Of a stretch of 64,000 bases of DNA, positions 1 to 64,000 are shown in pieces. Positions within the stretch are counted from its first letter, which is position 1. The number at the start of each line of letters is the position of its first letter. The notes beneath the pieces were generated by a model. It saw nothing but the letters and a program-made list of their open reading frames with translations. It was not told the DNA's origin and searched no databases. Where the stretch lies: positions 1 through 64,000 of the forward strand of contig JAUCBJ010002048.1 in assembly GCA_032718475.1 (NCBI GenBank), given 5' to 3'. Source of the DNA: Nemertoderma westbladi (taxonomy: Eukaryota; Animalia; Xenacoelomorpha). A program made the translations under genes and the position numbers.

Positions 1-699
1 AAAGTCCTCAGCAAGTCTCTGATCGGATGAGCATAAGCTCAAAGGATGGTATGCTTGAGCATGTGGACGACTTCTGTTACCTGGGATCATGGATCCGGAA
101 GTCAGGTGAGGACCTTCGAATACGTAAGGGAAAGGCATGGGCAGCCTTGAATAGGCTTTCCAGGATTTGGAAGTCACCGAGAATTAATCGGAAACTTAAG
201 GTCCGATTATTTAGAGCAGCAGTAGTTCCAGTACTCCTCTACGGGAGTCCATGCTGGGCTCTAACTGCTGAGGACACCAAATCTCTGGATGGCACATTCA
301 CAAGAATGCTACGCCGGGTTCATTGTGTCAAGTACAATGCACACATCTCCAACCAGGCACTATATAACATTGGAGGTGTCTCATTGGTTCCCCCAAGCTT
401 GACACTAGAACAAAATCGCCTCCGCTTTGCAGGACATTGCTTTCGCCGTGAGGACCAGCCAGTGCATAATCTTGTACTTTGGCAGCCTCATGGAGTGAAT
501 AAGCATGGTGGACAGCCCATGACTTTCTTGAGAAGCATCTTAAAGGACACTGGCCTTAAAGATGCGGATGATCTAGCAAATGTCATGGGTGATAGGGAGT
601 TGTGGCGGTGCAATTTTGTTGACAAGCCGGCACAGCATTCTTAAAAATGCAGCTGCAATGCAGCATGCCGATCCTACTACTACTACTACTACTACTACT
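1..699 (+). mobile_element. RTE-clade LINE, 3' part (RT C-terminus, ORF 27-644) ending in a (CTA)n tract
   Basis: Motifs 'DFCYLGSWI', 'LFRAAVVPVLLYG..CW', 'RLRFAGHC' are typical of RTE ORF C-termini; (CTA)n at 674-699; same family as the copies at 42307-42715 and 57651-60600. Confidence 0.85.
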
Positions 700-949
700 C
701 AGTCTGGAGTCAGTCAGTCAGGGTCTGGCATCTCTGGGTCTGGGTCTGGCTCTGGGTCTGGTATCAGGGGTCTGGTGATGTCTGGTATCTGGACGATGGA
801 AATGTTGCAGATGACTCCAGTGTGGTCCTACGTGATCTTCGGCGGATCACTGAGGAAGGGAGGATAGTAGGTTTAGAATAATAAAGCCTGGGAAGAGCAA
901 AGTGTTCCTCCTGGGGCCTGAGACGGGGGAGTTGTGAGCCTGGATCCAG

Positions 950-1570
950 TCAGAGTTCACTGCCTTCTATCCGGGAATTCGAGATTCCCCTCTATACCAA
1001 CTCACTATGCTGGGCGCACCAATAGGTGACTCCACAATAGAATCCTGCCTCAGAGATAAGGTTAGTGAATGGATGGCCTGAAGTTGGTGTCATGAGGCCC
1101 GGGCCACACCCTCACCTGGGATGCCACAGTTGTTGACCCCCTCGCTCCAAGCTACATCCAGCAAACGATTGTAGCTGGTGGTCGGACTGCAGAATGGATG
1201 GCGAGGGAGAAGCACCAGACACACCGGGAGGTGATGGAGCGGGGACACCTTTTCCACCTAGTTGCACTTGAGACCTTTTCGCCAACCTGGTCAGGAGGCA
1301 GCCGCCTTCCTCCGCGAGCTAGGGTCCCGCCTCCACGCCATCACCCACTAGCCCTGATCGCGCCAGTTTCTCCTCCAGAGGATTGAGGTCGCCATTGTGA
1401 TCGGGAATGCCGCCTCCATCATGTGACAGGATCCCCGAGTTGGCGAGGAGATCCCGACCGGGTTTTGTCTTGGTTTGATACGCGTCGCCACGTCCGCTTA
1501 CTGTGGCTGGAGAACTGAAAGGCCAAAGGCCGATGTAATAACAGAGTTTTGATGTTAATGTTGTTAATAT
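950..1570 (+). mobile_element. Internally deleted remnant of a CRE-like (RLE) non-LTR retrotransposon
   Basis: Translates to 'LTMLGAPIG' and 'TWDATVVDPLAPSY...VALETF', matching the RT end and RLE domain of the element at 47108-51240; contains stops and deletions. Confidence 0.7.
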
Positions 1571-2054
1571 CGGATAAGTATACAAGTACCGGTAGTATAG
1601 CACAATCAGAAATCACACTGACAGCAGTAACGGTTGAAAACCATTCGACTTCTGCCCGCACCCAATATTACCAACTAAAGCACAATTGGCACAGTAACGG
1701 TTATATATGGTAGATGCTAAATTCACTCCACAGACTTGACATCTTCAATAGGCACCAGGGCTTCATCCATTGGATGTTGCCATGTAAACTAGCTCCACCT
1801 ACTTAACATAAATCAGCTGATTCTTTGTTCATTCGACAGCAGTAGTATGTAGTACTACCGGTAGGTTTGATTTGATTACACAATTACCAATTACCGTACT
1901 GAATTAGGCCTACAACATGAAGTAAGTGAGTCTGCTAGTATACAGGTATATTTGCAGATGCGAGCGCGATGCCTAGCCTGCATGTACGGGTGCCACGGTG
2001 CTGCACCCACCATCAGACCCCAGGTTGGAATTTATGTAGAGTTTGCTCAACATG

Positions 2055-2176
2055 TGTGGCGCGGATTAAGGATCCTGGCGCGTAGTGACAGGGGCGTGTG
2101 GCGCGGATTAAGGATCCTGGCGCGTAGTGGCAGGTGCGTGTGGCGCGCATTGAGGATCCTGGCGGTCCTGGCGCGA
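2055..2176. repeat. ~42-bp tandem repeat, 3 copies (GTGTGGCGCGGATTAAGGATCCTGGCGCG core)
   Basis: Direct inspection. Confidence 0.8.
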
Positions 2177-3365
2177 ATATGGATGTAGGGTTAGGTTAGG
2201 ACAGTAGGAGGTAGCGTAGCAGAGCAGTGCACTGGCAACACATCCCACTCTACAGCTCTATTTGAAATTATTTTATAGGTTTAAAAAGATTGAAAAATGT
2301 CCGCTCGCTTCGCTCGCGTTTATACTGTAAACCTACTCTTAGCACAGTCTGGCTGTGGACAAATGGAAACAGACGGATTGAGCATGACCATTAAAAACAT
2401 GACTTGTTTCAAAAGTTTTTCAATTGTCAGATTCTTCAAACCAATAAAACCATGACAGCCTGCATGATTCAGCAGAATTTCCGTGCTCGCTACGCTCGCC
2501 AACTCGCAATTTAATGACATCTGCATTTGACATTTGAAAACAGTCGCTTTGCCTAAATGCTGAAATGTTAAAATTTTCGTGCTCGCTACGCTCGCATCTT
2601 GATCACATCTGCATTTAAAAACAGTCAGTTGACGTTTACCTACTACTACTACTACTACAACTATACAGTACTCACTATCTGACTATTACTGTCAGACTGT
2701 ATTTATGTTAACATAATCAGATATAATTGGAAAATTTCCTTGCTAGCTACACTCGCATTTTAATGTTAAAATACTGTAGGGCAGTAGGGCTACAGCATTA
2801 TAAACTGATAAATTATTACAATTAAGCAATTACTGCAAAATTTCATAGTCAATTGTTGGCTTGGCGCGCATTTGATAGCATGTCATGGGTGGCGCGATTT
2901 TCGTTTAATCAGAACGCGTGTGGCGCGCTTTTTGTCAGTATTCCATATAGGATCAGACCATCCGAACGGAACTTGCGTATCAGATCAGCAGATAGATATA
3001 CTGATATAGATCGTACCGGAACTGGTAGGCCTACTGCAGTACCGGTCTGCCGGTAGTCAGTCATCAATTTATTTCAGATTTATAGCCTACCGCGCTACCG
3101 GTTAGCCGGTAGTCGTTTTTTTAGTCTTTTAATTACCGGTAACCATTCTGCCGTTGACTCCTCTTTTAGCCCATATGCTGAGCTGATATGCCTATTCTGT
3201 TGTTCATGTATTCTGACATTCAGACATTAGCAATATTTAGGGCCCTAACTCATTTGCTAATTCTTCTATATTCTAATTCGTCTATACTGCTAATTCCTGT
3301 ACAGCTGTAGGCCCTACTCGTAATATTTCAGTATATTATTAATTAATTAGGCCTAATTATTAATT

Positions 3366-4533
3366 ATGTCTGGATCGGGTTGCCCTTGCGCCTCCAAGGA
3401 CCATGTTGAGGCCGTAATTTCGGCGTTTGAGGAAGCTGGTGGCTTCCAGTACACCGTGCGTACCACGTCGGTCCCGTTATCCCAATTCTGGGACCCGGAT
3501 CCGGGTGTGTTCGTCGGTGCGCCATACACGCACTGGATGACACGTGGAATGGGCGGAGTTCCTGACGTCGGCATACCGTTCGTCAGTGTGGCTCGCCAAC
3601 GACGGTTTTGCATATTTGCAAAGGACTACCACGGAAATGTATGTGAACTTTATTATTATATAGTGTTCTTTGTTCTAGAGTTCTACAGCTCTACGAACTA
3701 TTAGTAGTACTATTTATTAGTACCGGTAAAATAATTCTACTAAATCTTACTTTGTAGGCCTATGACACATATATTTATGGTGATTAGGTGATATACAATA
3801 CATGTACCAGATACACGGACACGATACACGTGTACGGTACAGAGTGGTTTGCTATACAAACCTCAATGAATACTGCTCACTGTGATTGATTTAAACACAT
3901 CCTTGAATATTATTCTCAAATTTTAATAATTTATAATAATATAGCCTACTCGACTCACGCAATGCATTGTTTATTCTTTTTTGATATAATAGATAGTATA
4001 ATAATACTATATATAATTATATAGATATAGATAATATAATTAATTCATTATGTTTGCATTGCATTCCTTAGGCCGGCGTCAGGAATAATACGATGAAGGG
4101 GGAATGTAAGTCGGAGATTGAAATCAAGAAAGTTGTTGCGTTCCCCGACATTGCTGTTGGTGGCAACCCCACCAGCAGAATGAAGAGGAAGGCTGCCAGT
4201 GACGTCAAGGAGGTCCTTCGTCTTGGTTCTGTCACCGGGGAGTGCCACTATGGCGATGTTGGGGGCCTAACAGTCTACTGGGTTATGGTCCCCGACGTAC
4301 ATTCCCACGCCGCCCACTTAGTCGGTGATGCGGCCCGTCCATTCCAGCGGACTACGGATGACGTCATGGCCTACATGAAGTCGCAAGTTGCTGCTGGGTT
4401 TTACTCCATTCCCGCACTACGCCGAGCCAACGAGGTCTTCGTGGAGGGAATGGTGTCGGACAGTTCTGAAATTAGTAACCTGAGACTGAAATTGGTAACT
4501 GGGTGCACTAATATGGAACTGGGTGGCAATTAA
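3366..4533 (+). CDS. Two-exon ORF (3366-3638 + 4072-4533, ~244 aa) with a CaRF/ALS2CR8-like (MULE-related) DNA-binding domain
   Basis: Donor AAT|GTATGT at 3639 and acceptor TTCCTTAG| at 4071 join the two ORFs in frame; the product has 'GIPFV...C.F...C...I.IKKV..FP...V.VP...H..H', resembling the CaRF domain. Confidence 0.6.
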
Positions 4534-4650
4534 ATCAAGGTACATAATGTCAAGCAAGTTACGTCATTCAAGTAACTTCAAGTCAAGTGACGTCATGCCA
4601 AGTGCCATAAAGTCAAGTAATGTCAAGGTTGTCAACTCAAATATCATATA

Positions 4651-5250
4651 CATTAAAAGCATAATTGCTCTCGTTCTGTATATCTGATCACCAATTAGAC
4701 ATCTTACAACATTCCACCTGTTATGAACAAATTCATATAATTATCTTTCAGTGTGCTGAACTCTGAACGCTGGTTTAGGAGTATATTCAACGTATAATCT
4801 AACATGAAGTCTAAGACAATGTAGAGTGTAGGCTAGGGCCTACATTATGATATGCCTCAAAGGCAAAGCCTCAAAGGGTTAAAAAGCATAATTGCTCTCG
4901 TTCTGTATATCTGATCACCAATTATACATCTTACAACATTCCACCTGTTCTGAACAAATTCATATATTATCCTTCAGAGTGCTAAACCAGCTGGTTTATG
5001 AGTATATTCAACGCAGTTTTCGTATTCATTAAAACACTCGTTGCGCTCTTCCTGTACATCTTATCATCAAAATATATAACTTACAACATTCCACTCCCGG
5101 TTTAGAACAAAATGATAACTCTTTCAATATGCTACGGTATATCAGGCGGTTTAGGGTTATATATAGTAAACGCAGTACTCGTCTTCATTAAAAGCCTCGT
5201 TGCGCTCGTCCTGTTTTGACTGAGAGTATTTTTCACAAACTTACACTTAC
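4651..5250. repeat. Degenerate direct repeats (~150-230 bp, start motif ATTAAAAGC...GCTCTCGTTCTGTA)
   Basis: Related units start near 4651, 4880, 5027 and 5186. Confidence 0.6.
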
Positions 5251-5981
5251 GACCTTTATAACTATGTAAATTCTCGAAACTGCGCGTGGAACTGCTGATT
5301 TATGGCAGATGGACATATACTGTACAATATAGTTCATACCAAGCTTTTGAGAAAATACCGACAGCGTTACATATACGGCAGGTTGGTTAGAAATAGCTGC
5401 ATTGAAATGGAAATTCTAACCATAATATTCTGTATAAATTTTAATACGACAGATTTCGATAATTATTGACGCCGACTATGCCGTAAGACTATGACTATAT
5501 AACTAAATATAATACTTTATCAGAAGACAGTCTGTAAGTAAGCAATCAGTCTGTGATGTGTAACTGCAAGCCTATTTAATCCCAGCTGTTTATGTTATTA
5601 TTTATACCGTTGTCTTGACAGTGCATCTTAGCAACTAAGCGCCTCCTGTAATTGTATTGGCTGTTACTGCTTTCTACCTTACCCTCAGCTTATGTCGAGT
5701 CTGTGGAGTGAATTTAGCATCACCCGTTATATATTACATGGGACACATTACTACCTAGGTTTGGCTAACCAGTGGATGCGCTATAATTGGACACATGCTG
5801 TCCCTCCATTGGTCGATCTATATCCAGTAAGCAACCGAGGGTGGACTCTCTATAGCGGAGGGGCACTTGTATAATAACTAATAATCACGAACCCCGTCCT
5901 CTTATAATATACACCTAACTCTGCAGTAGTCAGTAGTAGTAGTAATAGTAGTTAGTTAGTGGTAGCGAGTAGAATAAGAGT

Positions 5982-6012
<31 letters not shown>

Positions 6013-6659
6013 TGAGAGGAAGTAGAGTAGAATAAGATACGGATTCATAATTATTTTATCAAACTCATGTACTACTTACTTCAATGTGCCAATTGTAATA
6101 ATAATTAAACATTATCTTATGGGGTTTGGCCCCATAAGATATTATACTGACGTATTTTATATTAATATATCCATGCGAGTAAACAAGAAGTGAAGTAAAT
6201 GTTTATTATTATAGTTTTAGAAATTGAATGATATACCCAAGATAGTGAAATAGATAATATACCAGAAATTGCCATTTGATCAGATATATCAAAGCGGCGT
6301 CTTTAGTATAATACCGTAATAGTATCAATTCACTCTGTTATACAATGTAAATATACTAAATCTATTTATAAATATATTATGAGCCCTACATTGTATATTT
6401 CTCCTACAGGTAGACAATGTAGTATGTTAAAACTTGATATAATTTGGTATAATGTATAACATATTACAAATAAGACTGAGGCAGCTAAACTATATTGCAA
6501 AGAAATCAAATATCCTAAAGTAATATACTAGACCCTCCCTCCACCCTATAAATAGTGTTGACCACCTACCCCACCCACCGCCCTTATTGCTTCATAATAA
6601 TGAAAGATAGTACTGGCGCTCCGGTCACTCTGTTCCCTCCGCTGGGGGGGTTAAGAAGT

Positions 6660-8093
6660 AGGTTTTGACACTATGCAAAATCCGAGCACAGAGTTAGAAG
6701 CGCATTGGATAGGCGAACATTTCTTGCAGTGAAAGTATTTCCATACCTGTTATAGTTTTTGAGATAGTCAGACATGAGTAGCTAAAATTTGATTTTTTTT
6801 TGGTGAAGTCTTATTTCACCGGTACCTATCATCCGAAATATGGATTGTGATATATCGTTAGATGCGGGTCCACTATCTGTACATTCACATTTTTTCAAGA
6901 ATAAAATTCGATCAAGAGTTTTCGAAATATTTTCGAATTACCGGAAGCAGACTTTGGACGACTATATCTCCGGTACCGGTAGGCCTATTGAGTCGAAATT
7001 TTTTTTAATCTACTTGAACACTCCAGTGAATATTTTTTAGTTTGAAAGTTTTGCCCCAAAATGCTCAGAAGTAATTTGGAAAAAACTGATCATTTCGCGA
7101 TCATGATCTTTTGACCCCCTAGAATTTAACTTTTTTATGGTCAAATTTTGGCTACCCCCCCTAATTCGAGGGTGTGGAATCTTTTTGTAATGTTAAGGTT
7201 TTTCATACGGTGAACTCACATGACTTATGGTCTTCGAAATAAAACCGAAAACATGATCATTCCTGATCATGGCCTGATCAAATCACTTTTTGAAAATTTC
7301 GAAATGCTCAAAAGTTGCCCCTTCTTAATAGAAGTCGATTAGTAAAAAAAAAATCGGGGGTCTCAAACAAAGTTTTCGAGAAAATCGGGAAAAACCAAAA
7401 AACATGATCTTTTATGATCAGGAAGCTGATCTCGAGAACCGGTTACCGATCGAGCCACTTTTTTTTAATCAACTCCGAATAGACCATTGAACATTTCTTA
7501 CAATGAATGTTTATTAAAAAAATGCTTAGAGTCGATTTTAAATATACTGATCTTTTCGCGATCATGATCTTGAGTTTTGACCCACTGGACTTGAAACTTT
7601 TTTTATGCCCAAATTTTGGCTACCTCCCATAATTCGAGGGTGAGGAATCTTTTTGTGGTGTAAGTATAAGTTTTTCCATACAGTGAACTCCCAGGACTTG
7701 ATCTTTGAAAAAAAACCGAAAACACGATCTTTTCTGATCGCGGCCTGATCAAATCGCTTTTTGTAAATTTCGAAATGCTCAAAAGTGGCCCCTTCACCAT
7801 AGAAGTCGATTCGTAAAAAAAAAATCGGGGGTCTCAAACAAAGTTTTCGAGAAAATTCTAAAAAACTGAAAAACACGATCTTTAATGATCAGGTATCAGA
7901 TCTCGAGAACCGGTTGTTCGATTGAGCCAATTTTTATTTAATCGACTCAGGGCAGTGTTCTGAACGTTTCCTACAGTAATTGTTTATATCCAAAATGCTT
8001 AGTTACGATTTTACGAAGTCCGATCTTTGCGCGATCATGATCTTGCATTTTGATCAGGAAGAATTCACTTTTTTTAAATCTTTTAACGGGAAT
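6660..8093. mobile_element. Non-autonomous repeat with ~465-bp internal tandem units, left part; interrupted by the BEL/Pao insertion
   Basis: Units with 'CGCGATCATGATCTT' at ~7096, ~7557 and ~8030; the third unit resumes at 26387. Confidence 0.6.
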
Positions 8094-10248
8094 TGTTACG
8101 GTATATGGCGCTGTATCCACATATATTAGTCCGTTATACTGTACGCAATATTAGTCCGTTATACTGTATGTAATATTAGTCCGTTGTGCAGCATAATATT
8201 TTAGATAAGGCATAATAGCGCAGTGATATTTAGATAGGGAAACCAAAACGCCCATATATTTTGAATCCATCCATTTTGTATAATATGTAGCCCTACCTAC
8301 GTAATTTTGTATTAGGATATATGTAGATAGTTCCAGGGTAGCAAGTTTAGTCGGACCCTGGATTTCGTGCTTGCTGATATTAGCTTCAATAGGGCTAGCA
8401 TATAGGGACGCTGTCCTGGCCATTCAGCAGCCAGGGACATGATCCATTACGATATATGGTAATAATTTGAGGTTTGGGCGGCAATAGGGCTACAATCCGG
8501 CCTCCTTATTGGACTAACTGCTTCCAGGTTGGTCTAATGCTAGCGCGGACTGGAGAGCCAATAGGAGAGCGATTGAGTCACCCTATTGCATCACCCCATC
8601 CGGATCACCTATAAATTGGCGGCTTGCCGGTAGAGCTGTACAACAACCCTATACCTTACAATCCACACCCTTATATTTTAGCGTATTTCTGCAATTTGCT
8701 AAATTTTGATTAATTTCTTAAGATGATTTGCTAGTGCGATTATTCTTGATTGTGTTTCTCAATTAATCCCATCGATTACTGCTAATTACAACTGGAACTA
8801 TGATTTCTACCTTTTGTTAATGGTTCTATGTGATTCCTTTCTACGCAATAATCCTAAGGGATTTCTGAGACTGTCAGACTTTGTGATTTGCATGCGCCGC
8901 TACGGTAGCTATTAGCATAATGGAGGGCTAAGGTGCCAGTGGGCGGTGGGCACATCGGGGGGTTGAGCGACTAAGGGAGAGCGGAGGATTCAAAGGCGGG
9001 CAACGCTGGCGGGGGGTCACCGTTGCGGTCGGGCAGTTCACGCTGTGGTATGCAGACCATTCGCCGGTACGGTAATTAAGGGGCTGATGATCCAGGTTTC
9101 GTCTCTATTTAGTATTAGGGGGGCAGGAATCAGGTTAGTTAGGAGTCCTATATGTACCCGGGAGAGGCCTGCACGTATCACAACGTGGAGTGTGAAGTAC
9201 GAATAGTGAGTCGCACAACTGTGGGCTATACAGTAGTTAACTGCATAATTGCGAACTGTGATTGCTGACGCTGATTGGTGTGTTATTGAAGTGTGCCTAC
9301 GATTGTGAATGTTTAGGTAGGTGCCCCCTTTCTTTGATTGATTTCTATTTCTTAGTTACAACAATTAGTTACTGATTAGGTCAAAGTAATACGGCAATTT
9401 AGGCTATTACTAGCGAAACCTGTTGCGTAATAAATTAGAATTACGCATTCTGGAACTCTTAGTAATTAGTACGCTGTTACATATTTGTGACTGTAATTGA
9501 TTAGTAAAAAATTAAGAATTAGTATGCAGCATAGCGGAGAGTAGCTAAGGTAATAATTAGAGTACTGTAAACTATTCACGCTGAGCGGTTATTTGCATTG
9601 GCGGGCAATCAGCTAGATCGCACTATTCGGTACACACAACACGCTAGTAATTTGCTGGCCTAAAGCCAGCTGCAGGCAAGTTTAGACCCAGAGCGGAACT
9701 ATCCACGTAGAGAAAAATACTGTACCATTTTGATTATTTTAAATATTCTCGCATTCACACATTACGATAGGGAACCCCCAGTATTCGCGATTAGAAAAGG
9801 CGTAGGCAATAGCGTGCTTTAATAGTGATAGAATTAGGCGTAAGAATACTCTGAGTGCAAAGCCTCTCGCACTCGTCTTAAGTAAGCTTAGGGAGCTGAC
9901 TCGGGTTTATTGTTTTGGTTATTCCCGCGTGGCTCATAGATTCGAACAGTTAGCTCTCTATCGAGCAATCGGTAGAGAAAGGAACAAGCAATTTTGCAGG
10001 AGCTGTGTAAATTTAGTAAATTATATTAGCGGACGGCAGATAAGCGCCATCTAACGGTAAGTAGCGGTTTGTATTTAGCAACCCTTACAATTTAGCAATA
10101 TCACGCTCCTGATCCCCTTTACTTAACAGTAGAGCAGTCTTTGTGTCTTATTGGTTAGGCGAGAACTTATTAGGTTGGCAGAGGAGTATACGGGTATTTG
10201 TCTGTTCAACAGTTCTGCTGTTAGTATAGAGGTCGCGGTTGTTTATCA
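8094..10248 (+). repeat. 5' LTR (2155 bp)
   Basis: TGTTACGG...GTTTATCA; matches 24276-26381 except ~4 substitutions seen by eye and two indels (13 bp and net 36 bp); TATAAA at ~8611; short tandem repeat at 8122-8185. Confidence 0.95.
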
Positions 10249-10260
10249 GTGATACGTGCA
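10249..10260 (+). promoter_or_regulatory. Putative self-priming primer-binding site (complementary to LTR 9170-9181 and 25339-25350)
   Basis: GTGATACGTGCA directly abuts the LTR end, lacks the tRNA-type TGG start, and is the exact reverse complement of TGCACGTATCAC in the LTR. Confidence 0.7.
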
Positions 10261-11438
10261 TTGGCTGTAGGCAGTAGCGTACAGTAAATAGAGTATTCTT
10301 AGGCTGATTAGTAGTATCACAGTATTAAGTAATAAATTGGAGCACGTGATCGTCTGCTGTAGGCTATAGGCTAGCGTACAGTAAGACATTGAGTATATTC
10401 TTTTAGGCTGTTAGTTTAGATTACTGTATTCACTGGCTGCGTACAATAGTACAGTAGTACATTAGGCTGATTGCTGTTACTGCGTACGGTAGAAGGACAT
10501 TTGTTTGCCGTACCACACACAGTATCAATTAGGCTGTTAGGTTGGTGTACTGTTTTACTTACTGTACTGCATACAGTGGATGTACGGTAGTGCGTTTTGC
10601 TAATTGCGAATACAGCAGTTCCTTAGGCCTTAGGGCAAACAGTAATTAGTAAGTTTTTTGAAAATTTTAGCTAGGTTTGCGAGAATTCAGTTTCGGTCAA
10701 AATTATTTGTAAAATTCTAGAGTTTTGTACCGGTATGTTAGGTAACCGCTTAGTTATTTTATACCATCTGGAGATACATGGCAAGACGGAACTTCTGAGT
10801 TTGGGGTTCGTGTGGGTCTGCGGGTTCGGTTTGCAATCAGCGAAGGGCCTGAATCTTTGGACGCGGACGTGGAATCTCACAGCAAACAAGGTTAGTTGTT
10901 CTGTTGGCACCATTGTGTTTGTGGAAGCAGTAAAAATTACCGGTTGTTTAACTGCGAAGCTGAACTCAATTTATTAGTTAGGATATTTAGGTTTAGCCGG
11001 CCATGGTTTTTTTGAATCGCTCAAGTTAGAGAGAGAGTTAGAGAGAGTCGCAACCCGAAGATGTAGCCACGCGCTAGTGGATACATATAATATTTGAAAC
11101 TAAAATTACGTTGATTAGAGCTATATATATATAAAATTAGAAATATTCGGGCGGCAAGTATATTTTGAATATTTTGTATTAGATTCAGAGTTATTTTGTG
11201 CTATACCGGTATTTAATGCTATATAATAGCTATATAATAATATTTTTGTTTAAATATTGTGCTAGTATTTGCTATAACTATATACCCCATTAAATTCACA
11301 ATATTGCATTGCGAATTTATTTGACATTTGGACCAACTGATTATTTGACAAATAATTTGACCGTATTTCGGTTAAATTATAATCATATCTCGAACCTTTG
11401 CGAGATATTTTTGCCGGAAGGCAAACATTATTTAGACT

Positions 11439-14400
11439 ATGAGTGTCTCAGACAAGGAGGCACTAGAGGACAGCTATGAGATGGCGGCTGGACCGCCGAC
11501 TGACGATAGCGTCAATATTACTGTTGACGACAATGCCGACTATGACGACGCAGCGAGCGACGCTGACGTAAGTGAACAGGAGGACGAGACAGTGACTAGT
11601 GAGGAAGAACAACAACCTCAAGTAATAGTATTAGGATCCCCTACCGCTACTGTAAGGAAGGACTGTACAGCAGCCCGGACAGAGGTGAGTGATAGGGAGG
11701 GTAGTGTAGCAGAAGCGAGAGCCCGGAGCCCGGTTTCCAGACCTGTGGGTATGGTAAGTGCCGTGGTCCCGACGGCTGTAAGGAGTACCCGTAGTTCCCG
11801 AAATAATCCTTCAAGTCCACCGAGTGTAAGTCAGGTAAGTGATAGAGAGTTCGACACTGCGATAAAGAAGAAACTTCGCGCGCACGCCGGACATATAACT
11901 TGGACGGCGGACAAGGTAAGGAAGATGTTAGCTGACTCAGCGAACATCGGGAGGGTAGAGTTAGCAGAGATTAGAAGAGGATATAACTCAGCGTTATTCA
12001 AGCAGACGGAGGAGCTTGCAGTCCTAGCGAAGAAGGCAGTAGAGTCTCAGTCGAGCGACGTGGCGACGAGGATTTACGATAGGGTTTTGGCAGCCCTGTT
12101 GGAGCACCGCGAGTTATCGGAGCGATTCCGACGAGTTAGGACGGAGAACTGGCTGCTATGGGCATCCCAAGCGCAGGCGACTCAAGTGAGTGACGCAGAG
12201 TTAAGAGACTTAGTGGAGCGAGAAGAGATCCAGGATAAAGAAGAGCGCCGTTATCAGAGGGAAGTTACTAGCTGGCTGATGCAGAATGGAGTGGTGGTAC
12301 CGGGTCAGGTACTACCGACGACGGAGAACATCCAACAGAGGACGTTGACTCCACCCGACGACGCATCCAGAGACAGTGGCGATTCCCAGGTTAGTCACGC
12401 GCGAGGTAAGGTTATATGTGCTAGATCCCTTGTTTCGCACAACTCGGCGGAGGAGAGAAGACGCCGACTGGACGAACAGCAGGCGGAAGTTTTGCGTGCA
12501 TCGGAAGCGCGGAAGGAAGCCGAGCGGGAACGGGAGCGAACACGTAAGTTAGACGCGAAGTTGCGCGAATTGGAAGATAAAGGTAAGAGTGAGCGAGCGG
12601 AACGCGTGCAGAAGGAACGTGAACTTCAACTTGAACGCGAACGCAAGGAACGTGAACTCGAACTTGAACGCGAATGCAAGGAACGCGAACTCGAACTTGA
12701 ACGCGAGCAGAAAGAACGCGAACTCCAGCTCGAACGCGAACGCAAGGAACGCGAACTCCAGCTCGAACGCGAACAGAAGAAATGCGAACTCGAACTTGAA
12801 CGCGAACGCAAGGAACGCGAACTCGAGATCGAGAAGGAGCGACGGGCGTTGTATGAAGAGAAGGCGCGTGTGGAAGAAGAGGGCGCAGCGAGACGAGCGA
12901 GGGAAGAAGAAGAACGTAAACTGGCGCAGTTGGAAAGTGCGAGATTAAGTTTAGAGAGCGAAGAACGGACTAGGAAGGCGAACGAAATCGCCGAGAAGGG
13001 GATGCGAATGATCGAAGAATGTGGGGCGAGTGTAGGGACAGAGTTGCGAGAACTGTTCGCACTGCAGAAGGCCGAACAGGAAGCGAGAACTCCGGCTATA
13101 CGCGAGTCGACGACGACCAGAATTCCTATACCCGGTCCAGCTATTACGAGTACACGGATCGCTAAACCGTTCTCTACATATCGCACGCCAGTTGGTATTA
13201 GTGCTTCACCTATCGCCCAGGATCCACGTCATCGGAACACCGCACCACTATACACCGAACGAGAGAATGAAGAATTTAGAGAAGAAACTCCGACGGGACG
13301 AGTATTTGGCGAACCGAACCCGCGGGTTTGGAATACGCGGACGGAGCGCCGACCCAGTTCGACGGAGAACTTCCGGGTTAAACCGGAAGAGGGATCATAT
13401 GAGAGACAGCGGATTACTCAGATAGAGCCGACTATACAACAGAACCCTAGCCAGGAATTTATTACGAGGGATGAGTTAAGTGCTAGTTTAGCGCAAGCTA
13501 TATCGCCGCACATCCAACCTATAACGGACATGCTTAGCAACCTACGGTTAAAGGAAGCAGCCCAGGTAAGAAGTAATTCTAATCCTAGCAGGCCTGAGTT
13601 AGACAAAGTCCAGCCTAGTCAACGAGTACGCATATCGGAGGAGACTATACCACATAGACCTCAGGTAAGGACGCCTGTCCCGAATATTCATAATCCCAAT
13701 TTCGAAAATTCGGCCGAGAAATTTATACAAGATGCTTGGGTCAGGGCCTCGGCGCGCAAACCATCGCGAGCGCTAAGGACTGACACAGAGTCAAGCGATG
13801 AAGAGGAAGAAATGAGACGTCAGAAGTCCCGAAACTATAAGGAAAGAAGGACCGACGCGGAGCAGGTAAGTTGGAACCACCGGGAAAGGACCAGACTTAA
13901 CAACCCTGCGGAACTAAACCATTTGTTAACCCGCAACGACGCAACCCTTAGGGACATAGGTAAGTTTGCTGCTAGGCAAGGACTGCCGACGCAACAACCC
14001 CAGAAGTTTATGGGTAACCATAAGCATTGGAGGACCTTCAAAACCTATGTCGACGAGCAGCTAACCAACAGCACCTTTACTCCCAACGAGAAGTTCAACT
14101 ATTTGCTTCAGATGCTCCATCGAGAACCTAGAGCCATTGCTGATAACTTCGTCGGCAATGAAAGAGCATTCGAGTTAGCGATGAAGACGCTTAGTGACAT
14201 CTACGGGAATAAAACCAAGATGGCGCAGTCGATAGTAGAAGACTTGGGTAAGGGCGGAAGGATTACAACTCCGTTAGAGCTGTTGAACTTAGCGAACGCT
14301 ATTTCGAACGCATTGGACATCTTGAGGACGGTGAATCTACCTCATCATGGTGATCACGCCGAAGTTTTAAAGAGCGTAATAAGACGTCTAAACATGCGTT

Positions 14401-15101
14401 ATCGACAGAAATGGCGCAAATTAGAAAATAAGTTGGAGGGTCAAGGTAAGGTGTTGACACTTCAGCATATTCATGACATGATAGCCACAGACGCAGTAGC
14501 AGAGATGAAATCAAACTTCTCAGAGGAGAATATGAGGGAGTCTAAGCCTGTTACCGGTAAGTCTATGGTAAGTTTTGACGATGACAGGACCACTGTGACA
14601 TTTAACTCAGTAGACAGATATAATTCGAGTACCCTAGCCTTTAGATCAGACTCGCGAGTATGGTCAGGTGAGCGGTTAGATAGACCTAGGTTAAAGCAAC
14701 AGGAGTTGCCGGATGGATTTGTAGGTTGCCAATACTGTTTACTAAAGGAGGTAAGATCTGACGATCATAAGTTAGATAGTTGCAGACGGTTCAAAGAATT
14801 AAATTCGGAACAGAGAAGAGTTCAAGTGCGGACGTTGGACACCTGTTGGGCATGTCTTGCGCCAGGCCATGTACGGCGGCAGTGCCCGAACAGCAAGGAC
14901 GGATGCATGGAATGCGGCAGACTACATCACAAGTTGCTACATGCGGATTTCCACACCCCAATGGACCGTTACTTACAGCGAAATCCTCACAGGAAGGGGA
15001 GCAAAGAACCCATATCGATAAGGAGGAATACGTATACCGGCATTCAGGATGATGGTTACCAACCAGGTTCATCGGATGAGGATGGCGAGTCGAGCGCGTG
15101 A
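11439..15101 (+). CDS. gag: BEL/Pao Gag (1220 aa): acidic N-terminus, coiled-coil 11-aa repeats, DUF1759-like region, three zinc motifs
   Basis: 'PQKFMGN..HW.TF...EKFNYL' region; CQYC..H..C, CWACLAPGHVRRQC, CMECGRLHHKLLH. Confidence 0.9.
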   Translation: MSVSDKEALEDSYEMAAGPPTDDSVNITVDDNADYDDAASDADVSEQEDETVTSEEEQQPQVIVLGSPTATVRKDCTAARTEVSDREGSVAEARARSPVSRPVGMVSAVVPTAVRSTRSSRNNPSSPPSVSQVSDREFDTAIKKKLRAHAGHITWTADKVRKMLADSANIGRVELAEIRRGYNSALFKQTEELAVLAKKAVESQSSDVATRIYDRVLAALLEHRELSERFRRVRTENWLLWASQAQATQVSDAELRDLVEREEIQDKEERRYQREVTSWLMQNGVVVPGQVLPTTENIQQRTLTPPDDASRDSGDSQVSHARGKVICARSLVSHNSAEERRRRLDEQQAEVLRASEARKEAERERERTRKLDAKLRELEDKGKSERAERVQKERELQLERERKERELELERECKERELELEREQKERELQLERERKERELQLEREQKKCELELERERKERELEIEKERRALYEEKARVEEEGAARRAREEEERKLAQLESARLSLESEERTRKANEIAEKGMRMIEECGASVGTELRELFALQKAEQEARTPAIRESTTTRIPIPGPAITSTRIAKPFSTYRTPVGISASPIAQDPRHRNTAPLYTERENEEFREETPTGRVFGEPNPRVWNTRTERRPSSTENFRVKPEEGSYERQRITQIEPTIQQNPSQEFITRDELSASLAQAISPHIQPITDMLSNLRLKEAAQVRSNSNPSRPELDKVQPSQRVRISEETIPHRPQVRTPVPNIHNPNFENSAEKFIQDAWVRASARKPSRALRTDTESSDEEEEMRRQKSRNYKERRTDAEQVSWNHRERTRLNNPAELNHLLTRNDATLRDIGKFAARQGLPTQQPQKFMGNHKHWRTFKTYVDEQLTNSTFTPNEKFNYLLQMLHREPRAIADNFVGNERAFELAMKTLSDIYGNKTKMAQSIVEDLGKGGRITTPLELLNLANAISNALDILRTVNLPHHGDHAEVLKSVIRRLNMRYRQKWRKLENKLEGQGKVLTLQHIHDMIATDAVAEMKSNFSEENMRESKPVTGKSMVSFDDDRTTVTFNSVDRYNSSTLAFRSDSRVWSGERLDRPRLKQQELPDGFVGCQYCLLKEVRSDDHKLDSCRRFKELNSEQRRVQVRTLDTCWACLAPGHVRRQCPNSKDGCMECGRLHHKLLHADFHTPMDRYLQRNPHRKGSKEPISIRRNTYTGIQDDGYQPGSSDEDGESSA

Positions 15102-15137
15102 GAAGTGACCTGCCAAGGTTTCACCGCGGATAGTTAA

Positions 15138-17693
15138 CCGACCAGCGCGCGGACGTATTTATCATCGGCCACGTCGGAAATATTTAGCGTGATTCCGGTG
15201 AAACTCACTGGCGATAAGGGATCGAAGAGAATATATGTGATGTTGGACACTGCGTCCACATTATCCTATATCGACGAGGAAGTGGCGAGAGCCGTTTCTA
15301 GCTTCCAGGACGCCGAGGAGATCCAAATAGAGTTGAAGTCTATGCACGGGGTAGGAGACCTCAAGGGACACAGAATTTCGGTAGAACTAGATTCCCTACT
15401 TCCGAGAGACCAACATACTCGACAAGAACGGAAAGCTTTGCCATTGGACGGATTTAAGTGTCTAGCTATGAAGGGATTCGGCAGGCAGTTAGGTAAGGTG
15501 CCGCCGATGAGTCCCATAGCACAGGAGTATTTTGACAAGCTCAGGATACCCAGACACCAGGTAGGTTATAGGAATGTTTCTATGTTGATTGGTGCAGAGC
15601 AGCTGATCGCACACCAGATATGGGAAACGAGACCAGCTGAGCCGCATGTCAATGGACCACATGCCCATAGGACTATATTAGGTTGGTATACACGAGTACC
15701 CATGTCTTATGAGTTTACAGGTGGCGACAAGCCAATGAACAGATACGATGAATTACGGCCTATAACTCAACCACCGTTAGTAGAACCACCAGACATAGAC
15801 GAGTTTAGGAGAACCTGTATTGACCACTATAGTGACTTTAGCGAGTCGGACGAGGAGTTGATTCCCGATAATGTTAGGTTGTCGGAACCACTTCATAACG
15901 ACCGGACAGATAGTGAACCCGAGGACTACTGTTATCAGACCCGTGGGTCTGGTTCAGCGGCCCACGCTACCTATTTGACTAACGTTTTGACTTATACTGA
16001 CATAGTGGAGGGTCAGGTGGCTAAATATCGAGACCTAGACATTTTCCAATACAGTGAGGAGGAGCTACAGAAGGAATTGATACGCCAGGACCTCGAGACA
16101 GGAGCCAGAACCGTCGAATGGCTGGATAGGGACGCAATGGAACCCGGTGGATATGACCTAGCCATGTCTACTAATGAGAAACGGTCGCTGGAGATGATGG
16201 AAGACACCATACGTCTACTACCGACTGGACATTTTGAAGTTGGAATGTTGTGGCGTCGACAACCACCTAAGTTGGAGAACAACTATAACTTAGCCTTGAA
16301 AAGATTAAACGGAGTAAGGGCTCGGTTGTTAAGGAATCCGAACATTAGGGAGAAGTATTGCGCCCAGATCAACAACTATTTCGCTAAGGGATTTGCTGGG
16401 AAGGTAGAGGTCCCTGACTTAGTGACAGACCAGACTTATTACCTTCCACACCAATATGTGACTCACCCTGACAAGCCAGACAAAGTCCGAGTAGTCAACG
16501 ACTGCGCAGCAGTCTATAGAGGTATGTCCCTGAATTCAGAGTTGATGGACGGACCCAACCTGAATAATTATTTGATTGGAATACTGTTGCGTTTTAGACA
16601 GCGGCGATTCGCATTTACTTGTGACATCGAGGCGATGTTCCACCAGGTAAGAGCCTGTAAGGCAGACCAGGATAGCCTTCGCTTTCTCTGGTACGAGAAT
16701 GAAGACCTATCCGGCCCAGTGGTTAAATACCAGATGTACGTTAGGATATTTGGCGCCCGCGATAGTCCAAACGGCACGCTGTTTGTTCTAAAGAAAACGG
16801 CAACAGCCCAGATTGGTAAGTATCCAGTAGAGGTAATCGAGTCCATCTTGAGAAACTTCTATATGGACGACGGATTGGTGTCCAAGGACACAGAGGAACA
16901 AGCCATAGAAGTGGCTCACGGCCTGCAAGAGTGCTTGGCTACAGGGGGTTTTCCTCTGACCAAGTTCACTACAAACTCGGAGGCCCTATTAGAGTCGTTC
17001 CCGGTAAAAGATCGCGGGAGCGGAGACATTGAATTGGGGGTAGAACCAATCCCCATGGCGCGAGTACTGGGACTCGCTTGGAATCCGAACTCAGATAAGT
17101 TCCAGGTAAGAGTTAGATTTGAGCCCAGTAGCCCAGACAAAGTTTTGACAAAGAGGATTTGCTTATCGACATTAAGTAGACTATTTGACCCGATGAACTT
17201 TATCAGTCCGGTTATATTACAGGCACGAGCGTGCATGAGGAAAATTTGGTTGTCCGACGTAGAGTGGGACGAACCAATATCTCCTATACATGCAAAGCAG
17301 TGGAGGGAGTGGGAAGCTGAGTTGCATCTATTGAAAAATATAGACGTACCCCGTTCCTACTTTCCGAATCAGCTGGTATTCCCAGCTGATCTCGAACTCC
17401 ATCTGTTTAGTGACGCAAGTGACACCGGCTTTGGTATGGTAGCCTACCTTCGCCGAGAGGTAAGTCAGGACAAGTTTGAGACGGCTTTTGTGACTTCTAG
17501 ATCAAAGACAATGCCGGTCAAATACATGACTGTCCCTCGTGCAGAGTTACAGGCAGCTGTAGTTTCAGTCGAGGTAAGTAAGCAAATAACAGAGGAGTTA
17601 GACACGACATTGACCTTATTCTATTGGACGGACGCATCCTTGGTGTTAGTATACATTGCGGCCGACAATATCCAATATCGAAACTTCCATTAG
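15138..17693 (+). pseudogene. pol: Pol part 1: aspartic protease, RT and truncated Pao RNase H
   Basis: LDTAS protease, 'KVRVVNDC', 'DIEAMFHQV', YMDD, 'LHLFSDAS', 'VPRAELQAA', 'YWTDA'; same frame as gag but separated by two stops; ends before the expected NPAD..SRG motif. Confidence 0.9.
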
Positions 17694-19321
17694 TTAGCGG
17701 ACAACCGTCGCTGGCATTAGAGTCATGCAGTATTTATGACAAATTACTAAATTCGTCTGCCTCTTGGCTGACAATTTGTAAAAGAACTGCGTGGTTAAGC
17801 CGATACGTTTCGTACCTTTGTATAAAACATTTGAAACATTTGAGAGAACCATCGAGCGCTAATAGTGAGCGAATTCAGAAATTGAAACAACCTCTGACAG
17901 AGGATGAGATTGATCAAGCGGAATTAAAGCATTTGAAACATTATCAAATGTGTGCCTTCCCAAAAGAATTCCATCTATTATCGGCTCAACGACCAGTTCT
18001 CTATAAACCCCTTAGAAAATGGAGTCCATTAATCCATAAGGGTTTAATTTGTCATAGATCGAGAATCCAGACTGTCGACATAAACTCACAGTTTCGGTTC
18101 CCAGTGATAATCCCTAGTCACCCAATAGAATTGCAAAGAGCGATTCTATGGGATATACACAAGAGGTTGCATCACGCGGGAAGGTTACACTGTTTGTCGG
18201 CAGCGAGACAGCGATTCATTCTATTGCAGCCAAGCAGGGCAGTAGGCACTATGTACGACGCCTGTCTGGTTTGCAAGAGAGTGAACGCCAGAGTATTGGA
18301 ACAGGAGATGGCTGAACTCCCGGAAGCGAGAGTGCAGGCATATGACCCACCCTTTACGAACACAGGGGTGGATTGTTTTGGTCCGATTGAAGCAAAGAGT
18401 GGACGGCTGACCCACAAGCGATGGGGTCTGCTACTGACATGCATGGCTAGTAGAGCCATACACATTGAGCGTGTGGCAGACATGTCGACCAAATCTCTGC
18501 TCCTGGCCTTGAAGAGATTTATGGCCAGGAGAGGACTAGTAAAGGCGTTCTACTCCGATAAGGGTACAAACTTTGTCAGAGGGAATAGCGAGTTGAACGC
18601 GGCTCATAAAGCGGCACAGAATAAGGAAATTTCTGCAGCACTTTTGCCGCAAAGAGTAGAGTGGAGATTTAATACTCCAGAAAGTCCTTGGAGAGGAGGA
18701 AGTTGGGAGCGTTTAGTTCGCTCTGTAAAGCAGGCCATTGCCAAAACATTGCCTGTAAACAAACAACTTACCGACGACGAACTGGTCACAGCTTTCATTG
18801 AAATCGAGCATACCCTAAACTCGAGGCCGATAGCTATGTTGCCAGACGGTGTTGCATTAACGCCGAATCATTTGCTAATGCAGAGTCCAGCATTTCTTGT
18901 GCCGGCATCAGAACCCATTAGTGCCGACCTATATAGTCGTAAAGGCTGGAAAGTAACACAATTTGTCGCGTACACATTCTGGGAATATTGGCGGGAATAC
19001 TATCTTCCCACCATATCTACCAGAACAAAGTGGTACAAAACGGTTCGGAGTCTCCAAAGGGGAGATTACGTACTGATAACCGAGCCGATTGTCAAGAGAA
19101 AGTACTGGGAGACGGGAGTGATCTTGCACACACACCCAGACGTGCAAAACATAGTGCGCACAGTCACTGTGAAAATTATGTGCAAGTGTCCGCACCCAAA
19201 AAAGTGTAAAACTAATGGTTTACACACCTTGGACCGACCGGTCCAAGATATCGTGTTATTAGAGGAGACACGTATCGAGACGGGAGATTATAATTTGTCT
19301 CCTGCCTCAAAACAGAATTAG
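17690..19321 (+). pseudogene. pol: Pol part 2: integrase (HHCC + DDE), out of frame after an internal deletion
   Basis: H..LHHAG...C..C; GVDCFGP, SDKGTNF, GGSWERLV; 'FWEYWREYYL' C-terminal BEL/Pao motif. Confidence 0.9.
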
Positions 19322-20092
19322 TGTTGGACGCAACTCACTTCGTATGCATTCCTCGTATGCAAATACAAGGAAATGCATAGGAGCGGGGTTGTGGTGACTT
19401 GCGTTGAGTTTTGTCTGGTGGGTATCAAAACGAAATTTTATTTTCAAAAATTTTGGAAAATTTAAAATTTTAAAAATTAGAAGTGAACCCAAGACAATTC
19501 CAGACGCTGTGTATAGACGCGTTTTAGAATTCGTCTATAGATATACAGTAATTTGAAAAGTCGTGAAGCCTGGAAAATAGCATTTAGAAACCATGGTGAC
19601 GGCTATATTACGTAGGAGTGTAAATTGAGTTTAGCAACTTCCACAGATTGGTGCCAACAGTGCAACTAAGGTGCTAAAGGTTAGTAGCACCAGGGGCGTA
19701 CATGGACCCCACTCAGTAGTTTGCAGGATGTGTGATGTTCGATTATCAAACCTGTGGGTTTGGTATAGTCGGGTATTGTGGCTATGGTCCTTTCTAACTA
19801 CTGTAGTTTAGTACGAGTGATGGGAGTAGTTTGGGCATCAAAAAGTGAGTTGGTCACGGCCAGTTTATCTCCAAAGTTTTGCGCTATGCATGGGAATAGG
19901 TTAGAGGATAGTTAGTTAGGAAGAGACGGGATCTAGAGAGTCGAACCTGAACTGCTGGAAGGCGGGGGGGGGGGGGGGGGGGGGGTTCGGGAGGTCTGTC
20001 TTTCGGCGACATCTAACTGATTTACCCACAGTGTAATTGGTTACGTAACGGCACTTATTGGGATATATATATATGTATATACGCGAGGCATA

Positions 20093-23000
20093 ATGGAGAA
20101 GGATATTAGAGCGCAACCGCGCAGAGGATTTACTGCCAGAGAGGAGGCGGAGCTACCATTCGCGCGACCAGGATGTAAAGACTCTAACGTTTACTACCAT
20201 GGGCGGTCCGTGATGGAGCTAAACGGAAAATATAAACCGACTTATGATAAGGAATTACGGAGGGAAAGAATGAGAGCGTTGGGGGACCGGATGGAAGTTT
20301 TGCGGAGAGAGTATCGCACGCGGTATCCCTACGACTTCGCTTTGGACGTATGTGACATTAGTGCAGACCCGGATGAGGAGATCGCACGACTGTACCATAT
20401 GAATATGTATTTACGACACGAAGAACCTCTACCTGCAATCCGAGATCAGTTCGACGGAATGCATCTATACCGGAGGACTCGAGGCGAGGATCAGGAGACG
20501 CCGAAAGTCTTCAGCGTGTACAAGCTGTTCTACAAGTGTGGTGAATGCATGAATAAGCAAGACGTGGCGATTCCCGATCGACTAGACGAGCAACATCCGG
20601 AACCGATATTAACGCGATGTCCAGCTCACCAGTTCCTTAGATACAACGAGGGAGGTTACCCGATGAGCAACCCGATGATCAGTATCGACTTCAGCGGAAA
20701 GCGACCTCCGAGACCCATTACGCCGACCGTTACGACATTAGATCCGTATACGGAGATTAAACCCTGTTCGACACCCAGTTTGATAGAGACGGCAGCGGCC
20801 ATTTCGCTGTACCGAGCCTACAAGGATCTAGAGGCGCGGCGCGAAGCGGCGCGGGACTCGGGTACCAAACCCGCGGGTTTGGAGCTCTCGAGTCCCTGGA
20901 CTGCGTTTACTTCACCTCACCGAGCGAGAAGCCTCACGCCTGAGCATCAGGACGACATAGACGCGTTGCGGCAGGAGGAGCGAGCGGCGAAGGCGAAAGA
21001 GTTATTTGAGAATCGGATAGCGGAGTATAATAAGACCGCGGATAGACATCAAGAGGAGACGAGGAGAGTGACCGGATTTGTTCCACAGGTCGTATCTCAA
21101 CCCCGACCGGTGTATTATTCCGACGGCACCGAACCTGCGATATTAGTAGATCATCCGGAGTCGCGAGAAGCGATACGATTCTTGCCGATGGTAAGAATGG
21201 CGGATCATTGGAACGTTGACTGTCTACGGGAAGTTTTATGCGCGAAGTTCTTGCGTGATGTCCCAATGCAGATCACAGATTACGACACATTGGATAAGAT
21301 TGGAGCTCCGGGGAAGGAGAGTAAATTATTTGGATGGTTGGATAAGTACATCAAGGTATGGGTCGCGGTGGCTACATTCCCAGACGACGAGGAGGTAGAC
21401 CAGACGTGGCTGAGGAGGAAGGGTTCTTATACCCGATATGATGACCACAAGGCTATCGAGCGCATGTGGACCCCATCAGACGAGATTCAGCGTCAGTGGA
21501 GGAAAACGGAGGAATCACTGCAGGATTGGAGGGTGATGTTCTACGACAATGAAGGAGGGTCCCATCAAGAATGTTTGACTAGCAAGTGTATTCAAATTCG
21601 TGCAGCCGATGGTGTGACTCATGTGTTTATGCGTGTGAGGGCGGATCGAGAGAGACCGGAGCCCATCATAACGACACAATATCGGAAGGGGAAGGATCCT
21701 AGGGAGCAGATTTTGGAGGTATGCAGGCGAGGAGGTATGCACGGAGCGGAGCGTATCGACGCCAGGATGCTACCCAAGAAAGTTAGAGAGGCTATTCTCA
21801 ACCAAGATTACGTCAAGGTGGGATCGGGAGTCCAGAGCGATTTGGAGAGCGACTTCAACGCCATGACTGATCTGGAAGATAGATTGCCGAGACCGTTTGT
21901 CGACACCAAGCTATTGTTGCTATGGGCACAGGATATTGGAATTTATAGGGAGTATCCCAACTCTGCCAAGACTGGTATGGGCTTTATAGCACACTTGTTG
22001 TATAATTGGGACTTTAAGTTAAAGACGCAGAAGAAGTACGAGGAGGCGTATGGCGAATACAACACGCCACCGGGAGCGGAGTTCAAATCCCACTTCAAGC
22101 GGCAAGCGTTAGTGTATTGGAACATTTGCGCGCCACCCCGTGCGTCGCTACAATATTATTTGGTGCTTGAGTCGAACACGGTGACTTGTTTATTAGCGGA
22201 TATCGTTGCGCGAGTTTTGAAGCGTCATCCATTGGTATTCGGAGGAGATCAATACGTTCGCTCGAAAGGGGGAATCCAATCCGACGTGATGAAGCGTTTC
22301 TTAACCCCGTTCTTCAACCAATCGTTAGAGAATACGTCGATGGTTAGGAGAGGATTAGCGATATTCCAAGGAGTATATCGACAGAACATCGGAGATTTGG
22401 GAGACCGACCGTCGATGGAGTATCCGACGCCAGAAGCTTTGGAGAAGTGGTTCGGGAATCAAACCCGCGGGTTTCGTACTCCCTTCCACTCGGAGGCTGA
22501 TAGACCTGTTAAGGAGGGCTGGCCGGAGACGTTAGTAGAGGTGTTCGGAGTAGATCTTCCGGTGGAGAAGACATATCCGAAACGAACGCGGGAGGAAATA
22601 TTGGAGATAGAGGACAAGGGCGAGGATGTTTACTTTGTTCCGGATCGACAACCGTTGACCGGAGAGGACGACATCGTATTAGACATTGGGAAGGAAGGAA
22701 GTGCGAAACCGATTGGAGACCTCATATACGAGAGGGCCTGGTTTCCACAAGCGCGTAGGTGCAAATTGTGCGGCAGCACAAGGCACAATCTAAAGTCGTG
22801 CGACGCGGTAGTAGAGGCGGCGCATAAGGTCTGTCGTTGGTGTAATGAGACCGACCATTCGTTTCACACGTGCACCGTCTTCATTTCTCAATGTGGATAT
22901 TGTGGGGTAAAGGGACATCGTAGCGCGAGATGTCAGCTGCGAGATGATTCCTTTCAAAACCATAGCGCTAACCTACTTCGGGAGATGTTAGATAAGTGGG

Positions 23001-23800
23001 AGAGTGTGGCTGATTACCATATTCAAGCGCAGATGCGTTGGTTACCATTTAAGGCGGGATATGGATTTTGGGCGGTAGACCCATCGCATGTTGCGTACGA
23101 GCCATATCTACAATCGCTACCACAATATCAGGAACTCATCCTAACTGCTCAAGACCTTCCACAGAACACTGGAGTTATCGTAGTCCGAGAATACTTCAGA
23201 CAATTGAATATGGATAACAAGTACACCTGGAACTTCGTTGCTATTTGCGATCGCATCACGAAGGGTGTATTTACGGAGACTAGAAAAGTGGTACGCGCGC
23301 GAGGTGAATGGAGGATGGCGGCTATACAATACCGCAACGAATTCTTGTTGACTCATGTGCCAGTGGGTTCATTGACCGCTGAGAGGATACAGGGACAGAG
23401 GATCGCAGCGACCACAGCGACGACCGCTGGAGCTCAAGGCTCGCGGAAAGAACCAGGAGGAGGGGTCCACGACAAGCGTCAAGTCAAGGACGACCACTAT
23501 CACTCTATTATAGAAGCACAGAGGTTGCAGCGCAAGGCGCAGGGAGCGTCGGAAAAAGCGCGTGTGCAACTGCATAAGGAAGAGTTGGCGGAAGCGACCA
23601 CGGGAGCACGACAATTGGGACGAGGCCGAGGAAGAAGCACGAGCCGGGAATCTGTCGGGGCTCAGGGAACATCGTCGCCGGTTCCGGGGAGTGATGCCTC
23701 ACGGATGCCGTCAACGGAGTCGACTGGAGGACGACTGGTGTATCTGGGGAGGGGGCGAAAGAGAGGAGCGAGCCCAAAGAACCCAGGAGCGGGTCGATAA
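20093..23800 (+). CDS. Accessory ORF3 (1235 aa): DnaQ/DEDDy 3'-5' exonuclease-like domain + 3 CCHC zinc knuckles + RG-rich tail
   Basis: FYDNEG (ExoI), CIQI, LPKKVREAIL.....KVGSGVQSD (ExoII), FVDTK, W...P....QYYLVLE (ExoIII-like); CKLCGSTRHNLKSC, CRWCNETDHSFHTC, CGYCGVKGHRSARC. Confidence 0.8.
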   Translation: MEKDIRAQPRRGFTAREEAELPFARPGCKDSNVYYHGRSVMELNGKYKPTYDKELRRERMRALGDRMEVLRREYRTRYPYDFALDVCDISADPDEEIARLYHMNMYLRHEEPLPAIRDQFDGMHLYRRTRGEDQETPKVFSVYKLFYKCGECMNKQDVAIPDRLDEQHPEPILTRCPAHQFLRYNEGGYPMSNPMISIDFSGKRPPRPITPTVTTLDPYTEIKPCSTPSLIETAAAISLYRAYKDLEARREAARDSGTKPAGLELSSPWTAFTSPHRARSLTPEHQDDIDALRQEERAAKAKELFENRIAEYNKTADRHQEETRRVTGFVPQVVSQPRPVYYSDGTEPAILVDHPESREAIRFLPMVRMADHWNVDCLREVLCAKFLRDVPMQITDYDTLDKIGAPGKESKLFGWLDKYIKVWVAVATFPDDEEVDQTWLRRKGSYTRYDDHKAIERMWTPSDEIQRQWRKTEESLQDWRVMFYDNEGGSHQECLTSKCIQIRAADGVTHVFMRVRADRERPEPIITTQYRKGKDPREQILEVCRRGGMHGAERIDARMLPKKVREAILNQDYVKVGSGVQSDLESDFNAMTDLEDRLPRPFVDTKLLLLWAQDIGIYREYPNSAKTGMGFIAHLLYNWDFKLKTQKKYEEAYGEYNTPPGAEFKSHFKRQALVYWNICAPPRASLQYYLVLESNTVTCLLADIVARVLKRHPLVFGGDQYVRSKGGIQSDVMKRFLTPFFNQSLENTSMVRRGLAIFQGVYRQNIGDLGDRPSMEYPTPEALEKWFGNQTRGFRTPFHSEADRPVKEGWPETLVEVFGVDLPVEKTYPKRTREEILEIEDKGEDVYFVPDRQPLTGEDDIVLDIGKEGSAKPIGDLIYERAWFPQARRCKLCGSTRHNLKSCDAVVEAAHKVCRWCNETDHSFHTCTVFISQCGYCGVKGHRSARCQLRDDSFQNHSANLLREMLDKWESVADYHIQAQMRWLPFKAGYGFWAVDPSHVAYEPYLQSLPQYQELILTAQDLPQNTGVIVVREYFRQLNMDNKYTWNFVAICDRITKGVFTETRKVVRARGEWRMAAIQYRNEFLLTHVPVGSLTAERIQGQRIAATTATTAGAQGSRKEPGGGVHDKRQVKDDHYHSIIEAQRLQRKAQGASEKARVQLHKEELAEATTGARQLGRGRGRSTSRESVGAQGTSSPVPGSDASRMPSTESTGGRLVYLGRGRKRGASPKNPGAGR

Positions 23801-24275
23801 TACATCATAGCACAGGGCGACAGACTCTAGATATATACATCATCGTCGCTCTGATGTATATTGTAGCATTTAGAAATCTTCGACTAGACTCATATACACT
23901 AGTTGAGCTGTTTTGAATTTATATTATGAGAGAGGCGAAGGAAGTGATTGGGGAGACAAACCTGCGGGTTTGGCTTACTCCTTTCACTTGCCCTAGCAAA
24001 TTTTTTTATATATATTTGATTTTGTATGTAGTAATCATTATGTAGTACGAACGAGAAACAATATTTGTAAATTTAATTTGAATGAGAGAGATAATATTTG
24101 TAAATTTAATTTGTATGCAATTCATTATGCAATATCTATAGCAATATTTTGTAAATAGTAGGATTTATAGTATCAAGTATTTAGATTATTTGGAAGAAAT
24201 TTATTTTGTTTGTATACATCACCTTATACTCTTCTACAGTTGGAGGGAAACATTATATGATTTCCCTTGGAGCGG

Positions 24276-26381
24276 TGTTACGGTATATGGCGCTGTATCC
24301 ACATATATTAGTCCGTTATACTGTACGCAATATTAGTCCGTTATACTGTATGTAATATTAGTCCGTTGTGCAGCATAATATTTTAGATAAGGCATAATAG
24401 CGCAGTGATATTTAGATAGGGAAACCAAAACGCCCATATATTTTGAATCCATCCATTTTGTATAATATGTAGCCCTACCTACGTAATTTTGTATTAGGAT
24501 ATATGTAGATAGTTCCAGGGTAGCAAGTTTAGTCGGACCCTGGATTTCGTGCTTGCTGATATTAGCTTCAATAGGGCTAGCATATAGGGACGCTGTCCTG
24601 GCCATTCAGCAGCCAGGGACATGATCCATTACCATATATGGTAATAATTTGAGGTTTGGGCGGCAATAGGGCTACAATCCGGCCCCCTTATTGGACTAAC
24701 TGCTTCCAGGTTGGTCTAATGCTAGCGCGGACTGGAGAGCCAATAGGAGAGCGATTGAGTCACCCTATTGCATCACCCCATCCGGATCACCTATAAATTG
24801 GCGGCTTGCCGGTAGAGCTGTACAACAACCCTATACCTTACAATCCACACCCTTATATTTTAGCGTATTTCTGCAATTTGCTAAATTTTGATTAATTTCT
24901 TAAGATGATTTGCTAGTGCGATTATTCTTGATTGTGTTTCTCAATTAATCCCATCGATTACTGCTAATTACAACTGGAACTATGATTTCTACCTTTTGTT
25001 AATGGTTCTATGTGATTCCTTTCTACGCAATAATCCTAAGGGATTTCTGAGACTGTCAGACTTTGTGATTTGCATGCGCCGCTACGGTAGCTATTAGCAT
25101 AATGGAGGGCTAAGGTGCCAGTGGGCGGTGGTTGAGCGACTAAGGGAGAGCGGAGGATTCAAAGGCGGGCAACGCTGGCGGGGGGTCACCGTTGCGGTCG
25201 GGCAGTTCACGCTGTGGTATGCAGACCATTCGCCGGTACGGTAATTAAGGGGCTGATGATCCAGGTTTCGTCTCTATTTAGTATTAGGGGGGCAGGAATC
25301 AGGTTAGTTAGGAGTCCTATATGTACCCGGGAGAGGCCTGCACGTATCACAACGTGGAGTGTGAAGTACGAATAGTGAGTCGCACAACTGTGGGCTATAC
25401 AGTAGTTAACTGCATAATTGCGAACTGTGATTGCTGACGCTGATTGGTGTGTTATTGAAGTGTGCCTACGATTGTGAATGTTTAGGTAGGTGCCCCCTTT
25501 CTTTGATTGATTTCTATTTCTTAGTTACAACAATTAGTTACTGATTAGGTCAAAGTAATACGGCAATTTAGGCTATTACTAGCGAAACCTGTTGCGTAAT
25601 AAATTAGAATTACGCATTCTGGAACTCTTAGTAATTAGTACGCTGTTACATATTTGTGACTGTGATTGATTAGTAAAAAATTAAGAATTAGTACGCAGCA
25701 TAGCGGAGAGTAGCTAAGGTAATAATTAGAGTACTGTAAACTATTCACGCTGAGCGGTTATTTGCATTGGCGGGCAATCAGCTAGATCGCACTATTCGGT
25801 ACACACAACACGCTAGTAATTTGCTGGCCTAAAGCCAGCTGCAGGCAAGTTTAGACCCAGAGCGGAACTATCCACGTAGAGAAAAATACTGTACCATTTT
25901 GATTATTTTAAATATTCTCGCATTCACACATTACGATAGGGAACCCCCAGTATTCGCGATTAGAAAAGGCGTAGGCAATAGCGTGCTTTAATAGTGATAG
26001 AATTAGGCGTAAGAATACTCTGAGTGCAAAGCCTCTCGCACTCGTCTTAAGTAAGCTTAGGGAGCTGACTCGGGTTTATTGTTTTGGTTATTCCCGCGTG
26101 GCTCATAGATTCGAACAGTTAGCTCTCTATCGAGCAATCGGTAGAGAAAGGAACAAGCAATTTTGCAGGAGCTGTGTAAATTTAGTAAATTATATTAGCG
26201 GACGGCAGATAAGCGCCATCTAACGGTAAGTAGCGGTTTGTATTTAGCAACCCTTACAATTTAGCAATCGTCTTTGTGTCTTATTGGTTAGGCGAGAACT
26301 TATTAGGTTGGCAGAGGAGTATACGGGTATTTGTCTGTTCAACAGTTCTGCTGTTAGTATAGAGGTCGCGGTTGTTTATCA
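24276..26381 (+). repeat. 3' LTR (2106 bp)
   Basis: Direct repeat of 8094-10248; preceded by a short purine-rich GGAGCGG and a hairpin AGGGAAACAT-TAT-ATGATTTCCCT. Confidence 0.95.
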
Positions 26382-26386
26382 GGAAT

Positions 26387-26865
26387 CATGGCTAATGTGG
26401 GGTCGCTGAATCTTTTTGTAATGTTAAGTTTTTCGATTGGGGCAAGCCTTGAGTGTCCGAATCCTGATCAAAACTGATCTTTGCTGATCATGGTCAAGAT
26501 CATGATCTGATCGCTCCAAAAAAGTCTTTTTTAAGGTAAATCCATATGCTGCCTATCGATTGGCGCCGGTTCCAAGTCCGTAGCATTAGCGGTTCTAGAG
26601 ATCGACGCATAGCAACGAGGTTGCTAGGGAAGCGGACTTTTTGACTCAAATTGGCCCTAGACGGAGAACCGTAGACATTTGAAACGTAATGTATATGGGA
26701 AAAAGTCTTCTGGATAAATTTTTTTTTTGGGGGGGGGGGGGGTCTAGGAACATCCTATTGTTGGTTTTCGCTTAGTTTCTGAGAAAAGCTTCTCCCCCAA
26801 ATTCCAAACTCCCCCAATCTATAAAGGCGTGCGCAATGACTAGTTCCGTGGCCGAGCACGGAATT
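26387..26865. mobile_element. Right part of the interrupted non-autonomous repeat; Helentron/HINE-like terminal hairpin
   Basis: Continues the ~465-bp unit; ends ACTAG-TTCCGTG-gccgag-CACGGAA-TT; the matching other end was not located. Confidence 0.4.
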
Positions 26866-27614
26866 GGGTTCTCCGAACACGATAACCTGCGGTTGGGGCC
26901 CTGACCGTCCAGTCCCTTAGCCAATCCCTAATTTCCCCATGGCCCTGTATTGGCCTCTCTGAGAGATGAGCTGATGCACTGGCATCTCTCTGTTGCTGAC
27001 AATATATCCTCATTCTCCCTCCTATCCAATATTGTGTTAACAATATGATTCGTAAATCATGAATTTCCCCATTTTCCGCTGGGTGGTGCAGCAAATTGGA
27101 TCCGCTAACACATCATCTCATCATCCCGGGGAGTGTTTGACGACTTGCTGGACTAAATATATCTCGGTTGCAGTTGTTATTTAGATTTTTGAATGGCCTA
27201 GTGTACATTGGTGTAATGGGTGAATGAATATATGTTGATAAAGGAAATTAAATCAATGCGTAAATAAAATTCAATTTGCCTATGGGTAAAAAAGTAGACC
27301 CTTTTCTACTTACTTTGTGGTATATTCAAGAATGAAATGTTTTTTATTTTTTTATTTTAGATAAATATATTGAATTTTTATGGTAGTGCTAATGGCACTA
27401 CCACATAAATTCAATTTACTTATTTGGCCGCGTAATATTTTAGAACATTACTACTGAATGTTAACACTGCTTAAAAATAGTTATTAAACTAATTCAAGAC
27501 AGTGTGCACCTGCACAAGAGATATTACTATAAATATAATAGGGAAGGACACGATGAGAAAGGGTCTTTAGACAATGAGGATTTCATTCGGAAAAGTTTAA
27601 AATTCCTTTGCAAT

Positions 27615-29839
27615 GGGAGTGGGAGCGGGAGCGGAGCGGGAGTGGGAGCAGGAGCGGGAGCGGGAGCGGGAGCGGGAGCGGAAGCGGGAGCAGGAGCGGG
27701 AGCGGGAGCGGGAGCGGGAGCGGGAGCAGGAGCGGGAGCGGGAGCGGGAGCGGGAGCGGGAGCGGGAGCGGGAGCGGGAGCGGGAGCGGGAGCGGGAGCG
27801 GGAGCGGGAGCGGGAGCGGGAGCGGGAGCGGGAGCGGGAGCGGGAGCGGGAGCGGGAGCGGGAGCGGGAGCGGGAGCGGGAGCGGGAGCGGGAGCGGGAG
27901 CGGGAGCGGGAGCGGGAGCGGGAGCGGGAGCGGGAGCGGGAGCGGGAGCGGGAGCGGGAGCGGGAGCGGGAGCGGGAGCGGGAGCGGGAGCGGGAGCGGG
28001 AGCGGGAGCGGGAGCGGGAGCGGGAGCGGGAGCGGGAGCGGGAGCGGGAGCGGGAGCGGGAGCGGGAGCGGGAGCGGGAGCGGGAGCGGGAGCGGGAGCG
28101 GGAACGGGAGCGGGAGCGGGAACGGGAGCGGGAGCGGGAGCGGGAGCGGGAGCGGGAGCGGGAGCGGGAGCGGGAGCGGGAGCGGGAGCGGGAACGGGAG
28201 CGGGAGCGGGAGCGGGAGCGGGAACGGGAGCGGGAGTGGGAGCGGGAGCGGGAGCGGGAGCGGGAGCGGGAGCGGGAGCGGGAGCGGGAGCGGGAGCGGG
28301 AGCGGGAGCGGGAGCGGGAGCGGGAGCGGGAGCGGGAGCGGGAGCGGGAGCGGGAGCGGGAGCGGGAGCGGGAGCGGGAGCGGGAGCGGGAGCGGGAGCG
28401 GGAGCGGGAGCGGGAGCGGGAGCGGGAGCGGGAGCGGGAGCGGGAGCGGGAGCGGGAGCGGGAGCGGGAGCGGGAGCGGGAGCGGGAGCGGGAGCGGGAG
28501 CGGGAGCGGGAGCGGGAGCGGGAGCGGGAGCGGGAGCGGGAGCGGGAGCGGGAGCGGGAGCGGGAGCGGGAGCGGGAGCGGGAGCGGGAGCGGGAGCGGG
28601 AGCGGGAGCGGGAGCGGGAGCGGGAGCGGGAGCGGGAGCGGGAGCGGGAGCGGGAGCGGGAGCGGGAGCGGGAGCGGGAGCGGGAGCGGGAGCGGGAGCG
28701 GGAGCGGGAGCGGGAGCGGGAGCGGGAGCGGGAGCGGGAGCGGGAGCGGGAGCGGGAGCGGGAGCGGGAGCGGGAGCGGGAGCGGGAGCGGGAGCGGGAG
28801 CGGGAGCGGGAGCGGGAGCGGGAGCGGGAGCGGGAGCGGGAGCGGGAGCGGGAGCGGGAGCGGGAGCGGGAGCGGGAGCGGGAGCGGGAGCGGGAGCGGG
28901 AGCGGGAGCGGGAGCGGGAGCGGGAGCGGGAGCGGGAGCGGGAGCGGGAGCGGGAGCGGGAGCGGGAGCGGGAGCGGGAGCGGGAGCGGGAGCGGGAGCG
29001 GGAGCGGGAGCGGGAGCGGGAGCGGGAGCGGGAGCGGGAGCGGGAGCGGGAGCGGGAGCGGGAGCGGGAGCGGGAGCGGGAGCGGGAGCGGGAGCGGGAG
29101 CGGGAGCGGGAGCGGGAGCGGGAGCGGGAGCGGGAGCGGGAGCGGGAGCGGGAGCGGGAGCGGGAGCGGGAGCGGGAGCGGGAGCGGGAGCGGGAGCGGG
29201 AGCGGGAGCGGGAGCGGGAGCGGGAGCGGGAGCGGGAGCGGGAGCGGGAGCGGGAGCGGGAGCGGGAGCGGGAGCGGGAGCGGGAGCGGGAGCGGGAGCG
29301 GGAGCGGGAGCGGGAGCGGGAGCGGGAGCGGGAGCGGGAGCGGGAGCGGGAGCGGGAGCGGGAGCGGGAGCGGGAGCGGGAGCGGGAGCGGGAGCGGGAG
29401 CGGGAGCGGGAGCGGGAGCGGGAGCGGGAGCGGGAGCGGGAGCGGGAGCGGGAGCGGGAGCGGGAGCGGGAGCGGGAGCGGGAGCGGGAGCGGGAGCGGG
29501 AGCGGGAGCGGGAGCGGGAGCGGGAGCGGGAGCGGGAGCGGGAGCGGGAGCGGGAGCGGGAGCGGGAGCGGGAGCGGGAGCGGGAGCGGGAGCGGGAGCG
29601 GGAGCGGGAGCGGGAGCGGGAGCGGGAGCGGGAGCGGGAGCGGGAGCGGGAGCGGGAGCGGGAGCGGGAGCGGGAGCGGGAGCGGGAGCGGGAGCGGGAG
29701 CGGGAGCGGGAGCGGGAGCGGGAGCGGGAGCGGGAGCGGGAGCGGGAGCGGGAGCGGGAGCGGGAGCGGGAGCGGGAGCGGGAGCGGGAGCGGGAGCGGG
29801 AGCGGGAGCGGGAGTGGGAGTGTGAGCGGGAGTGGGAGT
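27615..29839. repeat. (GGGAGC)n hexanucleotide array, ~2.2 kb (~370 units)
   Basis: Direct inspection; variants only near the ends. Confidence 0.98.
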
Positions 29840-30568
29840 GTACGGGATAGACGAAGGAGTAAATCAAAATTCATCTCTCTCCAGGGAAAACCGACGTAAA
29901 TAACAGCTCAATACTCCCAAAATAAAAATTGCAATCCATTCTATTGACTTTAGTTCATTGCCTTGGTTAGAATAACGTGCCACTGCAACCTGCTCCTTTC
30001 CCTAAATTGAAAATTCAACATTGAGACAATAAATTAATTCTATCTCCATTAGGATGGTCGTTATGTCGTCCTGCCTAACACAGTTAGTTTTATTTCTATT
30101 TACAGTTAAATACAAAAATTTAATTGCAACCTGTTCTATTGACTTTAACTTATTGAGTTGACTACAGTAGAATAACATTACCGTAACCTACTCCTTTCTC
30201 TTGACTACATAAGGATATGACACCCCCACAAACCTAATAACACAGCGACGCAGGACCTAATGTGCAGTAATTATGTCGCAGAAACTAACACCGCATAGGA
30301 CTTTACGACCAAAATACCTAATGACGTAGAACCGTTATATCTTACATATTACAACTATTTGAGTTCAGATTTGTCAGAAATTTTTGTAATAATATAATAG
30401 TTGTTGCCGCCTAATGATGATAGAATTAAAATGGGATTATAAATTACAATGATTTACTGACGGATAATGTCAAAGAGAAGAAATACAATGTTGTACTGCA
30501 CGAAACCTCAACCATCTAATTATCACATGATAAAATGAATTAATTATAGATTTTCAACAGCTAAATTT

Positions 30569-52529
<21,961 letters not shown>

Positions 52530-52679
52530 TATCGTATTATATAAACACAAATATCAAAAATAAAAGCTATATTAGATTATATAATACTACTACAGTAAGA
52601 CGAGCGAGTTCGGACAGTGGAAATGAAATTCTTCCATAGGCTTCCCCATTCTCCATAGTTGTCGCAGTTTCGTTTTTCC

Positions 52680-53620
52680 CAGGGCCAGGGCCAGGGCCAG
52701 GGCTGGTATCCCTTTCAATTTGATCTTTATATGTCATAGCCGTTCGACCACGGCTACGGTTTCACTGTGTTGGTTACCAGAAATGTAGATCTGGTACTGT
52801 ATGACCTCATGTTTACTTCTCCAGCAGCGCCAACTGAATCTTAATCTGCGTTCACGGAGTGTTGTTGATACAGGGGGTATTGTACCATAAAGCTCGGCAT
52901 TTGTCATGTGTTGTCTCCAGCTGATGTTTAGGGCTGCCCTCAGTAGTCTTGTGTAGCAACCATCAATTCGTTGTTCAAGTGATTTAGTCAGTGTCCAGGT
53001 CTCACCCCCGTATAAAAATACACTTTCCACCGTGGCTCGAAAGAACTTGGTCTTCAGGTGCCTGGAAAGGTCTGATTTTCTGATGGTATCCACTTTTGAT
53101 AGAGCTACACATCCCTTTGCTTTTCTAACTTCTGTGTCTGTTTTGTTACTCTCTATCCATGACCCAACCCAAGGTACTGGAAGTCGTCAACCTTACTATA
53201 GGCAAGCATACTTACTGTAGTGGATTATTTATCAATTGTTGTCAAGTTTCCATTAACATTAAAAAGTCATGAATTCGGTCTTGGTAGCATTTATATGCAG
53301 TCCAACCTCCTTAGCAGCCCTCTCCACTTTATTCAGTAGAAGCTGTGCATCTGCTAGCGTATTAGAGAGCAGGGCGATGTCATCCGCATAGTCGGTGTCT
53401 GTGACTGTAGTTTCCGGATATCTACTGCTTCTACGTTCCTGTAGTGTGAATCCACAGTTACAGCACAATTACAAATAGTAATGGCGCCTATGTGTCACCT
53501 TACAGTACGCCAGCCAGGATTGGGAAGAACTCAGTTTCACAATCTGCGTTGTGAGAGTATATCACAAAATACATTCAATGCCGGAGACAATTACTTCTGG
53601 TATTCCATAATGAATTGAAA
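52680..53620 (-). mobile_element. 5'-truncated RTE-clade LINE (second family)
   Basis: 'DYADDIALL', 'FFRATVESVFLYG.ETWTL', 'IDGCYTRLLR'. Confidence 0.85.
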
Positions 53621-55052
53621 TTTGTGTAATTGTGGAATCTCAAAAAATACAAATTTGTTTAGAACAAATGAAATGCATGTAATATAAACATTAATGACTG
53701 TTATCCGTCTTTAATAATGTATGCTGTGGGGGGGGGGGGGGGGGGGGGGGTGGGTGCAGGCCTAGTGCATACAACCCTGATCCATCCACCAACCCATATA
53801 CGTACATAGACAAATTTGAAACCCACCACTACTGGCTACAGTTTCCCTTTACCATCTACATAATGAAACAATATACACTAGAATTACAATGACATTGCCT
53901 ATGGTCTGAAGTGAAGCCGCTAAATGCCATTCCCCTATAAAACATTTTGAATGCCACAGTGTGTAACCTGATACAGATAATAAGAATTGATTTTTACATT
54001 TAAAACTATAATGTTAGCCTATGGAGAATCATATTACGTGGCTGATTAAATATACCATTTTATAAACATACAGTCTCCACAGTATTAATGTTAGCATTAA
54101 TGTAGCCAACACACTGTGTACCATAGCACAGCACAATACAATACTTGGGATTAGTTATTAGTTAACAATATGGGACAGATCTAGCATTAAATGAATTATA
54201 AGCGATTTATACTATAGGCCTACACCGTATTCATCGAAGCCGTCACTATTGTATTGCATGAATTTGAAGTACGAAAATAAAGTAAGTTAATTGCGGAACC
54301 ACGAATATGTATAAAGTTCCGTAACCCTGTATTACACAAAAATATGAGAAATACTTGAACCGAATGAGAGACGAAAAAATCGTCTAGCCGCCGAATTATA
54401 CGCCTCTCTTAATTTACTATATTAAACTGATACAGGTTAGTTTTGTCTAGCCCAATGCATTACAATAAAATGGAGTATAAAAACTTATTTATAATTTATA
54501 ATGGAGACTTTAATTACCAATCAATTGGCGTTAAGATCAGGCACTAACCAATAAATAACATTTATATATTAAATATAAATATATACATTAAAAAGTTAAT
54601 AGATTATTGAAGAAAAAATCCGAAATAATTAACCTTTATTGCAGTAGTACAATTTACAAATTTCCTAATAATGGTATATTAGCACGTATATAAAACGATA
54701 TCAATTGGTTTAGAATGTCAGAGATATAATCTGTACTGCACAAAGTATATGTCCTAAATATTTAATCTCATCTACTATTTTTAATACATTCCCGTTCAAC
54801 GACACTATAGAGTTGTCCTTCAACTCTAACTCGTTGACTTATCTTGTCCTACATTAGAGTTTCTACACGATTTCGGAAAGTAATACAAACATTTAGATTT
54901 TTTAATATTTACAGTAATACAATGTTGACGAGCATATTTCGCAAATATATTTCCAAATATGTAAAATCATTTGAAATTTGTTAGAAAATAGCTGAGATAT
55001 GGGCGTTCGGAAGTGGTTTTGCACCTGGTCGAGTCCATTTTATTATATTTAA

Positions 55053-55761
55053 GGGGGGGTACACCATTTTGGTCCAAAATATGTCGAAATTTTTTTTATT
55101 GTCTATTATAATGCACCATTGAATGGTGTTACCAAATCTAAAAACCGCTATTTAATAGCTCTTTTAGTTTTCAAGTTATGTAAATTTCCATTTAGGGAAT
55201 CCTATTGAAATTACTATTACTATGTATAATGAAAGGTCGATTATCTCCAAATATTTTTTTCATGAAATTGTCAACTTCAAAACCCTACTACTTCTACAAT
55301 TTTTGAGTAATTAGTCTGAAACTTCCTGTGGGTGTCTAGTTAGCCACCCTGCATAAAATTATCAGACAACTTTTCGAAATTTTTTGTTAATAAAATTTAA
55401 TACTATTTATAAAAAACCTAAAAATTAGCATAAATATGCAGCGCCGCCTAGCGGTGCAGAATCATTTTAACAAAATTTCGCCTGATAGTTATGTTGCCCC
55501 ATCTTTGATCTATCATATAAAAAAACTTTCATGTGATTAGGTTCAAAACTGTAAAAGCCTTAGGGTTTTAAGCGCAACCAAGATTTTTTTATTGTTAACT
55601 AGTATTAACTAATATTAAACAGCAAAAAAAAATTTTTTTCTGACCTGTCATGTAGAATAGCATCTTAGGCACCTATATGCCAAATTTTAGCCAAAACCAA
55701 ACAATTTTGAAACGCTGAGAGTGATAAATCGAAGAGTTGTCCGAAAATGGTGTACCCCCCC
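55053..55761. mobile_element. Non-autonomous DNA transposon, Kolobok-like
   Basis: 18-bp TIR GGGGGGGTACACCATTTT and TTAA TSD; purine start argues against piggyBac. Confidence 0.8.
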
Positions 55762-55770
55762 TTAATATTA

Positions 55771-56378
55771 CACCATATTCTGGAACCTTTTGATTATCCC
55801 ATACGTAGCAGAGCAACACGTTCGTGAGGTCTTCGCGCAGCACGAAGTGAGCAAAGCCTTTAGCATATGGGTACCATTAACGAGTTGTCTTTCGTTAGTC
55901 AGAAGTCTTCAACACAATACTCGTCCTCCTCTTGTGCCTCGTTGCGTTCGTTCGTTTTTGACGAAACTTCAGATCCTTTCTAAACTTTTGACGGACTACA
56001 TACGTACTAAGATTCGTTTAATTACATCAAGGAATAACCGAGTTATTAGCGATCAAAAATTTACGACGACGACAGAGAACTCGCCAATGGCACCCATATG
56101 CTAAGGCTTCGCTCTCTTCGTGGCTCGCTCCACAATGCAATGTAATACCTCTTTATTAATCATACTATTACGTAGTAATAGTATTGACTGGCTACACTTG
56201 GGGAGAGGGGAAGTAATAAAATAAAAATTCTGGCTCACCCATTAAGGAGGAGGGATGTGAAACTACTGTATCTCTGTTTCAAATTTCATGCAATTTCATT
56301 AAGATTTGTAGAAAAATTTGGGCGGGAACCGCCCAAATTTATATACCTGAATATAGACATATATTCCACAACATGGTG
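55771..56378. mobile_element. MITE with CACCAT...ATGGTG ends and TA TSD, related to the 43059 foldback
   Basis: TA|CACCAT ... ATGGTG|TA; right arm is similar to 43490-43645. Confidence 0.6.
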
Positions 56379-57650
56379 TAGGCCTAGGTTGATGACGGCT
56401 ATTTATTGACTATAAGTTTCTTTAATTATTAATTATATTAATAATATGTGACGAACTGCGCTCTACCGAGTCAGTCACTCAATACGTTACGAATAATGAT
56501 TTTTCATAATCCACAATCCATTTAAACAAATATTTTGTTTATAAGTCTCTAATTGGAAAAGGGACCTTTTCAGTAAAAAAACGGCCCTTTGGTGTCGATT
56601 GGAAAAATTACAAAACAAGTTATACCTCTAGAAGACATGCATGGTTACAAATATAATGTTTCCAATACAAAAGTTACCTATATAAAGTGTTAACAGCCTG
56701 CATTAGTAGGCCTACTGCTACAAATAATATAAAAATATGATAATTTTAACACAGGCTTTTCAAATATTTGTCATATCATCGTTGCAGAGTATCTCGTTAA
56801 TAAATTGCGGTTCCGTTGCATCAGGATCAGCGCGTCAGATTTTACTTCTAGATCAGGTATCTTATCTTCAGAAGTGTGCGGCCCCGCAAGGTCCGCAATA
56901 AAGTTGGCCAAACACTTCTACCTACACCTCTGATAAAGTGATACAGAATTGGGTTTATTTACAGTACTCTGCTGGAAGTTACTATAGTAGGCCTATCAAG
57001 GCAGATGCAAACCAAAATGTTAAACAATAAAAATTATCTAATAGATCTAGTACAGGTACGCTACTACGCAGTATTTAAGTGCCATTGAGCTAGGGCACAC
57101 AATGTCTTATCCTATCATCATCTTTATTAACTCTCCACTAGTACTGCTTAGATTAGGTATGCTTGGACGATCAAACGAAGTTGAGTAGCATATTATATCA
57201 TATTACTGTAGTAAGGAGGTGATTCGAAGTCGACCTGCCAGTAACACGCTTCCTTTGGATGCAGTGTCTCTCATTTTCCGCTTCCCTGCACAGTTTGTCA
57301 GGCAGATAATACATAGAGACTATCCAAGAATCCAATTTCGGAGCATATTGATTATGTGTGCAGTGATGGAATACCAAAATACTGTAAGCCTTCACCTAAG
57401 AAGTACATCCTGTAATGTGTGTATGTAGTAATAATGTAAGTGGCAGTACAGTATTTCCGCTTTCCATTCGCGTTCACTTTGTCGTCTCGGTTGATTTACA
57501 ATTTATAAACTACAGTAACTGAAGTCACAATTTAACCATTGGCCTCCCACGTGATAAAAAATCTAAACAAATTTAGCAATGACGTCCAGGTGGGATCGAA
57601 CTGGTGACCTCAAGGTTGGAAGTCTGGCCAGAGCCATCTATCCATTCCGA

Positions 57651-60600
57651 TACTACTACTAGAATCGGCATGCTGCATTGCAGCTGCATAATATATATTA
57701 TATTACATATATATTAAGAATGCTATGCCGGCTTGTCGACAAAATTGCGCCGCCACAAGTTTCTATCACCCATGACATGTCCTAAATCATCCGCATCTTC
57801 AAGGCCAGTGGCCTTTAATCACATTGTCAAGCATACCATCATTTGAGCTTATGCTCATCCGGTCAGTGACTTGTTGAGGACTTTCAAAGTTAACTGTCAA
57901 AATTGTCTTCTTAGAGTTAATAAAAAGACCAACACTAGAAGCAGCCTGTTCTAATGAGCTGAGGAGCCGTTGGGCTCCCTCTAGTGATTCTGAGAGTACT
58001 CCTAAGTCATCAGCAAAGTCTAGATCAGTTAGGTACTTGGCAGGATTTCCTCGACTTCTGAAGCCAGTAGGTGGAGTTATCATCACCCTATCATCATTAT
58101 GATGATCTAAGGACATGCGTAGAACATAGTCAACCATAATTATGAACAAGAATGGCGCAAGTGTGTTTTCTTGGACGACTCCCCATAGGGGCCATTCTAT
58201 GTCACCGTCAACTGTAGACACAAATGTTGTCGAACCATCGTTTACTGATCTGATTGCTGCAATAATTTCATCAGGAATCCCATATAATGAAAGTATGCTG
58301 AACATACGTGAGCGAGAGACTGAATCAACGCCCTTGAAGAAGTGAACAAAGATAACAGCCAGTTGCCTATCTTTTTTTGATAACTCTTCAATTATCCTTC
58401 CAAGTCCCAAAATGGGCTCCATGGTCCCACGACATTTACGGAACCCATTCTGATTTCCACGGAAGAGTATCTCAATGGGATCCCTGATACGATTTAATTG
58501 AATTATCGATTTCCATGTTGATGTTCCAGTTGATCGATTTCCATGCCTGGGATGATTGCCTGCTGTCGTCGGCATCATTGCTGGCATCATCCTGTTGGTT
58601 TATAAGCTCCTGTAGATTAACAGTATACTGCCTATTCAGGGACCTAGAAGCAGCCTTAACTGCATTCTTGGCCGCTGTAGTCTGTTTGAGTCGGGACTCT
58701 TTCTGCGCCTTATAGAGGTCATTTCGGCACTTCCGAATTTTGGGGTCAGTCCAGGTCCAGGGCGCCTTTTTTTGTTTTGTTTCGAGGGTATACAGGAAAT
58801 GTTTCTGCAGCTGCTAACTGCCAGCTGCTTCTGTGAAGGCAGTATAGCCCTCGCAGTGATCTGCCGCATCAGAGGCAAGAACCTCATACCTATTGCTCAG
58901 CTGTAGTGTGAAGGTGGATCTCACACTTGGCTGTTACAAAAGAGAGAACCAGTCATGTCGTGGCAAGGCAGATTTTGTTCTTCTGCTAGCACGCAGACTA
59001 AGTCTTACCCTGGCCACAATAAGGCGAGTAGACAATAAGGCTGGAGAAGGGTCGAAGTGTAAATGCATTACAGTCTAGTATAGAGCACCTGTATTTCCTA
59101 CGAAACAGAATATGGTCTATCTGGAACTTTGACCATTGGGTACACTATGAGACTATAGCTTTCCAGTTCGCTTCTTGAACTGGGTTCCAGCCGAAAACAA
59201 TCCATTTCCAGAGATGAAATCCTGAAGATGGGCGGAATTTCGGTTAGCACTATCGCTATAGACCCCGGGTGATCTAGTTGATTGATGGAGACTTGCATTG
59301 AAGTCTCCCAGGAATGTTAAGAATGCATGCTGATCCACTACATCAGTAGCTGCTTGTAGATTGTGGTAGAAATTTCCACCACCTCCACTAGTTGGAGAAT
59401 AGCACACAATCAGAATAACCTTAGGAAACTTCTTAGCCAGTCTCCCAGAACATGAAAAGTGGCAACGGATGATGCGGTTTGAGATTAAGTCTACAGTATT
59501 TTGTCCAATGTTGCATGTGCAGGTGGATTCATCAATAGATCAATTCCACCATTGCCACTACCATCTGTTGATGCGAGTGCAAGTCGCCAACCGCCCCATG
59601 TCCTTATTCAGAACCTCATCAGTCTGTCCAGTCTGCATTCGGTGCTCTGGAATACCCACTGTGCTAAAGGAAGCTTATCTGCCAAGGCAGCCAGCTCACC
59701 TTGTCGCATTGGGGACCCGAGTGTTAGGGTGTTGACTGAGGCTAGTCTAGTGACTATGCCTCAGATTCACCAATGGCTTTGTTGGTCGGGGTGGAACATG
59801 AGAGTAGCCTCCAACTCCAGAATTCCCCCCCCCCCCCCCCTCACAATCTGGCTACCCTGGTAACCCAGGGTTTGGGCCAGAAAGGTCACCAGGAAAGGGA
59901 CTCAAAGAACTGTTTGCCGCTCTCTCTCCAGTAGGGGGTGAGACAGGCAGCCGGTCAGGAGATAACTGACGCCCGTGAGGCCTATTATGTCCTGTACTTA
60001 CACTGGCCTCTAGTGGCCGGACTTCCGCATTTCTAATGTAATCCATACAGTAGTGGGGGGCTGGGGGTGCTTTTTTGCCGAGTCAGCTCTCGGGGCAAAT
60101 ACCACACTCTGATTTATCATTCCACAGGGTGGGTGTCGCAGTGGAGTCAGATATGAGGCCCATCACCCATATCTACTCTGGCGCACATGACCCACCATTG
60201 GCTGTGCAGCTCATCTGCTGGGTCATGCCCTGTACCCCTGCTGCCAGGTGCAGGTCGCACTGAAGTGAACTCAGATTGGACTTGGACATAAGAACACTCT
60301 ATTCCTGACCAGTCATTGGTAGATCACCATCTCCCTGGCCAGGCCAGATACCCCTGCAGCCAAGTATATGGGTCCTTAATCCATGACAAAGGGCGTCCAA
60401 ACCCTAGAACCAAGGCACCAAGGGGGTCCCAGTTACAGGGCCAGATTTGCTCTTAGTAAGTCTACGGCGGGTCTATGCAACCACAGGTGGCACCACCTTT
60501 ATGTTGCATGGATGTGGCAAGTTTTCTTTATCAATGACCTAGATTACCTGACTTGACCTAGAACTTCTGACCTGACCTAGAATACCTGACCTTTTACGTG
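57651..60600 (-). mobile_element. Near-full-length degenerate RTE LINE (5' UTR, APE endonuclease, RT) with a ~470-bp deletion near the 3' end
   Basis: APE 'CYSPT', 'LGDFNA'; RT 'NQNGFR', 'LAPFLFII', 'DFADD'; 3' end matches 1-673 except for the segment ~69-539. Confidence 0.88.
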
Positions 60601-63059
60601 ATAGCGGCTCAGGTAAAAGGTAAACCTGGAATGACTGATATCTTATGTATGTCCGCAATTTACGTCCCATGGTCTCACAACTGTCAACCAATCATCAGCA
60701 ACTACTGTAGTAATAATAAGAATAACGATGAACTATGTAGTAAGTATTAATTAATCCCAGTAATAAGGAAACGACCAATTCTCTGAAATACTTGAATGGG
60801 AGTCTACACACACACATACATACAGTAAGTAAGCATTACTGTTCTAGTAACTAAAACTTAACTTAAATAGAAGCAATAACATCAATCATAGAAATGCTGC
60901 AGATACAAAGGCCTACGAGTTATGCAACTGCCCCTTCAAATAACTACATTAAATTTGTGAAAATAATTAATTGAATGGAAATATTGTTTTTAAATTGTGG
61001 GCGTATATAGGTTGAGGGGAAACAATAATTAATATTTATAATACTACTGTACCTAAGAATGCTGTCTCAATTGGCCTGCAACCATCTGCTGGCCCATATG
61101 TCAATGCATCCATTGTTATTTATCGTAAAACATTTATCGCACACACCCTCCCATAGTACTGTAGTATAATTAAATTATCCTGTAATTACTTACTTGGGTT
61201 AGGGGTTTTTGTTGGCGGTCATGTGGTGTGAGTTTGTGTGGGGTGGGGGCTTAGGTTCGGATAAAATGGAAAGTTGAAGAAATCTAGATGAATTACGTTT
61301 CTCAAACGTAATTCCTTTGGTCCCGGGTTTGCCAGTTCAGTGTGGAAGCGGAACGGTCCACGGAACCTCCACCACACTACGCGCGCGACCTCTGATGGTT
61401 TCCACCATCTTTCGTCTGCAAAAACTCAACCCCGTTCCACACGCTCTCCTCCGAATGCCACTGCCGATACTGTAACTCAATTTACGACAGGTGCCACACG
61501 CTTAGCTGCCCCCAGTGCCCATATCTTGCCATTCTCACGTCTCACCTCAACTCAACTCTACTAAATAATTACAAAACTAAACGTCACGGAATTACGGTAA
61601 CTACCGGTAACCTTCCCATTACTGCTGAGTACTTGATTTCTATAAAATATACTGCAATAACCCGTGCTATTGTTTGACTCTCGTTTAATGTTTTGGTTAT
61701 AATAACTAGTCAATGTAACCTCTGCTCCTTTCCCTTAAAATCTCAGGAACTACTCTAATCTCAGGCGCCGGTGATGTGAAGTATAATGTCTTCAGGAGTC
61801 TTTGGAAAGTTATATAATCGTAATTATATATTCCCATCTATTTTGGTTCTTTTATTTATTCAATATCAATTCAGTTCACAATTCAACTAAACTCTGCAGA
61901 TACAGTACCGAATTTCATAAAATCATCGCAATAATAAAAATTCATAAGAGCATCTGCCTGAAAACGCACTAGTGAATTATTATAATGAGACATATGGCAT
62001 CTCTGTATTTTAATATATGACGTCAATCCAGCTTTATTTTATTTTCATTTAATTTGATTTACACCTACGGAAACTACATGTATTTAGTTACTCCGGTCTA
62101 ACATAGTGTGATACACAAGTTCAATACATAGGTACTCTAGTTCTATGCTCATGTTTTACAGGAAGTTACCGTAGGTCCAATTCTCTTTGCGCTACTGATA
62201 TATTTTATAATGCTCAAAATTAGTTTATATGCCGACCATCAATTATAGTTAATTGTCTCCTTCTTACAATAATCTCAAAATAGTTACAATTCTATACAAT
62301 TATTTATACTGACCAAATTCGGTTCAAGTTCGGTTATGTTCTCAAGTCTATCTATATATACTGTAGTCCGGCGGGTGAAGGAAAGTTATAGTTGAATGTC
62401 ATGATCGATCAAGCTGATTCTCCAGCTGATTTAAGGGACCAGCTATGATTAAGAGGCGGGAGTGCAATTAGACCTGGTTTTGGTAATTTATGAGATGCCA
62501 CCAAAAGTATAGAAAACCTATTACCGTCTTACAGTTGATTGATATTGCATCAATGATTTCATCTGAAATCCAGTGCCAGTCACACATTTAAAGGTTTTAC
62601 ATTTTGAATTTAGGTCGACTTGACTGATATTTGAATGCCTTTCAATGATTAGAATTCAAAACTGTAATAACCTCGAAAGAATGGTCTCATCCCTAGATTA
62701 CAGTACTGCGCACACTATATCGATAGTATGATTGAATAGGAATTACTGTTGTTACAGAAGCATTAAGGTAGTGTGTTTCGCTGTGTTTTTTTTTCGCTAG
62801 CTTTAACTGGTCGGCGAAATTGCAAAACATTATCTAATTACTGTGTACTATTAGTATTGTATGTGTGATATTAAAAGTGTACTATTTTTCACTTAGGGTC
62901 GAGTGTGCGTATTTCAATAATAGGGGCGAATGAGGGAGGGTTTCACAGCTGCTGATACCTGAATTATTGTTTTAATTTTAATAATTATTCATTAAATTAG
63001 TGTTGTATTTGTTTGAGATTATTAATTAATCATAAAAAGGTAGCTTTATATTTATCACT

Positions 63060-64000
63060 ATGACACAATCTACGGACCCGGTTTCAAACTTTGTGGCTGG
63101 TGGTGTCGGTGGCCTTTGCTGCGTTCTGGTTGGACATCCGTTCGATACGATAAAGGTGCAGCAGCAGACGGGAATGCACAGCAGCCCGTCTGCAGGACTC
63201 AGACACCTGGTAGGCACTGAAGGCGCCCGAGGGCTATACAGAGGGGTGGCATCTCCGCTGCTCATAATGGCCCCAATCTCATGCACAATGTTCGCTTCGT
63301 ACGCCGTGGGCAAACGATTACTATTGGGTGCCGACACGGGTCAGGCCCAGGCGAAACTACCGCCGAGTAGCTTGGTAGCGGCGGGGGCTTTCTCTGGTAT
63401 CTTTACAGGTTTAATCAACGGCCCCGCGGAGAGAGTGAAAGTAGCACTCCAGGTGCAGACAACCAATACACGCCCGGTTAGTATTTTAGAGGTATACAAC
63501 ATTATTAATGAAATATATGAACGAACTTTAAGTACTTGTCAATTTTAGTCGATTAGAATGATACTGTATCAACAATTTATTTTGGTTTCCAGACGGTGCT
63601 CAAAGGCACTATAGACTGTATTTCTGGAATGTACCGTGAAGGTGGATTACGAACAATGTTTAAAGGAACACCTATTACCATGGTCCGAGATGTTCCGGCA
63701 TTGGCTGTATTCTTTGCTACTTACGATATTACATTGAGGAAATTAAATAAAATGAGGAATCAGCAGGATTCAAATAAGGTTCAACCACTAGCAACAATCA
63801 TAGCTGGTGGAATTGCAGGTAGGCGGAATTAGATGATTGTTGTCAATTTGGGACTTTATTGTTGTAGACAACGTTAATATCTTTCTTCGTTCTATGCTAC
63901 GCAGTACTTGTCTAGTCTACTTCACAACAATAATTTCATTTTTCTTTTTTTAAGGTTTAATCCAGTGGATATGCATCTTACCAATAGATACGGTGAAATC
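63060..64000 (+). CDS. SLC25A20: Mitochondrial carnitine/acylcarnitine carrier-like (SLC25), exons 63060-63476, 63593-63818, 63955->64000
   Basis: 'FVAGGVGGLCCVLVGHPFDTIKV', 'PAERVK', 'RDVPA', 'PIDTVKS' carrier signatures; GT-AG, phase-compatible introns. Confidence 0.88.

Follow-up and report, generated by a model that had tools for sequence, protein, structure and literature searches.

In the literature searched, as far as the accessible portions of the sources go, self-priming of reverse transcription has been demonstrated for Tf1 only, and predicted for its relatives and for one plant copia lineage. In Tf1 the first 11 bases pair with its primer-binding site (PBS), RNase H cutting between bases 11 and 12, according to the available parts of two accounts (PMC7175516, PMC4600332), with a further source for the mechanism, likewise available in part, in PMC5341516. 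Self-priming is moreover predicted, in the accessible text of PMC6317226, for the Tcn1 and TAR lineages. For TAR (Houba and Osr-1, of the plant Ty1/copia elements) the prediction was likewise made from sequence and within an otherwise tRNA-primed superfamily, meaning that, going by that portion of the paper, the trait has already been proposed outside Ty3/gypsy.

BEL/Pao elements have been described differently: according to the ICTV account of the Belpaoviridae (PMC8742986), their PBS is 18 nt long and complementary to the 3' end of tRNA-Arg or tRNA-Gly, the LTRs measure 0.2-1.2 kb and the genomes 4.2-10 kb. A term search of the accessible text of two BEL/Pao papers (PMC554778, PMC3118150) returned no mention of PBS or tRNA, and no self-primed BEL/Pao element appears in the available portions of four further sources (PMC3601003, PMC8220671, PMC3286476, PMC5443660). 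Neither was one found in the wider literature at the level of titles and abstract openings.

The window, here the whole 64,000-nt stretch of Nemertoderma westbladi DNA that was analysed, holds a full-length LTR element of 18.3 kb at 8094-26381, with the following features:

8089..8093, plus strand: 5' copy of the target-site duplication, 5 bp, GGAAT
8094..10248, plus strand: 5' LTR, 2155 nt, TG...CA
9170..9181, plus strand: putative self-primer, a 12-nt PBS complement with AC at its 3' end
9206..9211, plus strand: candidate splice donor, the first GT[AG]AG in the LTR, 24 nt after the primer
9333..9355, plus strand: candidate acceptor, pyrimidine-rich; a second one ends at 10129
9429..9434, plus strand: AATAAA, the sole one in the LTR; A9429G in ~60% of contig depth
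10249..10260, plus strand: putative primer-binding site, offset 0 from the LTR end, no TGG
10263..10415, plus strand: leader; within it a degenerate duplication, 79% over 57 nt
11436..15101, plus strand: gag-like ORF with coiled-coil insert, DUF1759 and CCHC motifs
15138..17693, plus strand: pol, protease-RT-RNase H frame; in-frame stops between gag and pol
17582..19321, plus strand: integrase frame with H2C2 and DUF5641, in a frame different from RT-RNase H
20021..23800, plus strand: extra ORF, ATG at 20093, 1235 aa; three CCHC knuckles, and a domain predicted to be 3'-5' exonuclease-like
24269..24275, plus strand: putative polypurine tract (PPT), a short purine-rich tract that abuts the 3' LTR
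24276..26381, plus strand: 3' LTR, 2106 nt, with the primer copy at 25339-25350
26382..26386, plus strand: 3' copy of the target-site duplication, GGAAT

The two LTRs are 99% identical, with five single-base differences and two gaps of 13 and 36 nt, the 3' LTR being without equivalents of 8948-8960 (13 nt) and 10100-10135 (36 nt). The 36 nt missing from the 3' LTR include the acceptor-like site that ends at 10129. The usual BEL/Pao form is TG...CA with a 5-bp duplication; as a G directly follows each LTR, a CAG end with a 4-bp duplication is also compatible with the letters. Two in-frame stops (15099-15137) separate gag from pol, and the frame changes between RT-RNase H and integrase at 17582-17693, so that this copy is likely defective or dependent on recoding. 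Elsewhere in the window, a tandem array of a 16-nt unit fills ~5.8 kb at 32921-38770, and GC-skewed low-complexity tracts lie at ~27500-29900 and ~40400-42400. The translation of exons at 30569-31958 on the minus strand resembles, by eye, a nicotinic acetylcholine receptor-type subunit, in keeping with an animal host. The stretches 44524-45664 (plus strand), 47342-49717 (minus strand), 39363-39923, 52734-53186 and 57799-58599 (minus strand), again judged by eye, resemble fragments of a THAP-domain DNA transposon and of several non-LTR reverse transcriptases.

The Pfam domains of the element are, in order, DUF1759, PF05380 (Pao peptidase/RNase H, E 1.7e-39), Integrase_H2C2 and DUF5641, with weak protease and RVT_1 matches upstream of the RNase H. 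Because Pao-type domains are thus present in the order PR-RT-RH-IN, the element is BEL/Pao by its proteins, and the four domains bear out the label that the initial annotation had given it. The element resembles Belpaoviridae/Semotivirus (BEL, Pao, Tas, Sinbad, Suzu) in having gag-pol with this domain order, the Pao domains, TG...CA LTRs and a duplication of 5 bp, and in carrying an additional ORF at the position of env. In contrast to the ICTV description, however, the element has no tRNA site, 2.15-kb LTRs and a length of 18.3 kb; it is a BEL/Pao variant that departs from the priming described there. In size, element and LTRs reach nearly twice the upper ICTV range for BEL/Pao. Unlike the Tf1 groups, which belong to Ty3/gypsy, the element encodes Pao-type RNase H and integrase domains; no chromodomain was found among its Pfam matches, nor any sign of Ty3/gypsy chromovirus ancestry. 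Judged by its letters, it at most works like Tf1, without being a Tf1/sushi member.

All 102 homologues are 26-47% identical, most of them carrying PF05380. In an RT tree of 32 rows, built without named reference elements or a tRNA-primed control, the window sequence occupies a long branch and falls in no starred clade. Its neighbours in the tree are elements of aquatic invertebrates, among which the loci with the priming signature are scattered, at poor resolution.

The priming signature itself lies at the LTR boundary. Indeed, the 12 nt at 10249-10260 are the exact reverse complement of 9170-9181 (12 of 12 nt), as had been noted in the initial annotation, and the LTR partner recurs at 25339-25350. 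The match extends on neither side, and the 12-mer is present only at 9170 and 25339. The tRNA-type TGG that had been reported missing is indeed absent up to 5 nt from the LTR end. A TGG at 10262 was ruled out as a tRNA site, being 13 nt from the LTR end. This arrangement, with no tRNA site and a PBS of ~11-12 nt complementary to the element's own LTR, is that of Tf1/Tf2 in Schizosaccharomyces pombe, Tj1 in S. japonicus, Tf1/sushi and Tcn1. A more partial likeness exists with the fungal GalEa copia elements (Conserved Hairpin Site), which also have no tRNA PBS and hold a reverse-complement pair at the PBS position; their pair is however a palindromic hairpin of 9 bp that is conserved, and no complement derived from the LTR was found for it in the accessible part of the source (PMC5445492). 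In the BEL/Pao elements examined the partner is instead an LTR stretch, with letters that change from family to family.

Could the match have arisen by accident? The chance had been put at ~1e-4 beforehand, and our resampling agrees, the 12-mer at offset 0 being recovered in 2 of 20000 Markov resamples of the LTR and, with offsets 0-5 allowed, in 18 of 20000 (9e-4). A 12-nt LTR complement of any kind occurs at 2 of 14016 internal positions, namely at the PBS and at 10290. In a blind scan of the whole LTR plus 250 nt the PBS match ties with two other 12-nt matches, and the significance hence comes from the position at the LTR end, not from length alone. The long LTR and these ties are what can be said for chance, or for a one-off inverted duplication in the window copy; yet the probability at the PBS position is 1e-4 to 9e-4, the 12-mer is found in both LTRs and across the family, and the signature is present in all eight readable relatives (see below), leaving this explanation hardly credible.

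No tRNA gene was detected in the window by ARAGORN, and Rfam matched nothing within LTR and leader at E values as high as 5, nor within the element at gathering score. An element-encoded tRNA, as serves as primer in Cer7 of C. elegans, was ruled out by the empty ARAGORN and Rfam results; the Cer7 tRNA was not encountered in the literature search. An exact 20-nt pattern spanning LTR end and PBS had 0 matches in viral contigs, and its single metagenome match is due to chance, having nothing else in common with the window. Queries with the reverse transcriptase against viral contigs returned 3 and 243 pattern matches, none of which was confirmed.

To place the signature in a wider context, we turned to related elements. 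A GTDB scan yielded eight BEL/Pao loci with 29-47% RT identity, and a search of the same eight genomes added five, giving 13 animal-type BEL/Pao loci (L002-L009 and L021-L025) in eight GTDB species-representative MAGs. Their presence there most likely reflects host contamination. Within the genus of genome G004, 1 of 21 genomes matched, G004 itself. Five loci with an unreadable LTR end and following sequence were left out (L002, L009, L021, L024, L025), so that 8 of the 13 were readable, with L004 and L023 complete with both LTRs and target duplications. Each element was scored by the longest run of bases directly after its LTR, starting at offsets 0-5, that has an exact complement within that LTR, whether unbroken or joined over a GT-AG junction.

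An own-LTR complement of 10-12 nt, 0-5 nt past the LTR end, is present in all eight readable relatives. With a strict acceptor filter, six of seven relatives reached 10-12 nt (nulls 0-3 of 300), and L022 only 7 nt (35 of 300). The filter was relaxed after the junction of L022 had been recognised by eye, with the null relaxed alike, and all seven then reached 10-12 nt (nulls 0-6 per 1000). L003, which was added later and had its LTR end set after the match was seen, shows 11 nt (null 2 per 1000). As the LTR ends had been placed by eye in six of the eight relatives, a blind scan over each LTR plus 250 nt was performed as well, and the top complement fell 0-4 nt past the LTR end in 7/7 relatives scanned, L022 being omitted because its LTR and PBS are on separate contig parts.

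Among the nine elements, that of the window included, no two thus share a PBS sequence, and every PBS matches the LTR of its own element. In a cross-test matrix the own pairs measure 10-12 nt in all eight cases, whereas foreign PBS-LTR pairs stay at 9 nt or less in 54 of 56, one of the remaining two reaching 10 nt and the other 11. In 7/9 elements the match opens with GT, and the primer consequently ends in AC, with an eighth within 1 nt. The initial annotation had proposed to see whether PBS and LTR 12-mer change together among related elements; congruent with its expectation, complementarity is kept with different letters in 8/8 readable relatives.

These comparisons bear on a primer of host origin, be it a tRNA half or fragment, a spliced-leader RNA or an snRNA, with the LTR match as a captured or incidental copy. 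Nine of the 12 PBS nucleotides may correspond to a eukaryotic tRNA-Ala anticodon arm, and in L023 a TGG stands at offset 1, so that a tRNA primer is conceivable for that locus. A precedent also exists in half-tRNA priming, known in Ty1/copia lineages according to the accessible text of PMC6317226. Nevertheless, a host RNA would have to account for nine different PBSs that match their own LTRs over a length equalled in 2 of 56 foreign pairs, and for six that do so only across their own predicted splice junction; with Rfam empty for LTR and leader in addition, we regard it as very unlikely.

The predicted junctions divide the elements into two types. The complement is contiguous in two of the eight relatives (L004 and L007). 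In the remaining six its parts meet at a predicted splice junction of the GT-AG kind, the introns measuring 76-399 nt, with donors GTAAGT, GTGAGT or GTATGT, and AG acceptors. In the window element the complement is contiguous, the best junction match being 8 nt with the strict filter; no primer of the splice-junction type was found there, and among the joints listed no intron-bearing one falls inside the 12-mer. On sequence grounds, the window element would be of the contiguous-primer type, while 6/8 relatives would need splicing to assemble their primer. This differs from Tf1, which does without a splice-made primer, and from TAR, with its Ty1/copia domain order and plant hosts, where no splice-junction primer was found in the available part of PMC6317226. 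The distance from primer end to LTR end sets the window element apart as well, at 1067 nt versus 62-153 nt in seven relatives.

Variation within the host family was assessed in five runs, all in the form of contigs. Within the 12-mer, C9179T accounts for 57, 52 and 44% of contig depth in three deep runs from two samples, its partner position 10251 not being among the differences listed (40 of 387), and A9177G for 2% in one run. Both changes keep the pairing as G-U, with duplex energies of -16.7 and -18.9 kcal/mol, respectively, against -18.9 kcal/mol for the original; both wobble-type variants however belong to the most frequent transitions too, 9 of the 18 listed changes being C>T or A>G. Nor is the 12-mer clearly more conserved than its flanks, with 2 of 12 positions varying compared to 3 of 25 upstream and 12 of 35 downstream. 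Host DNA contigs fill all 30 bins of 8050-11600, and with 6729 (X1) and 2428 (X3) variant contigs the family looks abundant.

Some contigs run along the LTR at ~90% identity and depart from it beyond 9170 (runs X1, X2 and X3, with 2, 4 and 4 contigs), others beyond 9172 (runs X1 and X3, with 1 and 2 contigs). Among the diverging loose-end rows AC is kept at 9180-9181 in four of five, the fifth having it one base earlier. We read the diverging contigs as apparent sister families whose primer differs but keeps the register, hinting at 9170-9181 as a module edge, with the U3/R edge near 9170. Of the other LTR signals, AATAAA is not a fixed one given the frequency of A9429G, and TATAT at 9149 was rejected as promoter since it is not conserved (T9151G in 65-82% of depth). 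TATAAA at 8610 marks a candidate alternative start region.

RNA folding was used to shed light on the pairing itself. The isolated primer/PBS helix has a predicted energy of -18.9 kcal/mol. In unspliced folds it forms in two of seven folded segments, those starting at 9170 and ending at 10270 or 10300 (p ~1), and is absent from the other five, being lost with more leader or upstream sequence. Deletion of the candidate intron 9206-10129 brings the helix to 0.82-0.97; splicing as a loop-shortener was however rejected, as 14/14 arbitrary same-size deletions also restore the helix and the effect thus lends no support. No DNA joint for the 9206-10129 intron is among the joints listed, and run X4, whose RNA nature is only guessed, gave 19 contigs and no joints. 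A constrained fold encloses the window PBS with 23 bp, and the U5-leader duplex was equalled or exceeded by shuffles in 104 of 300; a U5-leader stem above shuffles was seen in 0/9 elements. In its 1067-nt loop, and in having no U5-leader stem above shuffles, the window element is unlike Tf1.

A second perfect 12-nt complement connects leader 10290-10301 with LTR 9841-9852, the LTR arm of which overlaps a donor-like motif at 9840, and this pairing would cross the primer helix as a pseudoknot. The leader stretch 10310-10325 is furthermore able to pair with the PBS (-12.2 kcal/mol). Together these two pairings would permit alternative folds, and along with the instability of the long-range helix in unspliced folds they fit a selected pairing whose role is structural, in dimerisation, packaging or a translation switch, the true primer being protein-linked or non-specific. 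Such a role, on the other hand, does not predict a best complement at the point from which priming has to start, 0-4 nt beyond the LTR end, as found in 7/7 blind-scanned relatives, nor a 3' end that is usually AC, nor the absence of a tRNA site, and we consider it unlikely.

A related question is whether the primer acts in cis. An element-derived primer may instead be supplied in trans, by a second packaged RNA, by the 3' LTR copy (25339-25350) or by a short LTR transcript that a 3'-5' exonuclease, for instance the predicted one of the extra ORF, trims back, and the 1067-nt loop, which disfavours the cis helix in folds, would be congruent with this. The exonuclease-like domain predicted in the ORF, at ~21458-22240, points in the same direction (atlas score very high; 24 of 30 matches to PF01612). 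The call derives however from one language-model search, and Pfam has no match for either the whole protein or the domain; moreover, relatives of ~5.5-7.5 kb have the same signature with no match to the extra ORF. The exonuclease is thus not required for the signature, and priming in trans appears quite improbable.

As to the extra ORF as such, a comparison to the PDB gave one match (E 0.059) and a homologue search none; among 1.84 billion representatives one relative was recovered, with 28% identity and weak CCHC only. A single-sequence structure model reached a pLDDT of 34. An acceptor-like site and a branch motif lie just upstream of ATG 20093, which suggests that the ORF may be expressed from a spliced mRNA. 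An extra ORF after pol with an RNase D/EXD-like nuclease is also found in the bdelloid elements Juno and Vesta (DEDDy ORF3), which are retrovirus-like clades, no BEL/Pao case being found in the accessible part of that source (PMC5408684). In contrast to the Juno and Vesta ORF3, the exonuclease of the window ORF is a language-model lead, and the protein has three CCHC knuckles besides.

Aggregated, the findings establish a real feature, by sequence a signature of self-priming like that of Tf1, in a superfamily for which tRNA priming is described. We think it probable that minus-strand DNA is primed not by a tRNA but by 9170-9181 of the element's own transcript, annealed to the PBS and cleaved after C9181. 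Transcription would start at or upstream of 9170, a position taken by analogy only to Tf1, where the primer is the transcript's first bases. Following annealing of 9170-9181 to 10249-10260, the RNA would be cut after C9181, probably by the RNase H of the reverse transcriptase, which would then extend the C9181 3'-OH and copy A10248 first, yielding a flush CA end. The strong-stop DNA, reaching from 10248 back to 9182, would transfer to R of the 3' LTR, downstream of 25350, whereby the 3' LTR would pass on U3 and primer. Should the primer be copied during plus-strand synthesis, the LTR's own 12-mer would in part template the PBS, and this would account for the joint change of PBS and primer between families.

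For the origin of the trait, the initial annotation had proposed that this lineage may have independently evolved self-priming. The self-supplied primer is backed by 8/8 relatives, but an origin limited to this lineage is too narrow, the signature being common to families 29-47% identical in RT. With the signature in distant families across a poorly resolved tree, an old trait of a wide clade is more likely. In the broadest version, to which we give about even chances of being right, a wide BEL/Pao clade of aquatic invertebrates dropped tRNA priming, and its primer is self-made, mostly joined by the spliceosome from two LTR exons; the window element would be a form that lacks the intron and carries its primer ready-made, primer and PBS rewriting one another in each cycle, and the added exonuclease may trim the primer.

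If true, a self-primed BEL/Pao clade would bring the trait to a third LTR superfamily, and would explain the failure of tRNA-based PBS finders on such elements. With the own-LTR complement, LTR ends and concealed LTR introns can be annotated by a simple rule. Finally, a splice-assembled primer, if true, would represent a new coupling of host RNA processing to reverse transcription.

Follow-up and report, generated by a model that had tools for sequence, protein, structure and literature searches.

Leader-to-spacer complementarity across gag-pol in a BEL/Pao retrotransposon of Nemertoderma westbladi and its possible bearing on splicing

What might a retrotransposon do with an RNA whose leader is complementary to the spacer behind pol, 8.6 kb further on? 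The question is raised by an element of Nemertoderma westbladi within the window analyzed here, which comprises 64,000 nucleotides (assembly GCA_032718475.1, contig JAUCBJ010002048.1, positions 1-64,000, forward strand).

The element and its third reading frame

Both arms of the complementarity are contained in an 18.3-kb BEL/Pao LTR retrotransposon at 8095-26381 (Table 1). The LTR ends, the short target-site duplication (TSD) and the gag/pol domains all fit this assignment, the pol order PR-RT-RH-IN is of BEL/Pao type (PR and RT motifs being read from the translation), and a protein search gave 157 matches, at least 120 of which, those listed, are proteins carrying BEL/Pao-type gag/pol domains. 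In a tree used for placement among BEL/Pao clades, the element's branch is long and none of 95 sequences lies close to it. This copy is young, its LTRs being 97.5% identical by self-BLAST with five substitutions plus gaps, and the family is high-copy. In-frame stops divide gag from pol, and a frame change near 17.6-17.7 kb splits pol in this copy. A search of Rfam with positions 8000-26500 returned nothing at E<=1, nor was anything found when viral contigs were searched with pol.

Table 1. Features of the element discussed in the text
Feature	Position	Strand	Remarks
5' LTR	8095-10248	+	2154 bp; TG...CA ends; 5-bp TSD directly upstream
Self-primer candidate, approximate putative transcript 5' end	9170-9181	+	12-mer exactly complementary to PBS position
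Donor candidate, best-scoring upstream of 5' arm	10054-10062 (GT 10057)	+	Generic weight matrix
PBS position	10249-10260	+	No TGG start; complementary to 9170-9181 (12/12 bases)
Weaker donor candidates	10649, 10733	+	Generic weight matrix
Six-codon upstream ORF	10778-10798	+	Stop inside first helix; shunt-like geometry, possibly chance
5' arm	10789-11008	+	Helices 10789-10819, 10892-10927, 10959-10974, 10994-11008; local hairpins/loops between
gag ORF	11439-15101	+	DUF1759, zinc knuckles; sense GTAAG motifs enriched
pol	15138-19321	+	PR-RT-RH 15138-17693; integrase 17582-19321; Peptidase_A17, Integrase_H2C2, DUF5641
3' arm	19589-19722	+	268-401 nt past pol stop; side hairpin 19670-19691
Palindromic hairpin motif, five copies	19747-19760; also 13315, 20866, 22460, 23957	+ (19747-19760)	
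Candidate branch point and 3' splice site	20012-20031	+	CAG ends 20031; 61 nt upstream of ORF3 AUG
ORF3	20093-23800	+	1235 aa; DEDD-exonuclease-like domain, then three zinc knuckles
3' LTR	24278-26381	+	TSD directly downstream

The element appears to be self-primed, as predicted from the match between its PBS position and its LTR. Within the 64-kb window, the PBS-complementary 12-mer was found nowhere besides 9170 and its 3' LTR copy at 25339; sense AUG depletion starts at 9170, and the poly(A) signal, the sole AATAAA/ATTAAA in the 3' LTR (25598), lies 260 nt on from the self-primer match. A PBS position complementary to the element's own LTR is shared with Tf1/Sushi, Tcn1, and TAR, which are described in the gypsy and copia lineages, whereas the present element belongs to BEL/Pao (PMC6317226). 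Our search of the open-access literature found no self-priming PBS in BEL/Pao, and likewise no exonuclease-like ORF3 in this group.

Acidic residues of ORF3 (D485, E487, D583, and E692) align with those of eight homologues (L-INS-i), and we take them to be the ExoI, ExoII, and ExoIII motifs of DEDDy exonucleases. For the DnaQ-like fold of such enzymes, two structure models were of low confidence (pLDDT 43.5 and 42.3), and for one of these low-confidence models the best Foldseek matches were of EXD2 type at E>=0.16; the family profile matches EXD2 at E=0.006. ORF3 is predicted to be an RNA-binding, nuclease-like protein. By domain type it can be likened to the third ORF of the bdelloid elements Juno and Vesta, which carries an RNase D/WRN-like exonuclease domain of the DEDDy class, although these belong to other LTR lineages and ORF3 here is a BEL/Pao protein of 1235 residues with three zinc knuckles (PMC5408684). 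No ORF3 match was present in any of 80 fetched BEL/Pao loci, a word-indexed sequence search with ORF3 gave no match, and no DNA surrounding ORF3 homologues was found in metagenome or viral contigs.

Complementarity between leader and spacer

The first-pass annotation had described four complementary blocks joining the leader to the spacer. All four are present, with one adjustment, namely that block 4 pairs as given with a partner at 19588-19605 rather than 19587-19604. Cofolding extends the blocks by two short helices, 10789-10793:19718-19722 and 10816-10819:19694-19697, and brings the predicted core paired positions to 88, of which 12 are G·U; the longest uninterrupted helix has at most 16 bp. 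For blocks 1-4, the sense-strand duplexes have energies of -25.0, -46.4, -18.0, and -22.7 kcal/mol, and the antisense ones -17.0, -38.4, -13.8, and -21.1 kcal/mol. In the comparison with shuffled controls that the annotation had proposed, the bridge had an interaction energy of -63.4 kcal/mol; 150 dinucleotide-shuffled versions of the 3' arm gave -7.8±2.9 (best -17.1), and 128 windows taken from elsewhere in the element gave -8.4±4.0 (best -20.7). A blind scan of the predicted genomic RNA (9170-25.6 kb) ranked it first among 7,503 window pairs (250 nt per window), with a score of 105, the best pair elsewhere scoring 71 (mean 30.5, SD 6.8). When 1.2 kb of leader and 0.7 kb of spacer were folded jointly, the helices were kept, with a net -33 kcal/mol relative to separate folds. 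The complementarity between the arms is real.

The antisense strand is likewise far past chance (-50.5 versus -8.8±3.1 kcal/mol, 60 shuffles), and because the antisense of any inverted repeat also pairs, energy alone is no proof of function at the RNA level. Good antisense pairing would also be expected if the arms were the relic of a decaying inverted duplication, arising for example by template switching of the reverse transcriptase and serving no present function. The mismatches between the arms bear on this alternative. In an identity-only alignment, nine transition mismatches are of G·U type versus none of A·C type (p=0.002), upholding the earlier view that G-U-compatible mismatches speak for pairing of the sense RNA. 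The sense strand is G/T-rich in both arms, which inflates G·U counts, as the relic reading would have it (expected G·U-type share 0.63); corrected for base composition, the absence of A·C types still gives p=0.016. This mismatch pattern favors the predicted pairing on the sense RNA.

Among copies, variants in the 5' arm, the only arm covered, fall at 7 of the 88 paired positions and at 17 of the 132 others (Fisher p=0.18), a depletion that, not being significant, is compatible with a relic. In the same arm, eight variant rows concern paired positions, and in four of them the pair with the unchanged partner is lost; of the five variants reaching 3% in a deep run, four preserve the pair. The commonest copy variants (10913, 10940, 10983, and 10986, with indels at 10931 and 11007) lie at unpaired or run positions. 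Copy variants thus lean toward sense-RNA pairing, short of significance. Side hairpins are inserted at the same junction on both strands of the duplex, an arrangement more like that of an RNA fold than that of a duplication in decay. The spacers between helices differ unrelatedly in length and fold locally, which, together with the youth of this copy in a high-copy family and a like G·U bias in an independent locus described below, makes the relic quite unlikely. Among the 15 of 93 joints listed, plus one other, none links the two arms, as a gag-pol-deleted DNA derivative would; contigs of one run, which is only guessed to be RNA, pass through the leader and gag-pol as DNA would.

Other BEL/Pao loci and the gag start codon

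Of the 80 BEL/Pao loci fetched, 29 had a locatable long ORF and flanks, and 27 were scanned after two short-flanked ones had been dropped. A duplex between leader and post-pol sequence was found in one of these (L056), the other 26 being without a strong one; in a rescan of 36 loci with wider flanks, L056 scored 127.5 and the others at most 48.5. L056 belongs to a different BEL/Pao clade; the duplex in this locus extends across the start codon of gag (-79 to +54 around the AUG), with 18 transitions of G·U type versus 1 of A·C type. No ORF3 was detected in L056 within a contig that stops at the arm, so that the sequence beyond the arm is not covered; a duplex over the gag AUG in a locus where no ORF3 is detected points to a role independent of ORF3.

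Such a role would resemble that of the CYC5-CYC3 pairing of Ty1: a compact loop of the genomic RNA would keep scanning ribosomes from the gag AUG and single out the RNA for packaging, dimerization, or reverse transcription, and the duplex may be older than ORF3, whose capture downstream of the 3' arm would have come later. Besides L056, this alternative can call on the leader, since in a 2.27-kb sequence so poor in AUGs, helices of -38 and -46 kcal/mol would affect gag translation; on positions 19380-19392, which by eye resemble the element's own purine tract and LTR start; and on the five dispersed hairpin copies, which could be protein-binding sites. On the other hand, 430 nt lie between the end of the 5' arm and the gag AUG, folding around this AUG is nearly the same with or without the 3' partner, and the 3' arm ends ~4.55 kb short of the 3' LTR, so that the genome ends are not joined. 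The 26 loci without a strong duplex also count against it, and the donor-motif enrichment reported below would be left unexplained. We regard this alternative, the main one, as rather unlikely. The Ty1 CYC pairing is short, at about 14 nt, compared with ~88 bp in several helices here. What the two share is long-range pairing over gag-pol in the RNA of an LTR retrotransposon; they differ in that CYC3 sits at the 3' end of the genome (PMC7969010), whereas the 3' arm here lies upstream of a third ORF.

A possible clasp around gag-pol

The arms enclose gag-pol and lie upstream of ORF3, and the loop-out geometry put forward in the first-pass annotation therefore holds. The reading that we prefer, although we hold it tentatively, is that this clasp would loop out gag-pol and favor splicing from a leader donor to the candidate acceptor at 20031, giving an ORF3 mRNA. 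Transcription would start near 9170, and once the 3' arm had been transcribed the arms would pair in the nucleus as an interrupted duplex of ~88 bp, and an intron of about 10 kb (10057-20031) would be reduced to an effective length of about 1 kb. RNA left unspliced would function both as genome and as mRNA for gag-pol, and the clasp would have to be opened by ribosomes as they scan toward the gag AUG. The whole 2.27-kb gag leader has 8 AUGs versus 38 expected, and because this depletion spans the 5' arm, ribosomes bound for gag probably pass through the arm, which would require the clasp to be conditional.

The splicing role proposed earlier has indirect support from candidate sites, a donor-motif enrichment, and the phases of these motifs, splicing itself being a prediction. 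No spliced read or contig was seen among the sequencing runs covered, all of which consist of contigs and none of which is recorded as RNA. Sites were scored with a crude generic matrix, by which the 20031 acceptor ranks fifth among the 12 top-ranked spacer acceptors; it alone of these has a branch-like motif, with the branch point only ~14 nt upstream. Splicing at 20031 would reduce the spacer AUGs ahead of ORF3 from seven to one. GTAAG occurs 19 times in gag versus 8.2 expected (0/300 synonymous shuffles as high) and 9 times in PR-RT-RH versus 4.0 (3/300), compared with 0 versus 2.5 in integrase and 1 versus 3.3 in ORF3. Inside the loop, such 5' splice-site motifs are thus enriched on the sense strand only; the maximum among 32 other BEL/Pao ORFs is z=2.2, and we found no such enrichment described for BEL/Pao in the open-access literature. 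The clasp would fence off these 28 motifs as possible rival donors, and by frames derived by hand from the phases, none of them could fuse Gag or Pol in frame with ORF3 at 20031.

There is precedent for the components of this reading. ORF3s have been described as "expressed from spliced messages" (PMC5408684), and in Cer1, a Ty3/gypsy-type element of C. elegans with a tRNA-Pro PBS, a large non-env ORF after pol is expressed as an extra protein from a spliced mRNA, while the unspliced RNA retains many consensus splice sites (PMC3315495, PMC10309623). The Cer1 protein CERV differs from ORF3 in sharing exons with gag and in its G-protein-like and cysteine-loop domains, and the main texts of these two papers do not mention base pairing; splicing in Cer1 is reported, whereas here it is predicted. 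More speculatively, ORF3 might, like CERV, act on RNA that is left unspliced. In host pre-mRNAs, complementary regions are over-represented inside introns, and those of ENAH and other genes act on splicing from kilobases apart, the cited examples having duplex energies of about -16 to -20 kcal/mol (PMC8052449). The present bridge is stronger and, as part of a retroelement rather than a host gene, would loop out a whole gag-pol.

ORF3 could instead be expressed through SL trans-splicing, an internal promoter, or an IRES. Ribosome shunting, which the annotation had also suggested, would have the six-codon ORF translated and ribosomes jump over the stem base to land in the spacer, so that ORF3 is read from unspliced RNA. 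In caulimoviruses, the short ORF of a shunt ends at the base of the stem, and no competing AUG intervenes from the landing site to the main AUG. The six-codon ORF here stops in the first helix, its start and stop codons are free of listed variants, and only four AUGs lie between 9170 and this ORF. AUGs between the 3' arm and the acceptor are, however, not depleted (6 in 19723-20031 versus 4.7 expected, with a seventh at 20073), and ORF3 begins 371 nt beyond the stem, making a shunt very unlikely. Circular-RNA-style back-splicing around gag-pol, or a double-stranded RNA tuning host silencing or editing, is highly improbable: the best leader acceptor (11188) does lie just within the loop and upstream of the gag AUG, but the best donor from the integrase end to the 3' arm is weak (3.4 at 19418), and uninterrupted helices of at most 16 bp are short for Dicer or ADAR.

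Taken together, and with a joint probability that we judge to be low, these features could amount to a programme like that of complex retroviruses, run by RNA structure alone. Its genome would be self-primed, and U1-binding motifs seeded through gag-pol would keep unspliced RNA nuclear; an 88-bp clasp would loop out these motifs to splice the ORF3 mRNA; and a nuclease/zinc-knuckle ORF3 protein would bind the repeated hairpins and open the clasp or license export. Such clasps would have arisen more than once in BEL/Pao, as in L056. How spliced and unspliced RNA are balanced is known for very few LTR elements that carry a third gene, and a clasp around gag-pol, several times stronger than the cited host RNA bridges, would offer a concrete and mutable cis-element for this balance. 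Another clade holds a second case, which suggests a pattern; screening LTR retrotransposon libraries for it would be cheap and worthwhile.

Complementarity between the leader and the pol-ORF3 spacer

The first-pass annotation had described four complementary blocks about 8.6 kb apart, and these are present as noted, with only the partner of block 4 shifted by one base. Cofolding gives 88 core pairs, of which 12 are G·U, with local hairpins sitting between the bridge helices on both strands. That the duplex should be stronger than shuffled controls was borne out (-63.4 kcal/mol versus -7.8±2.9 in 150 shuffles), and the best interaction energy among 128 other windows was -20.7. To counter post-hoc choice, 7,503 pairs of 250-nt windows were scored across the predicted genomic RNA, and the bridge ranked first (105, versus 71 for the best unrelated pair); its helices were kept when folded in a 1.9-kb context. 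Because the antisense strand pairs too (interaction energy -50.5), evidence on the strand has to rest on mismatches; in the identity-only alignment, the transitions are 9 of G·U type versus 0 of A·C type (p=0.002, or 0.016 with the composition of the arms), alongside 9 transversion mismatches. A role in forming circular or double-stranded RNA is the least probable of the explanations considered.

Substitutions among copies, tabulated over 10690-11060 (32 rows), affect, within the 5' arm, 7 of the 88 positions of the long-range helices compared with 17 of its 132 other positions (Fisher p=0.18). Four of the eight variant rows at paired positions preserve the pair and four disrupt it. Among the five variants reaching at least 3% in a deep run, four preserve the pair and the fifth is at a helix end, a proportion that is not significant, as 42/88 transitions are compatible by chance (about p=0.16, by hand). 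The commonest variants and both indel sites within this arm are unpaired or in runs. We consider it improbable that the bridge is a functionless relic.

Among 80 BEL/Pao loci from metagenome contigs, 27 had usable flanks, and leader-to-post-pol pairing gave z=-1.1 to 2.5 in 26 of them, versus 6.2 in the window and 10.5 in the remaining locus, L056, which belongs to a different clade of the RT-RH tree. The independent L056 duplex, more than 100 nt long, joins 972-1105 in the gag start region (-79 to +54 about the gag AUG) with 7013-7139 after pol (155-281 nt past the stop, reaching the contig end), with 18 G·U-type versus 1 A·C-type transitions. As L056 alone of the 27 has a comparable duplex, such pairing is rare, not unique. 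Precedents exist for long-range pairing of retroelement RNA as well as for splicing bridges; searches of open-access literature, mostly of titles and abstract openings, brought up no leader-to-post-pol duplex in BEL/Pao elements and none upstream of a third ORF.

The element, its transcript and its third protein

The bridge is contained in an LTR retrotransposon with a 5-bp target-site duplication on both sides and LTRs of 97.5% identity by BLAST (5 substitutions plus gaps). Pfam identifies DUF1759 within gag, while pol matches Peptidase_A17, Integrase_H2C2 and DUF5641, and the 120 pol homologues among the matches listed carry the same BEL/Pao domains. The element thus belongs to BEL/Pao, which PMC3601003 describes as metazoan-only, and it has no close relative in the RT-RH tree of 95 sequences. 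In this copy, in-frame stops at about 15.1 kb part gag from pol, and the pol frame changes near 17.6-17.7 kb; contigs of public DNA runs contain many variant copies in one organism (27,577 records from one run, X1). The element has five copies of a palindromic hairpin motif whose loop is YGYG, three of them in coding sequence; the rest of the 64 kb has none with up to 2 mismatches allowed. Directly after pol, 19380-19392 resembles by eye the purine tract and LTR start of the element itself and may be left over from an ancestor that lacked ORF3.

Features of the window and their positions
Feature	Position	Strand	Remark
Tandem repeat	7109-8076		471 bp, 2.1 copies; insertion point at its end; related sequence restarts about 26408
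LTR retrotransposon	8095-26381		18.3 kb
LTRs	8095-10248; 24278-26381
5' arm of bridge	10789-11008		leader
gag	11439-15101
pol	15138-19321
3' arm of bridge	19589-19722		pol-ORF3 spacer
Long G run	19964-19986		between 3' arm and candidate acceptor; contigs break there
Upstream ORF	20073-20095		6 codons; stop overlaps ORF3 start codon; may be chance
ORF3	20093-23800	+	1235 aa; exonuclease-like domain, three zinc knuckles
Hairpin motif	13315, 19747, 20866, 22460, 23957		variant at 15936
Very long simple/satellite arrays	27615-29838; 32996-38763; 40843-42306		6-bp, 16-bp and 3-bp units
Frames resembling exons	30569-31958	-	presumably Cys-loop/acetylcholine-receptor-type gene
Broken frames	39363-39923; 47342-49717; 57799-58599	-	presumably non-LTR reverse-transcriptase-like
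Foldback element	43099-43595		226-bp arms
Element with terminal inverted repeats	44348-45855		1.5 kb; frame inside presumably THAP-like
Exon	63036-63548		presumably mitochondrial-carrier-like

The 12 bases directly after the 5' LTR (10249-10260) are the exact complement of 9170-9181 within the LTR, extendable by 4 pairs beyond a 2-nt bulge, and have no other complement in the window apart from the 3' LTR copy. In self-priming elements, the PBS position is reported to be complementary to the element's own LTR sequence (PMC6317226), and the sequence makes Tf1-like self-priming probable in this BEL/Pao element; older papers may already have described a BEL/Pao PBS. From 9170 to the gag start, AUG is the most depleted of the 64 triplets on the sense strand (8 versus 38.2 expected; antisense, 25 versus 33.2), with no depletion in 8641-9169 (9 versus 9.5), and the sole poly(A) signal of the LTR lies 260 nt downstream of the 9170 region. 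From the complementarity, the depletion and the position of this signal, we infer that transcription starts near 9170 and that a 2.27-kb leader is scanned.

ORF3 has no Pfam match, finds no match in the 80 BEL/Pao loci and has eight distant relatives among cluster representatives, falling in a small unnamed family (members P0001-P0010). The joint family profile matches zinc knuckles of Lin28 type and of nucleocapsids, the CCHC-domain protein 7c45 and, at E=0.006, EXD2. In a careful alignment with the relatives, each of the three exonuclease motifs has its acidic residues, and the domain appears exonuclease-like; the fold was not confirmed by the structure models, which were of low quality. Third ORFs of DEDDy type are known from rotifer LTR elements (reported in PMC5408684), whereas the exonuclease-like ORF3 here is in a BEL/Pao element.

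Splice-site motifs and possible roles of the pairing

Splicing, ribosome shunting and packaging had been suggested as functions. Shunting to ORF3 is disfavoured, as AUGs are undepleted past the 3' arm (6 versus 4.7 expected in 19723-20031), and we regard it as very unlikely. A crude matrix puts the best candidate donor ahead of the 5' arm at 10057. The candidate acceptor ending at 20031 is accompanied by a branch-like motif, and splicing there would leave one upstream AUG.

The sense strand carries 28 GTAAG motifs at 11568-17578, about twice the synonymous-shuffle expectation and ending before the integrase: 19 in gag versus 8.2 expected (matched by 0/300 shuffles) and 9 in PR-RT-RH versus 4.0 (3/300). 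There is one in ORF3, none in the integrase, spacer, U3 or 3' UTR, and almost none on the antisense strand of gag/PR-RT-RH. Val-Ser/Arg pairs are encoded with GTAAG in 17/36 cases in gag plus PR-RT-RH versus 1/16 in integrase plus ORF3 (p=0.004), and 32 other BEL/Pao ORFs have no comparable excess (highest z=2.2, in L056). All 28 motifs are in phase 0 or 1 and the 20031 acceptor requires phase 2 (by hand), so no in-frame fusions would arise there. Intact 5' splice-site motifs are reported to retain mRNAs in the nucleus in some cases (PMC11629677).

The predicted clasp may act in splicing to yield a separate ORF3 mRNA, a proposal to which we give somewhat less than an even chance. Both arms would lie within one intron and be brought together by the clasp, which would reduce the effective intron to about a tenth of its length and close off the donor motifs inside gag-pol, and ORF3 would be expressed from its own spliced mRNA, like CERV of Cer1. 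This arrangement would match that in human genes, where paired arms are reported to be enriched within one intron (PMC8052449); Cer1 is described as making CERV from its own mRNA (PMC3315495; PMC10309623), whereas an ORF3 mRNA made by splicing is only predicted here. The main rival is a cyclization-like switch of translation or packaging, with a precedent reported in PMC7969010; in its favour are the L056 duplex, which spans the gag AUG, and the leader, which is presumably scanned, and we consider it a serious if rather unlikely explanation. A splicing role of the clasp and such a switch are not mutually exclusive.

Follow-up and report, generated by a model that had tools for sequence, protein, structure and literature searches.

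A predicted DEDDy-like exonuclease with CCHC zinc knuckles in the env position of a BEL/Pao retrotransposon of Nemertoderma westbladi

Belpaoviridae, the BEL/Pao LTR retrotransposons, are described as 4.2-10 kb long; their LTRs measure 0.2-1.2 kb, their primer-binding site (PBS) is one for tRNA-Arg or tRNA-Gly (18 nt), and their third gene is described as env-like (PMC8742986; PMC3118150). The closest mobile precedent for the gene considered here, ORF3, comes from bdelloid rotifers, where the LTR retrotransposons Juno1/2 and Vesta2/5 carry a DEDDy ORF3 that Athena/Terminons have as well (Rodriguez et al. 2017, PMC5408684). Like it, the present ORF3 is a DEDDy-type third ORF in the env position with no membrane or coiled-coil features; in both, one acidic residue is swapped between Asp and Glu, and the function of the rotifer protein is likewise only predicted. 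The two differ in setting (the rotifer clades, namely Juno, Vesta, TelKA and Mag, vs BEL/Pao here) and in motif (DEED in rotifers, DEDE here, compared by description, not sequence). In the portion of the rotifer account drawn on here, two families are said to have a Cys-His-Cys motif, and no triple CCHC module appears (PMC5408684), whereas the present protein, set beside the rotifer ORF3s by description, has 1235 aa and a triple CCHC module. The closest solved architecture is that of RNase D of Trypanosoma brucei (TbRND, PDB 7C42/7C45), a 3'-5' exoribonuclease in which a DEDDy exonuclease domain is followed by tandem CCHC fingers that bind RNA (PMC7797062). Dada DNA transposons are also mobile elements that carry a DEDDy domain, but there it is inserted in the DDE transposase, has the canonical DEDD residues, and DNA ends are its proposed substrate (PMC3706591).

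ORF3 resides in an 18.3-kb element whose two LTRs are nearly identical and which is flanked by a 5-bp target-site duplication. All coordinates are positions in the window, the whole 64,000-nt stretch of DNA that was analysed.

8089..8093, no strand: target-site duplication, left copy, 5 bp
8094..10248, plus strand: 5' LTR, 2155 bp, TG...CA
11439..15101, plus strand: gag ORF, 1220 aa, with DUF1759 and zinc knuckles
15138..17693, plus strand: pol piece 1, with protease, RT (YMDD) and the start of Peptidase_A17/RNase H
17582..19321, plus strand: pol piece 2, in a different frame, with integrase (H2C2, core, DUF5641)
20093..23800, plus strand: ORF3, 1235 aa, intact
24276..26381, plus strand: 3' LTR, 2106 bp
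26382..26386, no strand: target-site duplication, right copy

The element is a BEL/Pao LTR retrotransposon (Belpaoviridae). The domain order is the BEL-typical one, gag followed by PR-RT-RH-IN, with DUF1759, Peptidase_A17 (E 1.7e-39), Integrase_H2C2 and DUF5641, and a third gene occupies the env slot between the LTRs. It is unlike described Belpaoviridae in its 18.3-kb length, its 2.1-kb LTRs, its nuclease-knuckle type of ORF3 and the pairing of its PBS with the LTR. The copy is a recent insertion; its LTRs are distinguished by 5 mismatches together with 2 indels, of 13 and 36 nt. Pol piece 1 is in the frame of gag, beyond two stops that separate gag and pol; the frame changes near 17690, and the usual RNase H end motifs are absent at this break in all three frames. 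The pol of this copy is broken, so it is not an autonomous copy. An Rfam search of 8000-26500 found nothing, there are no tRNA genes within the window, and the stretch is not present in the sequencing runs on record as RNA; run X4 is RNA only by guess.

ORF3 comprises the following recognizable regions and residues.

20537..20629, plus strand: N-terminal C-x2-C-x23-C-x2-H (residues 149-179), a possible zinc site
21458..22228, plus strand: DEDDy-like 3'-5' exonuclease domain, residues ~456-712
21545..21553, plus strand: ExoI, D485-x-E487, in the favoured register
21839..21841, plus strand: ExoII, D583, an invariant column of alignment A2
22157..22171, plus strand: ExoIII, Y689-x3-E693, with Glu replacing Asp
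22760..22933, plus strand: three CCHC zinc knuckles, residues 890-947
22934..23140, plus strand: family-specific helical module, residues ~948-1016, ending in an aromatic-Gly-Phe motif
23453..23797, plus strand: basic, low-complexity tail, residues 1121-1235

The sequence-only reading had placed an intact ORF between integrase and the 3' LTR. The frame is indeed open over its 1235 codons and lies between the end of the integrase-bearing ORF (19321) and the start of the 3' LTR (24276). The motifs that it had assigned lie where claimed (FYDNEG at 21539, CIQI at 21587, LP..VR..I at 21770, KVGSGV..D at 21815, VDT at 21899, W....P at 22118 and YLVLE at 22157), as do the three knuckles, which start at 22760, 22832 and 22892. 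The tail that it had called RG-rich is only mildly so, with 4 RG dipeptides and 19% R+K. That no membrane helix is present was also correct, since the highest 19-residue hydropathy is 1.34; the N-terminus is charged. No signal peptide, membrane anchor or fusion-protein homology of the kind that marks the env genes of Semotiviruses is found in ORF3, and neither the whole protein nor the nuclease domain alone matches any Pfam family. NCBIfam searches with 5 proteins returned nothing relevant, searches with the first 455 residues yielded no useful match, and family and fold searches with the C-x2-C-x23-C-x2-H region were empty. The sole match of a single-sequence PDB search, rotavirus VP4 (E 0.008), was judged to be due to chance.

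Residues ~456-712 are predicted to adopt a DnaQ/RNase H-like DEDDy fold. The sequence-only reading had proposed such a domain, and ESM Atlas, an AlphaFold model, Foldseek, VIA and a profile match all support it; the possibility that no DnaQ-like fold would be predicted did not materialize in the model or its Foldseek and VIA comparisons. ESM Atlas features fall in DNA_pol_A_exo1 clusters at 0.91 (25/30 matches), and the AlphaFold model of the domain, which holds an insertion of ~25 residues relative to its relatives, is of medium confidence (pLDDT 57, pTM 0.56). A first model of 607 aa, built in the rival ExoI register, was unusable (pLDDT 40.5). The top Foldseek matches are EXD2 (E 2e-4) and Nibbler, while VIA gives best Z scores of 11.6-10.3 (rmsd 3.2-4.4, 157-187 aligned residues), the best 50 VIA matches being DEDD nucleases or DNA polymerase chains as judged by their titles. 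VIA places Nibbler EXO domains second and third (Z 11.3, on a par with Pol I types); EXD1 scores Z 10.9 and Egalitarian Z 9.1. A profile of the knuckle region of ORF3 together with six whole relatives matches EXD2 (E 5e-6); matches to Roquin (E 0.55-0.8) were dismissed as weak. EXD2, Nibbler (Mut-7), EXD1 and WRN, the best sequence-profile and Foldseek matches, have in common with ORF3 the IQI strand, the LP helix and the KVG...D pattern; they differ in being host proteins without CCHC triplets and of 7-14% structural identity, and no orthology is claimed.

These structural neighbours point toward different functions. The sequence-only reading had named primer trimming, anti-piRNA/RNAi activity, RNA binding and RT proofreading as candidate roles, with no preference among them. 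WRN and Pol I proofreading domains are among the top Foldseek and VIA matches, and an 18.3-kb element, long beside the typical 4.2-10 kb, might profit from an ORF3 that corrects reverse transcription or trims cDNA ends, and so allows a long genome. Yet ORF3 is encoded separately and not as a fusion with RT, its knuckles are of the RNA type, the added length is accounted for by the long LTRs, by gag and by ORF3, and the copies are diverse; proofreading is highly improbable. The rank of Nibbler suggests instead an active nuclease that would trim or destroy host small RNAs or their precursors, or remove element fragments that feed silencing: Nibbler/Mut-7 work at the 3' ends of small RNAs, small guide RNAs are what TbRND trims (PMC7797062), and a silencing-related role has been raised for the rotifer ORFs (Rodriguez et al., PMC5408684). 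The family also appears to be highly repeated and diverse in its host, with 5145 contigs, all short, in run X1. Against such counter-defence it must be said that the argument is one of analogy, a common fold showing no function, and that the 3' ends of mature piRNAs are methylated and resist such enzymes. We regard it as rather unlikely.

The likely active site of the modeled domain consists of D485, E487, D583, Y689 and E693. Its least certain component is ExoI. FYDNE is favoured as ExoI, with D485 and E487, by two of three MAFFT modes, 5/6 trimmed sets and block scores; the third MAFFT mode, the tool alignment and the remaining trimmed set of the six place FYDNE on the preceding strand instead, in which case the enzyme would be dead. 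A homolog-only profile of the N-terminal half peaks without significance (best E 0.07), and the preceding-strand block also peaked at residue 480. The domain model was built from an alignment picked in the favoured register and therefore cannot serve as independent evidence here. Loss of ExoI, read from a single alignment, was downgraded after further alignments, block scores and profile searches. The ExoII Asp is invariant in all six rows of alignment A2. At ExoIII the canonical Y-x3-D is replaced by Y689-x3-E693, which makes the domain a variant of the DEDDy fold (DEDE) and not a canonical member. The Glu at the last acidic position had been recognized from the outset; it is found as well in three of eight relatives (Y-x3-E in P0001 and P0006, for example), and is thus not a private decay of ORF3. 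In TbRND the equivalent Asp binds the A-site metal, and the D230A mutant retains only trace activity (PMC7797062). The literature search found no paper on an Asp-to-Glu change at this position.

The Glu at ExoIII, the two ExoI registers and the relatives with N-x-E or D-x-K at ExoI are what one would expect of an adaptor, a weak or dead nuclease that, like Egalitarian or EXD1, would bind the repeated stem-loops of the element by way of its knuckles and nuclease-like domain and would localise, package or shield the 17-kb RNA. EXD1 and Egalitarian are among the fold matches, and Egl binds RNA stem-loops, the I-factor signal included, partly via its exonuclease-like domain (PMC6056234). Arguing the other way, D-x-E at ExoI is kept in 6/8 relatives (one has N-x-E and another D-x-K), and the retention by most relatives of D-x-E and of the D at ~25% identity suggests metal binding.

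All eight remote relatives of ORF3, at ~20-30% identity, have the knuckle module, along with the nuclease domain in whole or in part. ORF3 is not confined to this copy, and differences among the listed copies are mostly synonymous (30/38 and 31/37, vs 22-32% expected), so that neutral evolution is not supported; judged from the sequences, ORF3 is apparently kept by selection. A tree of ORF3 and seven relatives over 249 columns is star-like (support 22-44; P0005 was left out as degenerate), and the seven relatives searched against Pfam gave no exonuclease family match. Word-based homology searches with ORF3 (proteins of 679-2162 aa) gave 0 matches, and with alignment A1 also 0, not even the members of A1, so that blanks of this search carry little weight; with P0006 it found only P0006 itself and P0011. 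Scans of viral contigs with ORF3, P0001 and P0006 yielded no locus, and a metagenome scan yielded only the contig of P0004.

The order of nuclease and knuckles also invites comparison with TbRND, an architecture that the sequence-only reading did not mention. Profile A1 matches TbRND (7C45) at E 3.8e-6, mostly via the knuckles and weakly via the nuclease part, and the fold match has Z 9.3 in VIA (rmsd 4.0, 178 aligned; rank 16 in VIA and 29 in Foldseek). TbRND is a cellular mitochondrial trimmer of guide RNAs with four fingers, a 28-residue linker and the canonical DEDD (PMC7797062); ORF3 has three knuckles behind a spacer of ~175 residues, carries an additional helical module and the Glu at ExoIII, and has long regions at both its N- and C-terminal ends. 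Because EXD2, Nibbler and Pol I outscore TbRND on the nuclease domain, the common layout may be convergent.

The RNA of the element contains a repeated structure: its sense strand has seven C-YGYG-G hairpins, vs 0.15 expected, and 3 of them lie outside the motif-defining region, vs 0.024 expected.

10813..10828, plus strand: YGYG-loop hairpin 1, leader; the weakest copy, outside the local minimum-energy fold
13316..13329, plus strand: YGYG-loop hairpin 2, in gag
15937..15950, plus strand: YGYG-loop hairpin 3, in pol
19748..19761, plus strand: YGYG-loop hairpin 4, in the pol-ORF3 spacer
20867..20880, plus strand: YGYG-loop hairpin 5, in ORF3
22461..22474, plus strand: YGYG-loop hairpin 6, in ORF3
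23958..23971, plus strand: YGYG-loop hairpin 7, 3' UTR

The hairpins are a candidate RNA ligand of ORF3. The nucleocapsid of Rous sarcoma virus may bind a UGCG tetraloop; the two reviews checked do not mention a UGCG loop. Seven sense-strand hairpins, four of them in or beside ORF3, fit an adaptor, but they could equally be sites for Gag packaging or for host proteins, and an adaptor function seems on balance rather unlikely. The hairpins bear also on whether ORF3 is a mere passenger, be it a gene captured from the host or a mobile element nested in the BEL element without serving it. The single genomic context of a relative that was examined (L001, 2486 bp) contains the gene alone, as a passenger would allow. 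ORF3, however, sits between LTRs that differ at 5 positions, no terminal repeats were found to bound it, it lacks introns and shares the G-rich strand skew of the remaining element, and it bears the hairpin motif of gag and pol; with the synonymous bias among copies, these properties leave the passenger reading very little probability.

The remaining clue to function lies immediately downstream of the 5' LTR.

10249..10267, plus strand: primer-binding region, no TGG start, LTR-complementary from +1
9170..9181, plus strand: LTR 12-mer, the exact complement of the first 12 nt beyond the 5' LTR, a candidate self-primer
25339..25350, plus strand: 3' LTR copy of the self-complementary 12-mer

The complementarity extends over 12/12 nt from LTR+1, a length reached at 0/13,970 control positions (8e-5 expected). 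Tf1-type self-priming uses the mRNA 5' end plus cleavage (PMC4600332), and complementarity of at least 10 bp within 0-5 nt of the LTR serves as the criterion for self-priming (PMC6317226). By that measure the site resembles those of Tf1/Tj1, with a PBS complementary from the LTR boundary to a 5' LTR segment; Tf1/Tj1 differ in being Ty3/gypsy or copia elements and in that the primer is the mRNA 5' end (PMC4600332, PMC6317226). The pairing forms in folds that start at 9100 or 9170, not from 8640 (near the TATA-like site). The LTR has a single TATAAA (8610), ~560 nt upstream of the 12-mer, which suggests that the 12-mer is not the transcript 5' end. In Tf1-type priming, RNase H alone does the cleavage. 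The rival primer is a tRNA: 10256-10265 match a tRNA-Gly 3' probe over 10 nt that start 7 nt from the LTR, with no TGG.

Either primer would need unpaired 3' nucleotides to be removed before RT could extend it: the LTR segment would lie inside the predicted R region and not at an RNA end, and the last two bases of tRNA-Gly would not pair in register. Our best explanation, offered tentatively, is that ORF3 is a 3'-trimming enzyme for the element's own RNA, most likely one that finishes the 3' end of the reverse-transcription primer. As in TbRND, its knuckles would hold single-stranded RNA and pass the 3' end on to a two-metal site. Primer trimming gains locus-specific support from the primer site, the only tie between ORF3 and that site being their presence in one element. 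A more specific version is speculative and improbable: this BEL/Pao lineage would have moved from tRNA-Gly to internal priming by its own RNA, its own knuckle-guided exoribonuclease, of a DEDE family not named before, trimming that RNA to the paired 12-mer and so freeing the 3' end of the primer. If true, retroelement priming would in this case rely on an accessory nuclease dedicated to it.

The pairing of the PBS with the element's own LTR 12-mer and the seven similar hairpins along its RNA are new features of the element. Since one element offers two candidate substrates, the primer segment and the seven hairpins, a role for a retrotransposon 3'-5' exonuclease becomes testable. ORF3 defines an unannotated protein family that is missed by Pfam and NCBIfam, and it places a conserved nuclease-knuckle gene in a BEL/Pao slot that has been described as env-like or empty. 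Enzymatic cargo of this kind is thus extended from rotifer elements to another LTR superfamily.

The reading frame in the env position of this element (ORF3, 20093-23800) runs through 1235 codons without interruption: it is an intact gene under selection, with a knuckle module. The nuclease motifs listed by the sequence-only reading all lie where it had placed them, as do its three CCHC knuckles (C-x2-C-x4-H-x4-C at residues 890, 914 and 934), and a top 19-residue hydropathy of 1.34 agrees with its view that there is no evident transmembrane helix. Of its RG-rich tail the basic character stands and the richness in RG does not, the tail holding only 4 RG pairs. Directly after the knuckles, in ORF3 and its relatives, comes a conserved helical module with an aromatic-Gly-Phe end. 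No terminal repeats were found flanking ORF3 itself. A variant in the public sequencing runs X1, X3 and X6 skips 329 nt at 20238-20568 with 2 nt between, an in-frame net loss of 327 that leaves ORF3 without residues ~49-159.

Neither Pfam nor NCBIfam nor PDB searches with the single sequence pick up the exonuclease domain. By their ESM Atlas features, residues 440-740 match 3'-5' exonuclease clusters at 0.91, a level (0.9) reached by ~4-10% of shuffled proteins, and profiles match EXD2 at E values of 2e-4, 9e-3 and 5e-6. In the domain model built from a 6-row alignment (pLDDT 57, pTM 0.56) strands lie at 481-487, 499-503, 509-513 and 574-577, and the last helix is long; Foldseek ranks EXD2 first for it, in keeping with the DnaQ-like fold that had been proposed, and a VIA structure search returns apicoplast Pol, Nibbler, Pol I, EXD1, RNase D, NrnC-type enzymes and WRN at Z 11.6-10.3. 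Same-fold matches in the viral structure library lie at E>0.001 only.

A search with residues 440-989 against 1.84 billion representatives gave 7 matches (E 5e-8 to 8e-4); with P0008-P0011, drawn from cluster members and from one more search, the distinct relatives number 8 and are 245-829 aa long. None of the 8 bears an annotated name, and the 7 scanned match no exonuclease Pfam family. They have the knuckle module in common with ORF3, and also the nuclease domain or at least a part of it; identity to ORF3 is 19-30% in the 7 compared. The nuclease part of P0005 is degenerate, and the P0007/P0009/P0010 cluster lacks the end of the domain; P0002 and P0004 were matched through their knuckles, and the nuclease domain is present in them too. 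A relatives-only profile scores 75 bits on ORF3 440-740, the highest of 2000 shuffles reaching 11.5; since the relatives had been collected with ORF3 as query, the test is partly circular. Surrounding DNA is represented by one case, the 2486-bp contig of P0004 (L001), which carries no genomic context; on it the ExoI motif lies upstream in a different frame (L001:257-571 and 546-2405), by a broken gene or an assembly error.

The active site is predicted to be of the DEDE type on a DEDDy fold. D583 of ExoII is invariant in the 6-row alignment, and ExoIII aligns with Y689-x3-E693. The Glu noticed earlier as the last acidic residue recurs in P0001, P0006 and (without the Tyr) P0011; P0002, P0003 and P0004 have Asp, on a partly by-eye reading in which 6 of the 8 relatives could be scored. 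A contig end from run X1 reads, by eye, Y-L-L-L-E-S, with Glu kept through another codon. For ExoI there are two registers: D485-x-E487 as the motif, which requires a ~25-residue insertion, or FYDNE on the preceding strand, which leaves no acidic pair. The former emerges from 2 of 3 MAFFT modes and 5 of 6 trimmed sets; in block scoring the hairpin block after ExoI peaks across the whole ORF at CIQI...VF, which the EXD2 segment of the profile match also resembles, and the ExoI block peaks locally at 480. Against it stand one alignment placing FYDNE on the preceding strand, a non-significant N-half profile match, and a preceding-strand block that likewise peaks at 480. The domain model, having been built in the D485-x-E487 register, cannot decide, and a longer model in the other register, not a like-for-like control, failed. 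On these alignments the D485-x-E487 register is likely to be correct.

Contigs from four public runs, one possibly of the same source as the window, were mapped to ORF3. Among 40 of 247 differences listed, 38 lie in ORF3; 30 of these are synonymous, where 22-32% would be expected, which gives a naive ratio of ~0.1 that is not a formal dN/dS. Scoring of all 37 differences listed for the nuclease domain gave 31 synonymous ones and 6 replacements, the latter all on one contig that also bears a 1-nt deletion. The two sets share six sites, their sites are non-independent and their rows were chosen by the tool. None of the 37 touches the five active-site codons, rare variants lying outside the listing. 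This is evidence of purifying selection over the N-terminal, nuclease and tail regions, and the alternative that ORF3 is confined to one copy and neutral does not hold, there being copies in public runs with mostly synonymous differences. That ORF3 is a passenger is most improbable. Fold, architecture and selection, taken jointly, are very likely right; of its job we are much less sure.

The element spans 18,288 bp, with a 5-bp duplication on both sides of the LTR pair.

Long terminal repeats of the element
8094-10248, 5' LTR, starts TG and ends CA
24276-26381, 3' LTR, starts TG and ends CA

The LTRs are 5 substitutions and 2 indels apart and, at ~2.1 kb, about twice ICTV's upper size for BEL/Pao. 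The element is filed there by its Pfam matches, which are DUF1759 and a knuckle (gag), Peptidase_A17 (pol), and Integrase_H2C2 with DUF5641 (integrase part). Its pol is broken near 17690 by a frame change (spanning 17582-17693), at which none of the three frames carries the motifs that usually end RNase H; this young copy is therefore probably non-autonomous, though ORF3 is intact. At 15099-15137 gag and pol share a frame with two stop codons between, candidate lesions or a natural expression switch. Three 25-nt tandem repeats lie in the LTR at 8123-8197, 33-nt repeats in series in gag (12421-12969) code a charged coiled-coil-like stretch, and the purine run preceding the 3' LTR (24241-24275) is short and interrupted, an atypical polypurine tract. 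Long simple repeats occupy 27500-42400 (6-nt units ~27600-29850, a 16-nt satellite from ~32920, a 3-nt repeat ~40800-42300). Further remnants, picked by eye from ORF lists (44524-45664, 47342-49717, 50435-50866, 52734-53186, 57799-58599 and 63036-63548), may be pieces of THAP/P-element-like transposase and of non-LTR retrotransposon RT, part of a Ulp1-like protease, and an exon resembling that of a mitochondrial carrier.

By analogy with Trypanosoma brucei RNase D (TbRND), in which RNA is bound by four CCHC fingers that all matter for cleavage (PMC7797062), the substrate of ORF3 would be RNA. Our tentative preference is that the protein trims the element's own RNA, with finishing of the primer as its lead job, because this is the sole role with evidence from the present locus. 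An anti-silencing nuclease, though a close rival, is doubtful; a proofreading factor is very improbable.

The local evidence bearing on primer finishing lies at the primer site. Immediately past the 5' LTR come 12 nt whose reverse complement is exactly LTR 9170-9181 (3' LTR copy 25339-25350); the match begins at the LTR boundary (position +1), and one of that length occurs at 0 of 13,970 other internal positions. Four further pairs with the LTR follow a 2-nt bulge in the primer-binding region (10249-10267). Positions 10256-10265 also match the tRNA-Gly 3' probe printed in PMC9262602, and the region also resembles a tRNA-Gly site broken up by 4 nt; BEL primers are tRNA-Gly or tRNA-Arg per ICTV (PMC8742986). 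With the sole TATAAA of the LTR at 8610 and the sole AATAAA at 9429, the 12-mer is probably inside R, ~250 nt ahead of the poly(A) signal in the 3' copy. The pairing is present in folds from 9100 or 9170 and absent from the fold from 8640. A switch from tRNA priming to self-priming is possible.

A second feature recurs along the element.

C-YGYG-G hairpins, position of the closing C
10818, 13320, 15941, 19752, 20871, 22465 and 23962, sense strand

These 7 (0.15 expected) are 1.1-3.8 kb apart and occur in every one of the three codon phases; the 45.7 kb of flanking DNA contains no such hairpin with a stem >=6. Four copies served to define the motif, and the three others compare with 0.024 expected. 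Shuffling tests on the defining copies show a better fold than the shuffles for three (z -2.4 to -3.9) but not for the fourth. Pair counts exceed controls and two-sided changes occur in 5 of 10 pairs, in copies preselected for having stems. The hairpins are candidate packaging, localisation or ORF3-binding signals; that ORF3 is a non-catalytic adaptor for them is unlikely, though a close rival to RNA trimming.

DEDDy cargo is known from rotifer LTR elements and from Terminons (PMC5408684, PMC6431247, PMC5718144, PMC6338049) and from Dada transposons (PMC3706591). None is described for BEL/Pao in the full-text literature searched, Repbase and subscription papers lying outside it, so that an earlier record is possible; the word 'exonuclease' is absent from the main text of PMC3118150 and PMC8556966. 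ORF3 is real, and a nuclease cargo in the env slot, already known, is here in BEL/Pao; what is new is this setting, a knuckle architecture like that of TbRND, the DEDE site and a protein family that has no name.
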